From Candidatus Levyibacteriota bacterium (lineage in GTDB: Bacteria > Patescibacteriota > Microgenomatia > Levybacterales > UBA12049): a stretch of 64,000 bases of DNA. Made by a program: the position numbers and the translations under genes. Shown piece by piece: positions 1 through 64,000 of this stretch. The DNA is taken from NCBI GenBank assembly GCA_963716145.1, contig OY970292.1, forward strand, positions 405,171-469,170. The letters run 5' to 3'. The notes beneath the pieces are model-generated. The model was not told the origin of the DNA, did not search any database, and saw nothing but the letters and a program-made list of their open reading frames with translations. How positions within the stretch are numbered: position 1 is the first letter of the stretch; every line of letters begins with the position of its first letter.

Positions 1-1083
1 AGAGTAATAGTTATAATGTCCCCCACTTTTTTCTTGGCAATTATTGTTGAAAGGGATGTTTTCTCATCAATTTTATTTCCGTCTAATTTCATAATAATAT
101 CTCCCTGCTTTATTCCTGCTTTATCAGCGCTTGATCCATCAATTACCTGCTGAACATATGCTCCTTCGGGCAAATCATTTAGAATTGCAAGGTCTTTTGA
201 AATTAATTTATACGCAATCCCCAGGTATGGTCTCTCGAATTTTCCTGTCTGATTAAAATTGCTTAAAGAATCTTTTAAGGCATTTATCGGTATAGCAAAT
301 CCAATATTCTGGCCTGAGGACGAAACTGCTGTATTTACTCCAATCACTTGGCCTGAGGAGTTAAGTAACGGTCCACCGCTATTTCCAGGATTAATTGCAG
401 CATCCGTCTGAATAACATTATCAAGTCTTTCAGCTGATCCTTCGAACGGACTTCCAGCTGTAATTCCCCGCCCAAGCCCTGAAACAACTCCTGTTGTTAC
501 AGTATTTCTAAATTCCCCCAGCGCGGTTCCAATTGCAATTACATATTGTCCAACCTGCAAGTTTGATGAGTCACCCAAAGCAATAGGTTCCAGTTTGTCA
601 CCCGAATTTTGCGAGGGCTCAACTTTCAAAAGCGCGACATCATTGAGCGGATCACGGTAAATTTTCTGAACCGTATATTTCTTATCTTTACTTGTAATTA
701 CCTGATATTTGCCTGCTGTATCCGCGACCACATGCTTATTAGTTAAGATCAAACCGTCTTTGTCTATAACAAAACCTGATCCAATACTTTGAGGCTCAGC
801 GGGATTAGGCTGCTGTTCTTGAGGAAGGGGAATTCCAAATATGGAGAACGGTCCAAAATTAAAACCTGAATTTGAACCTGTCTCTTGGGTAAGTTCCTCG
901 GCAATTGTAACAACTGAGAGTCCTGCTTTTTTGACAATATCTATAGTTATTGATTCCTCAGTTACAATTTTTACTTTTTCAGGTGTATTAGGAGGATTTT
1001 TTAAGCCTTGATATTTCTTGGAGTAATTATTCAAACCAAGAAGTGCCACTAGAATGATTATTAATACAAATAACTTTTTCATG
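1..1083 (-). CDS. htrA: HtrA/DegP-family trypsin-like serine protease with C-terminal PDZ domain. Partial: the C-terminus lies beyond the window start.
   Basis: The reverse strand translates from the ATG at 1083 (MKKLFVLIIILVALLG...). It shows the trypsin fold motifs GDSGGPL-like (GNSGGPLLNSSGQVIGVNTA) and TNKHVV, plus a PDZ-like tail. This ORF is absent from the ORF track because it is truncated. Confidence 0.8.
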
Positions 1084-1131
1084 AGTTATCTAAAATTTAC
1101 TTCAAGTGTATGAGAAAAAGTTGAAAGTATT

Positions 1132-2409
1132 CTAATTATCCAATACCTCAATTGCTTTTTCAAGTTGTGCGTCATGCGTCGGATTTTTTTCATCAATTTT
1201 TACCTCAACATCCGGCTTTAACCCTTCTCCGTTTTTTCCGTTCCCGACCCAGGTCCCATTTGGAGTCAGCCATTTTGCTATTGTGACATGAAGTCCTGCT
1301 CCGCCTCCCAAATCCTCTGCTTCCTGAATAATACCTTTACCAAATGACGACTCACCTACCAACGTAGCACGTTTGTGATCTCGCAGTCCTCCCGCGACAA
1401 TTTCTGAAGCTGATGCTGATCCCTTGTTGATAAGAACAACAACAGGCACATCATACAATAATCCTTTACCCGATACGGGAAATCCGGTTCTGTCACCGTT
1501 TTTGTCTTCCTGCATTACAGCGTTGCCGTCTTTTACAAATTCTGAAATAATATATACCGCGTCGTTCAAATAGCCACCCGGATTATTGCGAAGGTCAAAC
1601 ACAACCCCCTTTATATCTTTTTCTGTTTTCAGTCTCAAAGCCGCGTCACTTGATAGTTTCTGCCATTCCTCATGGGTTGTGTCTCCAAATTGAGAAAGCC
1701 TGATATAAATAATCTTGTCATTTGCTATTTTTGATGCAGTTGGTGACTTATTAACAGACTCAATGTCCTTTGCTTGCTTTGTATAACTTGTAAGACTTTT
1801 TACCGAAATAGTATCGCGGGTTATATTCACATCAACAGGCGGCTCTCCTTGCTTGCGAATGATAGCAAGTTTTACATTTGTTCCTTTGGGACCACGAATC
1901 TTTTCTACCGCCTGACTCAGGGTTCACCCGAAAGTCACTTGATCATTAACTTTCACAATCGTATCTCCAGCCTTAATTCCTGCTTTTTGTGCCGGCGAAC
2001 CATCAATTGGTGCAACTACAATTATCTGCTTCGATTTTAGTCCGAGCTCTGCCCCTATTCCCTCAAACTTACCGGCTAGTCCGTTTTTAAAATCATCATT
2101 CAGTTTTGGAGGTAGATAAACAGTGTATGGATCGTCAAGACTATCAACCATTCCGGATATAGCACCATTAAGAATTACCTTAGGATCGATTGCTTTTTTG
2201 TTGTAATAATTTTCCTCAAGCTTTGAAAGAACTGTCCAGAAAAGAGTAAAATCCATATGGGTAACAGATGGAGGCGGCTCTTTGCTCGAAACCTCAATAT
2301 GGGGTTTATAATTATGCAGATCAATATTTATTTTTGTCACGCCGATGACATAACCGATAAGGCCTGCGATAATAACTGCCAATATAATTCGTAATCTGGA
2401 TGGGTTCAT
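1132..2409 (-). CDS. ctpA: Carboxy-terminal processing (S41, tail-specific) peptidase with PDZ domain, interrupted by a single in-frame TGA at 1924-1926.
   Basis: Track ORFs 1132..1830 and 1924..2469 are in the same frame. The sequence GDTIVKVNDQVTFG-TGA-TLSQAVEKIRGPKGTNVKLAI is colinear with S41 peptidases. The start is chosen at MNPSRLRI (2409), giving a 4-nt overlap with the upstream gene. Confidence 0.75.
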
Positions 2410-3164
2410 ATGTGTAAAAATATTATTGATTTTGATTGCGCGTCTAAAAACACTTTCTTGCCTGTCCACTCGGTCAATTTCACCATATCTTGCTCAATAA
2501 TTTCTATGATAGGTGTTTGAAAATTTTTTTCAATTATGTGAGCTATGTCTTGATCTTTTATTTCGGTCCCCACTATTCCAATAACCCCTATTCCGATTCC
2601 TTTTAATAACATTTCGCGGGTAAAACTGCCTCCGATCACAATCTTTCCAATCGTTCGGGCATCAAGGTGGTACGCATCATTTGCTTCAAGCCTGAACAAT
2701 TCCCCTTCGCCTTCCCCCCCTACTGACTTGTTACCAATTACAGTATTCTTATCAGTATTTATAACGATTTCATTATTATTACACAATATAGCTTTACCTT
2801 CAACGGGTGAAATTATGTTTTCTACCTCAGCTGAAGCACTTGAATCTGGCTTGATTACCAGGTTACCGGTATCGCGCTCGTAACGAAGAACTGTTCCCGA
2901 TACACGGCTTCTTAATATTATGCTTTTTGTCCCAAATAAATTTTTTTTCAGGGCTATTATATCCCCTTCAATTACTCTATCGCCAGGATTTTTTTTCAAA
3001 ACTTTTCCTATTGCCGAACGCGAAATAGATAGGGCTTGGGGAATATTTATAATCTCCTCTTCATTAATTTTTTTGACCGCGATAACTTGACCAACTGCGA
3101 CCTGGTCGCCCTCTTGAATACTTGGGATAAAACCATCTGGGAGTGAGATAGGCAGAGAAGTCAT
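2406..3164 (-). CDS. Hypothetical protein (252 aa) with a lipoyl/biotinyl-like barrel at the N-terminus and a Gly-rich C-terminal half.
   Basis: Long ORF. It is directly preceded by an R1-family leader element, as rpsR and ssb are. No family was recognised. Confidence 0.5.
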   Translation of the reverse strand: MTSLPISLPDGFIPSIQEGDQVAVGQVIAVKKINEEEIINIPQALSISRSAIGKVLKKNPGDRVIEGDIIALKKNLFGTKSIILRSRVSGTVLRYERDTGNLVIKPDSSASAEVENIISPVEGKAILCNNNEIVINTDKNTVIGNKSVGGEGEGELFRLEANDAYHLDARTIGKIVIGGSFTREMLLKGIGIGVIGIVGTEIKDQDIAHIIEKNFQTPIIEIIEQDMVKLTEWTGKKVFLDAQSKSIIFLHI

Positions 3165-3256
3165 GAAAATTTCAAATAAGTACCAATTTCAAATATCCAA
3201 TTTCCAAAACCTTAATTTAACATTTGAAATTTGATATTAGAAATTTGAAATTAAAC
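3165..3256 (-). repeat. R1-family AT-rich dyad-symmetric element, copy a. It is a 5' leader/promoter-type repeat.
   Basis: Near-identical to 3500-3591, 4171-4247 and 58881-58966. Shared core: AATTTCAAATAAATACCAATTTCAAATATCCAATTTCTAATC ... GTAATTTGATATTAGAAATTTGAAATT. It ends at the start codon of the downstream minus-strand gene. Confidence 0.8.
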
Positions 3257-3499
3257 CTATTTTCCTCCAACAAACGGCATTAATGCCAAATGCCTTGCAT
3301 GCTTAATTGAGCTCGTTAATCTTCTCTGGTGTTTGGCACAAATTCCGTTTCTTGACCTTGGCGTAAGCTTACCCTGACCACTTACAAATTTTTGCAGAAC
3401 CGCAACTTCAGAATACCATGGAGTTACATCTTCTTTACAGAAGTAACATGTTTTCGGAACTGTTATTTTTCTTTTTGGAAATTTTTTTCTTACTGCCAT
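3257..3499 (-). CDS. rpsR: 30S ribosomal protein S18.
   Basis: CYFCKE...RRLTSSIKHARHLALMPF matches the S18 signature. Confidence 0.9.
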   Translation of the reverse strand: MAVRKKFPKRKITVPKTCYFCKEDVTPWYSEVAVLQKFVSGQGKLTPRSRNGICAKHQRRLTSSIKHARHLALMPFVGGK

Positions 3500-3591
3500 A
3501 TTTTATTAATTTCAAATAAATACCAATTTCAAATATCCAATTTCTAATCATTTTTGTAATTTGATATTAGAAATTTGAAATTTGATATTCC
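3500..3591 (-). repeat. R1-family element, copy b (upstream of rpsR).
   Basis: Sequence identity with the other R1 copies. Inverted repeat AATTTCTAAT / ATTAGAAATT. Confidence 0.8.
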
Positions 3592-4164
3592 CTAAAAGGG
3601 AATGTCGTCCGGCATTACTTCATCATCTTGTCCTGAGCCTGTCGAAGGATCACTTTTTTTCTCTGCAACCGGCGCTTCTTCCTCCGCTTTGGCTTCTGTT
3701 TTTGTACTTTTCTTCACTGCTTTTACGCTCTTTTCCTCGGTTGTTTCGGATTCCTGAGTCTCTTCTGCCTCGCCCGTCGAAGCTTTGTTCGTTGGCTGAG
3801 GTTCATCATGTGCGCTTGTTGATCCGGCTTCCTTATTATCAAGCAAGATCATATCGTTTATAATTACTTCTGTTGTTGATTTTTGCGCTCCATCCTGGCC
3901 GGTCCATGATCGGGTACTAAGTCGTCCCTCAACATACACCTTGCGTCCCTTAACCAGAAACTGACTACAAAGCTCTCCAAGCTTATTCCAGGCTATAATT
4001 CTATGAAAATCAACTTCTTCTCTTTTCTCACCTGAGTCGGTTGTCCAGTTCCTGTTGGTTGCTATGCTGAAACTGCAAACTGCATTTCCGTTTGGTGTGT
4101 AACGCAGCTCCGGATTCCTGGTCAAATTTCCGATTAATTGTACTTTATTTAAACTTCTAGCCAT
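3592..4164 (-). CDS. ssb: Single-stranded DNA-binding protein.
   Basis: OB-fold N-terminus (VQLIGNLTRNPELRYTPNG) and the acidic tail ...DDEVMPDDIPF. The start is set at MARSLNKV. Confidence 0.9.
   Translation of the reverse strand: MARSLNKVQLIGNLTRNPELRYTPNGNAVCSFSIATNRNWTTDSGEKREEVDFHRIIAWNKLGELCSQFLVKGRKVYVEGRLSTRSWTGQDGAQKSTTEVIINDMILLDNKEAGSTSAHDEPQPTNKASTGEAEETQESETTEEKSVKAVKKSTKTEAKAEEEAPVAEKKSDPSTGSGQDDEVMPDDIPF
3632..3649. repeat. GC-motif copy CCTGAGCCTGTCGAAGGA inside the ssb C-terminal linker.
   Basis: It encodes PSTGSG. The upstream flank CATCTT is shared with the intergenic copy at 62937. Confidence 0.7.
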
Positions 4165-4170
4165 AGTTTC

Positions 4171-4247
4171 TAATTTCAAATAAATACCAATTTCAAATAT
4201 CCAATTTCTAATCGCATTTGTAATTTGATATTAGAAATTTGAAATTT
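4171..4247 (-). repeat. R1-family element, copy c (upstream of ssb).
   Basis: Sequence identity with the other R1 copies. Confidence 0.8.
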
Positions 4248-4271
4248 CTTTTACTTCGTACGAAGTAAAAG
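4248..4271. repeat. Perfect 24-bp palindrome CTTTTACTTCGTACGAAGTAAAAG spanning the rpsF stop codon.
   Basis: All 12 base pairs are self-complementary. It lies at the rpsF/ssb junction and may be an intercistronic hairpin or processing site. Confidence 0.6.
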
Positions 4272-4577
4272 GTGTCTTATTACATTATCCTGTCTTGTTA
4301 TTCTCTGCTCAAAGTCTTTCGGAATTCCGCCTTTTCCACTTCCGCCTGCTTCAGGATCTGATTCAATTCCCAACATATAATAATGTCCTGATTCTTCGTG
4401 TTGAATTGCGTAAGCTAGAGGTTTTTGTCCCCAATCATCTTCTTTGGTTATTTTAACACCCCCGCCTTGACTCGGCGAGGCAGGTTTCAGCCAGTCTTTA
4501 ATTGTTGTAAATAATTTCTTACGGTCTGCTTCTTTCAAGGATGGCCTCAAAACCAATACCAATTCGTAAAGTCTCAT
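4251..4577 (-). CDS. rpsF: 30S ribosomal protein S6.
   Basis: MRLYELVLVLRPSL... is S6-like, in the conserved rpsF-ssb-rpsR order. Confidence 0.85.
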   Translation of the reverse strand: MRLYELVLVLRPSLKEADRKKLFTTIKDWLKPASPSQGGGVKITKEDDWGQKPLAYAIQHEESGHYYMLGIESDPEAGGSGKGGIPKDFEQRITRQDNVIRHLLLRTK

Positions 4578-4585
4578 AAACGTAA

Positions 4586-5230
4586 TTGTACCACACTCAA
4601 AAGCCTCATCTCAAGGGGGAAAATTCTTACTTGACTTGCAAAATTTTTAAGTTCTATAATTCAACTGTGGCACCAACGGAGACAGAAAGAAGACCTTCAT
4701 CAGCTCACTCACCCGATAGAGTATCAAAAACTCATCGTTCGCGCTCACATACTAGAACAGTAACCTCTAGACTGAGAGAGAGTGTCAGAACTCTGACTGC
4801 TGCTTTTAAACCCAAATCAAAACCTGAAACGGTTTTCATTCCCCCACTTACACCACCGGAATCGCTTGAAGACAAACCTCCCGAGACTGCATTAGATTTT
4901 TTACCTAGCCTGCCTAGGCGAGGTCTCTTACGAGACTTCACTGGCCTTGGATTAACTAAGGCTGAAATTACAGAGGCGCTTGATCCTCTTCTCCCAAGTT
5001 TTCGGGCGGCCAATCCCAATGTTAGAGACAGTAATCTCACCCCCTGGGCCGCACTTGCCGAAAGAGAATTGAGAGCCGCCCACAGAAAAAAATATGGAAT
5101 AGGAATAGCTGATCATGCAGATGAATTAGGATTAGTTACTCCAGAATTAATAGCAAGTGCTGGTAGCAACCCTAAGGAGCCTGCGCATTCTAAAAGAACA
5201 CTTAGAAAAAAACCATCTTTATTGGCCTAG
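4586..5230 (+). CDS. Hypothetical protein. Its N-terminal half is Ser/Thr/Arg/Pro-rich low complexity. The local GC is higher than in flanking genes.
   Basis: A 214-codon open frame fills the whole gap between rpsF and ychF. Its composition is atypical for this genome, and the DNA is rich in short hairpins. I could not confirm that it is coding. Confidence 0.3.
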   Translation: MYHTQKPHLKGENSYLTCKIFKFYNSTVAPTETERRPSSAHSPDRVSKTHRSRSHTRTVTSRLRESVRTLTAAFKPKSKPETVFIPPLTPPESLEDKPPETALDFLPSLPRRGLLRDFTGLGLTKAEITEALDPLLPSFRAANPNVRDSNLTPWAALAERELRAAHRKKYGIGIADHADELGLVTPELIASAGSNPKEPAHSKRTLRKKPSLLA

Positions 5231-5250
5231 GGGTTATCTAAATAACCAAA

Positions 5251-6390
5251 TTAGCTTCCAATTTTGAATTCCACGACATCTCCATCTTTGACTATATATT
5301 CTTTTCCCTCAAGCCTTGCTTTTCCTTTTTCCCGAGCACCCTTCCACCCGCCTCGACTCGCCCCGGAGTCGGGCGAGGCGGGCCCATTATTCGCAACAAA
5401 GTCTTCAAAACCCACAACTTCTGCTTTTATGAATTTTTTTGTAAAGTCGGTGTGGATTTCCCCGGCTGCCTCCGGCGCGCTTGAACCATTTCTGATAGTC
5501 CATGCCCGCACTTCCTTCTCCCCTGCTGTGAGGAAGGAAATTAAGCCGAGAGTTTGATATGCTTTTTGTATTAATCTTTCTAATCCTGATTGGTCTAAAC
5601 CTAAATCTTTTAAATACTCCTTTTGCTCACCGCTTGATAACTCTGAAAGCTCTGACTCTATCTTGGCGCAAATAACTACCAACTTCTGACAACTAACTCC
5701 TAACGACTCACTAAACTTTTTTGTTACGTTTTCTATCTCAGACGGATTGTATTGATCTTCAGAAACATTGAGTACGACTATTTCAGGTTTAGCAGAAAGC
5801 AAAAAAAGCTCCCGGGACATTTCTCTCTCTTCATCGGTTAAAACAATATCCCTCGCTGGTGTTCCCTGCTCCAAACCAATCCTTAACTTTGCAAGCATTT
5901 CTTTTTTTAGAGGACTTTCTTGCTTCTTACTTCTTGATTCTTGATTCTGAACCGTTGCTAGGTCGGCCAAAATTAGCTCGGCATTAATCACTTCATAGTC
6001 AGATTTCGGATCAACTGCTCCTTCTTTGATGACATCAGCGTCTTCAAACGCGCGGACAACATGGGAAATTATTTTTGTTTCGCGGATGTGGGACAAGAAC
6101 TTGTTTCCAAGCCCTTCTCCCTCGCTCGCGCCTTTTACAAGGCCGGCAATGTCGTAAAACTCTACAGTCGCTGGTTTAATTGGCGGTAAACCAGACATTT
6201 TTTCCTCGTCCTTCGTAATTGCGGCGAGCGTAGCGAGCCGATTGTCAGGTACTGCTACAATCCCAACATTTGGCTCAATGGTCGCAAAAGGATAATTGGC
6301 AGCCAAAGCCTGCTGCTTCTTCAAAAGCGCATTAAACAACGTACTCTTGCCGACATTAGGGAGCCCTACTATACTGATGCTTAGGTTCAT
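5251..6390 (-). CDS. ychF: Ribosome-binding ATPase YchF (Obg-family GTPase with a TGS domain).
   Basis: G1 motif GLPNVGKSTLFNAL and a C-terminal TGS region ...LEGKEYIVKDGDVVEFK. It carries an in-frame 36-nt GC-rich palindromic insertion (PASPDSGASRGG). Confidence 0.9.
   Translation of the reverse strand: MNLSISIVGLPNVGKSTLFNALLKKQQALAANYPFATIEPNVGIVAVPDNRLATLAAITKDEEKMSGLPPIKPATVEFYDIAGLVKGASEGEGLGNKFLSHIRETKIISHVVRAFEDADVIKEGAVDPKSDYEVINAELILADLATVQNQESRSKKQESPLKKEMLAKLRIGLEQGTPARDIVLTDEEREMSRELFLLSAKPEIVVLNVSEDQYNPSEIENVTKKFSESLGVSCQKLVVICAKIESELSELSSGEQKEYLKDLGLDQSGLERLIQKAYQTLGLISFLTAGEKEVRAWTIRNGSSAPEAAGEIHTDFTKKFIKAEVVGFEDFVANNGPASPDSGASRGGWKGAREKGKARLEGKEYIVKDGDVVEFKIGS
5348..5383. 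repeat. 36-nt GC-rich imperfect palindrome inside the ychF coding sequence.
   Basis: CCCGCCTCGACTCGCCCCGGAGTCGGGCGAGGCGGG. It encodes about 12 extra residues relative to YchF homologs and keeps the frame. Confidence 0.7.
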
Positions 6391-6435
6391 AAAGAATATT
6401 TTAACACAAACTTCAGTCAAAACATGTACATAAAT

Positions 6436-7407
6436 TTATAAGACAGAAGTCCTCATATGGTGGGCAACGTATCTTTGAAATGGAAACCTGTGGTTATTAG
6501 TATGCATATCACCAGCTCTGTTAGTGCTGTTATTTTGAAACGCATAAGGTGTATGCCCGTCTCTTGTTTGCGGTTGCCGAGCTATAGAGGGAATCATGTA
6601 TGGTATACCTAACCTCTCCTGATGCCACTCTTGCATAACCCCTATGACTACAGATTTCATAAAATAAAGACCTGCTGCAAGATTTCCATCTTGCAAATTA
6701 TTTATTGTACTGTTGTAAGAACTATCAAAAACTCTACCCGCGTTTTCGCTCAATCCATGAATATCCATTTTATTATCAATCAATCTCTGAAGATCATGAC
6801 TATAACTGATATTATTTCCCACAGAAACAGAACGGTCTTTCAGCCCTGCTACCCGACTAGTTATTGTGCTTAAATAGTCATCTTTCAGACATCTTACTCC
6901 GCTTATATAAGCAGCATCACTTAATTGAATTAAGCTACCTCTCCCAACGTCATCAATACTGCCATTTGTGGCCAACTTTGTGAGCGTATTCATCATTTGC
7001 GCAGGCAAGAGCAATCTATGGAATCGGGTATCTTCCGGAGATCCACTCTCGGAGGCATTACCCGTATCTGGGTATGGTTGAAATACCCAGCGCCCATCTA
7101 GAAACCATTCATGAAGGGAATCACGTAATGAGCTAAGTAGGCCTCTATCTGACTTGGTTAATTCATCAGGATCAGCAATACTAATCTCACTAAAAGCTTT
7201 ATACAAATTTTTAATCGCAGGTACATCTACCCTATCTCTTTCACCTGACATGACCATAGCCATAGCAAGCCCTTCCCGTTGGCCAACAAGTCCTCTTGAC
7301 ACGCCAAGGTTATCTATATCTAAATCTTTTGGGGGCCAAGTCCATTGATAATTTCCCCACTCTAGGATGTCTGGAACCATTAATCTAGCCTCTATTTCTC
7401 CATACAT
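6436..7407 (-). CDS. Hypothetical protein (323 aa) of unknown function.
   Basis: Long ORF. Its amino-acid composition is Arg/Gly/Ser/Asp-rich and poor in Lys/Ile, unlike neighbouring genes. Confidence 0.5.
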   Translation of the reverse strand: MYGEIEARLMVPDILEWGNYQWTWPPKDLDIDNLGVSRGLVGQREGLAMAMVMSGERDRVDVPAIKNLYKAFSEISIADPDELTKSDRGLLSSLRDSLHEWFLDGRWVFQPYPDTGNASESGSPEDTRFHRLLLPAQMMNTLTKLATNGSIDDVGRGSLIQLSDAAYISGVRCLKDDYLSTITSRVAGLKDRSVSVGNNISYSHDLQRLIDNKMDIHGLSENAGRVFDSSYNSTINNLQDGNLAAGLYFMKSVVIGVMQEWHQERLGIPYMIPSIARQPQTRDGHTPYAFQNNSTNRAGDMHTNNHRFPFQRYVAHHMRTSVL

Positions 7408-7673
7408 AAAAGAATTATATCATAATATAGGTCTAAATACAATCTAATCTAGAATTAACACTTGTGTATTTTTACAGCAGGTCTTTAATTTTACGGTTTA
7501 GTCATTGGATTGAGTTGAGAATCAAGCGCGATCAGCTATTTCCGAAGAAGTTTCCATAACGTATCGTCTTTCTTTACATTTTCCATAAAAAATATATCAT
7601 GATGCTATTCAATATTTAGCAGCCAATAAATTCCTACATTCCAGAGTCTCTCCGAATCTGATAAAATGAGAGA

Positions 7674-8405
7674 ATGACAGCATTGATTGAAAAAAATAGT
7701 AAACATATACATATAGAGCCTCACATTTCCAATACCAGTTCCAAGCTGAATTGGCTGAGAGCATCTGTGCTGGGTGCAAATGACGGAATTGTTTCAATCG
7801 CAGGTCTGGTTGTAGGAGTCGCGGGTGCTACAAATTCATCACAAATTATTGTGACAGCAGGAATAGCAGGAATTATTGCAGGTGCAATTTCAATGGCAGC
7901 CGGTGAATATGTATCTGTCAGCAGTTCAAGAGATACGGAAAAAGCCCTGCTTGAAAAGGAGCGCTATGAATTGGAAAATAATCCGGACGAGGAATTGGAA
8001 GAATTAGCATGCATTTACGAACAAAAAGGATTATCAAAACAAACTGCTATAGCTGTCGCAAAAGAATTATCGGCAAAGGACGCGATAGCGGCGCATTTTG
8101 ATGCTGAGTTAAATATCGATCCAAATAATTTAACCAATCCCTGGCATGCGGCTTTTGCGTCAGCCGGATCATTTATCATAGGATCAACTATTCCTATGAC
8201 CGCCGTTCTTATTCTCCCTACTGCTGTCCGTATCCCCTTCACATTTGTATCTGTAATAGCTGCGCTGATAATTACAGGCACACTAAGCGCCAAAATAGGA
8301 GGCGCCAATGTTGGGCGTGCAATATTTAGGGTCGTTTCAGGCGGAGCGCTTGCAATGGCAATAACATATGGTGTGGGAAGACTTTTCCATGTTTCAGGAA
8401 TATAG
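7674..8405 (+). CDS. VIT1/CCC1-family (DUF125) membrane protein, a putative Fe/Mn transporter.
   Basis: LRASVLGANDGIVSIAGLVVGVAGA motif, a central coiled/acidic loop and C-terminal transmembrane helices. Confidence 0.75.
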   Translation: MTALIEKNSKHIHIEPHISNTSSKLNWLRASVLGANDGIVSIAGLVVGVAGATNSSQIIVTAGIAGIIAGAISMAAGEYVSVSSSRDTEKALLEKERYELENNPDEELEELACIYEQKGLSKQTAIAVAKELSAKDAIAAHFDAELNIDPNNLTNPWHAAFASAGSFIIGSTIPMTAVLILPTAVRIPFTFVSVIAALIITGTLSAKIGGANVGRAIFRVVSGGALAMAITYGVGRLFHVSGI

Positions 8406-8429
8406 GGCGACATTTTGCTGTTTTGAGAA

Positions 8430-9614
8430 TTAAACTCCGCTTTTTTTTATCCCCGGCCGCAAAACTTTAAAGGAAAGAAAATAACAGAATACAACTAGCA
8501 TTGCTCCTGTCAGAAAGGTATAAGGAATAGCAATTTTTGATGCAACAAATCCTCCAAGTATGGGACCTACAATCATGCCTATGCTTTGATATGATGCATT
8601 AAGTCCCATAATCGCTCCTTGCGATGCCGGCTCTGCCTCATTGGAAAGGATTGTCGGTATTAGAGTCTGCACATGACTATTTGCAGTTGCCAGTAGAATA
8701 GATGCAGCGATGAAAAAAGGCAAAGCATGTGAGAAAAACATCATTAAAAAAGCAACACCAACAAACACTAGAGAATATGTAAAAGTTTTTTTAAGGCCAA
8801 ATGCCTTAGACACCCTGGCAACAATTAAATTTTGAGCTATTAAACCTACTGCTCCGAACAGGGTAAAAAGCAGGGCATTTTGCGTTTGAGTGACATTCAA
8901 AACATGAAGAGTGAAGGGCTGGAATCCATAAATAATCGCGCAGGCAAAAGCCATAAAGAAGAAAAGAGATATCAGGAATGTTGGCCCTACCTGGGGATCA
9001 AATAATGTCCTCCACATCTTAGGAAAATCAAATAATTTACCATGTGAGACTTGTCCCATGTGCTTATTTGTTTCAGGAAGATAAAGCGCTGTCAAAATCA
9101 CGGCAATTGTTGTTATGATTCCAGCTACTATAAATGGCACTGCTGCCCCAAAACCCACAGTAAAAGCAGCAAGAGCAGGACCCAAAACGAATCCCAAACT
9201 CAAAGCACTGCCAATCATGCCAAAAGCCTTTGCCCGGTCTTCAGGCTTTGTTGAGTCGGAAATCACAGCAAAGGCAACAGGAATATTCCCGGCAGTAAGT
9301 CCATCCAGCGCACGAGAGATAAAAAGAATAATTGCGTTCGGAGCAAATGCCGTCATGAAAAATGATACAGCTGTCCCGGCAATTGAAACTAGAAGCATGG
9401 GTCGACGGCCATATCTGTCGGAAAGTCGTCCGATTATAGGAGTTGAGATAAATTGGCAGATTGAGAAAAGAGCAAAAAGCAAACCATTGTCAAAGTCACT
9501 CAGGCCAAACTTTTTGGAATAAGCATAAAGAATCGGGATGATGATCCCATATCCTATCATATTCACAAGAGCGATGAGAACAATTAAAAATAAATTTCTG
9601 TTGGATTTAAGCAT
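8430..9614 (-). CDS. MFS transporter.
   Basis: Twelve transmembrane helices predicted from the hydrophobic pattern. MFS motif GRLSDRYGRRPML. Confidence 0.8.
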   Translation of the reverse strand: MLKSNRNLFLIVLIALVNMIGYGIIIPILYAYSKKFGLSDFDNGLLFALFSICQFISTPIIGRLSDRYGRRPMLLVSIAGTAVSFFMTAFAPNAIILFISRALDGLTAGNIPVAFAVISDSTKPEDRAKAFGMIGSALSLGFVLGPALAAFTVGFGAAVPFIVAGIITTIAVILTALYLPETNKHMGQVSHGKLFDFPKMWRTLFDPQVGPTFLISLFFFMAFACAIIYGFQPFTLHVLNVTQTQNALLFTLFGAVGLIAQNLIVARVSKAFGLKKTFTYSLVFVGVAFLMMFFSHALPFFIAASILLATANSHVQTLIPTILSNEAEPASQGAIMGLNASYQSIGMIVGPILGGFVASKIAIPYTFLTGAMLVVFCYFLSFKVLRPGIKKSGV

Positions 9615-9833
9615 GAATTACATAGTATAGCAGGAATCGCCGTTAACGCCAAAGATAAAAAAACCTAAACTCTACTCCACCACAACCGCAGTAACAATTT
9701 GAATCATAAAAAAATTATAGCAAAAAATTAACCTAGAGGGATTTTACGAAAATGTAAATTAATTTTAAATTAATTTTTAATATAGTTGAATAAATTTAAG
9801 AGGAGACCAATTATGGATTTATAAACTTAGATC

Positions 9834-10103
9834 CTAACTACCTACGTGGATTATGCGCCTTAACTTCCCATTAGATCCTTTACTTTCAATTTTACGTGCA
9901 TTTATACTGCCACCAACTAACGTTTCACTTCTAGTTGCACCAGTGACACGATCTTCATGGTCTAGATCTATCGAATTTTTATCATCCCTTACTGTAACCC
10001 ATAATTTATGCTTTGGCGAAGTTTCAAGCAAAAACCTCCCGGGACTACGATCAGTGCTTCCTATAACTTTGCCATCTACTGCGACAGTTTCTCTAATTGT
10101 CAT
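9834..10103 (-). CDS. Hypothetical small protein.
   Basis: ORF with the start chosen at MTIRETVAV. No family was recognised. Confidence 0.3.
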   Translation of the reverse strand: MTIRETVAVDGKVIGSTDRSPGRFLLETSPKHKLWVTVRDDKNSIDLDHEDRVTGATRSETLVGGSINARKIESKGSNGKLRRIIHVGS

Positions 10104-10238
10104 TATGCGATTATAGCAAAAAGTTTTATAAAAATAAAGTATCATTTTAGCCTCAAATTTCAATTTATCCCCTACTTTACTGATTCATATAAAATCATAG
10201 TTGTAAATTTGTTAAATAAAACATGATATCCTTAATAT

Positions 10239-10562
10239 ATGGCGACGAAGAAATCAACCATAGAGTACCTCACAGAACAAATTTCGGAAGCCGGGGTGAT
10301 AAGATCGCGGGCTATGTTTGGGGAGTATGGAATTTACTGTGATGAAAAAATTGTCGCTTTTGTCTGCGATGACCAGCTTTTTGTCAAACCAACCGAAGCA
10401 GGAAAGAAATTTATTGGCAAAATTGTGGAAGCACCCGCCTATCCGGGATCCAAGATGTATTATCTTGTAACCGGCGACTACTGGGACGATGCGGAATACA
10501 TGTCTGAAATTATAAGAATAACAGCCGCAGATCTCCCGATCCCAAAACCAAAGAAAAAATAG
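10239..10562 (+). CDS. TfoX/Sxy N-terminal-domain protein.
   Basis: RAMFGEYGIYCDEKIVAFVCDDQLFVKP matches the TfoX_N signature (MFGGxGLY...). Confidence 0.65.
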   Translation: MATKKSTIEYLTEQISEAGVIRSRAMFGEYGIYCDEKIVAFVCDDQLFVKPTEAGKKFIGKIVEAPAYPGSKMYYLVTGDYWDDAEYMSEIIRITAADLPIPKPKKK

Positions 10563-10563
10563 A

Positions 10564-11355
10564 TTACTTTTTTCTCTCAACGCTCACGATATACTCAGCT
10601 GTCTCGTAATAACCTTCGAGGAATTCGTCCAATTCTGCCTGATTGAGATAATATGTTCTCATCTCAGGATTTCTGACATATGGAACAATTGTTTTTACTA
10701 TATATTTAGAGCCAATATATCTAGCAGCTTCCTTTTTATTAATCGTTTTGGCTTTTCCGGACATTAAGGCATGATTGATCACTACATACTCCAGCTCCTC
10801 AATAGCTCTATTTGCAATATCAACCAGTCTTATAGCATCATCTTTTGAAACAAATTCTCCGTGTATTGCTCTATTGGCAACTTTTATGATATCTATTAGC
10901 AAATTTTGAAGCGATTCATCAATTACATCTTTCTCAAAAAGATCCACCGCAAGCTCTGTCAGACCAACTTTGTTTGACTTTTTTTGTTTCAAATAAATCT
11001 GCCCCAAGAACCTAACTCTTTTTTCGATTTCAATACGGGCTTTGGCTAGTGCGAGAGCCGGATCGCTCTCAACAAGGTCTTTTAAGATATCAGGTTTTTC
11101 TGAAGACAATTTTTTTTGTTTTTTCTCAGGAATTTTCTCAACTTTTTTCTCAATCTTTCTTATCTCATCATGGGTTATTTCAGCTTCAAATTCTCCAAAT
11201 TTTATTTTTTTAATCAATGGAATATATGGAATAAGAATAATAACTATCAAAAGCAACACAGTGGTGTTATCTATCCTAAAAAAATTATCTGACAGTCCGT
11301 GAAGTACTATCAGAACAATGATAATAGTAATAATTAATGCGTTCCGCTTTTTCAT
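10564..11355 (-). CDS. Hypothetical membrane-anchored protein with DUF4145-like helical repeats.
   Basis: N-terminal transmembrane helices. The blocks DPALALAKARIEIEKRVRFL and IIKVANRAIHGEF are repeated and resemble DUF4145. Confidence 0.4.
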   Translation of the reverse strand: MKKRNALIITIIIVLIVLHGLSDNFFRIDNTTVLLLIVIILIPYIPLIKKIKFGEFEAEITHDEIRKIEKKVEKIPEKKQKKLSSEKPDILKDLVESDPALALAKARIEIEKRVRFLGQIYLKQKKSNKVGLTELAVDLFEKDVIDESLQNLLIDIIKVANRAIHGEFVSKDDAIRLVDIANRAIEELEYVVINHALMSGKAKTINKKEAARYIGSKYIVKTIVPYVRNPEMRTYYLNQAELDEFLEGYYETAEYIVSVERKK

Positions 11356-11423
11356 AAAAAATAACTGGAAGAGAGTTGAGGCAGAGGTACTCTATAGAGT
11401 ATAGAGTGTTTATAAACTAATTA

Positions 11424-12095
11424 CTAGTGGGGATTTTTTTCAAATTTTGCTTTTTTATAAAATTCAGGATCAGATACAAGAATCAATTCTTTTGGTGACT
11501 TTATCAAATCAACATTTACAATTCCTTCCATGTGATCAATCTCATGCTGAAAAACTCTGTTGAGCATTTTTCCCAAGCTTGTGCTATCTTTCATACGCCA
11601 ATATTTCGGATTACCGCGTTCATCATAATAATTAAATTCAATCCATGCAGGGCGTGCTAAGGGTACGATTACCGGATTGGCGCTCATGCACAGTTCAGGA
11701 TATTTCAAAAGCGTTTTTGCTTGCTTTGTAATTTTGGGATTGATAATAATTTCCATTTTTGTCTTATCAAGAGTTGTGTAAACAACAGCAAAGCGCTCAG
11801 GAATTCCCACCTGAACCCCAGCTATCCCGCGCCCATGCCCTGTTAATCTTTTGTAATTTTCTAAACATTTTTTAAGATATTTAATCTTTGCCCGCATTGC
11901 CGAGGATTTAATTTTATTTAAAGAAACTTCCTTTGATGACTTCCTAAGAATCGGGCTCTCGCCTATTTGATATATAAAATCAGTTACTTTAGAAGCGTTT
12001 GTAAAAACTTCCTTTTTATACTTTGAGAATGGTGGTTTCGCAGGCTTAAAAACTTTTGACTTCATGAACGGATTATAGCAAACGTCTATTGGCAA
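11424..12095 (-). CDS. def: Peptide deformylase.
   Basis: Motifs GIAGVQVG, ELCMS and QHEIDHMEG. Confidence 0.9.
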   Translation of the reverse strand: MPIDVCYNPFMKSKVFKPAKPPFSKYKKEVFTNASKVTDFIYQIGESPILRKSSKEVSLNKIKSSAMRAKIKYLKKCLENYKRLTGHGRGIAGVQVGIPERFAVVYTTLDKTKMEIIINPKITKQAKTLLKYPELCMSANPVIVPLARPAWIEFNYYDERGNPKYWRMKDSTSLGKMLNRVFQHEIDHMEGIVNVDLIKSPKELILVSDPEFYKKAKFEKNPH

Positions 12096-12107
12096 AAATA
12101 AGAGGAT

Positions 12108-13547
12108 TTAGAATCTATTCCACAACACCTGATTTGTTACCTCGTGATGATAGATAATTTCCGATTGCTTGATAAGAGTTCCAAGCGCCTTGGGGCTTCT
12201 GTCGGCAGCAGCTTGTTTGAAAGATGCGTATTTTTCTTTATTGTCAGCACCCAAAATTTTACTCATAAAATCACTGGATTTAAAAATTCTAATCGCGTCA
12301 TAAATATTGTCAGGCAAGAATCTTGATCTTTCCCTCTTATCTTGATCCTTTTTAAGCTTGTCTCCTTCGCGTCCAACTCTAAGAATTGTGTACAAAACAA
12401 GATATGGATTTGCATCCGGTGCAACAGAGCGCACTTCAATCCTTGCTGTTCTTTCATTCCCAACCGGAATTCTGATCATCGATCCGCGGTCAAGGGCCGA
12501 AACTTTTATCTGATTTGGAGCTTCAAAATGTGGATCAAGCCTTCTATACGCATTTACTGAGGAATTAAAAACCAGGCAAATCTCAGGAGCATGCTGAAGA
12601 AGTCTTCCAAGAAAATCCCAGGCAGGTTTTGAAAGTCCATCCTGCCCTTTTGGGTCGTAGAAAATGTTTTTTCCCGTCTTCGCGAGCGAGAAATTGGTGT
12701 GCATTCCTGAACCATTGATTCCCATTGCAGGCTTTGGAAGAAAAGTCGCAGTCATTCCCATGGTTCTTGCAACCTGACGGCAGACTAATTTATATAATTG
12801 TATCTGATCAGCTGCACGGACAATATCCGCGTATGAAAAATTCATCTCAAACTGGGAAGGAGCCACTTCCGGATGATCCTTCTCGTTTCTAAATCCCATC
12901 GCGCGCTGTGCCTCAGCCGCGTGATCTATGAAAACACGCAGTTTATCAAGAGGAAGGGAATGAAAATATCCTCCGGTTGTTATGAGTTTTAAGCCTTCAT
13001 CCGGATTAAAATTTTGCTCCGAATTGATTCCATCAACCAAAAATCCTTCAATTTCTGATGCCGCGAATGCAGTAATCCCTTCTTTTTTTCTCAAGGCTTC
13101 TGAGTAAAGTTTTAATTGTCCTCGGAAATCCGATTCATATTGGGTATGGTTGCGGTTATGGACTGATGCAAAAAAGATTACTTTGCCGGGACCGAAAACA
13201 TCGGAGGGCAAATGGCGGATTGATCCCCAGTCAACATCAAGCCTGAGATCTGATTCAAATTGGGCTGAGAATCCTCTGATTGATGATCCGTCAAAAGTCA
13301 GATTGGCAATGGAGTCAAGGAAAAATTTCTTATCATAATCAAGCATATGAAATCTTCCCTCAATATCAGTAAAACAAATAGTAACCGCTTTAATTCTTTT
13401 TTCTTTTGCTAAATACAATTTATATTCTTTTTCCAGATCTTTGGGGCTGGCAGTAAGGGAATCGGCAGCAGCTTTTAAGTTCATTTCCTCCAATTTGTCG
13501 TAAGGAATTTCGAGAAATGTTCTTAGGTTTCTATGCGAATCATCCAT
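12108..13547 (-). CDS. glnA: Glutamine synthetase.
   Basis: 479 aa. Gln-synt N-terminal region (FTDIEGRFHMLDYD...) and catalytic domain motifs. Confidence 0.8.
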   Translation of the reverse strand: MDDSHRNLRTFLEIPYDKLEEMNLKAAADSLTASPKDLEKEYKLYLAKEKRIKAVTICFTDIEGRFHMLDYDKKFFLDSIANLTFDGSSIRGFSAQFESDLRLDVDWGSIRHLPSDVFGPGKVIFFASVHNRNHTQYESDFRGQLKLYSEALRKKEGITAFAASEIEGFLVDGINSEQNFNPDEGLKLITTGGYFHSLPLDKLRVFIDHAAEAQRAMGFRNEKDHPEVAPSQFEMNFSYADIVRAADQIQLYKLVCRQVARTMGMTATFLPKPAMGINGSGMHTNFSLAKTGKNIFYDPKGQDGLSKPAWDFLGRLLQHAPEICLVFNSSVNAYRRLDPHFEAPNQIKVSALDRGSMIRIPVGNERTARIEVRSVAPDANPYLVLYTILRVGREGDKLKKDQDKRERSRFLPDNIYDAIRIFKSSDFMSKILGADNKEKYASFKQAAADRSPKALGTLIKQSEIIYHHEVTNQVLWNRF

Positions 13548-13656
13548 AATTCTTGTAAATTTAATCTAAATTTATATTAAATTAATTTAGTTGTCAAGAG
13601 GGTAAAAATAAAAAGTACGAAAATTATCTTAAATTTGGATATGTTAATGATTATTA

Positions 13657-14433
13657 GTGTTTAGTGAGTGTCTCTCATATCACTGCCCATGCTATAATTT
13701 ATTAATGATAAAGAAATTTAAAAAAAGAATAACTGAATTTTCTGCATTCTCCAAAAGTTCTCATGATTCTGAGAAATTATTATTGGAAATTTTTATTGGG
13801 ATCAGTGCCTTAATCGGAAGTCTTTACATTTTTCTTAAGCTAACTCACAAAGTAATTGATAAAGAAATCATATTTTTCGACAATATTATTATGCAAACAA
13901 TCTACGATTTCCACACCCCTTTTCTGACTCAATTGATGAAAAGTATTACTTTCCTAGGCGGTGAAATGTTCTTGGGTCTTGCTATTATATTGACTATAAT
14001 TATGCTCTTGAGAAAACACAAAAAAGACGCGTTTGTTTTTGGGTTTATTCTCTTGTTTGGTATAATTCTGAACTTATGGCTGAAGGGATTACTTCAAAGA
14101 CCCAGGCCTGATTTTTTCGCTCTAGTTACTGAAACAACTTTCAGTTTTCCATCGGGACACGCAATGAACTCTTCTGTTTTCTTCCTAAGCCTTACCTACT
14201 TTATTTTCCGAAATACAAGGAATAAGATGCTCGGCATTTGGCTTTCTATTTTATCTGCAATTCTTGTTTTCCTAATAGGAACCAGCAGAATTTATCTCGG
14301 AGTTCATTATCCAAGTGATGTAATAGCGGGTTTCGCAGCAGGATTGTTGTGGTTTGTAATTATCCTGCTTTTTGAAAAAATGCTTATATTCTTAAGATTA
14401 TTTCGTGAATATGAACTAATAAGTAAGTATTAG
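13657..14433 (+). CDS. PAP2-family phosphatase (undecaprenyl-diphosphatase-like).
   Basis: Motifs KGLLQRPRP, PSGHA and SRIYLGVHYPSDV. Confidence 0.8.
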   Translation: MFSECLSYHCPCYNLLMIKKFKKRITEFSAFSKSSHDSEKLLLEIFIGISALIGSLYIFLKLTHKVIDKEIIFFDNIIMQTIYDFHTPFLTQLMKSITFLGGEMFLGLAIILTIIMLLRKHKKDAFVFGFILLFGIILNLWLKGLLQRPRPDFFALVTETTFSFPSGHAMNSSVFFLSLTYFIFRNTRNKMLGIWLSILSAILVFLIGTSRIYLGVHYPSDVIAGFAAGLLWFVIILLFEKMLIFLRLFREYELISKY

Positions 14434-14444
14434 ATTTTCTAACG

Positions 14445-14588
14445 TTATCTTATTATTCCAAGCCCCAAAAGTCCGATTATGATCAAATAAATGGCGATCA
14501 GATAATTAAGAAATTTCGGGAAAACCAAAATAAGAACTCCGAAAAGAATAGACACCCATGGATCAAGATTTGCGAAACTTAAAGTCAT
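14445..14588 (-). CDS. DUF3096-family small membrane protein (47 aa). It is not in the ORF track.
   Basis: MTLSFANLDPWVSILFGVLILVFPKFLNYLIAIYLIIIGLLGLGIIR, a typical DUF3096 sequence. Confidence 0.55.
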   Translation of the reverse strand: MTLSFANLDPWVSILFGVLILVFPKFLNYLIAIYLIIIGLLGLGIIR

Positions 14589-14672
14589 AAATAGTCACCC
14601 CCAATCATGACAAGCAAAATAATGCTCGCTCCTCTTATAATAATGTAGCTATGTAATATTCGTGTATGAATA

Positions 14673-15525
14673 TCATCCGTTCACCGGGTGTCCGCCATTG
14701 ACGTGAATAGTTTGTCCCGTTATGTAAGATGCATCCTCGCTTGCAAGAAAAACAAAAGCCGGCGCTACTTCGTACGGCTGCCCCGCCCTACCCAGAGGAG
14801 TATCTGTTCCAAATTTTTCAACTTTCTCTTTTGGGAAAGTGGAGGGAATAAGAGGTGTCCAGATGGGACCGGGTGCAACTTCATTGACTCTGATTCCTTT
14901 TTTGGCCAAATTCGCGGCAAGCGAGCGTGTGAAGCTGACAATTGCTCCTTTGGTTGATGAATAGTCGATTAATTGCTCTCTTCCCTGGTACGCTGTAACG
15001 GATGAGTTGTTTATGATGCTGTTCCCTTCTTTCAAATACGGTAGAGCGGCTTGACACATAAAAAACATTGAGAATATATTGGTCTGAAAAGTTCGTCTTA
15101 GTTGCTCTTCACTGATATCCTCCAAACTTACCTTCGGATGCTGTTCGCCCGCATTATTAATTAATACATCTAATCGTCCCAGCTCATCTATGGTTTGCTG
15201 AACCACATTTATGCAAAACTCTTTCTTTCCAACGTCCCCTTTTAAAAGCAAACATCGCCTTCCTTCTTCTTCAACTTGCCTTTTTGTCTCTTCAGCATCT
15301 TGATCCTCCGATAGATAAACAATTGCAATATCAGCTTCTTCTTTGGCAAATGCAATAGCGCAAGCCTTTCCTATCCCGCTATCTCCTCCTGTTATCAAAA
15401 CAACTTTTCCTCAAACCTCTTTGCGGATTTGTAATTAGGGTTTTCCGACTTAGGCTTGGGATCCATTTTTTGCTCAGTACCGGGTGGTTTTTGTTCCTGA
15501 GGCAGTTGTCCTTTGGAGTTCATCA
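14673..15525 (-). CDS. SDR-family oxidoreductase (YhxC/YghA-like) with a probable -1 frameshift near 15412.
   Basis: Track ORF 14673..15398 begins ITGGDSGIGK. Another frame upstream encodes MMNSKGQLPQEQKPP...NPNYKSAKRFEE. Adding one A at GAGG gives RFEGKVVLITGGDSGIG. Confidence 0.75.
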
Positions 15526-15591
15526 TTTAATCATAAATGCGGATGATTAAATAAGAGTAAGTAATTGTTATGAATAATGTAAGGACTGTGA

Positions 15592-16722
15592 CTATTTTAA
15601 ATACTTTTTATAAAACTCTACCGTATTCTCCATTGCTTGAGTAAAACTCGCTCCTTCTATATCGTGTCCCCCGCTTGGATACTCATGCAGTTCATGAGGA
15701 ACGGCGGTTTGGTCCAGTAATGAATCCAAATCCCTGCTGTAACCGATATCAACAACAGTATCATCAACTGCATGATTTAGCTGAACTGCACCTTTCAAAT
15801 CTTTTAAATAATTAGTGGGAGCGACCATTTTCCAAAAAGTGCTATTATCGCTTGCCTCCCCGTATTTTGTAATCAGCTCGCGTCTTTTATTTTGGCGCTG
15901 TGCACTCAATCCTGTCGGTTGAAAACTAGCGTCGTTGATTCCATACTTTATGCGGTCCGTATATGAATAAACCGCCCCAGCCCAAATGCTTGCGGCCGGG
16001 ATCTCAGGCCTTACAGCAATACTCCTCATAACAATATTTCCCGCCATGCTATGCCCCCATAAACCAATCTTTTTTGGGTTAACAAAACCTGAATTCTCAA
16101 GCGCTGAATAAGCATTAAGAGTGTCAACTATATAATCTGATCCGAAATAACCGCCCCCTGCTTCTCCTTCCGAATCACCATGTCCCCGTAGATCAATTTT
16201 AAACACTACAAAACCATTTTTCGCGAGATAATCAACATATGAAGAATACGCTGCTCCATTTGTTAAGTATTGCGCAGGAGGGATGTAACCATGGATGAAA
16301 ACAATCGCCGGCCACCCACCACTTGGCTCCTCACCTTGAGGCTTAGTAAGTAAACCTTTTATTTTTAAACCTTCAGACTGATAACTGGTAAGATAAGATG
16401 AATAATTTGAATTTTGAGCTAAATCTGTTAATTCCGCCAATTTGCTTTCAAAACGTTGTTCCCTTAAATATGGAATTGTTATTTCCTGAAAAGGAAAAGG
16501 TGTTGGAGAAACAGTTTTACTGTTTACTACTTTTGATTTGATGCTTGAAACAGGATTTACAATCTTTCTTGAATCCCCCTTGGTGAAAATGTAAAAAACA
16601 CTCACAGCAATAATGATATCTATGAGAATAAACACGAGCCAAACTTTTTTTCCTAATCTTGTTTTTGGCGGAAGTGGGGTTTGATTATTTACTGCTGTAA
16701 AATTTTCCGGAGAGTTATCCAT
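15592..16722 (-). CDS. Membrane-anchored alpha/beta hydrolase.
   Basis: N-terminal transmembrane segment, nucleophile elbow GLWGHSMAG and an Asp/His downstream. Confidence 0.7.
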   Translation of the reverse strand: MDNSPENFTAVNNQTPLPPKTRLGKKVWLVFILIDIIIAVSVFYIFTKGDSRKIVNPVSSIKSKVVNSKTVSPTPFPFQEITIPYLREQRFESKLAELTDLAQNSNYSSYLTSYQSEGLKIKGLLTKPQGEEPSGGWPAIVFIHGYIPPAQYLTNGAAYSSYVDYLAKNGFVVFKIDLRGHGDSEGEAGGGYFGSDYIVDTLNAYSALENSGFVNPKKIGLWGHSMAGNIVMRSIAVRPEIPAASIWAGAVYSYTDRIKYGINDASFQPTGLSAQRQNKRRELITKYGEASDNSTFWKMVAPTNYLKDLKGAVQLNHAVDDTVVDIGYSRDLDSLLDQTAVPHELHEYPSGGHDIEGASFTQAMENTVEFYKKYLK

Positions 16723-16795
16723 AAAAGATTATTTTAGCACAAAAATATCTATCAGTGAATGCTGATTGTTTAAAGATAAATAAGTTTGAGAACTA

Positions 16796-17221
16796 TTAAC
16801 TCATCAATCCTATCGTTAGCCCAATTCCAAGGAGTGAGACGAGTTGGTACCCCGTGTTAATCCAAAATAATTTCCAGGGTTTTCCGCCAAATAAAGCATC
16901 TGTTGCCTGAACCGGCATAATAAATCCTAGCCATGACCAAAAAGCAGTCATAAGCCCAGTTGTAACCATTGGATTACCAAAATAAGCCTCAGACATGACT
17001 ATTACATGAAAAAGAACATACGCTGTAACCAATGTCAAAACAAAGTTTATGGCATAAGTTTTTCCCATTCCTTTTCGCGCCTCTTCCATAGAAGCTTTGG
17101 TGTAACCCATCAGCTTCATCCAGGGTTTGCCGAACAATACTGTGTACCAGACAAAACCGATTGCCATACTGACAATTGCGGCAACCAAAACAGTAACGTA
17201 ATTTACTTCTATATTCATCAT
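16796..17221 (-). CDS. DUF1761-family membrane protein.
   Basis: AAIVSMAIGFVWYTVLFGKPWMKLMG matches the DUF1761 N-terminus. Confidence 0.55.
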   Translation of the reverse strand: MMNIEVNYVTVLVAAIVSMAIGFVWYTVLFGKPWMKLMGYTKASMEEARKGMGKTYAINFVLTLVTAYVLFHVIVMSEAYFGNPMVTTGLMTAFWSWLGFIMPVQATDALFGGKPWKLFWINTGYQLVSLLGIGLTIGLMS

Positions 17222-17301
17222 AACTAATCACCTCCTCTCAGTCTTTATTTACGCATTAGACAATTCGATCATAATATAGTTTCCCGAAAATTTGCAATAG
17301 C

Positions 17302-17901
17302 TCAAACGTCATCAATATAATATCTGATCTCTTCTTTTTGAGGATTCAAAAGATTGTACAAATAAGTAATGTCTTTGTCTGTATGCCTAACGCATCCTGA
17401 ACTTCCCGAATTTTCAGCAGCTAAACGCGAGCTATCACCATTAATTCCGTGTAATCCAAAACTTCCGGGAAGTATCCAATCACACTGCCCATTGCACTCA
17501 AGATACGGTGTTGGACCATATGGATAATCCTCTGAATATGGAATATCTAGTATTAAAAAATACGGCGCGGTCTCCGGATCATCTTTGATTTCAACTTTCC
17601 CGGTGATTTTCCAATATTCCCTCCCCAACAATTTGGGCAGAGGCGTAGGGCGCTCACCTGGTATTCCTGTTTTTACCATAAATATTTTAACCAATTCACT
17701 GTTCTGTTTTTCACCCGGAACTCCAAGATACAAATATTCTTTATTTGATTTTCGATGAAGAACTAACCAGTGCGACTTTTTGGGAATTGTCGGCGCATAT
17801 ACTTCTTTATTCAAAATCCCAGCCAACAAAAACCCAAAAGCTACCAAAGTCAGAACGGCAATTAGCTGAAAAATGTGTCTTTGCGTGGTAGAATATATGC
17901 T
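17302..17901 (-). CDS. L,D-transpeptidase (YkuD domain).
   Basis: HGINGDSSRLAAENSGSSGCVRHTDKD is the catalytic His/Cys region. N-terminal transmembrane anchor. Confidence 0.75.
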   Translation of the reverse strand, partial: SIYSTTQRHIFQLIAVLTLVAFGFLLAGILNKEVYAPTIPKKSHWLVLHRKSNKEYLYLGVPGEKQNSELVKIFMVKTGIPGERPTPLPKLLGREYWKITGKVEIKDDPETAPYFLILDIPYSEDYPYGPTPYLECNGQCDWILPGSFGLHGINGDSSRLAAENSGSSGCVRHTDKDITYLYNLLNPQKEEIRYYIDDV

Positions 17902-17902
17902 C

Positions 17903-19021
17903 ATGAAGAAATTAAATAATCCTAATTCCTTATTTATTTTTTTCTTAGTCATATTCTTTTTACTAATGGGCGTATATCTTCTATTGCCTGAAAAAACTCG
18001 GAATATCAAACCTAATAATACCACAGTTATTAGCGAACTATTAAATAGTAGTACCCCTACTCCGGCAAAAACTCAACTTCAAATTCCACCCCCTCAAAAA
18101 ATTCTCCCAACAAACTATCACATTTTTCAAAGCTTTAATAATTGTGGGCCTGCAGCGCTCTCAATGGCTCTATCGCATTATGGAATTACCAAAACACAGG
18201 AGGAATTGGGGCAAAGCCTCAGACCGTACCAAATCGCAAATGGCGATAATGATGATAAGTCTGTAACGCTTGATGAACTCGCCGAGAAAGCAAAAGAATA
18301 CAATCTGATTCCCTATCACCGCCCAAATGGAAGTATAGACTTAGTAAAGCGTTTCATAGCATCCGACATACCGGTTATCGCCCGCACCTGGCTGCATCCA
18401 AACGAAGACATCGGACATTTCAGAGTTATTAAAGGCTATGATGACAGCACTCAGGAAATAATTCAGGATGATTCTTTCGAGGGGCATGATTTGAGATATA
18501 AGTATTCAGATTTTAACGGTATGTGGGGGAAATTTAGCTATGAATACCTGGCCCTTGTGCCAAAAGGTAAAGAGCAAATCGCCCAAGCGATATTAGCAAC
18601 TGATTTTGATAAGCAGCTTGCTTGGGAAAGAGCAGTAAAAAATGCAGAAAAGGAATTGGCTAAAAATCCTCAGGATACATACTCCAGATTCAATTTGTCA
18701 GTCGCTCTTTACAACACGAAAGATTATCAAAAATCAGTTATTGAATTTGAAAAAGTCGAAAACCAACTGCCTTTCCGGACTCTTTGGTACCAGATTGAGC
18801 CGATCCAGGCATATTATGAGATTGGAGACTATCACAGAGTCTTTGCCATAACTGATCAGATTTTAAATAATCAAAACAGAGCCTTTTCAGAACTCTATAT
18901 TATTAGAGGGAAAATTTATCAGAAGCAGGGAGAAATTGACTCTGCAAAACACGAATTCGAAAAGGCGGTGCTCTACAATTCTAACTTAAAAGAAGCAAAA
19001 GAAGCTCTAAATTCACTTTAG
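17903..19021 (+). CDS. Peptidase C39-like domain protein fused to TPR repeats.
   Basis: NNCGPAALSMALSHYG is the C39-like catalytic Cys region. The C-terminus has TPR-like repeats and the N-terminus a transmembrane anchor. Confidence 0.65.
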   Translation: MKKLNNPNSLFIFFLVIFFLLMGVYLLLPEKTRNIKPNNTTVISELLNSSTPTPAKTQLQIPPPQKILPTNYHIFQSFNNCGPAALSMALSHYGITKTQEELGQSLRPYQIANGDNDDKSVTLDELAEKAKEYNLIPYHRPNGSIDLVKRFIASDIPVIARTWLHPNEDIGHFRVIKGYDDSTQEIIQDDSFEGHDLRYKYSDFNGMWGKFSYEYLALVPKGKEQIAQAILATDFDKQLAWERAVKNAEKELAKNPQDTYSRFNLSVALYNTKDYQKSVIEFEKVENQLPFRTLWYQIEPIQAYYEIGDYHRVFAITDQILNNQNRAFSELYIIRGKIYQKQGEIDSAKHEFEKAVLYNSNLKEAKEALNSL

Positions 19022-19059
19022 CTATATAACTGAAAGCTAAAACTAAACTTCAGCAACGC

Positions 19060-19437
19060 TTAATTCTGTGGATTTGAGGTTCCCAAGATTTCGCGGATTT
19101 TTTGGATTAGCTGCTGCGGATTATAATCGGCTTTTAAAAGAACGTATTCAGCGCCATTTTGAAGAAGCTCTTCCTGACTTACGTGGACATTGGTTGATAC
19201 AATCACTTTTATATTTTTTGTTACTGGATTTGCCTTAATACTTTTCAATAAGTCCATACCATTAATTTTGGGGATAAAAAGATCAAGAAGAATAACATCA
19301 GGCATAAAAGATTTTATCTTAACAAGCGCGTCTTCCCCATCCAATGCTGTTTCAAGGATAAAATTTTCAGTCTTGAGAATCTCAACGTACATCTCCCGGA
19401 GAGTTATATCATCTTCAACAACAAGCACCTTATTCAT
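19060..19437 (-). CDS. Stand-alone response-regulator receiver domain.
   Basis: The VLVVEDD, VILLDLFIP and KIK motifs of a CheY-like fold. Confidence 0.8.
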   Translation of the reverse strand: MNKVLVVEDDITLREMYVEILKTENFILETALDGEDALVKIKSFMPDVILLDLFIPKINGMDLLKSIKANPVTKNIKVIVSTNVHVSQEELLQNGAEYVLLKADYNPQQLIQKIREILGTSNPQN

Positions 19438-19532
19438 ATCCTTTCTAATTATTAGCTAATTCATAAAAAAAGTAAATAGCTGCGTAAAAAATGTCTATTG
19501 ACTTAAATCAATCCAGTAAGTAGTATAAAGCA

Positions 19533-20093
19533 ATGGCAAATACCGACGAGCGAAAACCACAAGACGAAACTTGTCCTAAATGCGGTTCCCCACTGGGTGA
19601 GATAACCATCACCAAGACAGGGCGCAAGCTTCAGCGCTGCTCAAAAGGCTCATGGGATGCAGAAACAAAGAAAAATGTGGGATGTGATTACGTCAAATGG
19701 TTTGAGATTGAGCCTGAAATCTTGGATGAAAAATGTCCCAAATGCGGCTCCCCTCTCATACTTGCAACTACCCGCTTTGGGAAAAAGATGAAAAAGTGCT
19801 CAACCGGTGTCTGGAATAAAGATACCAAAAAAGTTGAGGGCTGCGATTATGTTGAATGGATTAACGGAACCACAGAGCCGCTTGATGAAGATTGCCCTGA
19901 TTGCGGACAAAAACTCGTACTATTCACAACAAACGCAGGCAAAAAAATGAAAAAGTGTAGTACCGCAGGATGGGATAGTGAAAAAAGAGTCGCGACAGGT
20001 TGTAAATACGTCTATTGGCTCAAACCCTCAGAGTATGGGGAAAAGGTGGACAATGCCGGAGAAGAATTTTTACCCCCAGAACCTGAAGAATAA
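19533..20093 (+). CDS. Protein with three tandem topoisomerase-type C4 zinc-ribbon modules.
   Basis: Three repeats of about 55 aa: CPKCGSPL...(K)CS.G.W...GCDYV.W. Confidence 0.7.
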   Translation: MANTDERKPQDETCPKCGSPLGEITITKTGRKLQRCSKGSWDAETKKNVGCDYVKWFEIEPEILDEKCPKCGSPLILATTRFGKKMKKCSTGVWNKDTKKVEGCDYVEWINGTTEPLDEDCPDCGQKLVLFTTNAGKKMKKCSTAGWDSEKRVATGCKYVYWLKPSEYGEKVDNAGEEFLPPEPEE

Positions 20094-20627
20094 TTAGCGA
20101 TAAATACCTCTTAAGGTTTTACTTTTTACCAATCCCAATAATTCTCCAATTTGCACATCATTCAACCGATCGCTTATACCCATAATACTCTTAATATCTC
20201 TTTGCGCTAGAAGCTTATCTCTTAGGGTTTCACGCGTCTTTCTATCTCCCTCTCTTAATCCTGCGAAAAGTATCTCCGCTTCTTCCATATTCCCAACACC
20301 TAAACGCACAACCTTACCATCAGGAAAAATTTTGAAGTCATTTGCGACCTCAAATCCCTTCCCTTCAGGATTCCCTATTTCAATTCTTATAAATCTGGAG
20401 GTGTTGTCCGCGGGCTGAAACATTGCTTCAATTTTTACAGTGGGCGATACAATAAAGCCTGCAGAAAAAATGCCTGCTGCTTCTTTAAAACTTCCCATTC
20501 TAGCTAGTTTTTTTACCCGGCTATGAAGTTTTTCCCCGGGTGTTTCACTTTTTTTAAGTCTTTCTTTAAATTTTCTAAATCCTTCTTTCATAAAAAACTG
20601 AAGCTGATTGTACCATACGGAGCTCAC
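20094..20627 (-). CDS. Hypothetical protein (177 aa).
   Basis: ORF only. Confidence 0.4.
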   Translation of the reverse strand: MSSVWYNQLQFFMKEGFRKFKERLKKSETPGEKLHSRVKKLARMGSFKEAAGIFSAGFIVSPTVKIEAMFQPADNTSRFIRIEIGNPEGKGFEVANDFKIFPDGKVVRLGVGNMEEAEILFAGLREGDRKTRETLRDKLLAQRDIKSIMGISDRLNDVQIGELLGLVKSKTLRGIYR

Positions 20628-20663
20628 TTTTAAAACTGTTAGAAGAGATTTTTTAGGAGAAAA

Positions 20664-21584
20664 CTAAATACTCACTCCCTGCGCTTTCGCGCATTGAGGA
20701 CCTTTTAGATATTTTTCCTTACATTCCTTTTTACAAAAAGCCAAACCTGTTTCCTTATCCAAGCAATCATCACATCTTATGTGGTGATAGTGACAAAAAT
20801 TATATTCGCAATTTACGTAAGTGTCACTTGCCTTATTACATTCCATGCACCTGCCAACCACCTCGTGCTCTGGGTCATCAGTATTAAATCCTATTGTTAA
20901 TCTTTTATCAAAAACGTAAAGCTTTCCCAAAAAATGTTCATTTGGGTATTTTTCCATGTATGTCTGAATGCCTCCTTGCAGTTGATAAACATCGTTGAAT
21001 CCATTCATCAGCAGAAAACCGGAGGCTTTCTCACATCTTATTCCTCCTGTGCAAACTGTTACAATAGTTTTGTTTTTGAGATGCTCCAATTTTGGCAAAA
21101 CATCAGGAAGGTCATAAAAATTGTGTATTCCGGACGGAATAAAATCCTTGAAATAACCCGACTGGTATTCATAGTCATTTCGCATATCAACGATGTAAAA
21201 TTCTTTTTTATCATCAAACCACTGATGAAGTTTTTCCGGAGTTATATATTTCCCGCTTACTTTGGTTGGGTCCACAGGTATTCTGACAGTCACTACTTCA
21301 GGACGTACCCGAACTATTAATTTACCAAATGCCTCCCCTGTCCCATCGCTTTTTTTGAATTTGATTCCCACGAACAATTTGTTTCGCGACATTACGGAGA
21401 TATATTTTTTGGTGTCTTTTTCCAACCCTTCAATAGTTCCATTAATACCCTCCGGAGCAACAATAATCCGACCCAAAAGATTAAGAGATTCGCAAAGCGT
21501 TCTTTGCTCACGCAGGACCAACTCTGCATTCTCAATCGAGACGTATTTATAAAAAAGCAAAACCTGGTAGTTAGAGGAATTCAT
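20664..21584 (-). CDS. trhO: Rhodanese-domain tRNA uridine(34) hydroxylase, TrhO/YceA (UPF0176).
   Basis: YKYVSIEN...VAPEGINGT N-terminus, a rhodanese CxGGxRC region (CTGGIRCEKA) and a C-terminal Cys cluster. Confidence 0.8.
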   Translation of the reverse strand: MNSSNYQVLLFYKYVSIENAELVLREQRTLCESLNLLGRIIVAPEGINGTIEGLEKDTKKYISVMSRNKLFVGIKFKKSDGTGEAFGKLIVRVRPEVVTVRIPVDPTKVSGKYITPEKLHQWFDDKKEFYIVDMRNDYEYQSGYFKDFIPSGIHNFYDLPDVLPKLEHLKNKTIVTVCTGGIRCEKASGFLLMNGFNDVYQLQGGIQTYMEKYPNEHFLGKLYVFDKRLTIGFNTDDPEHEVVGRCMECNKASDTYVNCEYNFCHYHHIRCDDCLDKETGLAFCKKECKEKYLKGPQCAKAQGVSI

Positions 21585-21662
21585 ACCTCAATTATAGCAG
21601 AATGCCCACCCTAAAACTTTGTATTTAGTTTTTACGGTGGGCAATGCTCGTCCAACTTACAG

Positions 21663-21809
21663 CTAAGCGTTTCTTTTGATGAAACGCATTAAAAAAACGA
21701 TTATTGCAATGACTAGCAGGACATGAATTATTCCTCCGCCAATATGGAGTCCAAATCCCAATAACCAGAGAACCAATAAAATAATTGCAATTGTTTCTAT
21801 TAAACCCAT
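21663..21809 (-). CDS. lmo0937-family small membrane protein (48 aa). It is not in the ORF track.
   Basis: MGLIETIAIILLVLWLLGFGLHIGGGIIHVLLVIAIIVFLMRFIKRNA. Confidence 0.6.
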   Translation of the reverse strand: MGLIETIAIILLVLWLLGFGLHIGGGIIHVLLVIAIIVFLMRFIKRNA

Positions 21810-21843
21810 TTTTTTCCTCCTTTCTTGAGGAATTCAACTAAAA

Positions 21844-22236
21844 CTAATTAACCATACCACTTGCTCTTCTTGGCTGAGATCCACTAGCCATTTTCGAAGA
21901 GCTTTTTCTGGGACTACTAGACGCGCGCTTTTTTAAAGAGACACTTTTTTTAGTACCGTTTTTACTAGAAGATAGGCCGTTAGTCTTTGCTCTTAATATT
22001 TGAGCTTTTTCACGCATTTTCTGCTCTTCTTTCAAAACTTTGTCCAAGCCTTGTGATGCGCGCTTGGTAAGATCCTCGCCTTTCGATCTAATGCTTTTAA
22101 GCACCTTTCCCGCTTTTTTCCTATTTTTTTTGTTGGAAAGCGCTACTGCAGCAACGCCGGCCGCAACCGCTGCCGTACTTACAATTCCCATCGCTAAGGG
22201 TGTAATCTTTCCATTTTTTTTACTTTTTTCTGCCAT
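21844..22236 (-). CDS. Hypothetical Lys/Ser-rich protein with an N-terminal transmembrane helix.
   Basis: ORF with a low-complexity basic tail. Confidence 0.4.
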   Translation of the reverse strand: MAEKSKKNGKITPLAMGIVSTAAVAAGVAAVALSNKKNRKKAGKVLKSIRSKGEDLTKRASQGLDKVLKEEQKMREKAQILRAKTNGLSSSKNGTKKSVSLKKRASSSPRKSSSKMASGSQPRRASGMVN

Positions 22237-22342
22237 ATAAATTCACCTCCCCTCGGACTTTAATGTGAACCTACTATAAGTTTACTGAGTAATGAGGAAG
22301 TAAAAATGGTGTAAGAATAGAGAAAGAAGCAAGATAGGTTAT

Positions 22343-22744
22343 TTACTTGAGTTGAGTTTGCACAACCTCCAATAACTCCCGCACATCAAATGGTTTTGGC
22401 AGGAAAGCGTTTGCCTCCGACTTCTTAGCCTCCATCATTGCACCGGGTTGGGCTGAAATCATTATAATAGGAATGTTTTTTGTTGCCTTATGGCTCTTTA
22501 ATTTTTTACAAATTATTTTCCCATGCGTACCGGACAGCAATACATCAAGAATTACCAAATCAGGCAGGCTTCTTCTCATACTAATAAAATCCTCAATAAG
22601 ATCCACTTGTTGCGAAATTTCGACTTCATATCCTTCGTTTTCAAGCGTAAATTGGATAGCGTCAAGTATATCCTGATCATCATCAACAACAAGAATTTTT
22701 TTTCCTTTAACCAAACTCTTTTTTTTGTTTAAAAAATTATTCAT
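22343..22744 (-). CDS. Stand-alone response-regulator receiver domain.
   Basis: KILVVDDDQDILD ... LVILDVLL ... KPF. It overlaps the 3' end of the upstream kinase gene by 4 nt. Confidence 0.8.
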   Translation of the reverse strand: MNNFLNKKKSLVKGKKILVVDDDQDILDAIQFTLENEGYEVEISQQVDLIEDFISMRRSLPDLVILDVLLSGTHGKIICKKLKSHKATKNIPIIMISAQPGAMMEAKKSEANAFLPKPFDVRELLEVVQTQLK

Positions 22745-24606
22745 TTCTGCAATGGAATTGTAAAACTAAACTCCGTACCTTTTCCTTTAACGCTCACAAC
22801 CTTTATTTCTCCACCATGACGCTTGATAATTTCATTAGCAATATAGAGCCCCATACCCAACCCGGGGTAGGTTTTTTCTTTTGATCCGGACACGCGGTAA
22901 AACTTTGAAAATATTTTTTTTTGATGTTCAGGGGCTATACCTATACCAAAATCGCGGACGGCAATTTCTGCCGCTTTCTTTTTTTTAGTAAGTGTTATTT
23001 TCACTTTTTTTCCGCCTGGTGAATATTTAACCGCGTTTGTTAACAGATTTGTAATGACCTGGGACAACCGGTCTCTATCTCCAAAAACTTCTTGCCCAAT
23101 CTTTCCTGATAATTCAAACTGATGATTTTTACTCGAATGCTTCAGCATACTGATTATTTCGTTGATCATGTCTTCAATATGGAATTTTTCCATTGTAAAT
23201 TCCATTTTCCCGTGCTCCACCTTTGAAACATTCAGCAAATCTCCAATAAGCACAGCCAACTTTCTGACCTGATTATCTATCTTTTCAAAATATTTAAGAC
23301 TACCTAGTTCCCCGCTTTTTCTATACTTTTCTCTTAGTACCTGAATGTAAAGGTTCAAACTAGTAACCGGAGTTTTGAGTTCATGCGAAGCAACTGAAAT
23401 AAACTCGTCCCTAACCTCAATTGCCTTTTTTGCCTCCGTATAAAGTTGGGCATTTTGTATTGCAAGCGCTACGCGGTTTCCCAACTCCTCAGCAATTGAT
23501 AGATCAGTTGAAGTAAAGTGCCTAGAATTTGTCATGATGAAAGTAATTGCACCAATCGCCGATCCCCCGACAAGAAGCGGAACTTCTATAATCGAGGAGA
23601 GATCAAGACTCCTAATTAACTTAAGAATTTTTTTATTTTCTATGCCTGCAACCAACATTTCATCAGTCACCGCAGGGATGAATTCGGATTTTCCTGATTT
23701 TATTACCCTGGCCACACCGGTATTGGAAGCGAGATCAATCGGATGAGTTTTACGGAATTCACGGGCCAACTTAACCATCTTTGGATCCTTGTGAGCAACA
23801 GCAAGCATTTCAACTTGACCTTCAAAATTTAATGCATCAACAATATACCAATCCGCAATGTGGGGAATAGCTAATTTTGCCACATTGTTTACCGTTGTTT
23901 TGTAGTCAAGCGATGAAGAAAGTAATTTGCTTGCCTCAGAAAGGAATAAAAGTTTTTTTTGGGTTTCTAGCAACTTTTTTTCGCTTTTGCGTCTTTCAGT
24001 TATCTCGAGCTGCGACTGCTTATATAGCCGTGAATTATCAAGCGCTAAAGCAATTCTGTGTCCGATCTCCTGAGCAAATTCCAGATCATTCTTCGTATAA
24101 TACCGGTCACTCCTAACCGAAGAGAGGGTAATTGCTCCAATCACTTTTCCCCGCGCTATAAGAGGAACTCCCATGTATGACTTTAAGCCGATTTTTTTTA
24201 CGCTTTCATAAAGCGGCTTATTGTTCTGAATTGCGTTAAGAATCTTTTCATCTATCACCTCAATTATCTCTGCCTTCCCGCTTCTTAATATTTTTTCAAT
24301 ACCATGAGTCGCCTCTGGCCTTCCTTTATAATTTTCAAATAATTCAGAAGCAAGCTGAACTTTGGAAGGATCTTTGTGATTTACGTTAATTTCTTTAAGC
24401 TGTTTATTTTCATCAACAATAGCAACTCTTGAATAATCGGCAAAGGCCGGTACAAGAAGTTGGGTAATTTCCTGAAGTGTTATATCGTGATCAATCGATG
24501 TGGCAAGCTTATCTATGATGCGCGCAAGAAGTACCTCCCGTCTTGCGAGCGAGGCATTCAGTTTTTTATTTGTTAGATGAGACGAAGACGTACTATCCCT
24601 GTCCAT
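22741..24606 (-). CDS. Sensor histidine kinase with two GAF domains, HisKA and HATPase_c.
   Basis: Tandem GAF-like regions, H-box SVASHELKTPVTS and the N, G1, G2 boxes (NLLTNAVKYS, DFGIGI, GLGMGLY). Confidence 0.85.
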   Translation of the reverse strand: MDRDSTSSSHLTNKKLNASLARREVLLARIIDKLATSIDHDITLQEITQLLVPAFADYSRVAIVDENKQLKEINVNHKDPSKVQLASELFENYKGRPEATHGIEKILRSGKAEIIEVIDEKILNAIQNNKPLYESVKKIGLKSYMGVPLIARGKVIGAITLSSVRSDRYYTKNDLEFAQEIGHRIALALDNSRLYKQSQLEITERRKSEKKLLETQKKLLFLSEASKLLSSSLDYKTTVNNVAKLAIPHIADWYIVDALNFEGQVEMLAVAHKDPKMVKLAREFRKTHPIDLASNTGVARVIKSGKSEFIPAVTDEMLVAGIENKKILKLIRSLDLSSIIEVPLLVGGSAIGAITFIMTNSRHFTSTDLSIAEELGNRVALAIQNAQLYTEAKKAIEVRDEFISVASHELKTPVTSLNLYIQVLREKYRKSGELGSLKYFEKIDNQVRKLAVLIGDLLNVSKVEHGKMEFTMEKFHIEDMINEIISMLKHSSKNHQFELSGKIGQEVFGDRDRLSQVITNLLTNAVKYSPGGKKVKITLTKKKKAAEIAVRDFGIGIAPEHQKKIFSKFYRVSGSKEKTYPGLGMGLYIANEIIKRHGGEIKVVSVKGKGTEFSFTIPLQK

Positions 24607-24641
24607 TTACTGGATAATATAGCATATTTAAAAAGAAGTTT

Positions 24642-24803
24642 CTATTGTGATTTTTGGCCACCTCCATATATTTTGTTAACAGTAGCCCATGCCCTCTCTT
24701 CTGCCTCCTCCTCGGACACCCCCTTCTTCTTGTATCCTTTCTCTATATGCTTTGCTTGCCTCTTTTGCTTACTAGTGTACTTGGATTTATCACCCCTGGG
24801 CAT
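24642..24803 (-). CDS. Small conserved basic protein (MPRGDKSKYTSKQKRQAKHIEKGY...).
   Basis: ORF. It resembles a widespread small stress-associated protein family, which I did not name. Confidence 0.4.
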   Translation of the reverse strand: MPRGDKSKYTSKQKRQAKHIEKGYKKKGVSEEEAEERAWATVNKIYGGGQKSQ

Positions 24804-24890
24804 ATAATCACCCCCTTTTTTTGACAAAATAATTGTAAACAAAAAGAGTTAAAAAGTGTTATAAAAAATGTAAGAGGATAGAAAGAGCAA

Positions 24891-25553
24891 CTATTCTTTT
24901 ATTATGTAACCAAATCCGCGAACTGAGGAAATAAGCTTTTTGCTGCTGCCACCGTCGATTTTTTTCCGTAAATATCCAACATACACATCAACTACCCGAC
25001 TGTCTACATCCATTGAATATTTCCAAACTCTGTTAAGGATCATTTCACGAGTCAGTACGCGACCTTTGTTCACCAGCAGATAATGAAGCAATTTAAATTC
25101 GTGAGGCGTTAGCTGTATTTCATTTCCATTTCTGGTAACTCTTACTGCCTGAGGATCAATAACCAGATCATCCACTTCAATTTTTGCGCTTGTTTCAGTT
25201 CTTAATCTTACCCCAATACGCGCCATAAGCTCATCCAGCTCAAACGGTTTACCGATATAATCATCTGCCCCCAATTTAAACCCATCGACAATATCTGCTG
25301 TCTGATTTTTGGCGGTGAGAATGATAACAGGAAGAGTTGGAAATTGCTTTTTTATTTCGCGGCAAACCGACTCACCTGTTATTTTGGGAAGACCCAAATC
25401 CAGAATAACCAAATCGGGGAGATTTTTTCGGACAGAATCAAGAGCCGCTGCGCCATCTTCAACCGCGTCGACAAGAAAACCATTTTCAGTCAGAAAATTT
25501 TGAATTCCTTCACGGATTGTCTGATCGTCCTCAGCGATTAATATCCTGTTCAT
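24891..25553 (-). CDS. OmpR-family response regulator (receiver plus winged-helix).
   Basis: RILIAEDD...LVILDLGLP...KPF, then LTPHEFKLLHYL...GYLRKKI. Confidence 0.85.
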   Translation of the reverse strand: MNRILIAEDDQTIREGIQNFLTENGFLVDAVEDGAAALDSVRKNLPDLVILDLGLPKITGESVCREIKKQFPTLPVIILTAKNQTADIVDGFKLGADDYIGKPFELDELMARIGVRLRTETSAKIEVDDLVIDPQAVRVTRNGNEIQLTPHEFKLLHYLLVNKGRVLTREMILNRVWKYSMDVDSRVVDVYVGYLRKKIDGGSSKKLISSVRGFGYIIKE

Positions 25554-25610
25554 TTGCTAGCTTAGTATAGCATGCAAGTTTCAATTTGCAAGACGCTTTA
25601 TGTGAAGGTT

Positions 25611-25976
25611 TTAATTAATATTTCGGTCTATTGCTTTTAGTAATATTTCCCGCTGAAACGGTTTTGGTATAAATTCATTTACAGCCAACTTTTGGGCCAT
25701 CTGTTCGGCCTGAGAGCTAGCAGACATCAAAAGTATAGGCAGATTTGCGCCGGCCGCGTTTCGCATATTTGTAATAATGTCCTCAGCATTTTCTCCAGGC
25801 AAAAAATAATCGAGTAAAACAAGATCAGGTTTTTCCTGCTTTGCTTTACCAACTCCTGCGCGTCCCGTATTAAATGAAGCGACATTATACCCTTCCATCT
25901 CGAGCAACATTGAGAGAATTTCACCTATTGAAGCATCATCATCCACTACAAATATTTTTTTTGCCTGATTATCCAT
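25611..25976 (-). CDS. Stand-alone response-regulator receiver domain.
   Basis: KIFVVDDD...LVLLDYFLP...KPF. Confidence 0.8.
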   Translation of the reverse strand: MDNQAKKIFVVDDDASIGEILSMLLEMEGYNVASFNTGRAGVGKAKQEKPDLVLLDYFLPGENAEDIITNMRNAAGANLPILLMSASSQAEQMAQKLAVNEFIPKPFQREILLKAIDRNIN

Positions 25977-26113
25977 ATCCTATATCCATTCTAGTCTTAG
26001 CATCACTCTTGTATATTAAAATTATGTAAGAAAAGCGCAAGAATTGCCTTATAATCAATTATTTTGACAAAAATATTGTCGATTTCAACTATAATATCGA
26101 TAAATCATAATTT

Positions 26114-27275
26114 ATGAAATCATTTAAACTTCAACGGGGGCAGGTTTTGAAAAACAAAAAAACAATTTTCCATAAAATTTTAGATCACATTTTGGCGGTT
26201 CTTTTTTCTCTAATTGGAATATTGATAGTTACTTTAGCTGGTTCTCCACTGAATACTGTACCTTTATTAATTTTTATTCCTCTTATTGTTATTAGTGCAT
26301 GGAACGGAGGATTATCTGCAGGCATATTAACCACTGTAACTTCAGCACTACTTATTGTTTTATATCCTTTTCAATCAAGCAGCATATATGATTATATTGA
26401 TATTGCACATGTCTTCGTGTTTGTTTTATTTGTAATCGAAGGTACTTTTTTCAGTTTTATAATTAATTTGTTGCAGCAGCGGGCCCAGGATCGGAGAGTA
26501 CAAAAAACGCGAGAGGGAGTTAAATAAAAGGATTTTTGAGCTTGAAGAACAAAATAAGAAAAATGAAAAAGAGATAAGGTCCCGTGACGAATTCCTATCA
26601 ATTGCCTCACACGAGCTGAAAACCCCTCTTACGTCGATGCTTCTTCAAACCCAAACAGCACTTCACAATATAAGAAATGTTTCTGTTGCGCATTTTTCTT
26701 TTGAAAATCTTTTGAAGATGCTGGAGAGCGTTGAAAATCAAACAAAAAGACTGTCCAAGATGATAAATGACCTTTTGGCTGTTTCAGTAATTACAATCGG
26801 AAACTTAAATCTCGAATACGAAGAAATTGATCTGGGCAAATTGGTAAAAGGAGTTTTAACTGATTTTCAGGCTAGGATAAATAAAGAAAAGATCGAGGTA
26901 ATATTTAATTCCGAAGAAAAAGTCATTGGCAAGTGGGACAAAATTAGAATTGAGCAGGCTATTTCAAATTTTGTCTCCAACGCAATTAAATACGGCGCAA
27001 ACAAGCCTGTTGAAATTGCTGTCAGGAAAAATAACCGCTATGCGGAATTTGTCATAAAAGACAATGGAATCGGGATTTCCAAATCAAAGCAAAAACTGAT
27101 TTTTGAACTTTTCCAAAGAGCTGTTTCAACTGAAGAATATAAGGGACTTGGTGTCGGACTCTATATAACTCAAAAAATAATTATTGCCCATGGTGGGATA
27201 GTAGAAGTTTCAAGCAGCCCCAACAGAGGCTCAAAATTCACAATGAAGCTCCCCTTCAAAAGACCCCAGAAATAG
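26114..27275 (+). CDS. DUF4118-domain sensor histidine kinase with a probable frameshift in the A6 run at 26503-26508.
   Basis: Track ORF 26114..26527 is a DUF4118-like membrane domain. ORF 26637..27275 is HisKA/HATPase_c. The H-box FLSIASHELKTPLTSM lies between them in the +1 frame. One fewer A rejoins the frames. Confidence 0.75.
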
Positions 27276-28715
27276 TCATACGCTGGGTAAATTTTCTACC
27301 GAGGTTTTCAGTTTATATTGCCAGTTGCGATCCCCCACTTCTTTTTCGGTTCCGGGGATATTTATTCGATCAGTAGTCAAAAGCCAATCCTGAATTGAAA
27401 TAATTACGGTTTCTGCTGGCGAGTCGATTATTCCATCGCGAAGATTTTTCGCGAATACTTTCTCAACCGAATTGTACTTCACACCGCATGCACGAGCAAG
27501 TGATTTTCTTTGCTTTGGTGATAAGTTCCGCAGATACACAAGTAGTGTCTCCGTATCATGTGTTGTCGTGTACGCAACGGTCAAGGCAGGATAGTTGCTG
27601 ATCTTTGCGTATTCTTTATTTATCTTTTCCTTTTTTTCATTCAGAGCAAATCGAAGAATTTTAATTCCCGGAGTTTTGAGCTTATTAAGAGAATTCCTCA
27701 GCTCGCTGAGATGCTCCCCGCTATCTTCGGCAAATATTGAGAGTCCCGCTCTCTTTCCATAAAGCATCAACTCCTCAAATACAACATGCCCCGGACCTTT
27801 TATGTACTTATCGTTATTTTCATTTGTTAAATCTATCTCTCCGTAATCAAACAGTCCTTTCGCGTGATCAAAACGAATTGAATCAAAAAGAAGCGACAAA
27901 TAATGCAATCTGCATTTCCAAAAATCAACAACTCTTTTGCTTTGAGTCTTATCCCCCCATTTATAAAGCGGATGTCCCCAAACTTGTCTTCCAAAATGAG
28001 CGGACGGACTATCCGGAATTCCTGAGACATAACGTGTCCTGCCGTCTTTCTCAAACTGAAAAACGCCTTGATTAGCCCAAACAAGCGGGCTCTGCATAGA
28101 GACATAAAACGGTAAATCGCCTATCAGTTTGATTTTTAGTTTTTTCGCTTTGTTTTTTAATTCCTTGTACTCTTTATGCAGATGGTACTGAACTAAGATA
28201 TGTTGGTCAATTTCCTTTTTTAATAAGTTGGAATAACTATCTATTGCGATTTTTTTTCTTTTTCTTAAATCAGGAATCCATTCTCTCCAATCATCAGTTC
28301 CCAAGTGATCGCGAAGCGCGCAAAAAAGCGCGTAATCTCCTATCCACTCCTTGTTTTCATTGACAAACACTTCAATCTCTTTTTTGCTCTTGCGCTCTTG
28401 CGCTCTTGCGCCCACTGATAAATACCTTGGGTCCAGTCCAATTCCATATCCTTTATACGGAGATGGAACATGCCGAGTTGCTGAGCCTTTTTCGAGTTGA
28501 GTCTGATGGAGTGGAAGTAATTGCCAGGCCGATTGATTAGTTTTATGCAGCCAGTCGAGGAAATATAAGCCTGTTTCAAAAATTCCCTGATCTTCTTTCT
28601 TGGATTTTAAACTTGAAAGCGCGGAAACCGGCACAAGCGTACCAATAATTTTCTTTTTTTGAGTCACATAGATAATTATATCATCTATGCAATTAGCGAC
28701 TTTGGGGAGGAACAA
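27276..28715 (-). CDS. malQ: 4-alpha-glucanotransferase (amylomaltase, GH77).
   Basis: WQLLPL, LIGDLPFYVS and RIDHAKGLF motifs. It contains the 26-nt (GCTCTTGC)x3 tract at 28389-28414. Confidence 0.8.
   Translation of the reverse strand: MFLPKVANCIDDIIIYVTQKKKIIGTLVPVSALSSLKSKKEDQGIFETGLYFLDWLHKTNQSAWQLLPLHQTQLEKGSATRHVPSPYKGYGIGLDPRYLSVGARAQERKSKKEIEVFVNENKEWIGDYALFCALRDHLGTDDWREWIPDLRKRKKIAIDSYSNLLKKEIDQHILVQYHLHKEYKELKNKAKKLKIKLIGDLPFYVSMQSPLVWANQGVFQFEKDGRTRYVSGIPDSPSAHFGRQVWGHPLYKWGDKTQSKRVVDFWKCRLHYLSLLFDSIRFDHAKGLFDYGEIDLTNENNDKYIKGPGHVVFEELMLYGKRAGLSIFAEDSGEHLSELRNSLNKLKTPGIKILRFALNEKKEKINKEYAKISNYPALTVAYTTTHDTETLLVYLRNLSPKQRKSLARACGVKYNSVEKVFAKNLRDGIIDSPAETVIISIQDWLLTTDRINIPGTEKEVGDRNWQYKLKTSVENLPSV
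28389..28414. repeat. 26-nt tandem micro-repeat GCTCTTGCGCTCTTGCGCTCTTGCGC inside malQ.
   Basis: Identical to 56899-56924 inside dnaX. Both encode ARAQERKS in the same frame. Confidence 0.75.
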
Positions 28716-29052
28716 TTGCAGATGGTGATCTAGCAGGAACGGAAGAAGTTACATCGGGTGATTGAACTGGCTTAGGATCACCTAGACCACCTGAAGCGTA
28801 CAAAAGCGCTACTGTAACTGCGCTACCTACGCCAACCAGAGCGCGATTTCTTCTCCGGAGAGATCTATCTCTAGCTCTGTCTGCCACAGCTTCATCTCTT
28901 CTTCGTTGCCTCGCCGCTGCTTTATTTCTAGCCTTAGCTTTCTGTATGGCGTCGTGCCTTGCAAGTGGCATATCTAGACTTGGATCCTCTAAACCGAAGT
29001 CTGGGTTTGTTATCCCACCGCTTGTAATTTTATTTAAAAGTTCAGTTCCCAT
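28693..29052 (-). CDS. Hypothetical Arg-rich protein.
   Basis: ORF only. It overlaps the malQ start. Confidence 0.3.
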   Translation of the reverse strand: MGTELLNKITSGGITNPDFGLEDPSLDMPLARHDAIQKAKARNKAAARQRRRDEAVADRARDRSLRRRNRALVGVGSAVTVALLYASGGLGDPKPVQSPDVTSSVPARSPSAIVPPQSR

Positions 29053-29124
29053 AAAAATATTCTCACTAAACGTGACTTATAGTATTTTAGCGCAAAAAAC
29101 TTGATTTGTCAAGGCCTGGACTTA

Positions 29125-29376
29125 TTAATAGCTACCTAAAATCAAAAGTAGCATAATAAATACCGCTGTTACAAGAGATAAACCGATACAGGCCTTTATA
29201 ATTCTTCTTATAAATTGTGGCGAATTAAGGCCAATGTGCCTGGTGGATACATGCAGGGAATGATATAAATAAAGCCAGTTGTAAGATACAAGCATAACTG
29301 CCACTAAAAGATATGCAGCAAGAAGCGCTGTTTTTAATCCGCTTAAATTCGATAAAAATGCGCTCATAACATTCAT
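29125..29376 (-). CDS. Hypothetical small membrane protein.
   Basis: ORF with two or three hydrophobic helices. Confidence 0.4.
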   Translation of the reverse strand: MNVMSAFLSNLSGLKTALLAAYLLVAVMLVSYNWLYLYHSLHVSTRHIGLNSPQFIRRIIKACIGLSLVTAVFIMLLLILGSY

Positions 29377-29975
29377 ACTGCTGGTTTTACCACTAATCCT
29401 GCTCTTCCTTTAAGCCATATCGTTTCTTCTGCTTTTTTCCTGCCCGAATCCATCAATTTCTGAGTCAACAATCTATCAATCTCATCACAGTTCTTCACAT
29501 CTCTTAGCACGAATTCCTCCTGATGTGTTGGCCGGTCAAAGGTGATTGTTAAACTTCCCATATCAATAAGTTCATGGAAAAATCCTTTTGAGCTTAAATC
29601 AATCTCCGTACAGTTCACTTTATCCAAAAACACATCGTTGATTATGTGGTTGGAAAGGGGTGTGTACCACACCTCAAGAATTTTTCTACTAGTGAGTACG
29701 TATAGATGGAAGTACCAATATACTATCGCATAAGCAACAGCACTCATTGAAACACTCAAAATCAGTAAAAATGTGACTAAGAAAAGTGGAAATGAATGAA
29801 CGTAATAATTAAAGAAGAAAAATGCCGAAACTGAAAAAATCGAAGCTATAATTGTGATCAGAAATATTGGGGATAATAAAATAAAGATATGGCGGCGTTT
29901 TACCAAAAATAACTCTTCGTCTTCAAGATTTATGAAGCTTCCCCAATCCCCTTTTATTACCATTCCGTCATTCAC
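29373..29975 (-). CDS. Hypothetical membrane protein, possibly with a bacterial PH-like domain.
   Basis: ORF with transmembrane helices. Its start overlaps the downstream ORF by 4 nt. Confidence 0.4.
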   Translation of the reverse strand: MNDGMVIKGDWGSFINLEDEELFLVKRRHIFILLSPIFLITIIASIFSVSAFFFFNYYVHSFPLFLVTFLLILSVSMSAVAYAIVYWYFHLYVLTSRKILEVWYTPLSNHIINDVFLDKVNCTEIDLSSKGFFHELIDMGSLTITFDRPTHQEEFVLRDVKNCDEIDRLLTQKLMDSGRKKAEETIWLKGRAGLVVKPAV

Positions 29976-30195
29976 GTTCCTGCCTCCTCTCAGCTTTAGA
30001 TAAATTCGGTGAGCTAATTAGGGATTGATTAGTTCACCCATATTGTACACCTACTATATATAGTGTCAAGAGGATCAAATATAACTAAATGTATAGAAAC
30101 AGTTCAGTTTTTAGATTTTTTTCTAAACCGAGAATTCCTATAGTAACTACCGCCAGAATCTGTTAAAATCAGGCCCTGCTCAAGAAAATTATATA

Positions 30196-30957
30196 ATGAG
30201 ACCAAACATTAGAGAAAACGGATCGCATTTCCATATTCCGGAAATGCCCGAGAAAGAACATCTCCCTCAATTGGTTAGATTATTCAACGCCTCAGGTCAA
30301 CATAGGGTTGTTGAATTAAGACGCGAGCTAAATAAAGCTTTGGATGAAAGAAACCTAAGAAAGAAGGATTGTGATTATGTTATTCAAATGACCGCCCTAG
30401 CCTATTGGTTACATAGAAAAAAAATCAGGATTACTACAGGCGATCCCTACATTGTTCACCCGCTGGAAGTTGCTATACACATGGCAAAAGATGAATTCAT
30501 ACCCAAAAATCTTCTCCCCCGAGCAATTGCGGGGGCTGTATTGCATGACACTGAGGAAAATAATACTCATGTAACGCACGAAAAACTTGCAGCAGTTGCA
30601 GGTAAGGCAGTTGCCAACGATGTAGAAGTATACAGCCGCAAAAGCGCCAATGATATAGCTGTGAGATGGGATACTAGCTTAAGCGAAGAGGAATATCTGA
30701 AACGAATTTTACAAGCGCTTCCCCATGTTAAGCGCGGCAAGGTGAGAGACCGGATTAATAATATGAGCACCATGCCTGAAGGTGCAAAAAAGATGTATAA
30801 CAAATATTTCCGGGAAGACAGAGAGGCCTTCATTGCAATAATAAGAAGCCTGGGCATTAATGGTCAAAATCTGTATAGAGACTATAAAAAAGTTCATGAC
30901 GCAAATAAGCCAGCAGATGTTGAAGAATTACCAACGTTTGAAGAAATGGCTGCATAG
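30196..30957 (+). CDS. HD-domain protein (RelA/SpoT-type hydrolase-like).
   Basis: IVHPLEVAI ... LHDTEEN, an HD motif arrangement. Confidence 0.55.
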   Translation: MRPNIRENGSHFHIPEMPEKEHLPQLVRLFNASGQHRVVELRRELNKALDERNLRKKDCDYVIQMTALAYWLHRKKIRITTGDPYIVHPLEVAIHMAKDEFIPKNLLPRAIAGAVLHDTEENNTHVTHEKLAAVAGKAVANDVEVYSRKSANDIAVRWDTSLSEEEYLKRILQALPHVKRGKVRDRINNMSTMPEGAKKMYNKYFREDREAFIAIIRSLGINGQNLYRDYKKVHDANKPADVEELPTFEEMAA

Positions 30958-30996
30958 AAAATCCTTACTCAATCTGCTACACTGGATTTACTGCCA

Positions 30997-32274
30997 ATGG
31001 GATATATTAAAAACTACGATAAGCTTGCCACCAACGAAGACCGCAAAATTGTTCTGGAACTCATAGAATCAGCTTTTGCCGCGATTCAGCCGGAAGTTGT
31101 ATTCAACAACCACTTTTCTATTCAAGACAAGATATTGAAAATTCAGGACAAAACTTTTGATCTCACCAATTTTGAGCGGATATTTCTCATCGGATTTGGC
31201 AAAGGTTCAGCACTGATGTGTAAAATCCTTGAAGAAAAGATGGGAGACGTACTTACGGATGGCTATGTAATTGATGTTGTTGAGCAAAGTTTTAATAAAC
31301 TTAAGTCCACGCTTGGCACTCACCCCCTTCCCTCTCAGGCAAATTTTGATTTCACCCAAAACATAATTGATGAATTTAACAATTTAACAGAAAAGGATCT
31401 GGTAATCATAACAACCTGCGGCGGGGGCTCTGTATTATTTGAAAAACCCAACACATTTGATCTCAACAAAATGATTGAGGTCAATAAAACACTTCTTAAA
31501 TCAGGGGCTACAATTTCTGAGATAAATTCAATCCGCAAACATCTTTCGCGCGTGAAAGGCGGTGGATTGGCAAAAATACTTTATCCCGCCTCGGTTGTAA
31601 ATCTCATCTTTTCAGATGTTCCGGGAAATGATTTGTCTGTTATTGCATCAGCCCCACTTGTCAAAGATCAAACAACTACTGATGACGCATGGAGTATTTA
31701 TGAAAAATACAAAATGAGCCAAACCCTGCACCTAACTATTGAGGATTTTACTGAAACACCGAAAGAAGATAAATATTTTGAAAAAGTACACAATATTCTG
31801 ATGCTCAGTAATCACACGGCCTTAATTGCTATGGAGAAAAAGGCTCGGGAGCTGGGGAAAAACGTATTTGTTTTGACAGATGCCCTGCAAGGCGATGCCC
31901 GCGAAATGGGAAAAAAATTGATCGAGCAAACTCCAGCCGGGCAAATACTTTTGGCGGCGGGTGAAACAACGATCAAGATAACAGGAAGCGGCAAAGGGGG
32001 ACGTAATCAGGCACTTGTGCTCTGCTCTCTTCCATATGTTAAAGAAGGAACAACTATCGCGACTTTTGACTCAGATGGTTGGGATTTCTATGAATTGGCC
32101 GGCGCAATTGCCGATTCCGATACTCTTAAAAAGGTTGATGATTTAGGTCTTGACGTAAAATCATTTTTAAACGAAGATAATAGTTATGGATTCTTTGAAA
32201 AAAGCGGGGATGGTATCCTAACAGGAAAGCTCGAATCAAATGTTTCTGATTTATTCATAGTTTTCAAAGCCTAA
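30997..32274 (+). CDS. Glycerate 2-kinase (MOFRL family).
   Basis: LAAGETTIKITGSGKGGRNQALVL matches the MOFRL signature. DUF4147-like N-terminal domain. Confidence 0.75.
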   Translation: MGYIKNYDKLATNEDRKIVLELIESAFAAIQPEVVFNNHFSIQDKILKIQDKTFDLTNFERIFLIGFGKGSALMCKILEEKMGDVLTDGYVIDVVEQSFNKLKSTLGTHPLPSQANFDFTQNIIDEFNNLTEKDLVIITTCGGGSVLFEKPNTFDLNKMIEVNKTLLKSGATISEINSIRKHLSRVKGGGLAKILYPASVVNLIFSDVPGNDLSVIASAPLVKDQTTTDDAWSIYEKYKMSQTLHLTIEDFTETPKEDKYFEKVHNILMLSNHTALIAMEKKARELGKNVFVLTDALQGDAREMGKKLIEQTPAGQILLAAGETTIKITGSGKGGRNQALVLCSLPYVKEGTTIATFDSDGWDFYELAGAIADSDTLKKVDDLGLDVKSFLNEDNSYGFFEKSGDGILTGKLESNVSDLFIVFKA

Positions 32275-32343
32275 CTCAAAATGCAAAAGTCAAAGCTCAA
32301 AAGTGCAATTCAAAATTAAAAAGTATAACAAACTTTTGCCTTT

Positions 32344-33249
32344 ATGATTGATCAATTAACGGATTCTAAATTAAAAGAGCTAAAACTGAAAGCCAATCAG
32401 GCAAGAAAGCTCCTTATTGAAGAGCTTGAAGCTGCCTGTAAAAATTCCGGAGCAGGCCACACAGGAGGACCTCTGGGAATGACTGATATTTTTACGGCTT
32501 TATATTTTTATATTATGAAGCATGATCCCAAAAATCCTGACTGGGAAGAGCGGGATAGGCTAATACTCTCAAACGGTCACATCTGCCCTATCCGCTACGT
32601 AAGCATGAGCCAAGCAGGTTATTTTCCTGTTGAGGAATTGAAAACTTTGAGAAAAATCGGAACAAGGTTACAGGGACATCCGCATAGAACTGCGCTCCCC
32701 GGTGTTGAGAATACATCAGGACCGCTGGGCGAAGGACTATCCCAGGCTGCAGGGATTGCCTTGGCAGGCAGACTTGATAAAAAAGATTATAAAATATATT
32801 GCCTGACATCCGATGGCGAACACCAGGAAGGAAATATCTGGGAGGCTGCTCTTTTTGCTGCGAAAATGAAGCTAAATAATTTAATTCAGGTGATTGATTA
32901 CAATAACATACAGATTGATGGACCGGTTGCAGACATAATGCCGCTTGAGCCATTCCGCGCGAAATATGAGGCTTTTAATTGGCACACGATTGATGTTGAC
33001 GGAAATGACATAAAAGCATTTATTGAGGCTGTAAAGGAGGCGCAAAGCGTGAAAGACAAACCTGTGATCATCATCGCCCATACAGTTCCGGGAAAAGGTG
33101 TAAGCTATATGGAAAACAATTACAAATGGCACGGAATGCCGCCTGGCCTTAAGGATGTTGAAGGCGCCCCGCCAAAAGATCAGCAAGTCAAAGTTGCTCT
33201 GGACGAAATAGAGGCTGAGAAAACTAGAATTATGAATCAGGAATTATGA
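32344..33249 (+). CDS. Transketolase, N-terminal (TPP-binding) subunit.
   Basis: GHTGGPLGMTDIFTALYF ... LSNGH ... GPLGEGLSQAAGIA. Confidence 0.85.
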   Translation: MIDQLTDSKLKELKLKANQARKLLIEELEAACKNSGAGHTGGPLGMTDIFTALYFYIMKHDPKNPDWEERDRLILSNGHICPIRYVSMSQAGYFPVEELKTLRKIGTRLQGHPHRTALPGVENTSGPLGEGLSQAAGIALAGRLDKKDYKIYCLTSDGEHQEGNIWEAALFAAKMKLNNLIQVIDYNNIQIDGPVADIMPLEPFRAKYEAFNWHTIDVDGNDIKAFIEAVKEAQSVKDKPVIIIAHTVPGKGVSYMENNYKWHGMPPGLKDVEGAPPKDQQVKVALDEIEAEKTRIMNQEL

Positions 33250-33414
33250 ATTAAGGTATTGCGATTGAGAAGAGCGAGTAATGATTTTTTCGCAAGGACG
33301 AATGGTAATTATAATTACAAAACCAAAATAAGGTACTCACAAACGGTCAAAACAACTTGAATATTTATAGTTAGGCGGGTTCAAGAAAAAATTATTACGA
33401 GATCTAAAAAACAT

Positions 33415-34406
33415 ATGCTTAATCCAAATTTGAAACTAAATCCGAAAATATTTGATGAGGATGTTGAGAAAGATGCTACACGCATTGGATACGGCAAAGG
33501 ACTTCTCAAACTGGGTCAGGAAAACCCAAATGTTGTCGCGCTTTGCGCTGATTTAACAGAATCAACAAATGCACATCTTTTTGCCAAAGAATTTCCTGAT
33601 AGATTTTTTGAGATGGGAGTTGCGGAGCAAAATATGGCAGCAGTTGCCGCAGGACTTGGCGTCACTGGCAAAGTCGCATTCATCTCCTCATACGCCACCT
33701 TCTCCCCCGGTAAAAATTGGGAAACAATCAGAACAACTATTGTCTATAACCAATCAAATGTTAAAATCGCGGGGCACCACGCCGGAATCATGACAGGACC
33801 GGACGGTGCAACGCATCAAGCAACTGAGGATATCGCGATAACCCGCTGCTGGCCTGATATTGAGATTTTTGTTCCATGTGACGCGATTGAAGCTGAAAAA
33901 GCAACGATTGCGGCAGGCCGCACCACAATGCCTGCGTATCTACGCTTCTCAAGAGACAAAACTCCCTTCATGACGACTGCCCAAACACCCTTCGTCCCCG
34001 GCAAGATGCAGAATTTTTGGGTGAGTGAAAATCCGCAAGCTACAATTTTTGCAATGGGCTATATGGTTCACTATGCACTGGTTGCGGCCCGGGAACTGGA
34101 AGAAGAAGGAACCAAGTAACAGTTGTAAATGTTTCAACAATAAAACCACTCGACGTTGAAGGAATTCTAAATTTTACCAACCAAACAGGTGCGGTTGTTA
34201 CGGTTGAGGATCACCAGGTAATGGGCGGCATGGGCTCAGCGATTGCTGAAGCACTAGCGAAAACAAATCCCCTGCCCATGGAGTTTATCGGTCTTCAGGA
34301 CAGATTTGGTGAAACAGGAAATCCAAAAGATTTAGTTGAAAAGTTGGGAATGGGAACAAAGGACATAAAAGCTGCTGTAAAACGTGTAATTGGTAGAAAG
34401 AAATAG
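33415..34406 (+). CDS. Transketolase, C-terminal subunit, with a probable frameshift near 34116.
   Basis: Track ORF 33415..34119 ends ...ELEEEGTK*. The +2 frame continues VTVVNVSTIKPLDVEG...HQVMGGMGSAIAE (ORF 34221..34406). Changing AAGTAA to AAGGTAA restores EEGTKVTVVN. Confidence 0.8.
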
Positions 34407-34509
34407 TTCCAGAACACTCGGAAAACTCCGATTATCAGTAATTTCAGGCCGTCTGAAAACCTGAAAGTCAGAATATCTGGATTCCTGAGTATTCTGAGTA
34501 TTCTGAGAT
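34407..34509. repeat. R3-family MITE-like element, copy a, with terminal inverted repeats TCAGAACACTC / GAGTATTCTGA.
   Basis: It shares the 20-mer CAGAACACTCGGAAAACTC and the inverted 3' end with 58067-58180. It ends 2 nt before the ATG of the FAD oxidase gene. Confidence 0.7.
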
Positions 34510-36162
34510 ATGAATGAACAATTATTAGACGAACTAAAACAAATAATCACCGGTGATGTTGCGATTGACGATGAAACGCTCAATAAATACTCCCATGACG
34601 CGAGTATTTTTGAGATTAAACCTCAAGTAGTTGTATTCCCTAAAGACGATGAGGATGTACAAAATCTGGTAAAGTTTGTAATAAGGCACAAGCTCCACAA
34701 TCCGGAACTAAATCTTACTGCCCGAGCCGCAAGCACCTGTATGTCGGGAGGAGGACTAAATACTTCAATAGTTGTCGCTTTTCAGAAGTACTTTAATCAC
34801 AAACCAAAAGTTTCAGGACGCAGCGCAACAACTCAACCCGGAGTTTTTTATCGCGACTTTGAAAAAGAGACACTGAAACACGGACTTCTTTTCCCCTCCT
34901 ACCCATCTTCGCGTGAAATATGCGCGATGGGAGGAATTGTAAACAATAATTCTGGCGGTGAAAAATCGCTTGAATATGGAAAAACTGAGGATTATGTAAC
35001 AGAGCTCAAGATGGTTCTGGCTGATGGAAATGAGTATATTATCAGCTCCCTGACTGAGAAAGCGCTGCATGCAAAGATGGCGCAGAATGATTTTGAAGGC
35101 GAAATGTACAAAAAAATATATAAATTAATTACCGATAACTATGAATTAATCATGAGCGCCAAACCGGATGTCTCCAAGAATTCCGCAGGATATTATCTAT
35201 GGAACGTTTATGACAAAGACAAAAAAACATTTGATCTCTGCAAATTATTTGTCGGGGCTCAAGGGACGCTTGGGCTTATGACACAAGCAAAAATAAAATT
35301 AGTCCCGACAAAAAAACACACCGAGATGATGATAATTAATATGCATGATTTTAATCACCTTGCTGAATTGGTAAATATTATTCTGCCCCTCAAGCCCGAA
35401 AGCATTGAAGCATATGATGACAAGACTCTCAAGCTAGCGCTCAAATTTTTTCCTGAATTTTCCAAAAAACTTGGCACCAGGAGCGTTTTGACAACAGCTC
35501 TTAAATTTTTGCCTGAGTTGATTCTTTATAAAGAACACAAATTGCCAAAGCTTGTCATGCAGATAGAATTTGCCGATAATCATCTGAGCAACCTTAAAAA
35601 AAGAATTGAAGAGCTGACCCAAAAACTACAAAATCTTCATCCTGAGACAAAAATTGCGATTGATGCGGAAGAGAAAAAATATTGGGAGATAAGAAGGGAC
35701 AGTTTTGGACTTTTACGGGGCCATGTAAAAGACATGTATTCCTCCCCTTTTATTGATGACATTGTTGTAAAACCTGAATATTTACCCGAATTTCTGCCCC
35801 AATTTAATGCAATTCTTGATAAATACCCTTCAGTAATTGGAACTTTTGCGGGGCATGTTGGGAACGGAAATTTCCACTTTATTCCTCTTGTCAGATTGAC
35901 TGATCCCAAAGAGCAGCATCTTATTCCCAAAATTTGTCAGGAAGTATTTACACTCGTGACAAAATACAAAGGATCAACCAGCGGCGAACACAATGACGGT
36001 TGGATCAGGACTCCCTATCTTCATCTACAATATAGCAAAGAGGTCTTAAAACTTTTTGAGGAGACCAAAAAAATCTTCGACCCACATGGGATTTTCAATC
36101 CTCACAAAAAAGTAGATGGAGATTTGGAATTTGCAATGAAGCACGTGAGAATGAGTTGGTAA
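34510..36162 (+). CDS. FAD-linked oxidase (GlcD / D-lactate dehydrogenase-like).
   Basis: FAD_binding_4 N-terminal region and an FAD-oxidase C-terminal domain, 550 aa. Confidence 0.75.
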   Translation: MNEQLLDELKQIITGDVAIDDETLNKYSHDASIFEIKPQVVVFPKDDEDVQNLVKFVIRHKLHNPELNLTARAASTCMSGGGLNTSIVVAFQKYFNHKPKVSGRSATTQPGVFYRDFEKETLKHGLLFPSYPSSREICAMGGIVNNNSGGEKSLEYGKTEDYVTELKMVLADGNEYIISSLTEKALHAKMAQNDFEGEMYKKIYKLITDNYELIMSAKPDVSKNSAGYYLWNVYDKDKKTFDLCKLFVGAQGTLGLMTQAKIKLVPTKKHTEMMIINMHDFNHLAELVNIILPLKPESIEAYDDKTLKLALKFFPEFSKKLGTRSVLTTALKFLPELILYKEHKLPKLVMQIEFADNHLSNLKKRIEELTQKLQNLHPETKIAIDAEEKKYWEIRRDSFGLLRGHVKDMYSSPFIDDIVVKPEYLPEFLPQFNAILDKYPSVIGTFAGHVGNGNFHFIPLVRLTDPKEQHLIPKICQEVFTLVTKYKGSTSGEHNDGWIRTPYLHLQYSKEVLKLFEETKKIFDPHGIFNPHKKVDGDLEFAMKHVRMSW

Positions 36163-36179
36163 ATCAAACCATTAAGGTC

Positions 36180-36578
36180 CTATTCGCTCTTATTTATGTT
36201 ATCTTTCAATCGGGATAACACGCGTCTTAATGATTCTCTCTTGGGTTTTGAACCTCGATCAAAAAGTATTTTTGAGGCCCTATCTACCACTTCTGAATCT
36301 ACTCTTCTCTGCCTCAGTATCGGTTGCGCTGCGGAAGATTTACCGATATTAGTCACTTCTTCTTTCTCAGCAATCCCCCTTAGTTCTGCTAAAACTCTTT
36401 TAGCGTCTAGTTTAACTTTTTCTCCCTCTCTTGCGGCCACTGCCTTAGTCGCATCACGTACTTGATGGACGAGGTTATGTACTCGCGGTCGGCCCGGCGA
36501 ATGAGGGTTAACTTCAAAATCCGCCCTTTTAAGGGCATAAACTATATGGAGCATTCTTCGCTCTGCTGAATTATGCAT
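36180..36578 (-). CDS. Hypothetical basic protein. Its GC is higher than the surroundings.
   Basis: ORF only. Atypical composition. Confidence 0.35.
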   Translation of the reverse strand: MHNSAERRMLHIVYALKRADFEVNPHSPGRPRVHNLVHQVRDATKAVAAREGEKVKLDAKRVLAELRGIAEKEEVTNIGKSSAAQPILRQRRVDSEVVDRASKILFDRGSKPKRESLRRVLSRLKDNINKSE

Positions 36579-36623
36579 TGCTGTATTATAGGACTAATAT
36601 TAGCAAAAGTCAAATCTGGGTAG

Positions 36624-37088
36624 TTAAAGAAGCTTTTGGAGAATTAGCTTTGTATTTTCGTGAATAGGAAGTTTAAAGGCTTCTTCTTTTGTGAACCAAC
36701 CGATATCATGCGATTCGCGGGAACTATTACGAAGCTCCTGTTCATCAACCTCCAAAACATAATTTATATCAAGATGAAAATGCTCAGGTTCCCCGGTTCT
36801 TTCCGAAATCAAAAATTGCGTAAAAAACTCAGGAATCGGCAAGAATACACCAATATCATCTATTCTTTTTATGCTTTTTGCAAAAAATTCGATGTCCAAA
36901 CCTGTCTCTTCTTTCACTTCCCGTATCGCGGTCTCTATAGGATTTTCAAACATTTCAACATGCCCTCCGGGCTGAACCCACTTCTCAAATTTTTTGTGAT
37001 GGATCAGAACAACTTTTTTCGGAGTTGTTTTTGTTAAAATCCAAACAGACGACGTGAAATGCTTTTCCCCCTTAACAATATTTCTCAT
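36624..37088 (-). CDS. NUDIX hydrolase.
   Basis: Nudix box GGHVEMFENPIETAIREVKEETGL. Confidence 0.85.
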   Translation of the reverse strand: MRNIVKGEKHFTSSVWILTKTTPKKVVLIHHKKFEKWVQPGGHVEMFENPIETAIREVKEETGLDIEFFAKSIKRIDDIGVFLPIPEFFTQFLISERTGEPEHFHLDINYVLEVDEQELRNSSRESHDIGWFTKEEAFKLPIHENTKLILQKLL

Positions 37089-37150
37089 ACAGCCATTATA
37101 CTAAATTTTGTATTGCTTTTTATTTCTAAAATGAGTAATATTAAATAGAT

Positions 37151-38197
37151 ATGGAGCAAGTTAATTTAGGACAAATTGCCAAAAGCTTGGTTGCGCATGG
37201 AAAAGGAATACTTGCAGCTGATGAAAGCAGTACTACATGTCAGAAGCGATTTGACAGTGTAGGAATTGAGTGTACAGAGGAAACCAGACGTGAATACAGA
37301 GGAATACTACTTACAACCCCCGGAGCTGAAGAATACATGAGTGGGGTTATCTTTTATGACGAAACTTTCTGGCAGAAAACCGATGACGGAAAAAGTTTCC
37401 CTGAATATCTCAAATCCAAATCTATAGTTCCCGGAATCAAAGTAGACAAAGGTTTGGTAGACTTCCCCGGTTTTAATGGCGAGAAGCTTACCCAGGGACT
37501 GGACGGTCTACCCGAACAAATGGCGAAATATGATGAAGCAGAAGCCAGATTTGCCAAATGGAGAGCGGTGATTACAATAGGTGAAAAAACCCCGACTGAT
37601 GAAAATATCAACGCAAATGCTTTTGTTCTCGCCCGCTATGCACGTATTTGCCAGGATGCAGGAATTGTGCCAATTGTCGAGCCGGAAGTGCTCTATGACG
37701 GTACGCACAGCATTCAGCAATGCGAAGACGTCATAGCACGGACTTACGATGTACTTTTTAAGACACTTAAATCTCTGCGTGTGGACCTAGCCGGAACAAT
37801 TCTCAAAACAAGCATGGTTCTTCCCGGCAAAAATAGCGGGACAGCAATGGACCACGATGATGTTGCCTCAAGGACTGTAAAAACACTTCATGAACACGTA
37901 CCTGCTGAATTGGGAGGCGTTGTATTCTTGAGCGGTGGCCAAACCAGCAATGATTCGTTTATGAATCTCAATCGTATCGCCAAAAAAGGTCCTCATCCAT
38001 GGGGAGTTACATTCTCTTTCTCACGTGCTATTCAGGACCCGGTCCTCAAACTTTGGGCAAAAGACCGCACTGCCAAAAAAGAAATTCAGGATCTATTTCA
38101 TCATCAGCTTCAGCTTGCGAGCGCTGCGAGTATCGGGGAATTGGATGAAGCACAACTGGGTAACGATAATTTCGTCACTAAGAGTCAGGATTTATAG
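37151..38197 (+). CDS. fba: Fructose-bisphosphate aldolase, class I.
   Basis: GKGILAADESSTTCQKRF ... EETRREYR N-terminal signature of class I FBA. Confidence 0.8.
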   Translation: MEQVNLGQIAKSLVAHGKGILAADESSTTCQKRFDSVGIECTEETRREYRGILLTTPGAEEYMSGVIFYDETFWQKTDDGKSFPEYLKSKSIVPGIKVDKGLVDFPGFNGEKLTQGLDGLPEQMAKYDEAEARFAKWRAVITIGEKTPTDENINANAFVLARYARICQDAGIVPIVEPEVLYDGTHSIQQCEDVIARTYDVLFKTLKSLRVDLAGTILKTSMVLPGKNSGTAMDHDDVASRTVKTLHEHVPAELGGVVFLSGGQTSNDSFMNLNRIAKKGPHPWGVTFSFSRAIQDPVLKLWAKDRTAKKEIQDLFHHQLQLASAASIGELDEAQLGNDNFVTKSQDL

Positions 38198-39168
38198 ACT
38201 TCCTCAATTTGATCCTTTGTCATCAAGCCTGTTTCTGCCCCCACTTGCCCTACAACTGATGCTGCATTCATAGCTCCCCAGCGCATGCACGTCTCCAAAT
38301 CAAATCCGTGGATTGTGGCGCCCAAAAATCCTGATGCAAATGCGTCACCTGCTCCTGTTCTCTCAACTGTTTTTCCCGGAAATAAATCCTGCGCCGTGAA
38401 ATTGCCCTTTTCGTCCAAACAATAAGATCCTTCCTTACCGTTTGTTATGATAACTATTTTTGGTCCCAGTCGCTGTAATTCCAAACATAAATCTTTTATA
38501 TAATGCTCGGAGTTATCAACCTTTTTATTGTAATGATTAAAAAGAATCAACTCCGCTTCATCTTTATTTACAAAAAGAATTTCTGATGCCTGAAGTGCCC
38601 TGCTAATAACCTCTTTTCCTCCATGTAGCTGATGTGTTCCGGGATTGAAGGCTATCTTGCAGTTTTTTTGAGATTTTGCGAACTTAAGAACTTTTTCATA
38701 AGCTTTTTCCCACTCTTCACCAAGGCTGGTTAGATATATATAATCTGCGCCTACTTCTTCAAACTGAAAATCGTGCGGGCGCACAACATCTTCTGAGAAA
38801 ATAGTCCTGTCTCCTTTGAAATTTATAATTACAGAAAAATTTGATTGAGCATTTTTAAGCTGTGTCACCAAAAGCCGCTCAACGTTTTCCTGGGCTAAGT
38901 GATTTCGCATTTTGATTGAGAACTCATCATCCCCTATTTCCGTACAAATTGTCGCCTTCAGTCCCAGGCGGGTCAGCCCGACTGCTACATTGGCAGCGTT
39001 TCCCCCAAGGCAAAAATCATATCTCTCAACATTTATCTTCTCTCCTTGGCGGAAACTCAATTCATGGGTATCAGGATTTTCATGAATTTTGCTACCCACA
39101 TCATGAATCTTCATGAACGCGTCAATCGTCATCTCCCCAATAGTTATAACATCATAATGTCTGGCCAT
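38185..39168 (-). CDS. PfkB-family carbohydrate kinase.
   Basis: GGNAANVAVGLTRLG ... GAGDAFASGFLGA. Confidence 0.8.
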   Translation of the reverse strand: MARHYDVITIGEMTIDAFMKIHDVGSKIHENPDTHELSFRQGEKINVERYDFCLGGNAANVAVGLTRLGLKATICTEIGDDEFSIKMRNHLAQENVERLLVTQLKNAQSNFSVIINFKGDRTIFSEDVVRPHDFQFEEVGADYIYLTSLGEEWEKAYEKVLKFAKSQKNCKIAFNPGTHQLHGGKEVISRALQASEILFVNKDEAELILFNHYNKKVDNSEHYIKDLCLELQRLGPKIVIITNGKEGSYCLDEKGNFTAQDLFPGKTVERTGAGDAFASGFLGATIHGFDLETCMRWGAMNAASVVGQVGAETGLMTKDQIEEVYKS

Positions 39169-39217
39169 ACATCAAGAGTAACACAAAAAAATCCCAAAAG
39201 GCAAAGGTGAAAGTGGT

Positions 39218-39547
39218 TTAGCTTGTTTCGAGTTTTTTGAGGCGTTTATCGTGGTCTATAACTTTTTCATCCAAAACTTTTACATCATGATCAGTAAATA
39301 TCCGGTCTTCTCTTTGCTGTGACAATTCCCCCATCAGCTCATCAAATCTTGTAAAAATGTCGCTTTTGAATTGCACAAATCTTTCTTCAAACTTTCTATC
39401 CAGCTCATCAAATTTCTGGTACATCTCATTCTTAGTTGGATAGTTTTCAAGAGCTTTATGTAAATCTTTTTTAGTTGGGTAATCTAATAGCGCTTCTTTG
39501 AGCTTTGCTTCTGTTACCGGCTCTTTGCCAACAGTTTTTTGTTTCAT
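39218..39547 (-). CDS. Hypothetical coiled-coil protein.
   Basis: ORF with the start at MKQKTVGK. Confidence 0.35.
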   Translation of the reverse strand: MKQKTVGKEPVTEAKLKEALLDYPTKKDLHKALENYPTKNEMYQKFDELDRKFEERFVQFKSDIFTRFDELMGELSQQREDRIFTDHDVKVLDEKVIDHDKRLKKLETS

Positions 39548-39641
39548 GGGAAATAAGTATAGAGAGATAAAAATAAAAATACAATATGACAAACTAGAGC
39601 AAAATTGTAAATTAAAGACTAAACTTTTATAATGGTTAGAC

Positions 39642-40847
39642 ATGAAAAAACTTGGCGGAATTGTTTTAGTTTTAATTATATTAATAACCGCTTTCTGGTT
39701 TTATTTTGCCAAGACTTACCCCTCAACTCCTCCGCTTAAATCTTTTGGCTATTTTTTGGAGCATATTATGAAACCACGTACAAAACTGCAGAAGGAAACG
39801 ATCGGCTTTCTACCCTATTGGCGGATTGATGACAGCAAGTACACGCGTTTGGATTTAATTACAGAAATAAATTACTTCGGTCTGTTTGTAAACGATGATG
39901 GAGACTTTATAAAAATAGTAAATGGTGAAACAAATCCCGGCAAACGCGAGTGGGAAAGCCAGAAAGTAAAAGATCTGATCACCAAAACCCATGTATTCGG
40001 AGCAAAATTCACGCTCACAATCGTCTGCCAAAATGACAATGATATTGAGTCGATTTTGGATGATGAAAATATCCAACGCAAACTTATCACTAATATCGTG
40101 AGTGAGGTTAAATCCCGGAATTTGGACGGGATAAATATCGATTTTGAATATTCAGGCACGCCTGATCCGGAATACCAACAAAAATTTACCGATTTCAGCA
40201 AAAAATTAAAACAAGAATTAAAAAAGCAAAATCCCGATACCCAACTTGAAGTAAGCATAATGCCAAGATCTGCCCGGATCCCTAATATTTTCGATTTTGC
40301 CAAACTCGTACCTATTTACGACTATTTTATCGGCATGTCGTATGACTTTTATGGCAGTTACCCAGAAATCACCGGACCAATTGCTCCTATTACCGGATTT
40401 AAGGAAAATAAATATTTCTTTGATGTTACAACGATGTATGATGATTTGGAAAAATATATTCCCAAAGAAAGTATCGTGATGGGAGTTCCCCACTACGGCT
40501 GGGATTGGGCAGTTGAGGATGGCAAGCAAATTCAAAGCGCTACACTTCCTCAAAATGACCCCAATAGTTACGCTGCGGTAATTTCTTATGCAAGAGCACG
40601 TGAGAATAAAAACTTTAAAAAGTCTCAGTGCAAATTTGATGATTATGCAAAAGAACCATGGTGCTGGTACACTGATCCCAAAACTCAGATTGACCACCAA
40701 GTTTGGTTTGAAGACAATAAATCAATCGGCATAAAGTATGATTTCGCGAATAAACACGATTTTGGAGGTATCGCGATCTGGGTCCTGGGCTATGACAAGG
40801 ATTATCCCGATTTGTGGAATTTAATGAGAAATAAGTTCTCCCGATGA
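39642..40847 (+). CDS. Glycoside hydrolase family 18 protein.
   Basis: LDGINIDFEY (DxxDxDxE). N-terminal transmembrane anchor. Confidence 0.75.
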   Translation: MKKLGGIVLVLIILITAFWFYFAKTYPSTPPLKSFGYFLEHIMKPRTKLQKETIGFLPYWRIDDSKYTRLDLITEINYFGLFVNDDGDFIKIVNGETNPGKREWESQKVKDLITKTHVFGAKFTLTIVCQNDNDIESILDDENIQRKLITNIVSEVKSRNLDGINIDFEYSGTPDPEYQQKFTDFSKKLKQELKKQNPDTQLEVSIMPRSARIPNIFDFAKLVPIYDYFIGMSYDFYGSYPEITGPIAPITGFKENKYFFDVTTMYDDLEKYIPKESIVMGVPHYGWDWAVEDGKQIQSATLPQNDPNSYAAVISYARARENKNFKKSQCKFDDYAKEPWCWYTDPKTQIDHQVWFEDNKSIGIKYDFANKHDFGGIAIWVLGYDKDYPDLWNLMRNKFSR

Positions 40848-40997
40848 GAATTATTTTTTCGATGGAAAATTGGGAGCCTTGTGAGCTGGAACTTTTACTA
40901 AATTGCGCTTAGGCACGAAAAAACTAAGCAAACAGGAAAAGTAAAAATTAATTAATAGTTGTAAATTTCTCATAACATTCACCTCCTTTTTTAAATC

Positions 40998-42164
40998 TTA
41001 TTCATAGTATTGAACAGCAATTGGGGGTTTAAGGCGATAATCAGGTTTTCTCAATTCCTGAAGTTTGCCTGTAAACTCATCGTAGGCGACAATATCTGTT
41101 TCGGCGAGCTGGACTAGATCAATTTCCTGATAGTCAGACAGAGTAAGCCCAACTTGGGCAAATATTTTCTCTCCGAAAGTCCCCCATTGAGGATCTTTAA
41201 ACTTCTGCATGATATTGTTTATGACAAAAGGATGCTCTACCATCGCAACGTATCCAAGCCAATAGGAAATGTACTCCGGATCTTCAAGTCCCTTCCTCCA
41301 GTGTTTCTCTTGAGTAATATTTTGTGTTGGATCCAAATCTTCAGTCGAGTTTTTAATATCTTCCCGCGCTTCAAATCCCGAAAGTTCTTTATCCTGTTTC
41401 ATAGTCTCAAGAATTTCTTTTGCACACAAGCTTTCGCCTTTTAAGCAAAACAAATTTCCAAGCATGACGACGCGATCCAAATGATGACCTGCTGTTAAGA
41501 AACCAAGGCATACATCATTGTTAAGAAGCTCTGGATACTTGTTGATACTAAACGCAAAATTTTCAAGCGTATTGGTAGAGGCATCTTCTATAAAAAGACT
41601 TTCGTCGATGCTTTTTTTGTATTTTTTCTGATAAAGTTCGCCGTAGGTTGAGCGGATAATATCTGCCATCAGCGATGCTTCCGATGGCCATGCATTAAGC
41701 CGCTCAGCGGAAATGCGCTCTCTAGCTTCTTTGGAGATTGTTTTCCCACCAGTTAAAATCACCTGTTTTGCAAACCCTTTATACAATGCAAATCCAGCAG
41801 CTAAGGCGTTCTGTCTTCCCCATTGTTTCATCGCGAACAAGCCGGTTTGCTGCCATTCATGACGTACTTTTTCTTTCTCAAATACTATTTCTTCACGGCT
41901 TAAATCCTTCCTGGCATCTGCCTCATGAAGTTTTGCTAGATACTCAGACCTATGCATCAACCAAAAACTCAATTCAGGAGTGTTAAGCGGATCTTTTTTG
42001 TAGGAAAGCCAAGCCGTTTTCTGCTCGGGCGTTAGTTCATTTTCAAGCAATACTGGTTTTATTGGTCCTTCACCAAATACTATAACGGTATCTACATATG
42101 ATTGTTCTAATTGTGAATTTTTTGGGGCATCTTCCTCTGTTTCTCTTTTTTGGGCAGATAACAT
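40998..42164 (-). CDS. DUF218 (YdcF/SanA-like) domain protein.
   Basis: VILTGGKT ... SEASLMADII ... EDASTNTLENFAFS. Confidence 0.5.
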   Translation of the reverse strand: MLSAQKRETEEDAPKNSQLEQSYVDTVIVFGEGPIKPVLLENELTPEQKTAWLSYKKDPLNTPELSFWLMHRSEYLAKLHEADARKDLSREEIVFEKEKVRHEWQQTGLFAMKQWGRQNALAAGFALYKGFAKQVILTGGKTISKEARERISAERLNAWPSEASLMADIIRSTYGELYQKKYKKSIDESLFIEDASTNTLENFAFSINKYPELLNNDVCLGFLTAGHHLDRVVMLGNLFCLKGESLCAKEILETMKQDKELSGFEAREDIKNSTEDLDPTQNITQEKHWRKGLEDPEYISYWLGYVAMVEHPFVINNIMQKFKDPQWGTFGEKIFAQVGLTLSDYQEIDLVQLAETDIVAYDEFTGKLQELRKPDYRLKPPIAVQYYE

Positions 42165-42279
42165 AAAATGAATAATTAAACCTCCTTATTGAATATTTAC
42201 AGATTTATTACAAATCTATTACATATTTATTAAACCACTATCACTGAGGTCTGTCAAGTTAGAGTACCGACAATTAATT

Positions 42280-43662
42280 ATGCCAAAAGAATTAGCTGCA
42301 GATCTTATCCTTGGAGTCGGTGATTCAGACCTACAAGTCATTGGCGAACGATACACATTAGACGAAGAAAAATCTGAAGAGACAATGTGGCGCTTTTTTG
42401 CCAAGACTTCAAACAAAGTTTATAAAAATACCACCCCTGATGAAGGCATAGACCGCTACCACAAGTGGCAACAGGACATCAAGCGCCTAAAATACTTGGG
42501 GATTAGACATTATCGCACATCAATATCCATGGCGCGAACCATGGACAGGCAGGGACGACCAAACAAAAAGGCGCTAGATTGGTATATACGCTATTTTAAG
42601 GCTCTAAAAGCTGGAGGGATAAATGTTTATGCGACACTTTATCACTGGGAGCTCCCGCAGTACTTAAGTGCGCAAGGCGGATGGACCAATAGGAAAACTG
42701 CTGAAGTTTTCGCGCGCCACGTTGAGATAGCAGTAGAATACTTAAGCCCCTTCGTTGAGGAATTTTTTATCCTGAATGAGCCATGGGCTTCCTCCATGCT
42801 TTCATACCATAAAGGTCTTCATGCACCGGGAGAAAAGAATCTTTCAAGAAGTATACTCGCTGCGCACCATCTCCTGCTTGGACAGGCAATGGCTTATGAA
42901 AAACTTCGCGAATTATCATCTGAAATAAAAATCAGCACAGTCTACAACGTTATTCCGGCTTACCCGCACACTAATACTCCCACGGATATTGCTGCTGCAA
43001 AACTTGCTGATGGCTACGTAAATCGCTGGTTCTTAGATCCCCTATTTTTTGGAGCATACCCAAAAGATATGGTTGAGATGTATGGCGATGCAATGCCTGA
43101 TGTACCAGACGAAGATATGGCAAGGATTAAAATTGGAGGCAAATTGAATGCGCTTGGGATCAATTATTATTTTGGCGATTCGATTACTGCAGACCCAAGC
43201 GCTGAACTCGGATACAAACAAGTGCTCAGAAAAGGTGCAGATTCATTTGGTATAGGATGGCCCGTTACCATACCTCCTGTCTACCCAAGTGGATTATTTG
43301 ACGCGTTGGAACAAACTTACAATAGGTATAAGCATGCAGGATTAAAACGATTATATGTCGCGGAAAATGGATTTGCCGAGAATTCCCCATGGGATGGAAA
43401 AAATGATGTCATCTCCGACCCCAAGCGCATTTCTTACTTTAAAAAACATATTGCTCAGACAATCGATGCGATAAATGCGGGTATCCCAGTTGAGAAATAT
43501 TTTGCCTGGACGATGATAGACAATTATGAATGGGGCTTTGGGTACAAACCGGATGCTAGTTTCGGATTTTTTGGGGTTGATAGAAAAACAATGCGAAGAT
43601 TGCCTAAGCAAAGTGCTTTATGGTATAGAAATTTAAATAAGACTCGGATTCTTGAAGACTAG
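42280..43662 (+). CDS. Glycoside hydrolase family 1 (beta-glucosidase-like).
   Basis: YHWELPQ, LNEPW, YVAENGFAE and TMIDNYEWGFGY. Confidence 0.85.
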   Translation: MPKELAADLILGVGDSDLQVIGERYTLDEEKSEETMWRFFAKTSNKVYKNTTPDEGIDRYHKWQQDIKRLKYLGIRHYRTSISMARTMDRQGRPNKKALDWYIRYFKALKAGGINVYATLYHWELPQYLSAQGGWTNRKTAEVFARHVEIAVEYLSPFVEEFFILNEPWASSMLSYHKGLHAPGEKNLSRSILAAHHLLLGQAMAYEKLRELSSEIKISTVYNVIPAYPHTNTPTDIAAAKLADGYVNRWFLDPLFFGAYPKDMVEMYGDAMPDVPDEDMARIKIGGKLNALGINYYFGDSITADPSAELGYKQVLRKGADSFGIGWPVTIPPVYPSGLFDALEQTYNRYKHAGLKRLYVAENGFAENSPWDGKNDVISDPKRISYFKKHIAQTIDAINAGIPVEKYFAWTMIDNYEWGFGYKPDASFGFFGVDRKTMRRLPKQSALWYRNLNKTRILED

Positions 43663-45095
43663 ATTTTCCTAACCTTTTCTATCAAACTTTTGTTCTTCAG
43701 CAAATCACCCATCATCTTTTCCCCTTGTTCCGTTATATAAATTTCATCTGCATTATTCAATAATCTTTCTAAATTTTCTATCCAATCCTCAAACCACGAA
43801 GAAATGTCTGTAAAGCCATCATATTTTCTCCTTGAAAACACGTACACATTTCTAAAAGAATGCGGCAGAAGTTCTCCTTTTTTTTCTTCCTGAAAATCTT
43901 TTATCTTGCGCGTAAAAACAGATTCCGGAATCCGTTTAAAAACTTCCTGTGTTGTCGGCATTGGAACTACAAAACAGATTGGGTAGATATTTTCATTATT
44001 TTTTAACCAGTTATCTTTTCCCCAAATTTCTTTATTAACCAAAATTGCCAATTTTTTAGGCATCTTTTTAGGAGAATTCTTCTTTTGCGAAAGGCGAAGG
44101 ATCAATTCTGCTGCTTTTTTTGCTCCGAACAATTCTCCATTGTGAATTTCTTTAAGTTGGGTAACGATATCTTTTCTAAATTTTTCGTTAGTAAGTAATT
44201 TTTCTATATAAATTTGAGTTTTGTTTGTTATTTTTTCAGTAATAAATAATGCTCTTTTGAAAATCGGGTCAAGAGCTTTTGGATTTTGCAACACCTGCCC
44301 CGCCTCGCCCAAAACAATAGTTGGTTTATGCAACGCAAGTGACTCAAGAATCTGTAGAAATCCGAATTTCACAAGCACCAAATCAGCTGTATAAAGAAGC
44401 GAAAAATAATCTTCTCCCGAGACTTGCGGGATCAAAATAAGTTTTCCTTTTTTCTTTATTTCTGTCACGCCGGGCTTTGAAACTACTGTATAAAAATCAA
44501 TCTTTTTCTTTTCCAGTTTTTCCGTAACCTGCTCAATCTTTTTAAATACTCCTGCGTGATATCCAGCCCCAAAAATGATCTTTGCATTCTCCGCAATACC
44601 ATACTTTTTATATATCCTTTTCTTTATACCCGGATCAGGCATCATCTCTATTTGCGGGGGTACTATTTTAATTTTGCTAGTCCCTTCATTTGCGAATGCA
44701 GAAATGGAATTTACCAAAACTAAATCAGCGCTTTGAACAAACCTAGCCATTACTGTTTCGCTGAATTGTCCCTTTTTGTATAACTGCTCACAAATGACAA
44801 TTCTCTTCCCCTGCAGGAGAGCTGCCCTATATACACAATATTCAAAAAGCTCGTTTGAGGGAAGATCGGCAAAGATAACTGTTTCTATTCCTTTTGGAAA
44901 AATGATGCTTTGAGGATTGGTAAGTCCGGCGTTTTTTGTTTCAACAGTAAATCCGTAGGATTTTATAAATGCGCTGTCATAAAGATTCCAAAACAAAATA
45001 TCACTCTTCTTAAAATACGCGGCAATCCTGATGACACGCATTTGGACACCTCTCCAACCCGGCTCTCCATAAGTAATAAATAAGTATTTAGGCAT
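43659..45095 (-). CDS. Putative glycosyltransferase (GT-B fold).
   Basis: Long ORF with two Rossmann-like halves. Weak resemblance to the GT28/GT4 families. Confidence 0.4.
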   Translation of the reverse strand: MPKYLFITYGEPGWRGVQMRVIRIAAYFKKSDILFWNLYDSAFIKSYGFTVETKNAGLTNPQSIIFPKGIETVIFADLPSNELFEYCVYRAALLQGKRIVICEQLYKKGQFSETVMARFVQSADLVLVNSISAFANEGTSKIKIVPPQIEMMPDPGIKKRIYKKYGIAENAKIIFGAGYHAGVFKKIEQVTEKLEKKKIDFYTVVSKPGVTEIKKKGKLILIPQVSGEDYFSLLYTADLVLVKFGFLQILESLALHKPTIVLGEAGQVLQNPKALDPIFKRALFITEKITNKTQIYIEKLLTNEKFRKDIVTQLKEIHNGELFGAKKAAELILRLSQKKNSPKKMPKKLAILVNKEIWGKDNWLKNNENIYPICFVVPMPTTQEVFKRIPESVFTRKIKDFQEEKKGELLPHSFRNVYVFSRRKYDGFTDISSWFEDWIENLERLLNNADEIYITEQGEKMMGDLLKNKSLIEKVRKI

Positions 45096-45159
45096 AGGGT
45101 ATTAGTAGGGATTTTCCCGGAATGCGGAAGGGGCTAGAGGCTTCTATCATTAATGTAAT

Positions 45160-46386
45160 TTACGCCGTAAATACTTGCTTGAAGAACGATTCGATTGGCA
45201 AATCGGTCTGCTTGCTCTTTCCGGCAGCCTCATTATAAACCTTTTCAAAACGCCTTGCAATACTGTCCCAGCTAAATTTCTCAACTATGGTTTTGTATGC
45301 TTTCTCCCCTATCTTTGCGCGCAACTTATCATTTTCCAAAAGCGTATTTACCTTCTCTGCGATTTCTTCACTACTACGTACCCGCACTAGATATCCGTTC
45401 ACCTTGTCATTAATTATTGAGACAATTCCTCCTTTTTTTGTAGCAACCACTGGAGTTCTGGCAGCCATTGCTTCAAGAATTGTCAGACCCAAAGGCTCAT
45501 CCCAGGTACTAGGCGCTACATAGACATCGGCCCTCTCATAATATGCATGGTAGAGCTCGTTTTTATTGGAATTTATATAACCTGCCAAAATTACATTGGT
45601 AATTTTTTTCTTCTCAATCTCCTGCTTTATCGTTTCCCTCTCAGGACCATCACCCACAATAAGAACTGTGCCTTTTATTTGTTTTGCCGCACGGACCAGG
45701 TGTATAACTCCTTTTTGCTTGGTCAATCTTCCCGTAAAAAGAACTACCTTCTGATCATCTGTAAAATTGTATAGCTTATTTATAAGCGCAATGTGGTTGG
45801 GATCTTTTTTATAGTGATCAAGGTTGACACCTCCTACAACTACTGTACTCTTGGGCCTTAAGGATTGACCAAACATCCGCAAATACCATTGCTTTGTAAA
45901 TGAGCTGTTGGCTGTAATCATACGGGCGTGCTGATTTGCATCTTTAACAAGCCCCACAAATCTCCTGTCTTTCTCCATGTAATGTAAGTCACTACCATGT
46001 GTGGTGATAATATACGGAATTCCAAATATAGATTTGAGCGTTCGCGCAACACCCGGCAGAAAAGCAGTATGAAATACATGAATGACGTCCGGCTTGAAAT
46101 CAGACGCAGCATGAATCGCAGCCCACAGATAACTACTGTAGATATCCCCTAACTCCTGTCCTGACATTTCAGAGAAGGGTTTAGCACCCGGAAGCTCAGG
46201 ATTCCCTACAAAAACTCCATTCTGAGGAGGGTTAACTTTATAATGAGTAATTCCTGGAAGCTTGTGATCATCTGGTGCCACAATAGCGATTTCATGACCG
46301 TCTTTTAACTTATTGCTGAGTTCTCTTAAGAAGACGCCACTCCCGTTACCAAACAGTGGAAACATGTGTAGAAAAAGTACTTTCAT
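45160..46386 (-). CDS. Glycosyltransferase family 4.
   Basis: VGRLTKQKG ... EPLGLTILEAMAARTPVVATKKGG is the GT4 EX7E region. Confidence 0.85.
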   Translation of the reverse strand: MKVLFLHMFPLFGNGSGVFLRELSNKLKDGHEIAIVAPDDHKLPGITHYKVNPPQNGVFVGNPELPGAKPFSEMSGQELGDIYSSYLWAAIHAASDFKPDVIHVFHTAFLPGVARTLKSIFGIPYIITTHGSDLHYMEKDRRFVGLVKDANQHARMITANSSFTKQWYLRMFGQSLRPKSTVVVGGVNLDHYKKDPNHIALINKLYNFTDDQKVVLFTGRLTKQKGVIHLVRAAKQIKGTVLIVGDGPERETIKQEIEKKKITNVILAGYINSNKNELYHAYYERADVYVAPSTWDEPLGLTILEAMAARTPVVATKKGGIVSIINDKVNGYLVRVRSSEEIAEKVNTLLENDKLRAKIGEKAYKTIVEKFSWDSIARRFEKVYNEAAGKSKQTDLPIESFFKQVFTA

Positions 46387-46463
46387 CTTTAGGGTAATTA
46401 TGATGATATTTATACCGTTTTAGTTGAGCATTGGGTAATAAAAAGGTAAGAAGAAATAGGTGC

Positions 46464-46802
46464 TTAAGGCAGCTGGTTAAGTTGGTTTACTGTATTCAGC
46501 TGACTGGTTATTTGGTTCATCAAGCCCACCGCGAAATAAACCGTAATGCCGACTGAGATAATTGTTAACAGGATTGCAGTTAATCCTACTAGTTTTGCTT
46601 TAGTTCCTTTTTGCATCAAGTATTTAACTCCCGGCCATAAGCCCAAAGGCGGCAAAAAAACGCTTAATAAATAAACCCCGATCTGCTTGCCAATTGTAAT
46701 AGGTAGAGGTTTGGAACGCAATTGAGAACCGCAATTGGGACAGAAATAAAATACGGGAAGGACTTGAAGGTGACATTTTGGGCAGGTTGGATTTGAATCC
46801 AT
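46464..46802 (-). CDS. Zinc-ribbon membrane protein, hypothetical.
   Basis: CPKC...CPNCG followed by transmembrane helices. Confidence 0.45.
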   Translation of the reverse strand: MDSNPTCPKCHLQVLPVFYFCPNCGSQLRSKPLPITIGKQIGVYLLSVFLPPLGLWPGVKYLMQKGTKAKLVGLTAILLTIISVGITVYFAVGLMNQITSQLNTVNQLNQLP

Positions 46803-46903
46803 AAATCAATTGTAGCAGGAAAACTAGAATTATGAATTAAGAGGTGCGAATTAAGATTTGGCTTAAAATAAATATAATACCCTTAATTCTTAACTCTTGC
46901 TTC

Positions 46904-47311
46904 TTACTTCTTTTCGAAATTCAGAGCGCAGGAGTTGATGCAGTAATGCTGATTTGTTGGAGAAGATGAATCATCAAATACATGACCCAGATGTCCTCCA
47001 CATGTCTTGCAGATGACTTCGGTGCGTTGCATACCAAGATCATTGTCTGGTCTTAGCTCAACAGCGTCACTATTGGCAACATCGGCAAAACTTGGCCAGC
47101 CCGAAAGACCCGGCTGGTCTGATTCATATTTGGACTCACTTTTGAAAAGAACCGTTCCGCATGCTGCGCATGTATAATCTCCCGTGTCATTATTGTGGAG
47201 CAATTTACCACTTCCCGGATACTCTGTCCCTTTCTCGCGAAGAACTTTATACTGCTCAGGGCTCAATTTCTTTTTCCAATATTCCTCAGGCTTGTCCTTC
47301 ATACCGCTCAT
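46904..47311 (-). CDS. msrB: Peptide-methionine (R)-S-oxide reductase MsrB.
   Basis: CAACGTVLF ... GWPSF ... RTEVICKTCGGHLGHVF ... YCINS. Confidence 0.9.
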   Translation of the reverse strand: MSGMKDKPEEYWKKKLSPEQYKVLREKGTEYPGSGKLLHNNDTGDYTCAACGTVLFKSESKYESDQPGLSGWPSFADVANSDAVELRPDNDLGMQRTEVICKTCGGHLGHVFDDSSSPTNQHYCINSCALNFEKK

Positions 47312-47356
47312 TGTAGATAATTTTAGCATATTTTGTGCTAGAATATAAAGACTTTT

Positions 47357-49558
47357 ATGAGAAAAAGAATCGGGATCAGGTGGAAAGAATTCAGAATCAA
47401 ACCTTTTTTGCAGAACTTTATTAAGCATCACAAACGCGCGGTTGTATATGCGGGGATCGCTCTTATCATTCTCATTCTTCTGGTTCCCCCTCTCACCTAT
47501 CTCTATTTTGCAAGCGATTTAAGAGACAAAGAAAGCATCATGAACCGGGGCAAGACCGGTCTTACTCTTCAAACACGCGATGGTGAGACTTTCTTCAAGT
47601 TTTACCAACCAAAAGAAATAAAATACGTTCCTATATCCGAAATTCCCGAATCTATGCAAAAAGCTGTAATCGCGACTGAGGATAAAAATTTTTATAATAA
47701 CCCGGGATTTTCAATTCGGGGAATAGCAAGAGCATTCTTCGTAAATCTTTTTGCCCACAAGATCGTCGAGGGCGGATCAACGATCACCCAAGAACTTGCC
47801 AAAAATGCTTTTCTAAACAATAGAAAGAATTTTTTAAGAAAATATCAGGAGATAGTTCTGGCAGCTGAGCTAAACAGGAGATTTAGCAAAGAGGATATTT
47901 TGGAAATGTATCTTAATTCTGTTTATTTCGGCGAGGGAGCTTTTGGAGTTGAGAATGCTTCGGTTGCCTACTTTGGCAAACACGCCAGTGAACTCACGGT
48001 TTCCGAATCAGCTCTTCTGGTTGGAATACTTCCTGCTCCATCAGCCTATTCTCCCTTGTCCAATGATGACGCAAATGCATTAAGACGGCAAAAAATTGTT
48101 TTGTCGGAAATGGTTGAAGATAAATACATTACAGTAGAAGAAAAAAACCAGGCAATTTCCAAACCACTACACTACCAACCAACAAAAATAGATGATGGCA
48201 ACACGCTGGCGCCGCATTTTGCTTTATATGTAAAAAAACAGCTAATAGATAAATACGGGGAGGAACGTATAATTAGAGAAGGTTTTCAAGTAAAAACAAC
48301 GCTAAATAAAGCTAATCAGGGGTACGCCGAAAGAATTGTTAAAAACCAGGTTCTTAATCTCAAATACAATAACGCAAGTAACGCCGCGGCCATAGCAATT
48401 GATCCGAAAAATGGGGAGATTCAGGTGATGGTCGGAAGTTACGATTGGAACGATGAGAATTTTGGAAAGACCAATATGAGCGTATCTCCACGGCAACCCG
48501 GATCATCATTTAAGCCACTTATTTATTCAGCTGCCATTGAGAAAAAACTTATAACTCCGGCAACTATTTTGGATGACAGTCCGAAAACTTTTGAAGGCTA
48601 TAGCAAAGATAAGCCCTTATTAAATAATGATAAAAGATTTAGAGGCCCTGTCACAGTGCGGCGCGCGCTTGCAAACTCACTTAATATCCCGGCAGTTGAA
48701 GTGATGGAAAAAGTCGGCGTTTCCGAAGGACTGGATCACTCAAAAAAGTTTGGCATCACAACGCTTGATAAGTTTGAAGGCGGATTGTCACTGGTACTGG
48801 GGGCTAGTGAGGTAAAACTTTTGGAGCTGACCAATGCTTACGGTGTATTTGCCAATAAAGGAGTGCTCAATGAACCGAAAGCAATTATTGAAATAAAGGA
48901 TAAATATGGCAAAAATGTTGATAATACAGGCGGATTATTTTCGTTCTTAAACATTTTTAAGGTCTTTAAACCCGGTACATCGCAGAGAGTTTTGTCGGAA
49001 GAAGCAGCATTTTTAATATCCTCAATTCTTTCTGATAACCGAGCGAGGGCTGAAACATTTGGAGGATCTCTGACAGTTTCAAGAATCGCGGCTGTCAAAA
49101 CAGGAACTACCAATGACTATCGCGATGCGCTTACAGTTGGCTACACACCTAGTCTTGTTGTTGGGGTTTGGGTTGGAAACAATGACAATTCTCCGATGGA
49201 CAATGTCGCCGGGTCTTTGGGCGCTGCGCCCATCTGGCGGTCTTTGATGAACAATTTTTTGCTGAATACAAAGCTTGAAACTTTCCAGAAACCGACATTT
49301 GTTGTGTCACAACCTGTTTGTGTAACCGGGGCCAGAACTATAACAGAGTATTTCATCGCCGGAACTCAACCACAGTCCTGCGAGCTACCAACACCTACGT
49401 TATCTCTGACGCCAAGTCCATCCGTGACAACAACCCCAACACCCACCAATAAACCTGAGGATCCAACTCCTACCCCGACTCCTTCGCCAACGCCGGAAGA
49501 GGAGCAACCAACTCCAACGCAATCAATATCTTTGCCTACAATACAAGTAACTCCCTAG
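47357..49558 (+). CDS. Class A penicillin-binding protein (transglycosylase plus transpeptidase) with a Pro/Thr-rich C-terminal tail.
   Basis: GT51 motifs (EDKNFYNNPG, ITQELAKN) and a transpeptidase SxxK-type region (SSFKP). Confidence 0.85.
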   Translation: MRKRIGIRWKEFRIKPFLQNFIKHHKRAVVYAGIALIILILLVPPLTYLYFASDLRDKESIMNRGKTGLTLQTRDGETFFKFYQPKEIKYVPISEIPESMQKAVIATEDKNFYNNPGFSIRGIARAFFVNLFAHKIVEGGSTITQELAKNAFLNNRKNFLRKYQEIVLAAELNRRFSKEDILEMYLNSVYFGEGAFGVENASVAYFGKHASELTVSESALLVGILPAPSAYSPLSNDDANALRRQKIVLSEMVEDKYITVEEKNQAISKPLHYQPTKIDDGNTLAPHFALYVKKQLIDKYGEERIIREGFQVKTTLNKANQGYAERIVKNQVLNLKYNNASNAAAIAIDPKNGEIQVMVGSYDWNDENFGKTNMSVSPRQPGSSFKPLIYSAAIEKKLITPATILDDSPKTFEGYSKDKPLLNNDKRFRGPVTVRRALANSLNIPAVEVMEKVGVSEGLDHSKKFGITTLDKFEGGLSLVLGASEVKLLELTNAYGVFANKGVLNEPKAIIEIKDKYGKNVDNTGGLFSFLNIFKVFKPGTSQRVLSEEAAFLISSILSDNRARAETFGGSLTVSRIAAVKTGTTNDYRDALTVGYTPSLVVGVWVGNNDNSPMDNVAGSLGAAPIWRSLMNNFLLNTKLETFQKPTFVVSQPVCVTGARTITEYFIAGTQPQSCELPTPTLSLTPSPSVTTTPTPTNKPEDPTPTPTPSPTPEEEQPTPTQSISLPTIQVTP

Positions 49559-49567
49559 TGGGAATAT

Positions 49568-50383
49568 CTAAGTTGTTGCGATGTGATGATTGGCGGATTT
49601 TGTGGAATTTCCTCCAAATCTTCTATCTCTTTCCGCATACTCTTCAAGTGCAGCGTCTAAATCTTCGGGACCAAAATCTGGCCAAAGTTTTTGTGAAGTA
49701 ACAGGTTCTGCATAATGAGCTTCCCATAACATAAAACCACTCTGGCGGTGCTCTCCGCCTGTACGAATAATTAAATCTACGGGGCTCATATCAGGAGCAT
49801 ACATATGACCTGATACCATTTCCTCCGTTACGCTTTCATCAACTTGATCAAGAGGTATTTGTAGCCTTACAATTTCTTTTACAGCGTCAACTATTTCCGC
49901 TCTTCCACCATAGTTAAGGGCAAAATTTACAATAATTTTCCTTCCGTCTTTTGTCTGCTCCTCAACCTCCCTTATTCTTCTTGCAATATCCTCTGGGAAT
50001 TGAGCAACGCGTCCTATTGCTCTAATTCTTATTCCCTCCTCAATAAATCTTTCAACCAAATTACCATCAAAAGTTTCCCGAAACACCCGAAATAACTCAT
50101 TAACTTGTACCTCTCCTCTTTTCCAGTTCTCAGTTGAAAATGCCCATATGCTCAGCTCGCTTATTCCACGTTTTGCTGCGTGAATTACCACAGGCTCTAG
50201 ATTACCATTTAAACCTCTTCTGTGTCCTTCTATGCGAGGAATCCCATGCCCTTCTGCCCATCGTCTATTTCCATCCATAATGATAGCAACGTGGTTGGGT
50301 GCTGACCCGATCAGCTCTCTACCTTCAGGCTCCGCTTTCAATACTCCTCCATTCGATTGACCCGGTCGCTCTATAGCTGTCAT
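49568..50383 (-). CDS. uppS: Undecaprenyl-diphosphate synthase.
   Basis: HVAIIMDGNRRWA ... NYGGR. Confidence 0.9.
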   Translation of the reverse strand: MTAIERPGQSNGGVLKAEPEGRELIGSAPNHVAIIMDGNRRWAEGHGIPRIEGHRRGLNGNLEPVVIHAAKRGISELSIWAFSTENWKRGEVQVNELFRVFRETFDGNLVERFIEEGIRIRAIGRVAQFPEDIARRIREVEEQTKDGRKIIVNFALNYGGRAEIVDAVKEIVRLQIPLDQVDESVTEEMVSGHMYAPDMSPVDLIIRTGGEHRQSGFMLWEAHYAEPVTSQKLWPDFGPEDLDAALEEYAERDRRFGGNSTKSANHHIATT

Positions 50384-51864
50384 TTTTTTCTCACTTTAGC
50401 TCCCTTTTTGCTGTCTTCGAGTACATATCCCAACTTTTCAATCTTATTTCTCATCTGATCTGCCAGATTGAAGCGCTTGTCTTTTCTGAGCTGCTCACGT
50501 TCTCTGACCATTTCTTTAATCTCCTCAGGCACTATTCCCTGATCTTTTTTAATAACTTCCCTATTTTGTGATAGGTTCAGACCCAGCACTTGATCCATTT
50601 TAAAAAGCGTTTTCGCCTTGGCGCCGGTTGGATGGTCAGACTTGACCATGTCCCACATTACAGCCAGGGCTTGAGGCATATTGAGATCGTCATTAATCGC
50701 CTCCAGAAAGCGCTTGTCGTACTCAGGAAGTGATCCGGCCGGCTCATCCCAAAGCGCAATGTCTTGAAGTAGATTTTTCAGAGCATTTTCGGATGCATCA
50801 AGTGAGGGAAAAGTAAAGTTGAGCTCTTTGCGGTAATGCGTCTGAAGATAGAGATAGCGAAGACTCATCGGGTGATACCCGCTTTTATCCAAATCGTAAA
50901 GTCTGTAATTGTTCCCAAGACTTTTACTCATTCGCTCGCCTTGAATCAGAATGAATGCGGAGTGAACCCAGTAATTTACAAATTTTTTGCCAGTTGCGGC
51001 CTCAGCTTGTGCAATTTCATTTGGGTGATGTGTCTGCTTAAGATCTACTCCGCCAGCGTGAATATCAATGGTTCGACTATGCTCACCATTGACCCTGAGC
51101 TTGCCGAATGGGTCAAAACTCTCTGTTAAATACTTCAATGCCATCGCGGAGCATTCTATATGCCATCCCGGAAATCCCAAGCCCCACGGAGATTTCCATT
51201 GCATGTGCCTCTTACTCAATCCTGAGCCTGCCGAAGGACTAAATTTCCACAGCGCGAAATCCTGGGGATTTTTCTTCTCTTCATTTATACCAATCCGGGA
51301 AAAACTAGCTCCTTCCCCGCCCTGAGCTTGCCGAATGGGTTTGATCTGATCAAGATCTGATAATTTCCCGTAATCTTTAAATTTCGAGGTATTGAAATAA
51401 ATCCCATCACTTGTTGAGTAAGTAAATCCTTTCTTCTCCAAACGCGTAACCAGATCAATTTGTTCTTTAATGTGATCTGTGGCTTTGGCAAAGCGTTCAG
51501 GCTGTTCCAGATTTAATGCTTCGTAATCTTTCAAAAATGCTTCCGTGTAGAATTTGGCGACATCCCAAGCAGTCTTTCCTTCTTTTTTGGCAGCTTTCTC
51601 CATCCTGTCCTCCCCGGTGTCAGCATCCCCGAGATTGTCCCCTGTCAGATGCCCGACATCTGTCAGATTCATAATGTATTTCACGCTGTAACCATTGTGC
51701 TTTATAGTTCTGATCAGTAAATCAGCGGTCGTGTAAGTGCGAAAATTTCCGATGTGAGCAAAGTCATAAACAGTGGGACCACAGGTATACATCCCAACTT
51801 GCTTTGGATTAATTGACTTAAAAGTTTCGACTTTTCTGGAGAGAGAATTATAGAGTTTTAGCAT
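50380..51864 (-). CDS. cysS: Cysteine--tRNA ligase. It carries three in-frame copies of the GC-rich 18-nt motif.
   Basis: CGPTVYDFAHIGN, HIECSAMA, KMSKSLGN. Extra loops (SPSAGSGLS, DPFGKLRVNG, KPIRQAQGG) sit at the motif copies. Confidence 0.9.
   Translation of the reverse strand: MLKLYNSLSRKVETFKSINPKQVGMYTCGPTVYDFAHIGNFRTYTTADLLIRTIKHNGYSVKYIMNLTDVGHLTGDNLGDADTGEDRMEKAAKKEGKTAWDVAKFYTEAFLKDYEALNLEQPERFAKATDHIKEQIDLVTRLEKKGFTYSTSDGIYFNTSKFKDYGKLSDLDQIKPIRQAQGGEGASFSRIGINEEKKNPQDFALWKFSPSAGSGLSKRHMQWKSPWGLGFPGWHIECSAMALKYLTESFDPFGKLRVNGEHSRTIDIHAGGVDLKQTHHPNEIAQAEAATGKKFVNYWVHSAFILIQGERMSKSLGNNYRLYDLDKSGYHPMSLRYLYLQTHYRKELNFTFPSLDASENALKNLLQDIALWDEPAGSLPEYDKRFLEAINDDLNMPQALAVMWDMVKSDHPTGAKAKTLFKMDQVLGLNLSQNREVIKKDQGIVPEEIKEMVREREQLRKDKRFNLADQMRNKIEKLGYVLEDSKKGAKVRKK
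51094..51112. repeat. GC-motif copy CCTGAGCTTGCCGAATGG, flanked by TTGACCC / GGGTCAA, inside cysS.
   Basis: It reads DPFGKLRVNG in frame. Same 18-mer as 51321-51338. Confidence 0.75.
51221..51238. repeat. GC-motif copy CCTGAGCCTGCCGAAGGA inside cysS.
   Basis: It reads SPSAGSG, in a different frame from the other cysS copies. 17/18 identical to the ssb copy at 3632-3649. Confidence 0.75.
51321..51338. repeat. GC-motif copy CCTGAGCTTGCCGAATGG inside cysS.
   Basis: It reads KPIRQAQGG, in a third frame. Confidence 0.75.
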
Positions 51865-51960
51865 AGCGAGTCAACAATGAAGCAGCTGCATGTGTATTAT
51901 AGCTTGATTGTGGCAAAAACTCCAATAGCTGCTTATTCTAGAACTGCTAAAAAATTCTTA

Positions 51961-52254
51961 TTATGCAGCAGTTGCAGCCATTTCCCGACGGCGGGCGTCT
52001 CTTTTATCCCGTAATGCACTATATATTGAAAAACCAACTTCATCCATTACAGCAGAGTTTGCCCAATTGCGCTTTCCCTGATCAGGAATTAAAAATCCGA
52101 AACGCCTATCCATTCTATCTGCAGAATCTACGATGATCTCATTGACTGCATGTAGAAGGGCCGGATGTCTTGTTGTAATTTTCCTCTTGTCATGCATGAT
52201 TGGACTGTAATCAGAATCATAACCGGCAATACTCAAAATATGAACTGCTGTCAT
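51961..52254 (-). CDS. Hypothetical protein. It may be the 3' part of a longer disrupted gene that starts at 52516.
   Basis: ORF MTAVHILSIAGYDSDYSPIMHDKRK... An upstream small ORF at 52355..52516 (MNYIEQSIKPAVAPAPAEG...) ends at a TGA. A +1 frame stays open across the gap. Confidence 0.35.
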   Translation of the reverse strand: MTAVHILSIAGYDSDYSPIMHDKRKITTRHPALLHAVNEIIVDSADRMDRRFGFLIPDQGKRNWANSAVMDEVGFSIYSALRDKRDARRREMAATAA

Positions 52255-52526
52255 TATGTGTTTTTCATCCTTTGACCACAGACTCTCTGCGGGTTCGTCT
52301 TCTACGGGAAATTTTTTGTCGCTTATTTGTCTGTTGATTCCTGCTAAAATATCAGGAACGCAAGGATTCTGCAGACTCCATTACTTTTGTCCGCTTCGCA
52401 TCATCCATTCCTTCAAACTGCAATGCTCTACCCAATCTAAACCTGGCTTCAGGAACAAGTCCTTCTGCTGGTGCTGGTGCTACTGCCGGCTTAATACTTT
52501 GTTCTATGTAATTCATAAGTTCCTTT

Positions 52527-52556
52527 CAAAACACAAAAAACCCGCTTTCTGGCGGG
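52527..52556 (-). terminator. Rho-independent terminator (minus strand).
   Basis: Minus-strand sense reads CCCGCCAGAAAGCGGG followed by TTTTTTGTGTTTT. It lies downstream of the 52638..53300 gene. Confidence 0.65.
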
Positions 52557-52637
52557 TGATTTTCTGTAAATCGACACCGCCCTTACGGGTTGACGAGAAT
52601 GACGACTACTGAAAGTGAATTTCTAAATTTGTACATA

Positions 52638-53300
52638 CTAAATATATTTTATCACTAAAAATGACATAATCAAGTAGCAAAATAGCTCTACCCGCTGAGC
52701 ACCGCGGAATGTTTCTGTTTTTTGCTGGCTCATTTTAAGCGCAAATCCCGTTGTTTTTGCCTTCTTACCCATTCTATTGCGTCCTTTTCCTGTTGCTTGA
52801 GGAAGCTGTTCCTTTTCCTCAGCTTCTTTTTTCTTTTTCTGCTCTTCCTCTTCTTCTTGTTGTTTCTTACGCTCTGCTCTCTGCTGCTCCTGCTCGCGTC
52901 GAAACTTCTTAACTCTATCCTCAAGCGTCATCACCGACTCATCAAAATAATGCTGCATGTGAAACATGATATCCTCGGCACCCTTGGCGTCTCCCTTGTC
53001 CAGATATTGCTGTCTGGCTATAAATTTCGCGTGGTCCCCTGCATTACTGGTTCCTGAAAGGATGTGTACTGCTTTCTTGGGTTTAGGAGACGGTGCGGCT
53101 TGCTGCTGAGGATTTTTTGCGTTTGGATCCTTCGGATCTGCTGAAGACTTATCGGTTACACCATACAATTGAGCTACAATGTCGTTTGTTACGGCTTTTG
53201 CTTGCTGCTTGGCGGCGTCACTCAATGCTTTAACGGGTTTTGTGAGAGAAATTCCATTTTCAAAACTTGTTTCTTCGCTCCCAAAAGTATTTTTTGCCAT
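52638..53300 (-). CDS. Hypothetical Lys/Glu/Gln-rich protein.
   Basis: ORF. The C-terminal 30 codons look like read-through. The true stop may lie earlier. Confidence 0.4.
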   Translation of the reverse strand: MAKNTFGSEETSFENGISLTKPVKALSDAAKQQAKAVTNDIVAQLYGVTDKSSADPKDPNAKNPQQQAAPSPKPKKAVHILSGTSNAGDHAKFIARQQYLDKGDAKGAEDIMFHMQHYFDESVMTLEDRVKKFRREQEQQRAERKKQQEEEEEQKKKKEAEEKEQLPQATGKGRNRMGKKAKTTGFALKMSQQKTETFRGAQRVELFCYLIMSFLVIKYI

Positions 53301-53356
53301 AACTTAATAATACTACCAATGCTAAAAATCAACAAATTACATAAATTATTATAACT

Positions 53357-53965
53357 CTAATACTCACTTCTCCCCACCATGGCTTGGTCTAAGGTGGTTG
53401 AATCAGCATATTCAATATCCGCTCCTGTCGGTAAGCCCCTGCCTATCCTTGTGATTCTCAGTTCTGAGTTCAAAGTTTTAAGTTGTTTCGCAAGAAACAT
53501 AGCTGTCGCTTCTCCCTCCATAGTGGGATTGGTTGCCAATATAACTTCCGTAATTCTTGGTTCTAAATTCTTGATTCTTTGTACGAGTTCGCTTATGCGA
53601 ATCTCGTCCGGCCCGATATTATTTAACGGATCTATTTTCCCATGCAAAACATGATAAACTCCCTGGTACTTTCCGCTCTTTTCAAATGCCAGAATATCAA
53701 GTGGCTGCTCCACGACACAAATTATTTGCTGATTCCGCTTATTATCCGAACAAATACTGCATGGATCTATCTCATCAACTGAAAAACAAATTGAGCAAAT
53801 AATAGTATCTTTTTTTAGATTCTGAACTGACAAAGCAAACCTATCAAGTTCACCTTGCGGAACATGCAGAAGATAAAAAGCGAGGCGTTGAGCAGTCTTG
53901 GGACCCACCCCCGGCAAACGCTCAAAACCCTCAACTAAATTGGTAATTGCTTTTGGAATACGCAT
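53357..53965 (-). CDS. recR: Recombination protein RecR.
   Basis: HhH N-terminus, C4 zinc finger (CSICFSVDEIDPCSIC) and a Toprim domain. Confidence 0.9.
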   Translation of the reverse strand: MRIPKAITNLVEGFERLPGVGPKTAQRLAFYLLHVPQGELDRFALSVQNLKKDTIICSICFSVDEIDPCSICSDNKRNQQIICVVEQPLDILAFEKSGKYQGVYHVLHGKIDPLNNIGPDEIRISELVQRIKNLEPRITEVILATNPTMEGEATAMFLAKQLKTLNSELRITRIGRGLPTGADIEYADSTTLDQAMVGRSEY

Positions 53966-53967
53966 AA

Positions 53968-54083
53968 TCTAATTTTCAGTTTTTAATTTAAAATTTGAAA
54001 TGAATATTTAATGTTTTAAATTTAAATTTTTAAACATTTTATACTTCAATGAAAATTGAAAATTTCAAATTGAAAATTGTTCT
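53968..54083 (-). repeat. R2-family AT-rich element, copy a (upstream of recR).
   Basis: The 51-nt block 53985-54035 is identical to 59358-59408. The tail TTCAATGAAAATTGAAAATTTCAAATTGAAAATT is conserved. Confidence 0.8.
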
Positions 54084-54086
54084 ATC

Positions 54087-54980
54087 TCATTTCCTATCAT
54101 CTCCCCAACCGACAGGATTTCTAACTTTGGAAACTTCTTTTCTTGTGGGACACAACACTGAATCTGTCACAAAAACTTTATTTATAATTGATTCTTGTAG
54201 CAACTTAGGTGCATCCACTGAAAAAATCGGATGAGTAACAAAAGCATAAATTTCTTCAATCCCGTTTTTTTGTAAAAGTTTTGCCGACTCGATAAGTGTT
54301 CCCCCGCTTGATGCCATATCGTCAACAATAAAAGCTTTTTTTGCATTTGGGGACAAATCTCCTTCAATCTTTTTAATCTGAATACTCCCGGTTGCAAGAT
54401 CGCGGTCTTTCACTGTCGCGATCCATGGCATATTACCAAGCGAATCGGACATTATCTTTATCCTGCGCAATCCTCCCATGTCAGGAGAAACCAAAACAGA
54501 ATTATCATCAATTCCGATTTCTTTAATCTTCTGCGCAAATAAAGGGAGAGCCGACAAATGCGAGACAGCAATAGAAAAAATCTCAGGCGTTTTTACGGTA
54601 TGAAAATCAATAGCAATGACTCTGTCTATTTTTACTGATTGTAAGGCATTCACTATCACCTCAAGCGAAACTGCTTCTCCATCGCGAAAAACATGATCCT
54701 GCCTCTGATACCCAAGATACGGAATAATGACGGTTATTGATCTTGCTCCTGATCTCCTCAGGCCATCCGCGATAAAAAAAAGCTCCATATAATTTTGATC
54801 AACCGGGGCTGCGGTGGGTTGAACAATAACGGTATCTTCCTCTAGAACGGGCGTTTCAATCCTAACGCGTCTTTCCCCGTCGGGAAAAACAAATATTTCA
54901 ATCGGGGAAAGTTGTAGGTTCAAATGCTTTACAATTTTTTCAGCCAAAGGCTTATTGCTACTCCCGCTAAATATTTTCAT
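54087..54980 (-). CDS. prs: Ribose-phosphate pyrophosphokinase (copy 1).
   Basis: Prs N- and C-terminal PRPP-binding motifs (DLHA-like region, VLVDDMIDT-like FIVDDMASSGGT). Confidence 0.8.
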   Translation of the reverse strand: MKIFSGSSNKPLAEKIVKHLNLQLSPIEIFVFPDGERRVRIETPVLEEDTVIVQPTAAPVDQNYMELFFIADGLRRSGARSITVIIPYLGYQRQDHVFRDGEAVSLEVIVNALQSVKIDRVIAIDFHTVKTPEIFSIAVSHLSALPLFAQKIKEIGIDDNSVLVSPDMGGLRRIKIMSDSLGNMPWIATVKDRDLATGSIQIKKIEGDLSPNAKKAFIVDDMASSGGTLIESAKLLQKNGIEEIYAFVTHPIFSVDAPKLLQESIINKVFVTDSVLCPTRKEVSKVRNPVGWGDDRK

Positions 54981-55031
54981 CTGTGATTATTGTACTATTA
55001 ATGAGGCTTCGGGGGCAAGATAAATCAAAAT

Positions 55032-56012
55032 CTAGAGTATCAAATCACGGCTGATGGACTCACCTGTCTGAATACGTCTTATTGCTTCGGCCAAAAGCGG
55101 AGCGATTGAGGCAATTTTAATTTTTTTATTATTTTCCACCTCCGGTTTTTGTTTTATTGTATCAGTGACAAATACTTCATCAATTGCCGGTGCTGCAAGC
55201 CTTTCCATCGCGGGACCTGAAAATATTCCGTGGGTTGCTGCCAAACGAATACTGGCAGCACCTTGTTTCTTTATAAAATTCGCAGCACTCACAATAGTTC
55301 CTGCCGTATCAATCATATCATCAACCAAAAGAACATTTTTATCTTTTACATTTCCAATCATATATAGTGCTTCTGATTGATTATTCACAGCGACATCCCG
55401 CTCTTTATAAACAAGCGCAACACCTTCTGCTCCCAGAAGCTTTGCGTAACCAGTAGCGCGCACCATACCGCCCTTATCAGGAGAAGCAATTACCAGATTT
55501 TTTAGCTTTTGCGCTTTAATCATGGGGATAAGAGCATATGATCCGTATAAATTATCCCATGGAATATTGACAAATCCCTGCTGCTGCTGCGAATGTATAT
55601 CAATTGTCAGGATTTGGGTCGCGCCGGCTGTTGTAATCATATTGGCAATAAGCGAGGAACTGATTGGAACTCTTGGCATTTCTTTTCTGTCCTGGCGGGA
55701 ATATCCAAAGTACGGAATAATCGCGGATATTTCTGCAGCAGAAGAACGCTTAGCTGCATCAATCATAAGAAGTAGCTCCATAATCCTATCATTCACAAAA
55801 GGAGCTGTTGGCTGAATTATAAAAACATGCCTGTTACGCATACTTACCGGTATACGTACTCTAACTTCCCCATCGGAGAAATAACTCAACGGCTCAAAAA
55901 CTTTTTGCCCAATTAGTTTGGCAATATCCTGCCCCAGCTTGGTATTAGCCTTTCCTGACAAAAGAATAAACTCACCCACTTTAAAATCACTTATGCTTTT
56001 CTTATTTGCCAT
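55032..56012 (-). CDS. prs: Ribose-phosphate pyrophosphokinase (copy 2).
   Basis: GEFILLSGKANTKLGQDIAKLIG ... LLVDDMIDTAGT. Confidence 0.85.
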   Translation of the reverse strand: MANKKSISDFKVGEFILLSGKANTKLGQDIAKLIGQKVFEPLSYFSDGEVRVRIPVSMRNRHVFIIQPTAPFVNDRIMELLLMIDAAKRSSAAEISAIIPYFGYSRQDRKEMPRVPISSSLIANMITTAGATQILTIDIHSQQQQGFVNIPWDNLYGSYALIPMIKAQKLKNLVIASPDKGGMVRATGYAKLLGAEGVALVYKERDVAVNNQSEALYMIGNVKDKNVLLVDDMIDTAGTIVSAANFIKKQGAASIRLAATHGIFSGPAMERLAAPAIDEVFVTDTIKQKPEVENNKKIKIASIAPLLAEAIRRIQTGESISRDLIL

Positions 56013-56030
56013 ATATTTTAATACTACCAA

Positions 56031-56145
56031 TAACCCAATATGTAAATACTACCAATCAATTCCCAATGCAAAATAAACAAATAATTCTGCATTAAACCAT
56101 TTTTATTGATTTGTTTATTGGCTTATTTGTTTATTGGTAGTATTT
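56031..56145 (-). repeat. AT-rich dyad element upstream of prs copy 2. A 14-bp inverted repeat AATACTACCAATAA / TTATTGGTAGTATT plus direct repeats.
   Basis: Seen directly. It shares the ATTGGTA motif near the start codon with the R1 elements. Confidence 0.6.
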
Positions 56146-56439
56146 CTACTTTCCACCTAATAATCCTCCAAGACCGCCCATTCCTCCCATGCTTTGCAAT
56201 TTCTTGGCAGCAACTTCCTGAGACTTTTTAACTGCTTCATTAACTGCTCCTCTTATGTCGCTGTCTGATTTCCCGTTGCTTATAATTTCCCGTATCTCCT
56301 GATCTCCTGAAATACGCACATAAACACCGTGCTTATTTATCTCAACTTCCTCCATTTTGAGCTGCTTTTGAATCTGCATCGCCTGATCGCGCATTTTTTT
56401 AAGTTCTCCCAATTGACCAAATGGATTATTCATATTCAA
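56146..56439 (-). CDS. ybaB: Nucleoid-associated protein YbaB/EbfC.
   Basis: MNMNNPFGQLGELKKMRDQA ... ends in a Gly-rich tail. Conserved dnaX-ybaB-recR order. Confidence 0.85.
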   Translation of the reverse strand: MNMNNPFGQLGELKKMRDQAMQIQKQLKMEEVEINKHGVYVRISGDQEIREIISNGKSDSDIRGAVNEAVKKSQEVAAKKLQSMGGMGGLGGLLGGK

Positions 56440-56476
56440 TCACCCCCAATTAATTTTCAGTTTTCAATTGAAAATT
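56440..56476 (-). repeat. R2-related short element with the palindrome TTTTCAATTGAAAA.
   Basis: AATTTTCAGTTTTCAATTGAAAATT lies between dnaX and ybaB. Confidence 0.5.
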
Positions 56477-58066
56477 TTATTTACCTTTCAATTGTACCTC
56501 AACTGCCACATCTTTTCCAGTAAGCATTTTAGCTATTCTGGAAATCTCATTTAGTGTTTTAACATCACTAAGCCGTTCTTTGTGAAATTTAAATTCTGTC
56601 TCTATAATAAGAGTTTTTTTATCAAAACTGCTAAGGCGTGCTCCCCTCAGAACTCCGGCAATTGTGTGATTATAATTTTTCATTTCAGAAATTATGCTTC
56701 TCCAGAATGTCTCAAGCCATTCTTTGGAGAGAGCGCCTGTTGCTGAAGTATGCAAAAGATTGCCACTCTTATTGACTGGCAAAGCCTCTTTCGCCGCTGA
56801 ATCCTCCTTTGGAGGACCATACATTGCTTTGATTTTTTTCATATTTCCATCCTGTTTTCTAAGCGTTGAAACAGAAACTCCGGATTCTTCTTCATTATTT
56901 TCGCTCTTGCGCTCTTGCGCTCTTGCGCTTAACTGACCAATCTCTATGATCGCCAATTCAAGCGGCAGCTGCGGAAGAACTGAGTATTTGGTATCCTGGT
57001 AAACCTGATTAAAAATCTTGGCTAGAGTTTTTAATTCGTTGACATCAAATTCTACATTCAAAGATCGTTCATTTTCTGATTTTTTCTCTACCCCAACTTC
57101 TTCCAACAATCTTTTATTTAGCTCCATTAAAATTTGTACAATAAAAAATTTAATATCAATTCCTTGTGAAATTAATGTTTCAATTATCCTAAGCCCATAT
57201 TTTACGCCCTCGTTTTTATCGCCATTCTTAAGTGAAGCAAATAAGTTTGCGATGTGCAGAGGAATGCTTGTTGTCTTGTATGACTTTTCAAGAAGTGCAT
57301 GTGTAATTTTAGTGGTATTATTTAGTGATATTTCCTCCAAAATCTTTGCGGCGTCCCGAAAGCCACCATCTGCCATTTTCGCGATTGAATAAAGAGAATC
57401 GTCATCTATTTTGATCTTCTCCGCATCAACTATGCGTTTGAGTGAATGCACAATCTCCTCCTCGGTTGCCAGATTAAAATTGATATGAAAGCATCTTGAT
57501 ACAATTGTGTCAGGAACTTTTTGCGGTTCAGTGGTACAAAGAATGAACATCGCATGCTCCGGAGGCTCCTCAAGAGTCTTGAGAAGAGCATTAAACGCTT
57601 CAGTTGTGAGCATATGCACCTCGTCAATTATGTAAACCTTTTTACTTGAGCTCATAGGCGCAAGTCTGATTTTTTCTTTTAGATCCCTAATCTCATCAAT
57701 CCCCCTGTTGCTAGCAGCATCAATTTCCAGAATATCCATGTTGGAACCATTAGTTATCGAGATGCACTGTTCACATTTGTTGCAAGGCTCTATGCTTCGC
57801 AAACTTTGAACTGAGGACTCAGAACTAAGAACATTTCCTTTGAGTTCTTTGTTCTTTGTTCTTTGTTCTTTGTTAACTGTACGGCCAGTACAGTTAACGA
57901 CTTTTGCGATTATTCTGGCGGCTGAAGTTTTACCAAGTCCTTTTGGGCCTGTAAAAAGAAAAGCGTGGGCCGGTTCTTTGACCAATAGAGAAGTTAAAGT
58001 CTCACGCACTGACTTACTGTCAAGATCGTCAATTTTTTGCGGGCGATATTTACGATAATATACCAT
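56477..58066 (-). CDS. dnaX: DNA polymerase III subunit gamma/tau.
   Basis: AAA+ motifs GPKGLGKTS and DEVHML, plus a zinc module (CNKCEQC). It contains the (GCTCTTGC)x3 tract at 56899-56924. Confidence 0.9.
   Translation of the reverse strand: MVYYRKYRPQKIDDLDSKSVRETLTSLLVKEPAHAFLFTGPKGLGKTSAARIIAKVVNCTGRTVNKEQRTKNKELKGNVLSSESSVQSLRSIEPCNKCEQCISITNGSNMDILEIDAASNRGIDEIRDLKEKIRLAPMSSSKKVYIIDEVHMLTTEAFNALLKTLEEPPEHAMFILCTTEPQKVPDTIVSRCFHINFNLATEEEIVHSLKRIVDAEKIKIDDDSLYSIAKMADGGFRDAAKILEEISLNNTTKITHALLEKSYKTTSIPLHIANLFASLKNGDKNEGVKYGLRIIETLISQGIDIKFFIVQILMELNKRLLEEVGVEKKSENERSLNVEFDVNELKTLAKIFNQVYQDTKYSVLPQLPLELAIIEIGQLSARAQERKSENNEEESGVSVSTLRKQDGNMKKIKAMYGPPKEDSAAKEALPVNKSGNLLHTSATGALSKEWLETFWRSIISEMKNYNHTIAGVLRGARLSSFDKKTLIIETEFKFHKERLSDVKTLNEISRIAKMLTGKDVAVEVQLKGK
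56899..56924. repeat. 26-nt tandem micro-repeat GCTCTTGCGCTCTTGCGCTCTTGCGC inside dnaX.
   Basis: Identical to the malQ copy. It encodes ARAQERKS in a non-conserved linker. Confidence 0.75.
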
Positions 58067-58180
58067 ATTTCAGAACACTCGGAAAACTCGGTGAATCAGC
58101 GCTTCGGACAATCTGATATTCAGACACATCAAACTCTCTGACCTTCTGAGTGTTCTGAGTTTTCTGAATAAAACTCATTT
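58067..58180. repeat. R3-family MITE-like element, copy b. It lies between the dnaX start and the ybeY stop.
   Basis: 5' TTCAGAACACTCGGAAAACTC ... 3' CTGAGTGTTCTGAGTTTTCTGAA. The terminal inverted repeats and the 20-mer are shared with 34407-34509. Confidence 0.7.
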
Positions 58181-58567
58181 TTACTCATGATGAAGACCAA
58201 GCAAATGAAGCATTCCGTGCCTTACAAGCTCCTCAACTCTCTCGTCAACCAACAGTTCGTCGCGTGCTGCTTCTTTTATTACCTCAGGATAAGAAATAAC
58301 TATGTCTCCAAGCCGCGTTATGCCTGATGGCAATTTTGATGATTCGCCTTCAGCAAGTGGAAAAGAAAGAACATTGGTCGTCGTATCCTTATCGCGGTAC
58401 TGCTTATTGAGCTTCTTCATCTTGCGGTCTCCAACTATCGCGACAGAAACTTCAATCGGGCTTTTGAGCTCATTTTCTTCGCAAACACTGTATATAGCAG
58501 ATTTTATCTTCTTACGAGCAACTTTATATCTGCTTTCAACATAGATGAGAACATTAATATTATCCAT
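58181..58567 (-). CDS. ybeY: rRNA maturation endoribonuclease YbeY.
   Basis: HGMLHLLGLHHE (H..H.....H). Confidence 0.85.
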   Translation of the reverse strand: MDNINVLIYVESRYKVARKKIKSAIYSVCEENELKSPIEVSVAIVGDRKMKKLNKQYRDKDTTTNVLSFPLAEGESSKLPSGITRLGDIVISYPEVIKEAARDELLVDERVEELVRHGMLHLLGLHHE

Positions 58568-58669
58568 ATGCTATCTTCCATTTTCCAGGTTCCTTCTGCC
58601 ATTAATTGTCCATTTTAAAATTATCAAATCGAAAATAAATGGAAAATGGTAAATGGACAGTGGAAAATC

Positions 58670-58858
58670 TTAAAAGAGTTTAACTCTCGCTGCTTCTTCC
58701 TGCTTCATTTTTTTCTTAAGCTTTTTAGCAAGTGACGGCTTGAGATAAAATTTGCGTCTTTTGGCCTCCTGGATAATGCCAGCGTCCATTACTTTTTTTG
58801 AAAAATTTCTGATTACCTGATCATCTGACTGACCGGGCATTTTTTTAACATGTACCAT
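58670..58858 (-). CDS. rpsU: 30S ribosomal protein S21.
   Basis: MVHVKKMPGQSDDQVIRNFSKK ... RRKFYLKPS, S21-like. GGTGG Shine-Dalgarno upstream. Confidence 0.7.
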   Translation of the reverse strand: MVHVKKMPGQSDDQVIRNFSKKVMDAGIIQEAKRRKFYLKPSLAKKLKKKMKQEEAARVKLF

Positions 58859-58880
58859 AAAACAACACCACCTTTCGATA

Positions 58881-58966
58881 AATTTCAAATAAATACCAAT
58901 TTCAAATTACAAATGCTAAATTAATTATTGGGAATTGGATATTTGAAATTAGAAATTTGTAATTCC
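58881..58966 (-). repeat. R1-family element, copy d (upstream of rpsU).
   Basis: AATTTCAAATAAATACCAATTTCAAAT ... ATTTGAAATTAGAAATTTG. Confidence 0.75.
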
Positions 58967-59011
58967 TTGCTATATTCTACCCCAAATCCTGCCTTGTGTA
59001 AACAGTAGCTT

Positions 59012-59338
59012 CTACATCCCGTCCGTATTTTTCATCGGGCCCATGAGGTGGATGTGGAAATGTTTTATCGCTTCAGCTCCCCCGGCATTAATACCTATTC
59101 TATAACCTTTTCCCTTATCAAGTCCTTCCCGATTGGCTATTTTCTTAACAACTTCAAGCAATTTTTGCATCAAATCAGGCTCAACTGATGAAAATTCTGG
59201 GACATGGACTTTCGGAACAATCAAAAGATGAACAGGCTTCACCGGATGAATATCAGGAAAAACCATTACGTCGCTATCTTCATACAAAAATTCTTTTTTA
59301 ATCTCCCCTGTTACAAATTTACAAAAAAGACAATCCAT
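59012..59338 (-). CDS. HIT-family protein.
   Basis: Histidine triad HFHIHLMG. Confidence 0.85.
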   Translation of the reverse strand: MDCLFCKFVTGEIKKEFLYEDSDVMVFPDIHPVKPVHLLIVPKVHVPEFSSVEPDLMQKLLEVVKKIANREGLDKGKGYRIGINAGGAEAIKHFHIHLMGPMKNTDGM

Positions 59339-59340
59339 AC

Positions 59341-59448
59341 ATTAATTTTTAATTCTCAATTTAAAATTTGAAATGAATATTTAATGTTTTAAATTTAAAT
59401 TTTTAAACCTTTGGATTTCAATAAAAATTGAAAATTACAAATTGAAAA
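59341..59448 (-). repeat. R2-family element, copy b (upstream of the HIT gene).
   Basis: 51-nt identity with copy a, plus the conserved tail. Confidence 0.8.
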
Positions 59449-60354
59449 TTAAATTCTCTCTAGCACTCTAATTATATCAGCTAGGGATAATTTTGTCGGG
59501 CGCATTTTGGGATTTTTGGGAGTACCATTGAGAAGCATTTTTTTGGAGATGTGCAGAAACCAAGTGGCATCTGGATCAATTTTCCTCAATTGCTCATAAG
59601 CCAGAGTCAGGTCTATGCCTTTGTCTTTTACTGTCGCCGGTAATGTCTTGATCCTGACATATCCCTTTCTCGGATCTTTACGGACTACAAGAACATAGCC
59701 TTGTTTTTGTGCCAGTTTCAAAACCGTGTCATTCAGAGTCTCAAACCCCATCGCTTTTCCGTATTTTGTCTTAAATTCAATCCCCTTCTCCTTAATCTCC
59801 TTCTCAGCCCAAATACGGTTCTCAAAAGTGTGAACCAGACCCTCCAGACAATCAATTCCAAATTTCACGTATTCACTATCTTGTCCTGGTTTTTGTAACT
59901 TTACCCCCTCCAAAAGACCAAGTAAAGAAAATTCGTGATAGTCAGCTGAGGCGTCTTTCCAATAAACCTCTTTAAAATGATCAGTATCGACAATTATCTT
60001 GACAATTCTGGATACTGCTTCGATATGCTCAGGAGTCAACGTGTCTCCAGCCTTTTTAATCTGCTTTTGCACATAATCCCAGCTGAGCGATGCTCCGCAA
60101 ACAGTTGTATCTTGAGTTTGGTGATGATCAAGCGGCCCAAGCCCCGTGTCAACATGTATGATTTCCTCCTCGCCAATAAGTTCTATCGGGTCTTTTCCTT
60201 GATTCTTAATTCTTAATTCTTGCTTCCCCAATCTTTGCCCCGCAGGGACAAACTTGACTTCAGCTTTCTCCCATCCGGGTAAAAACCTTTTTATAATCCA
60301 GACAGAACCTATCGCATCCCAGTCTGGGGACATGTGGGTAACAATGATTTTCAT
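59449..60354 (-). CDS. DHH-family phosphoesterase (NrnA-like).
   Basis: HMSPDWDAIGS ... HVDTG ... LDHHQ. Confidence 0.7.
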   Translation of the reverse strand: MKIIVTHMSPDWDAIGSVWIIKRFLPGWEKAEVKFVPAGQRLGKQELRIKNQGKDPIELIGEEEIIHVDTGLGPLDHHQTQDTTVCGASLSWDYVQKQIKKAGDTLTPEHIEAVSRIVKIIVDTDHFKEVYWKDASADYHEFSLLGLLEGVKLQKPGQDSEYVKFGIDCLEGLVHTFENRIWAEKEIKEKGIEFKTKYGKAMGFETLNDTVLKLAQKQGYVLVVRKDPRKGYVRIKTLPATVKDKGIDLTLAYEQLRKIDPDATWFLHISKKMLLNGTPKNPKMRPTKLSLADIIRVLERI

Positions 60355-60540
60355 TAGGGTAAGTATACGCTAACAATTTTTAATTTTCAATTTTTAACTT
60401 GAAATGAAAGCTAAATGTTTTAAAATTTAATTTTGAACCTTGCCTGCCGGCAGGCAGGAATTCATTGAAAATTGTAAATTTTAAATTGAAAATTTTGAGT
60501 TGAACTATAGATTGACATGAACCCTTGACAAACATCCGTA
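60355..60540 (-). repeat. R2-family element, copy c (diverged). It carries an embedded GC palindrome GCCTGCCGGCAGGC at 60442-60455.
   Basis: Similar AT-rich blocks (TTGAAATGAAAGCTAAATGTTTTAAAATTTAATTTTGAAC; TTCATTGAAAATTGTAAATTTTAAATTGAAAATT). Confidence 0.6.
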
Positions 60541-60569
60541 AATGTCTGAAGATATAAATATAGACTATT

Positions 60570-60971
60570 ATGGATCCGACATCACTTTCCAATCTTGACC
60601 CAAAATTGAAGGATACGTATGAACGGGTGATGGGGACTTCTACTCCTGCCCCGGCAGATGCTTCAGCACCTACTACTCCTACTGCGTCTCAAACTCTTGC
60701 CGACTCAGCCCCCGCAGCTGACTCTTCAACGACAGAGAATACGCTAAGCCCGCTTCCGGAAAATACATCTCCGGCTTCTGCCGAACCACATCCTGAGACA
60801 GTTACCATAAACCAGCCATTACCACCGACACCAGCCGCTTCAGCAATAATAGATAAGCCACATGGACATTCTGGACTAATTGTAGTGTTCTACGTTTTGG
60901 GAGCAATAGTGTTTTTTGTAATCTATATTTTCTTCTGGGCCAAAATCTTCAATATTGCTCTTCCGTTCTAA
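60570..60971 (+). CDS. Hypothetical Pro/Thr/Ala-rich protein with a C-terminal transmembrane helix.
   Basis: ORF with a low-complexity extracellular-type region. Confidence 0.45.
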   Translation: MDPTSLSNLDPKLKDTYERVMGTSTPAPADASAPTTPTASQTLADSAPAADSSTTENTLSPLPENTSPASAEPHPETVTINQPLPPTPAASAIIDKPHGHSGLIVVFYVLGAIVFFVIYIFFWAKIFNIALPF

Positions 60972-61229
60972 CATAATTCTTACCGCATTATCCTTGTAAT
61001 CGAGCTCAGTTTAGGCTATAATTATGGCTTATGAAAGATGGTCAACCTATTGATATGTCGCGATATTTTATAAAACCTTCCAGTGATTCTGAAAGTGTTA
61101 GGGAAGGAACTAGAAAAAAGTGGAAGAAAGGACCTAAGCCCCCACCGGAAAAATACAAGGAAGCAACACGAAAGGAGGGCGAGAGGAGAGGTAGTAGAGG
61201 ACGCGAACCCAGACCGATGCCTTAATTTC

Positions 61230-62918
61230 CTACTTCATCCGCTTCAAAACTTCATCAAACGTTAACAGTTCCGTTTCTTTCTTGGTTCTTTCCTTCCACT
61301 CGATCTTGCCTCCTGACTTGGTACTGACGACCAGTCTCACAGGAATTCCAATCAGGTCCGCGTCAGCAAATTGAGTACCAGCCGATACATCCTCCCGATC
61401 GTCATATAAAACTTCAATACCCGCCTTTTGTAGCTGCTCATAAACTTTCTCCGCTTTATCACTACTTTTGATAGAAATCAAATGAACATCAAACGGCGCC
61501 ACAGACGCAGGCCAGATAATACCTTTGTCATCATTGCTCACTTCAACAACAGCAGCCATTGATCTACCAATTCCAAACCCATGTGCTCCCATATAGTATG
61601 GAATTACATTTCCTTTTTCATTCATAAAAGATGCGCCTGCCATTTTCAGGGAATAATGCTGACCATATTGGAAAATATTACCCGCTTCAATTCCTCTCTT
61701 TTCAATTAGTTTTGATTTACCATCAGGTGCGAGAAATCCATCCTTTGCTTTTGCAACATCAGCTGTAATTGGATGTTCAAAATCTCTTCCATAATTTACA
61801 TTTCTTGAGTCGGTTTTTTCTTCCTTCTGTCCGCCTATAAAATTCCTAACAGTTCTAAGAGAGTTATCTCCGACAAATTTCACTTTTTTATCTTTGTATC
61901 CCCAGGAGTGAACGTAACCTGATTTTGTTCCAATCGATGCCAGATCTTCATCCGTTGCGTCATCCAAAAGCCCAATGGTATCTGTAACGTGCTCTAGTTT
62001 ATTCTTATTGACTTCAAGATCTCCTCTTATGGTTGCTATAATAATTTCGCCGGTAACCCGATTTTTATAAACAACGTTTTTCACAAACCTTGATGTCGAC
62101 AATTTGTAATACTTCGTGTTTTCAGCCATAGTTCTCACCCAGTCAGGCTGCTCAACAATTTCAAATTCTTTGACCTCTTCTTCGGGATTTACATCTTCAT
62201 GCTTAAATGTCGCGATATCCTCATGGGCAATATATTTTCCGTCTTCAGAAACAAAATATGTACTCTCACCGACTTGACTTTCGACAATAAATTCATCGCA
62301 ATATTCACCACCAAAATATCCATTATCTGCTGGCACAACTTCAACTTTTAATCCAATCCGTTCAAAACTTTTTAAATAGGCTTTTTTAAACAATTCGTAT
62401 TGTTCTATAAATTCTTCATTGCTTCTTGCGAATGTATATGCATCCTTCATCACGAATTCTCTGACTCTTAAAAGCCCGCCCCGTGCCCTTAATTCATCCC
62501 TAAATTTATGCCCGAATTGATAGATGTTGATAGGAAGATCTTTGTAGCTTATCTGAAATTTGCGGACAACATCAACAAACATTTCCTCCGCAGTTCCCCC
62601 AACTGCAAATTTGGCACCGCGGCGGTCTTCAACTGTCATCAGCTCATATCCACCTGATTTATCCCTATTTGTTTCCTCCCATAACTCTATCGGGTGAAGT
62701 ATTGGGGCAAGCATCTTCTGAGCTCCAATCCTATCCATTTCCTCCTCAACAATTTTGGAAACCTTATCATGCACTCTCATACCAAGAGGTAATAGGTAGT
62801 ATCTCCCCGCGGTGCTTTCGCGGATGAATCCTGCTTGATGCAACAATTTGTGAGACGCTAGAGTTGCGTCCTTTGGCACATCTTTAATTGTTTTACCGAA
62901 TAGCTTACTATACCTCAT
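61230..62918 (-). CDS. proS: Proline--tRNA ligase (bacterial type).
   Basis: Class II motifs (FRDELRARGGLLRVREFVMKDAY ... GGRG-type), editing insertion and a C-terminal anticodon-binding domain. 562 aa. Confidence 0.9.
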   Translation of the reverse strand: MRYSKLFGKTIKDVPKDATLASHKLLHQAGFIRESTAGRYYLLPLGMRVHDKVSKIVEEEMDRIGAQKMLAPILHPIELWEETNRDKSGGYELMTVEDRRGAKFAVGGTAEEMFVDVVRKFQISYKDLPINIYQFGHKFRDELRARGGLLRVREFVMKDAYTFARSNEEFIEQYELFKKAYLKSFERIGLKVEVVPADNGYFGGEYCDEFIVESQVGESTYFVSEDGKYIAHEDIATFKHEDVNPEEEVKEFEIVEQPDWVRTMAENTKYYKLSTSRFVKNVVYKNRVTGEIIIATIRGDLEVNKNKLEHVTDTIGLLDDATDEDLASIGTKSGYVHSWGYKDKKVKFVGDNSLRTVRNFIGGQKEEKTDSRNVNYGRDFEHPITADVAKAKDGFLAPDGKSKLIEKRGIEAGNIFQYGQHYSLKMAGASFMNEKGNVIPYYMGAHGFGIGRSMAAVVEVSNDDKGIIWPASVAPFDVHLISIKSSDKAEKVYEQLQKAGIEVLYDDREDVSAGTQFADADLIGIPVRLVVSTKSGGKIEWKERTKKETELLTFDEVLKRMK

Positions 62919-62936
62919 AATAAATTCATCTTAAAT

Positions 62937-62954
62937 CCTGAGCTTGCCGAAGGA
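62937..62954. repeat. GC-motif copy CCTGAGCTTGCCGAAGGA, intergenic, just upstream of the proS start.
   Basis: The exact core sits outside any ORF. Confidence 0.75.
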
Positions 62955-62983
62955 CCGAATAATTTAGAATATTTCATATTAAT

Positions 62984-63611
62984 TTATAGATTACTCTGAA
63001 CCCCTGCCTTTTGCAATATACCTCTGTATCCATCAGAAAAAGCTTTTCCTTTCATGCATAAAAATCTTTGATCCCCTAAAGGATACGCTACTAATGTTTT
63101 ATTCCTGAAAAGTGCTCGCGTTAGTCCTTCGCTAAAATGAATATACGAAAAACCATCCAGATACCTTCTGCTTACAACCACCGAACATTCTCCCCTTTTT
63201 CTCCCCATCACTACTTCAGTATCGATTCCCACGTGATCAATACCGGTTGGCTCTTGGATTCCTAAATCTTTGACAATTTTTGCCTTATTATACGACTCAT
63301 GATCAAAGGACGTTGTTAACGCTAGGCTGGAAAAACCATCATACCCATTGCGTATTACTAAAGTTTTGGGAACAACTAATTGATTTTTGCTAAATTTCCC
63401 AAGTAATTTTTCATCTTTTCCTAACTCCCGCTTTACATCGTCTCCATGTACATAAAAATCTCCAATTCTTATAACTTCCCATGAGCTATAATCAACTCCT
63501 TCAATTAACTCCTGTGCTGTATCGCAGAGGAACTACCCTCGCCGCAGCAGTTTCTCCCTGCTGAGTAAGGGCTCCTTCCATTTCGTCATGATTTATGTTT
63601 CTTTCAATCAT
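62984..63611 (-). CDS. Hypothetical protein between the T-box leader and proS. The long frame has no ATG until 63611 in another frame, so a frameshift is possible.
   Basis: Frame A: MIERNINHDEMEGALTQQGETAAARVVPLRYSTGVN*. Frame B is open for about 180 codons (...ELIEGVDYSSWEVIRIGDFYVHGDD...GILQKAGVQSNL). Confidence 0.3.
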
Positions 63612-63628
63612 ATTCTTGTTTACATTTC

Positions 63629-63685
63629 CAAACAACAAAAACGCCCGTATCTCCTCTCCAATTATTTGAAGAAGAAATACGGGCG
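63629..63685 (-). terminator. Intrinsic terminator of the T-box leader (minus strand).
   Basis: Stem CGCCCGTAT / ATACGGGCG followed by TTTTTGTTGTTT in minus-strand sense. It ends about 20 nt before the ATG at 63611. Confidence 0.7.
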
Positions 63686-63862
63686 ATCTTAATCGCGGTA
63701 CCACCGTAATTTGTACTCACATGCTCCGTGACCGACACATGTTTGTTCTGTAACGGGAACCTCCCGTACTGCTTATCGCAGTCAGCCCCGAGTTAATCGG
63801 GATCCCGAATGAAAACTATCATCGGGACTCGTCTGGTAGGATGCCAGACTATAACGCTTTAT
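63629..63862 (-). promoter_or_regulatory. T-box riboswitch-like leader (tRNA-sensing transcription antitermination).
   Basis: Minus-strand AATTACGGTGGTACCGCG (plus 63694-63707) matches T-box AGGGUGGNACCGCG at 13 of 14 positions. It is directly 5' of the terminator. Upstream hairpins include GUCUGG-CAUCCUA-CCAGAC (CCU followed by A). An aminoacyl-tRNA synthetase gene lies downstream. Confidence 0.6.
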
Positions 63863-63868
63863 GATTTG

Positions 63869-63897
63869 ATTATATAAACAAAAATCCCTTTTGTCAA
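63869..63897 (-). promoter_or_regulatory. Consensus sigma70-type promoter on the minus strand (TTGACA-17 nt-TATAAT).
   Basis: Minus-strand sense reads TTGACAAAAGGGATTTTTGTTTATATAAT. It drives transcription into the T-box leader. Confidence 0.65.
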
Positions 63898-63920
63898 CTT
63901 CTGTATAGAAAGTTTCTTAT

Positions 63921-64000
63921 TCAGCTCTTTGAGGACGTCTTGATTGAACAATACGTTCTTGCAAGGTCTCTGCATATGATCGCAGATTCTCAAGAGAAAT
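63921..64000 (-). CDS. 3' end of an unidentified minus-strand gene (partial).
   Basis: Open frame ...ISLENLRSYAETLQERIVQSRRPQRAE* that ends at 63921. Confidence 0.3.

Follow-up and report, generated by a model that had tools for sequence, protein, structure and literature searches.

The question raised by this locus is what a perfectly repeated block of intergenic DNA represents in a bacterium of the CPR/Patescibacteria, whose 1-Mb genomes are expected to hold little spare DNA. The window, that is, the whole stretch of 64,000 nt analyzed here from a 1,142,061-bp contig of a Candidatus Levyibacteriota bacterium, contains a 51-nt sequence, AATTTAAAATTTGAAATGAATATTTAATGTTTTAAATTTAAATTTTTAAAC, at two places. 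The preliminary description of this DNA had stated that positions 53985-54035 and 59358-59408 are identical; they are, base for base, and both copies are on the plus strand. These are the only two exact occurrences in the window. No other was found within 3 mismatches, and the number expected from 100 dinucleotide-preserving shuffles was 0. The likeness exceeds the 51-nt block, reaching 90% over 77 nt (53963-54039 versus 59336-59412), and the 34-nt tails that had been reported as related (54045-54078 and 59417-59450) indeed differ at just 2 positions.

Perfect identity over 51 nt is also what an assembly error would leave, so that the duplication might be an artefact. We rejected this explanation, whose probability we consider negligible. 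The flanks of the two copies are unique and differ from each other, the outer 20-30 nt have diverged, and the repeat is present in many other assemblies. Moreover, two contigs that were separately assembled from run ERR11593400 reproduce both junctions, being identical base for base to window positions 53040-54009 and 59379-60461. Both contigs end inside the repeats, as a true repeat predicts. The practical effect, as these two Logan contigs show, is that repeats of this type break short-read assemblies of such genomes.

The repeated block belongs to a longer element, which we term R2. Copy A (53970-54084, plus strand) scores 63.8 bits with the family profile, is predicted to form a long imperfect hairpin, and occupies the whole spacer between prs (54087-54980) and recR (53357-53965). 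The 51-nt block is at 53985-54035 within it, and its conserved core, TTGAAATGAA-N5-AATGTTTTAAA (53995-54020, plus strand), is antisense to the genes and can also be read as TTGAAA-16-TAAATT. Copy B (59343-59452, plus strand, 67.1 bits), with the second exact block at 59358-59408, occupies the whole spacer between the DHH gene (59449-60354) and the HIT gene (59012-59338), and the stop codon TAA of the DHH gene (59449-59451) falls within its right terminus. A third copy had been described as diverged and as extending from 60355 to 60540. This copy C is real and has a profile score as high as those of the other two (67.1 bits); the span was too wide, the true element being 60374-60497 on the plus strand. 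It stands in the divergent spacer between the DHH gene on the minus strand and a gene on the plus strand (60570-60971), and the G+C palindrome reported inside it was confirmed as a perfect 16-nt TGCCTGCCGGCAGGCA at its tip (60441-60456). The short relative that had also been pointed out corresponds to a mini-copy at 56451-56476 (plus strand), which matches the left end of copy A with 93% identity in an overlap of 27 nt. It retains the left and the right terminus, lacks the middle, has an 8-bp AATTTTCA/TGAAAATT hairpin, and lies between the dnaX stop codon (56477-56479) and ybaB. The neighbors of the window copies, on the minus strand, are recR (53357-53965), two prs genes, ybaB, dnaX, ybeY, rpsU, and the HIT, DHH and proS genes. 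From the end of the element to the downstream start codon there are 4 nt at recR and at the HIT gene, 19 nt at the DHH gene, and approximately 11-18 nt at ybaB. The closest named relatives of the DHH-family protein of the window are Levybacteria/Levyibacteriota.

The R2 element is approximately 105-125 nt long and almost pure A/T, with a G+C content of 13-20%. Read on the plus strand of the window, it starts with TAATTT and three to four AATTTNN heptads, continues with the core and a variable tip, and closes with a right half comprised of a conserved ATTCA(A/T)TGAAAATTG-type segment and three to four NNAAATT heptads that end in AAAATTA. The termini (TAATTT.../...AAATTA) are inverted, and the arms are complementary via their AATTT/AAATT blocks. 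Owing to the complementarity of its halves, R2 forms an imperfect palindrome over its entire length; this heptad-based palindrome had been overlooked in the preliminary description. R2 is nevertheless oriented, because the family profile scores 43-70 bits in the forward and 10-37 bits in the reverse direction. No open reading frame (ORF) is possible within it, as TAA is frequent.

Public genomes and metagenomes were scanned with the 26-nt core, which has 21 fixed bases, and 8 and 29 stretches matched; the 1.14-Mb source contig of the window was returned by neither scan. Approximately 22 non-redundant core matches have full arms, representing about 20 sites in about 17 genomes or populations of Microgenomates. 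One contig of Candidatus Daviesbacteria RIFCSPHIGHO2_12_FULL_37_16 holds four R2 copies in 12.6 kb. Further copies without an exact core were obtained from the profile search (L027, 8588-8697, and L016, 855-961). The core had no match in IMG/VR viral contigs, nor did R2 match any of 50,697 phage records by blastn, and a viral or phage origin was rejected. In Rfam, the window had no match at the gathering score, and R2 itself had none even at E<=1; with no tRNA or tmRNA either, a known structured RNA was rejected as well.

Where R2 is flanked by protein-coding genes, it runs from the stop codon of one gene to the start codon of the next, both genes being co-directional. The TAA of the upstream gene is commonly the first three bases of the R2 terminus, and in five copies the distance from stop codon to core is 22 nt. 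Past the opposite terminus, the start codon is only a short distance away. The copies had been presented as belonging to upstream regions; this characterization did not hold for the family as a whole, since R2 fills the whole stop-to-start spacer and its terminus often contains the upstream TAA. The sites include pheS|pheT, rpsL|rpsG, prs|recR and DHH|HIT, and R2 is found in core operons of ribosomal protein, tRNA-synthetase and replication genes. The core points in gene direction at 11 sites and in the opposite direction at 5, including copies A and B, while one site (copy C) is divergent; the bias toward the downstream gene (11 versus 5 sites) is not significant. It had been claimed, too, that all copies abut a start codon in a fixed orientation. 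The window copies do end near the start codon, but orientation varies over the family, with about 11 sites opposite to the window copies, 5 the same, and two copies in 23S rRNA, one each way.

These last two copies lie in the 23S rRNA gene of L027 (duplicate L036), which is 4103 nt long against a model of 2925 positions (Rfam, 2220 bits). The same gene holds a LAGLIDADG ORF. One copy (9338-9450) interrupts the tip of helix 25 (model position 583/584) and the other (8588-8697) that of helix 45 (model position 1218/1219), just before GGUAGGGGAGCGU; the two are in opposite orientations. Each is mounted on a 17-bp stem with 16 of 17 pairs formed in the rRNA sense (CUUGUyyUUCrrACAAG...CUCGUyyGGArrACGAG), and, with pairing assigned by hand, the differences between the stems of the two sites are compensating. 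Helices 9, 25 and 45 are the classical sites of intervening sequences (IVSs), where the tetraloop is replaced by an extended stem-loop that is removed by RNase III (PMC4990558), and a survey of rRNA insertions in CPR bacteria recorded numerous short insertions of no assigned class at these positions and suggested that they are IVSs (PMC11270868). The location within 23S shows that R2 is compatible with very strong transcription in either orientation, that it is not a strong terminator or roadblock, and that it has to be either folded into an extension of the helix or excised.

Next, we compared the gene order around the window copies with that of relatives, as the preliminary description had proposed. 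The order DHH-HIT-rpsU-ybeY-dnaX-ybaB-prs-prs-recR is kept in three relatives, L039, L040 and L042/L043, whose DHH proteins are 85%, 86% and 79% identical to that of the window, respectively (69-75% in DNA). The family profile found no R2 in L039-L043. The prs|recR junction, 121 nt with R2 in the window, measures 2 nt in L039 (TAA AT ATG), and L040 and L042 have unrelated hairpins there, of 87 and 94 nt; thus, presence is polymorphic between the window and its syntenic relatives, where the junction is empty or differently filled. At DHH|HIT, another hairpin family is found in L039 and L040 and a third one in L042. The 51-mer of the window recurs with one mismatch in L025/L035, adjoining unrelated genes. 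R2 is therefore patchy over genomes and sites, as is the case for mobile or horizontally spread repeats. No transposase was found within 10 kb of the R2 copies of the window, and no parent insertion sequence was identified in the 64 kb covered. About half of the copies can be read as flanked by a TA...TA target-site duplication, which in A/T-rich DNA is inseparable from the terminal bases, and the rRNA copies have no TA flanks.

The identity of the two window copies had been taken to imply recent copying or strong constraint. If R2 evolved as neutral DNA, orthologous copies would be expected to diverge like the fourfold degenerate sites of adjacent genes. At pheS|pheT (L021, L033, L037), 1-2 of 105 positions differ, while the adjacent coding DNA differs by 15-25% and its fourfold sites by 34-66%. 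At rpsL|rpsG (L012, L013, L018), R2 differs by 10-14% versus 38-44% at fourfold sites, and the gene-proximal arm varies more than the distal arm. R2 orthologues are thus 3-50 times more conserved than adjacent fourfold sites, and the constraint covers the loop as well as the arms. A/T-biased mutation may slow the neutral rate in pure A/T DNA, perhaps two- to three-fold as estimated from general mutation spectra; a bias of this size cannot explain a 20- to 50-fold difference. Of the two explanations offered, constraint is thus borne out, both by the near-identical 51-mer in L025/L035 and by orthologous copies far below fourfold divergence; copying within this genome is likely also to have occurred recently, since the syntenic relatives are without R2.

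We then examined whether the palindrome behaves as a conserved RNA structure, a check that the preliminary description had recommended. When the predicted hairpin of copy A was mapped on 18 copies, 86.6% of cells were paired; sliding the partner by 1 column reduced this value to 61-64%, and by 2-3 columns to 28-42%. The pairing was found to come from the invariant AATTT/AAATT blocks, with the two variable positions of each heptad mostly mismatched, and covariation was absent among the 18 copies, since partners shuffled among sequences pair as well as the real ones (87.1% versus 86.6%). Because of the mismatched heptad positions, the predicted stem is weak, with 5-bp A/U helices separated by 2x2 loops. 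RNAalifold returned no consensus long stem for the family, and the predicted arm duplex within a copy was no better than that between copies (-12.7 versus -15.1 kcal/mol). Compared with dinucleotide shuffles, 21 copies gave a mean folding z of about -2 on both strands, ranging from +0.4 to -4.7, so that the potential to form a hairpin is moderate. The best folders were the rRNA copies (z to -4.7), copy C, L006 and L025; weak folders were the pheS|pheT copy (z -0.4/-0.7) and the mRNA strand of copy A (z -0.7 to -1.5). When G.U asymmetry was used to infer the folding strand, the mRNA strand folded better in 29 cases versus 16 among 45 co-directional spacers, which is not significant (Wilcoxon p = 0.09). 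Within the R2 family, the core-plus strand is predicted to fold better in 19/22 copies whatever the gene orientation, so that the folding asymmetry belongs to the element. Orthologous hairpins at neighboring junctions (ybeY|dnaX, dnaX|ybaB, DHH|HIT) had no compensatory changes in their predicted minimum-free-energy pairs, and between the two ybeY|dnaX hairpins the differences fell preferentially in columns that are unpaired. What favors folding is that copy C and L018 have each independently acquired a G+C mini-hairpin precisely at the tip, in corresponding positions, and that the rRNA copies sit at helix tips. By these predictions, a hairpin structure of R2 is plausible and copy-dependent.

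The transcription context of the window copies was derived from promoter-like and terminator sites; promoters of canonical form are present in the window. A canonical terminator with a G+C hairpin and a T-run (52535-52556, minus strand) follows the gene downstream of recR and closes the string of genes that contains copies A and B. Upstream, a promoter-like TTGAAA-17-TATACT (60362-60390, minus strand; 10/12 match) has its -35 in the left terminus of copy C and its -10 in unique DNA, 7 nt before the ATG of the DHH gene, a leaderless-type spacing. Together, these two sites place copies A and B inside a plausible DHH-to-recR transcription unit, which has at least one internal promoter-like site, conserved in relatives, before the second prs. 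In at least 15 genes of the window, the ATG lacks a Shine-Dalgarno sequence and is preceded by a TATAAT-like box whose end is 5-11 nt away. The (T/G/A)AAAAT hexamer of R2 stands where these leaderless-type -10 boxes lie. At five independent sites without a Shine-Dalgarno sequence (recR, HIT, L007a, the pheT group and L015), exactly 5 nt separate the end of the last ...AAAATT of the element from the ATG, and at two more the gap is 9 nt; a gap of about 20 nt occurs only where a Shine-Dalgarno sequence intervenes, as in L025 and at the mini-copy preceding ybaB, or, in copy C, a separate -10. The regular spacing favors a role as start signal; it also fits a hairpin that joins stop and start codons at the base of its stem. 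As candidate promoters, L015 has the arrangement TTGAAA-17-TATAAT-6-ATG, the termini at recR and HIT match at 8/12 (TTCAAA-16-GAAAAT/AAAAAT, the -10 ending 6 nt before the ATG), and the core, read as TTGAAA-16-TAAA(A/T)T, matches at 9-10/12 on the plus strand in all three copies. Such numbers are to be read against the many matches that A/T-rich DNA gives by chance, 34 being found in the region versus 21.6 expected. A terminator scan returned no site within R2.

Altogether, R2 very probably is a family of small dispersed palindromic repeats of the MITE/ERIC/Correia/rRNA-IVS kind in Microgenomates of the Levybacteria and Daviesbacteria type. What it does is less certain. Our best reading, to which we assign a probability of roughly 45%, is that of a dispersed palindrome resembling Correia, ERIC and IVS elements, which is transcribed together with the adjoining genes and is probably an object of RNase III processing. 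Copies would be gained at new sites and would persist where an extra RNA hairpin is harmless, namely in the stop-start gaps of operons and at the tips of 23S helices 25 and 45. The RNA would fold back such that the upstream stop codon and the downstream start codon meet at the base of one long A/U stem. This stem, by analogy with rRNA IVSs and Correia elements, is a probable RNase III substrate, and R2 would then serve as an intercistronic site of processing or stability, not as a terminator. Several observations count against this reading: covariation and a consensus long stem are lacking, the arms are not matched copy by copy, and some well-conserved copies fold barely better than shuffles. 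What RNase III would probably cut in the rRNA copies is the adjoining 17-bp stem with its G+C pairs, which is absent from the window copies. A plain hairpin role leaves the constraint on the loop unexplained, and no sign of a mechanism by which copies would move was found, be it a transposase or a target-site duplication. The chief rival, which we find somewhat unlikely, is that R2 donates promoters. The gene-proximal terminus may be a weak sigma-70-type promoter for a leaderless or very short-leader downstream mRNA, with the terminal (T/G/A)AAAAT as -10 and a TTGAAA/TTCAAA-type heptad as -35, and the core may be a second, inward-reading promoter. Such a role suits the 5-nt distance at five independent sites, the Shine-Dalgarno-less genes with their boxes before the ATG, the arrangement in L015, the -35 that copy C supplies to the DHH gene, and the 9-10/12 match of the core; Correia elements, moreover, make promoters at either or both ends (PMC2649163). 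It is less easily reconciled with the 8/12 matches at recR and HIT amid frequent chance matches, with copies inside 23S and between genes that are normally co-translated (pheS|pheT, rpsL|rpsG), with the greater variability of the gene-proximal arm at rpsL|rpsG, with a constraint that spans the whole element and not the 40-60 nt of a promoter, and with a core promoter that faces away from the downstream gene at 5 sites, copies A and B among them. The promoter and hairpin roles can coexist, as they do in Correia elements.

If R2 had no host role at all, it would be a purely selfish or neutral palindrome, tolerated only because, when folded, it spares stop-start coupling and rRNA helices, and the identity of copies would reflect recent copying or gene conversion. 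The patchy distribution, with syntenic sites empty or differently filled, the local clusters (in the window, 3 copies within 7 kb; in the Daviesbacteria contig, 4 within 12.6 kb), the internally deleted mini-copy, the other hairpins nested at the tip, and the general view of IVSs as parasitic (PMC4990558) all agree with this explanation. We nevertheless judge it improbable, since orthologous copies are 3-50 times more conserved than fourfold sites while their flanking genes have diverged by at least 20%; neutral decay would not suffice unless conversion from other copies were continuous, and the distance to the start codon is regular. That the invariant positions are the AATTT/AAATT blocks and not the paired partners, and that sequence rather than pairing is conserved even in poorly folding copies, would be explained by an array of DNA-level binding sites, with AATTT recurring at 7-bp intervals and the two arms mirroring each other, to which a protein of the nucleoid, of recombination or of transposition would bind. 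Such an array is quite improbable: no candidate protein was found, most DNA-binding domains could not be packed at a 7-bp spacing, proteins arrayed stably along the 23S gene would hinder its transcription, and the G+C mini-hairpins at the tip better suit a folded strand. A hairpin directly after a stop codon also recalls an intrinsic (Rho-independent) terminator or attenuator, which we regard as highly improbable, because R2 has no G+C stem and, in either orientation, no T-run after it, because the genome has canonical terminators such as that at 52535-52556, and because copies stand in the 23S rRNA gene and between pheS and pheT. Guide-RNA loci, which have been reported from CPR bacteria, were considered in view of the CPR host and of the short repeats, in which 2-nt positions vary. 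[quoted passage not shown] R2 has a period of 7 nt, occurs as single dispersed copies, and has housekeeping neighbors only, and no Nop/Tas domain was found in the ORFs of unknown function within 10 kb of it; a TIGR-Tas array was rejected on unit length, arrangement and the missing Tas gene, and neither it nor another guide-RNA locus merits more than a trace of credence.

A broader view, which we offer as a speculation and hold to be unlikely, is that R2 and the sibling hairpin cassettes at neighboring junctions form one class of exchangeable palindromic modules in Microgenomates. These modules would serve as 23S IVSs and as 'operon punctuation' selected by the host, in which RNA processing would be joined to a start signal for genes of the leaderless type that have no Shine-Dalgarno sequence. 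The origin of rRNA intervening sequences has been an open question since 1990 (PMC4990558). If true, such a class would give bacterial IVSs a concrete origin, as copies of a dispersed repeat family, and would reveal a CPR-specific organization of polycistronic expression. A role in gene expression is directly testable, owing to the placement of R2 exactly 5 nt before start codons that lack a Shine-Dalgarno sequence.

How does R2 compare with known systems? REP, ERIC and Correia elements shape mRNA processing and the supply of promoters in well-studied bacteria. Correia elements are defined by a Neisseria-specific consensus, with 26-bp inverted repeats, a TA duplication and an IHF site. Inspection by eye of the R2 copies read gave no match to the Correia WATCAANNNNTTR. 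Correia elements (CREE/NEMIS) of Neisseria are approximately 100-150 nt long, with inverted ends and a conserved core; they are dispersed by or between genes and co-transcribed, their hairpin is cleaved or bound by RNase III, and they can create promoters at either end (PMC2649163, PMC10969869). R2 has the same size, inverted termini, a core, an operon-internal position and outward promoter-like termini. It differs in its unrelated sequence, its host from another phylum, its almost pure A/T heptad arms, and its presence in 23S helix tips, and neither a TA duplication nor an IHF site could be established in it; as both sequence and host differ, the analogy with Correia elements is functional only. 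ERIC (IRU) elements of enterobacteria are imperfect palindromes of approximately 127 nt in transcribed intergenic regions, found in either orientation, which affect mRNA decay via RNase E, and whose sequence is strikingly conserved across species while their locations differ (PMC10969869). R2 shares with them the imperfect palindrome, the probably transcribed spacers, the either-way orientation and the conserved sequence. Sequence and host are again unrelated, and ERIC is neither heptad-built nor A/T-pure and is not known in rRNA helix tips.

REP/REPIN elements are extragenic palindromic doublets forming long hairpins, which are retained at orthologous sites and, inside operons, lie where a gene ends on its 3' side (PMC3116915). 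Unlike R2, they have short G+C-rich stems and a conserved GTAG-type head, and they depend on a RAYT gene; R2, at 13% G+C, has no G+C stem, and no RAYT gene was seen in the 64 kb covered of the 1.14 Mb. Prokaryotic MITEs are shorter than 500 bp, A/T-rich and intergenic, with terminal inverted repeats and stem-loop transcripts (PMC10969869). R2 likewise is shorter than 500 bp and non-coding, has several copies (three full and one mini within 7 kb of the window), and ends in the terminal inverted repeats TAATTTT.../...AAAATTA. It differs from generic MITEs in being palindromic over the whole element and not just at its ends, and neither a target-site duplication nor a parent insertion sequence was identified for it. 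With 23S IVSs the likeness is one of position: the two copies in L027 (9338-9450 and 8588-8697) replace the tips of helices 25 and 45 with stem-loops of approximately 145 nt, including the 17-bp basal stem, whereas the window copies lie between protein genes, outside rRNA, and without a G+C-containing basal stem. An IVS is excised from the precursor by RNase III and the ends are not re-ligated, a fate that position and form suggest for the L027 copies (PMC4990558, PMC11270868). In the literature searched, which was not exhaustive, there was no description of the R2 family or of such a dual location in bacteria, of classical IVSs whose families have further copies scattered among the spacers of operons, or of anything comparable to REP, ERIC or Correia elements in CPR/Patescibacteria. 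In conclusion, R2 is a new family of a known general kind, belonging by sequence, host or partner genes to none of the Correia, ERIC, IVS and REPIN classes. What is unusual about it is the heptad-built, almost pure A/T body, the fit from stop to start codon, the very strong conservation, and the dual location in operon spacers and at IVS sites, by which R2 links rRNA intervening sequences with intergenic repeats, two kinds of element that are usually treated separately.

We compared window positions 53900-60600 junction by junction with the three relatives that keep the same order of genes from DHH to recR (L039, L040 and L042). Most co-directional junctions of this conserved string carry a hairpin that spans from stop to start in each genome, while some junctions are empty (0–16 nt). 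The same junction holds different hairpin families in different genomes. The hairpin cassettes of the conserved string appear to undergo rapid gain, loss or swapping. In window spacers outside this string, promoter-like sequences are found in place of hairpins (z near 0).

The spacer between ybeY and dnaX is filled by a long hairpin whose arms consist of tandem TTCTGAG/ACTCAGAA units (58067-58180; −35 kcal/mol, z −3.0). Its orthologue in L039 lies at the same junction (13020-13132), and differences between the two are enriched in unpaired columns. A related copy is located at 34407-34509 of the window, after a gene ending at 34119. A second A/T-rich palindromic family, R1, follows the pattern AATTTCAAATAAATACCAATTTCAAATATCCAATTTCTAAT ... 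ATTTGTAATTTGATATTAGAAATTTGAAATT and is distinct from R2, the dispersed palindromic repeat. One R1 copy occupies the HIT|rpsU spacer (58880-58965), while three others occupy consecutive spacers (3165-3256, 3500-3591 and 4180-4250) of a minus-strand gene string, which from reading the sequence we take to be rpsF-ssb-rpsR. The R1 hairpins of the window are significant, with z from −3.5 to −5.8.

At the prs|recR junction, the prs gene adjoining R2 copy A encodes a C-terminus (54087-54130) ending in SKVRNPVGWGDDRK before the stop, versus an AEMIAKEIKD-like ending in all three relatives. The C-terminus differs from all three although the DNA remains alignable, which suggests that the end of this gene was frameshifted or remodelled where it meets the element. 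In L039, the relative in which this junction is empty, a transposase-like gene with an integrase core (rve_3/HTH) directly follows recR (17864-18973).

At least 15 window genes have a TATAAT-like box ending 5–11 nt before the ATG and lack a Shine-Dalgarno sequence (for example 36585-36590, 46809-46814, 7414-7419, 39628-39633 and 54989-54994), which suggests that leaderless or very short-leader mRNAs are frequent in this genome; strong GGAGG-type sites are present at other window genes. A canonical intrinsic terminator on the minus strand (CCCGCCAGAAAGCGGG then TTTTTT; 52535-52556) is located within a 383-nt stretch holding no convincing gene (52255-52637). Two different coding regions share the 8-nt tandem repeat GCTCTTGC in three to four units (28373-28419 and 56890-56936); in one of them, dnaX, the repeat is translated into repetitive AQERKS-like sequence.

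The minus-strand 23S rRNA gene of L027 (6115-10217; 5S rRNA at 5873-5990) exceeds the model by about 1.2 kb and contains, besides two R2 inserts, a LAGLIDADG ORF (6620-7093). The CCAATAA/ACTACCAAT hairpin family varies among relatives in the junction that it occupies: it is found at 56031-56145 in the window and at 10886-11014 and 12677-12828 in L040. Between the DHH and HIT genes of L039, such a hairpin is split (10949-10993 and 11357-11417) by a gene in its loop (10994-11356) encoding a 23S_rRNA_IVP (PF05635) protein. This arrangement looks like that of an rRNA intervening sequence with an ORF, but lies outside rRNA.

Follow-up and report, generated by a model that had tools for sequence, protein, structure and literature searches.

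The question raised by this locus is whether the GC-rich, highly structured block found at the edge of the window (the whole 64,000-nucleotide stretch of DNA analysed), upstream of the prolyl-tRNA synthetase gene proS, forms a regulatory RNA and, in this case, which tRNA it would sense. A preliminary description had regarded the block as a coherent regulatory unit, a T-box-like leader with proline as the candidate amino acid, and this reading is now supported by homologous leaders, covariation, gene context and the antiterminator, all of which point to a tRNA(Pro) T-box leader.

The sigma-70-type promoter that had been proposed on the minus strand was recovered at the same coordinates with 12/12 consensus positions. 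Such a perfect consensus occurs only once between 60900 and 64000, where chance alone would give about 8.6 weaker sites, and the related leaders described below carry a TTGAC(A/T) –35 box and a –10-like hexamer at the equivalent position, as read by eye in their upstream sequences. According to this arrangement, transcription should start a few nucleotides upstream of the AUAAAGCG box and, since the promoter adjoins this 5' box, there is no space for a long 5' strand of Stem I. The stretch of about 160 nt with multiple hairpins that had been noticed after the promoter is also present: the 244-nt leader folds at –99.7 kcal/mol versus –64.4 ± 4.7 kcal/mol for shuffled sequences (z = –7.5), and 0/200 shuffles were as stable. 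The leader comprises the following features, in transcript order:

63869..63897 (minus strand): sigma-70-type promoter, TTGACA-17 nt-TATAAT
63854..63863 (minus strand): conserved 5' box CAUAAAGCGU, invariant in the alignment
63858..63855 (minus strand): 5' strand of the basal helix P0, AGCG, counterpart of the canonical Stem I base
63831..63849 (minus strand): specifier hairpin H1, with a 6-bp stem GUCUGG/CCAGAC and a 7-nt loop CAUCCUA
63840..63838 (minus strand): proline codon CCU in the H1 loop
63837 (minus strand): purine A following CCU in the H1 loop
63787..63828 (minus strand): window-specific two-hairpin insertion of 42 nt, between H1 and the 3' strand of P0
63783..63786 (minus strand): 3' strand of P0, GCU plus the G of the conserved GCUGA box
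63768..63782 (minus strand): Stem II, ACUGC-GAUAA-GCAGU, 5 bp with a GNNRA-type pentaloop, supported by covariation and aligned by Rfam to model Stem II
63745..63767 (minus strand): Stem IIA, ACGGG-AGGUU-CCCGU, with the F-box-like CCCGUUA and the IIB partner
63747..63745 (minus strand): IIB pseudoknot partner AAC
63719..63742 (minus strand): linker hairpin, "stem X", with an outer helix ACAUGU/GCAUGU, a 1x1 loop and an inner UCG-GUCA-CGG
63709..63718 (minus strand): Stem III vestige, with the flanks GAG and AAAU kept and the hairpin shrunk to UAC
63678..63708 (minus strand): antiterminator, with A1 UACGG/CCGUA, the bulge UGGUACC and A2 GCGAU-UAAG-AUCGC
63703..63697 (minus strand): T-box bulge UGGUACC, whose UGGU should base-pair with ACCA at the 3' end of the tRNA
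63632..63685 (minus strand): intrinsic terminator, a 20-bp hairpin (63685..63642) plus UUUUUGUUGU

At the 3' end of the leader, the T-box core ACGGUGGUACCGCG (63707..63694, minus strand) matched the consensus at 13/14 positions, the same count as previously given, and a 7-nt UGGNACC bulge lies within an antiterminator whose helices A1 and A2 covary across the 22 leaders of the family. The UGGU sequence would imply a discriminator A on the tRNA, which fits the A73 that serves as discriminator of bacterial tRNA(Pro) and belongs to the ProRS identity elements. The terminator had been described as a 9-bp GC stem plus a U-tract; the terminator and its U-tract were confirmed, but the stem proved to be 20 bp long, 9 of them G-C, with TTTTTGTTGT directly after the hairpin. 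The 5' strand of this terminator (63685..63666) takes in the 3' strands of A2 and A1, and the two structures are mutually exclusive in the window and likewise in 22/22 leaders. The expected pairing between the antiterminator and the 5' half of the terminator could indeed be drawn: the antiterminator reaches –7.5 kcal/mol and its 3' half is common to the terminator, which reaches –35 to –38 kcal/mol. A GC-rich hairpin followed by 5-8 U was found in 22/22 leaders.

When compared with the Rfam T-box model, RF00230, the leader gave a match at 63822..63676 with 41.4 bits (E 1.3e-6 in a 9-kb search and 9.4e-6 in a 64-kb search), and the IIA/F-box, T-box and antiterminator segments were aligned with high confidence. 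It had been proposed that a score below threshold would refute the T-box reading; at 41.4 bits, the match indeed stayed well below the gathering score of 93. This shortfall was attributed to the missing interior of the canonical Stem I (75-90 nt) rather than to the absence of a T-box, and the gathering score was too strict as a refutation test here. The relatives scored 28-48 bits, all below 93, and in every RF00230 alignment 75-90 Stem I model positions were replaced by 3-26 nt. The 5' box was aligned to model positions 1-11, 'auaAaagCgaU'.

Another 21 distinct leaders of the same build were identified in related CPR (Dojkabacteria-like) contigs, all sharing a 6-bp specifier hairpin, Stem II, the IIA/B pseudoknot, a T-box antiterminator and a terminator. 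Five of the 22 leaders were obtained via ProRS look-ups, in which the loop sequence was not used, and 17 by a metagenome pattern scan only; the scan returned 19 more loci, each with T-box core, promoter and terminator. Since the scan pattern fixed UCC in the loop, leaving positions 6 and 7 free, these 17/22 leaders do not constitute independent evidence for CC. In close relatives, the leaders precede ocd-proS, proB-proS and proS, and the genes behind the family leaders encode OCD (ornithine cyclodeaminase), AA_kinase, Aldedh, P5CR and ProRS, that is, proB/proA/proC-like functions and proS, with proline-related genes behind the 21 homologous leaders. Across the 5' domain, 97.7% of the cells were paired and 6 pairs showed compensatory changes, a result equalled by 0/500 shuffles, while slid registers gave 25-46%. 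The MAFFT and CM alignments misplace GCUGA in three leaders without a linker hairpin, and the per-helix counts were taken from a regex-parsed alignment, which is cleaner than the MAFFT/CM-based counts; both agree. On the other hand, neither Rfam nor our own model R1 detected a proS leader in the GTDB relatives (36-67% identity) or in look-ups L014, L017, L042 and L043 (68-82% identity), and in L018 and L041 the upstream region ends at the contig edge. No tRNA genes were found in the window or in the 29 fetched loci.

The 5' domain is the part of the leader that departs from the model. The hairpin GUCUGG-CAUCCUA-CCAGAC, already pointed out in the preliminary description, was located at 63849..63831, and its stem is 100% paired in the 22 leaders, with changes between C-G, U-A and U-G and between G-C and A-U. 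In all 22 leaders the loop has 7 nt and follows the pattern Y-W-U-CCY-R, being represented by CUUCCUA, CAUCCUA, UUUCCCG, UAUCCCG and UUUCCUG. A specifier plus purine, either CCU-A, CCC-G or CCU-G, is therefore contained in 22/22 loops, in agreement with the proline-related genes downstream. The proposal that CCU-A is a proline specifier was thus strengthened, since CCU/CCC plus purine is kept in the 21 other leaders and pro genes follow; CCU is also the proline specifier of B. subtilis proBA/proI. Three P0 pairs (A-U, G-C and C-G) are invariant across leaders; at the fourth position, 16 leaders have G-C, 5 have G-U and the window's copy carries a mismatched G-G. None of the elements of the canonical long Stem I (K-turn, internal Specifier loop/S-turn, AG bulge and distal loop) was found, and Stem I consists of P0 plus the 6-bp hairpin; in relatives lacking a linker hairpin between H1 and P0, only about 35 nt separate the 5' box and Stem II. 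No tandem G-A arrangement of a K-turn (GA motif) could be drawn by eye at the Stem I base, nor were AG-bulge or T-loop motifs seen by eye in the window's two extra hairpins. At the site of the 42-nt insertion, relatives carry zero or one short variable hairpin; the possibility that the insertion is a repeated element was rejected, as it is single-copy within the window.

The remaining elements follow the T-box order. Stem II covaries, with position 2 being U-A in 12 leaders, C-G in 8 and U-G in 2, and position 5 being C-G, U-A, G-C or U-G; a Stem II S-turn (GAA/AGUA) is restricted to the L013/L035 type and is not seen in the window's copy. The IIA/F-box positions were aligned by Rfam with high posterior probability, with CCCGUUA placed on the F-box. 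The complementarity between the IIB loop and its downstream partner covaries in the family (GUCU/AGAU, GGA/UCC, CCUA/UGGG, CGC/GCG and CAC/GUG), scoring 8.8 for matched versus 5.7 for mismatched pairs; this matched-versus-mismatched comparison replaced a strict column-wise test, which was dropped because the register shifts with loop length. Covariation was thus seen for Stem II, for IIA and for the IIB pairing. An equivalent of stem X, flanked by UGUC...GGAG or AAUC...AGAG, was present in 22/22 leaders. Stem III was found in 21/22 leaders, as a long hairpin that stops 4 nt short of the antiterminator, and is absent from the window's copy only, in which nothing but its purine flanks stands directly 5' of the antiterminator; the spacing from IIA to the antiterminator is 44 nt in the window versus 70-150 nt in the other leaders.

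Downstream of the terminator, three features were recognised:

63501..63611 (minus strand): 36-codon ORF (MIERNINHDEMEGALTQQGETAAARVVPLRYSTGVN), in the –1 frame relative to the next gene, whose start it overlaps
62984..63535 (minus strand): first regulated gene, encoding a ProX/YbaK/INS-like protein with no Pfam entry
61230..62918 (minus strand): proS, encoding a bacterial-type prolyl-tRNA synthetase with an INS editing domain (PF00587, PF04073, PF03129)

The order of an ORF followed by proS had been correctly anticipated, but the distance of about 600 nt had not, given that proS starts at 62918, about 720 nt past the terminator; proS is presumed to be the distal gene of the operon behind the leader. 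The frame of the first gene is open over 63532..62984, is preceded by an in-frame TAG (63535..63533) and contains no ATG, GTG or TTG before 63232. That this "unknown gene" lacks an ordinary start codon had been overlooked in the preliminary description, as had the non-canonical architecture of the leader and the absence of Stem III from this copy. A homologue of the small ORF with a strong SD was found in L035 and L037, and in P0122 the main protein includes the corresponding segment as a fusion. Since the two-frame layout is common to L035 and L037, it is not a recent lesion. A frameshift just after the ATG at 63481 (MGSYKNW...) was considered and rejected, as this ATG lies in the small-ORF frame and, according to frame analysis, the apparent conservation around it reflects the main frame. 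The idea of a decayed ornithine cyclodeaminase, suggested by the ocd found at this place in L013, was likewise discarded, with no BLASTP similarity.

The AlphaFold2 model of the ORF 63532..62984 (pLDDT 95) had ProX 8huz as its best Foldseek match (E 5e-5, probability 1.00, with a moderate TM of 0.57), followed by 1vki and 1vjf (YbaK-like), 2z0k (ProX) and 2j3l (INS domain). The product is thus predicted, from this model, to adopt a fold like that of the ProX/YbaK/INS trans-editing deacylases. No match to PF04073 (tRNA_edit) or NCBIfam was obtained for the window protein, nor to Pfam PF04073 for any of 35 family members; an exhaustive HMMER search recovered 43 relatives, and a word-indexed homologue search with the 211-aa chimeric protein found nothing. 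Compared with ProX, ProXp-ala, YbaK and the ProRS INS-domain deacylases, the protein has the same predicted fold, its gene adjoins proS and it would be under tRNA(Pro)-dependent control, whereas identity is only about 10-14% and it carries its own conserved motifs VPKT, HxGIDT and GRxxGECS.

Taken together, the block is very probably a proline-responsive T-box leader controlling transcription read-through into the ProX-like gene and proS. In the mechanism proposed, the RNA would start just upstream of AUAAAGCG, and its 5' domain would fold into a very short Stem I, composed of the AGC/GCU basal helix and the 6-bp hairpin whose 7-nt loop displays CCU-A, followed by the short Stem II and the Stem IIA/B pseudoknot. 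The CCU codon would pair with the anticodon of uncharged tRNA(Pro), and the free 3' end of this tRNA (A73-C-C-A) would pair with UGGU in the bulge, stabilising the weak antiterminator and allowing read-through. Charged tRNA(Pro), in turn, could not pair with UGGU, so that the 20-bp terminator would form and transcription would stop. We infer that the leader binds the tRNA, that regulation runs in this direction and that the tRNA elbow is not contacted. The window's copy is a derived member of the family, with a two-hairpin insertion in Stem I and a deleted Stem III, and it may consequently switch less efficiently than its relatives. Some findings count against the T-box reading of this copy, including the P0 mismatch, the TAG and missing normal start in the first gene, an RF00230 score below half of the gathering score, the missing elbow platform, the distance to proS and the occurrence of proS without a leader in several close relatives.

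Part of these findings would be accommodated if, within a genuine T-box family, the window's copy had ceased to sense tRNA, with proS being expressed constitutively by read-through or from another promoter. The loss of Stem III and the 42-nt insertion are indeed exclusive to this copy, which also bears the G-G mismatch and precedes a gene with an in-frame TAG and no canonical start, and the leader was wholly lost in several relatives. However, this relic is rather unlikely, considering that the promoter consensus and the 20-bp terminator hairpin are perfect, that the specifier loop, Stem II, IIA, the T-box bulge and A1 + A2 are intact and that the conserved purine flanks of Stem III are still there, while the downstream two-frame layout recurs in L035 and L037. 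Moreover, proS is essential and would be deprived of transcripts by a strong terminator that lacked a functional antiterminator, as no good promoter lies between the two.

Two other explanations concern the type of T-box rather than its function. A standard class I T-box whose Stem I is long and canonical, only misaligned by Rfam, would explain why the alignment covers model positions 1-219 and why the AUAAAGCG box is identical to the 5' consensus of the model, but it is scarcely credible in view of the 3-26 nt replacing 75-90 Stem I positions in every alignment, the short distance (roughly 35 nt) from the 5' box to Stem II where relatives have no linker hairpin and the promoter directly upstream, which leaves no distant 5' strand; the window's extra hairpins occur in no relative and showed no AG-bulge or T-loop motifs by eye. 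Mainly translational control, in which the 3' hairpin would act as a Shine-Dalgarno sequestrator as in actinobacterial ileS T-boxes, is suggested by the proB-type relatives, where AAGGAGGAGG forms the 3' arm of the hairpin and a GUG start comes right after the U-run, and by the fact that this short Stem I type is otherwise known only in translational T-boxes (bioRxiv 10.1101/2023.02.28.530422). Nevertheless, it is very improbable as the main mode, because 22/22 leaders have the intrinsic-terminator signature of a GC-rich hairpin plus 5-8 U, and in L013, L022-L024 and L029-L031 the terminator is followed by the start codon at a distance of 3 to about 65 nt. In the window, the start codon at 63611 is 21 nt past the U-tract (63641..63632) and about 30 nt past the stem and, being beyond both hairpin and U-tract, is not sequestered. 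In those relatives in which the SD falls within the terminator arm, dual control is possible.

The preferred reading, a transcriptional proline T-box, places these leaders between two known systems. With the class I transcriptional T-boxes (RF00230; B. subtilis tyrS, glyQS and proBA/proI) they share the 5' consensus AUAAAGCG, the position of Stem II, the IIA/B pseudoknot, the F-box-like CCGUUA, the T-box sequence with its UGGN bulge, an antiterminator competing with an intrinsic terminator, a purine directly after the specifier codon and a regulon formed by the cognate aaRS and amino-acid biosynthesis genes. In contrast, they lack the K-turn, the internal Specifier loop/S-turn, the AG bulge and the distal loop, and consequently have no elbow-docking platform; their specifier is found in a 7-nt terminal loop, they have an extra conserved linker hairpin and they occur in CPR/Patescibacteria instead of Firmicutes. 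Ultrashort Stem I translational T-boxes were reported for ileS of M. smegmatis, M. tuberculosis and Nocardia farcinica, according to what PMC7583486 and bioRxiv 10.1101/2023.02.28.530422 relay of Sherwood, Grundy and Henkin 2015, and the terminal-loop specifier layout has so far been described only in these translational actinobacterial ileS T-boxes (bioRxiv 10.1101/2023.02.28.530422). When the class definition given in that preprint is applied, the leaders likewise have a short helix as Stem I, a terminal-loop specifier without the double-T-loop platform, and Stem II plus the IIA/B pseudoknot beside the specifier hairpin, but neither ileS/tRNA(Ile) nor an SD sequestrator. The ultrashort class combines an Ile codon, ileS only, an SD sequestrator and Actinobacteria, whereas here CCY, proS and proline-synthesis genes, a hairpin plus U-run and CPR hosts are found; additionally, most Stem II helices here are 5-bp hairpins with a GNNRA-type pentaloop, whereas there Stem II is long and S-turn-bearing.

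This locus is, as far as its sequence can tell, a proline T-box in which a terminal-loop specifier is joined to a transcription terminator in CPR. As a working rule, transcriptional T-boxes are held to depend in general on the elbow platform of Stem I in order to capture the tRNA quickly, and ultrashort Stem I leaders that lack this platform have been regarded as translational, ileS-specific and actinobacterial (PMC7583486; bioRxiv 10.1101/2023.02.28.530422). The 22 covarying CPR leaders, which combine a terminal-loop specifier, a terminator and proline, challenge this rule and make it directly testable. It is possible, and we propose it tentatively at somewhat less than even chances, that the family represents an undescribed class of transcription-attenuating, terminal-loop-specifier tRNA(Pro) T-boxes without an elbow platform, widespread but patchy in this CPR lineage, in which the linker hairpin might supply a compensating contact or a pause and one gene under their control encodes a member of a ProX-like trans-editing family not recognised until now. 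No paper linking T-boxes with CPR/Patescibacteria was found in the literature searched and, as the family scores 28-48 bits against a threshold of 93, standard pipelines miss these leaders, which amounts to an annotation gap. With a decoding domain of about 100 nt in its shortest members, the family also offers a compact tRNA-sensing module for engineering, and the structural model flags a putative new ProX-like protein family. Finally, these leaders suggest that, in these reduced genomes, the routes to proline, through ornithine cyclodeaminase or proB/A/C-like genes, may be kept under tRNA control.

A preliminary description had reported a promoter, a structured leader, a T-box and a terminator on the minus strand ahead of proS, and had read them as a tRNA-sensing T-box leader with a CCU-A hairpin as candidate proline specifier. 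All four elements were found, and the results support that reading. The features of the window are the following:

63897..63869, minus: promoter TTGACA-17-TATAAT, a perfect 12/12 match, with no other 12/12 in the region
63719..63742, minus: stem X, a linker hairpin
63707..63694, minus: T-box 14-mer ACGGUGGUACCGCG, agreeing with the consensus at 13/14 positions, as had been claimed
63685..63642, minus: terminator hairpin of 20 bp with the tail UUUUUGUUGU
63611..63501, minus: 36-codon ORF overlapping the ProX-like gene in the -1 frame
63532..62984, minus: open frame of the ProX-like gene (gene region 62984..63535), the first gene behind the leader

The leader folds much more strongly than shuffled sequence (z = -7.5), and an antiterminator in textbook T-box form can be drawn (UACGG/CCGUA, the 7-nt bulge UGGUACC and GCGAU-UAAG-AUCGC; -7.5 kcal/mol), overlapped by a terminator of about -35 kcal/mol. 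The Rfam T-box model RF00230 matched 63822..63676 with 41.4 bits (E of 1.3e-6 when 9 kb were searched and 9.4e-6 over the whole window), and a standard Rfam scan is silent here because this value lies under the gathering score of 93. The low score is due to the missing interior of Stem I, where 3 nt stand in for the 75 nt of the model, while IIA/F-box, T-box and antiterminator positions were aligned with high posterior probability. Elsewhere in the window, a long inverted repeat (58560..58667) lies between ybeY (58181..58567) and rpsU (58670..58888) and yielded, on either strand, Rfam hits (mir-3914) that are weak and at chance level.

The ProRS of the window (61230..62918) shares 66-67% identity with those of Candidatus Dojkabacteria / Patescibacteria MAGs, which makes the host a CPR bacterium; the identical protein is found on a contig of 1.14 Mb. 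Looking up ProRS relatives at 80-84% identity for leaders yielded three loci (L013, L015 and L019), and the small hairpin of the preliminary description, here H1, proved conserved in the relatives from these look-ups that carry leaders. No leader was present in L014 (82%), L017 (77%), L042/L043 (68-70%) and GTDB relatives. Metagenome contigs were also scanned with a pattern of 5' box, hairpin and GCUGA box, which returned 19 loci. In each of them AUAAAGCG is immediately preceded by a TTGACA/-10 promoter, a T-box core lies downstream at 157-235 nt, and there is a strong hairpin with a U-run. Including the window, 22 distinct leaders were compared, examples of which are:

Window: H1 GUCUGG-CAUCCUA-CCAGAC
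L013: leader, ornithine cyclodeaminase, proS; H1 GUUUGG-UUUCCCG-CCAGAC
L015: leader, proS; H1 GUUUGA-CAUCCUA-UCAAAC
L019: leader, amino-acid kinase (proB-like), proS
L020: leader, 116-aa gene without Pfam match (2132..2482), proS; H1 GUUUGG-UUUCCUG-CCAAAC

Among the carriers, identity with the window ProRS falls from 84% to about 54% (44% for a short ProRS in L031), a spread which indicates an old and patchily retained leader family.

The assignment to proline rests on H1, whose 6-bp stem is 100% paired in the 22 leaders, with changes among C-G/U-A/U-G and G-C/A-U. Its 7-nt loop follows the consensus Y-W-U-C-C-Y-R (CUUCCUA in nine leaders, CAUCCUA, UUUCCCG and UAUCCCG in four each, UUUCCUG in one). 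Every loop thus holds CCU or CCC, both proline codons, with a purine after it; as the scan pattern fixed UCC, the CC is unbiased only in the five leaders from ProRS look-ups, all of which carry CCU or CCC (5/5). The pattern left positions 1, 2, 6 and 7 free, and without exception a pyrimidine stands at 6 and a purine at 7. Downstream of the leaders stand genes for ornithine cyclodeaminase (PF02423), proB-like amino-acid kinases (PF00696), ProRS, proA-like aldehyde dehydrogenase, pyrroline-5-carboxylate reductase, a tRNA-binding-domain protein and two unknown families. An anticodon-style reading of the loop (positions 3-5, UCC, Ser) was rejected, since this gene content does not fit it. These observations support the H1 terminal loop as the putative proline specifier, and from them we infer tRNA binding itself. 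Additionally, the bulge UGGU predicts a discriminator A, with which the A73 of bacterial tRNA(Pro) would be compatible; no tRNA gene turned up in the window or in 29 loci.

Within the specifier loops (window 63837..63843), positions 1 and 7 co-vary across the 22 leaders, C1 occurring with A7 (CCU-A) and U1 with G7 (CCC-G, CCU-G), which suggests a loop-closing interaction of C-A / U-G type or a tie to the third base of the codon. As to gene content, the small tRNA_bind-domain protein (PF01588) stands third or second in the proline operons of L029 and L032, after ocd or proBA, and the 116-aa protein of L020, also found in L021, represents a second unknown family under such a leader.

From 5' to 3', the leaders share the following elements:

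P0, basal helix: AUAAAGCGU, its AGCG pairing with (C/U)GCU of the downstream GCUGA box; placed by Rfam at the extreme base of canonical Stem I
Joiner P0-H1: 4-6 nt, U-rich, ending in A
Linker after H1: GA/AA, then at most one hairpin, short and variable; two hairpins in the window (63828..63787)
Stem II: helix of 5 bp with covariation at positions 2, 4 and 5, bearing a GNNRA-type pentaloop or an extension, which in the L013/L035 type is a GAA...AGUA S-turn-like loop
Stem IIA: carries CCGUUA/CCGUAAAA; its loop complements a stretch lying 4-8 nt downstream
Stem X: between the IIA/B pseudoknot and Stem III, 22/22 leaders; outer helix, small internal loop and inner hairpin, with conserved flanks UGUC...GGAG or AAUC...AGAG
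Stem III: long hairpin with conserved RAG 5' and AAA(N) 3' flanks, ending 4 nt before the antiterminator; 21/22
A1, antiterminator helix: CAAGG/CCUUG or UACGG/CCGUA, two covarying pairs
Antiterminator bulge: UGGUACC, UGGUAAC in one leader
A2, antiterminator helix: 5 bp, several pair types at each position
Terminators: -22 to -47 kcal/mol, then 5-8 U

The 5' domain has 97.7% paired cells in its CM-derived alignment, and 6/19 pairs show both-sided changes, values reached by 0/500 shuffles, and slid registers gave 25-46% pairing. The IIA loop and its partner covary as GUCU/AGAU, GGA/UCC, GGAUA/UAUCC, CCUA/UGGG, CGC/GCG and CAC/GUG, with a complementarity score of 8.8 when matched versus 5.7 when mismatched. 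No element matching stem X was found in the canonical T-box model. In six proB-type relatives (L019, L026, L027, L032, L038 and L040), the terminator 3' arm is AAGGAGGAGG, followed by U7 and at once by a GUG start. Since the arm holds the SD and the GUG stands right behind the U-run, the hairpin might act as a terminator and, at the same time, as a sequestrator of the ribosome-binding site. The proB-like gene of L038 is seemingly truncated or disrupted, with a 69-aa ORF from the post-terminator GUG and about 500 nt to proS.

Set beside L035/L037 and L013, its closest relatives, the window copy alone has two additional hairpins (42 nt) inserted between H1 and GCUGA. Its fourth P0 pair is a G-G mismatch, Stem II is cut down to a pentaloop hairpin, the best IIB pairing is weaker (GUU/AAC), and the Stem III hairpin is deleted to UAC with the flanks GAG and AAAU kept. 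Because of these deviations, the IIA-to-antiterminator spacing is 44 nt versus 70-150 nt in the other leaders. A copy so altered might be a non-functional relic; however, this is rather improbable, as it has a perfect promoter and a perfect terminator, and the essential proS is preceded by no further good promoter.

The ProX-like frame matched nothing in Pfam or NCBIfam, and an exhaustive HMMER search with its protein retrieved 43 relatives (best E 1e-41), with the conserved motifs VPKT, HxGIDT and GRxxGECS. The AlphaFold2 model (35-sequence alignment, pLDDT 95) best matched the trans-editing factor ProX in the PDB (8huz; E 5e-5, TM 0.57), followed by the YbaK-like 1vki and 1vjf, T. thermophilus ProX 2z0k and the INS editing domain of bacterial ProRS 2j3l. 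A ProX/YbaK/INS-like identity thus fits at the fold level, and would suit a protein that targets tRNA(Pro) species and is controlled by a tRNA(Pro)-sensing switch. Relatives have a native N-terminus (MKLLWRGIFLCDTA in P0125, ...EKLLRRGIFLCDTA in L037), where the window reads EKLLRRG-TAG-FLCDTA, its in-frame TAG (63535..63533) replacing their Ile; no ATG/GTG/TTG occurs in the frame before 63232. The window gene is possibly a pseudogene, or it may start at a non-canonical codon (CUG). Programmed frameshifting is likewise possible. The N-terminal extension of P0122, in which both parts are fused, has its homologue in the product of the 36-codon ORF (..ALTQQGETAAA..), and the two-frame layout is common to the window, L035 and L037. 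About 21 nt (CAGGGAGAAACTGCTGCGGCG, window 63533..63553) are nearly identical to L037, although the proteins are just about 45% identical.

Transcriptional T-boxes generally need a long Stem I with an interdigitated T-loop motif, and intermediate or 'ultrashort' Stem I's are found in translational ones (PMC7583486). The ultrashort class has its Specifier in the terminal loop, and all members regulate ileS (bioRxiv 10.1101/2023.02.28.530422); the class II model of the TBDB paper was run on Actinobacteria. Like that class, the CPR leaders bear a terminal-loop specifier and no platform; unlike it, they are proline-specific, end in an intrinsic terminator, mostly have a much shorter Stem II and are hosted by CPR bacteria. 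A literature search found no paper tying T-boxes to CPR/Patescibacteria. Since the Rfam threshold is not reached and canonical Stem I is absent, the window leader is a variant T-box and not a routine member. Sequence, covariation and gene context support leaders that would be T-boxes in mechanism and ancestry, with regulation and tRNA binding deduced from the same evidence, and this architecture and host make the window leader more interesting than a routine T-box.
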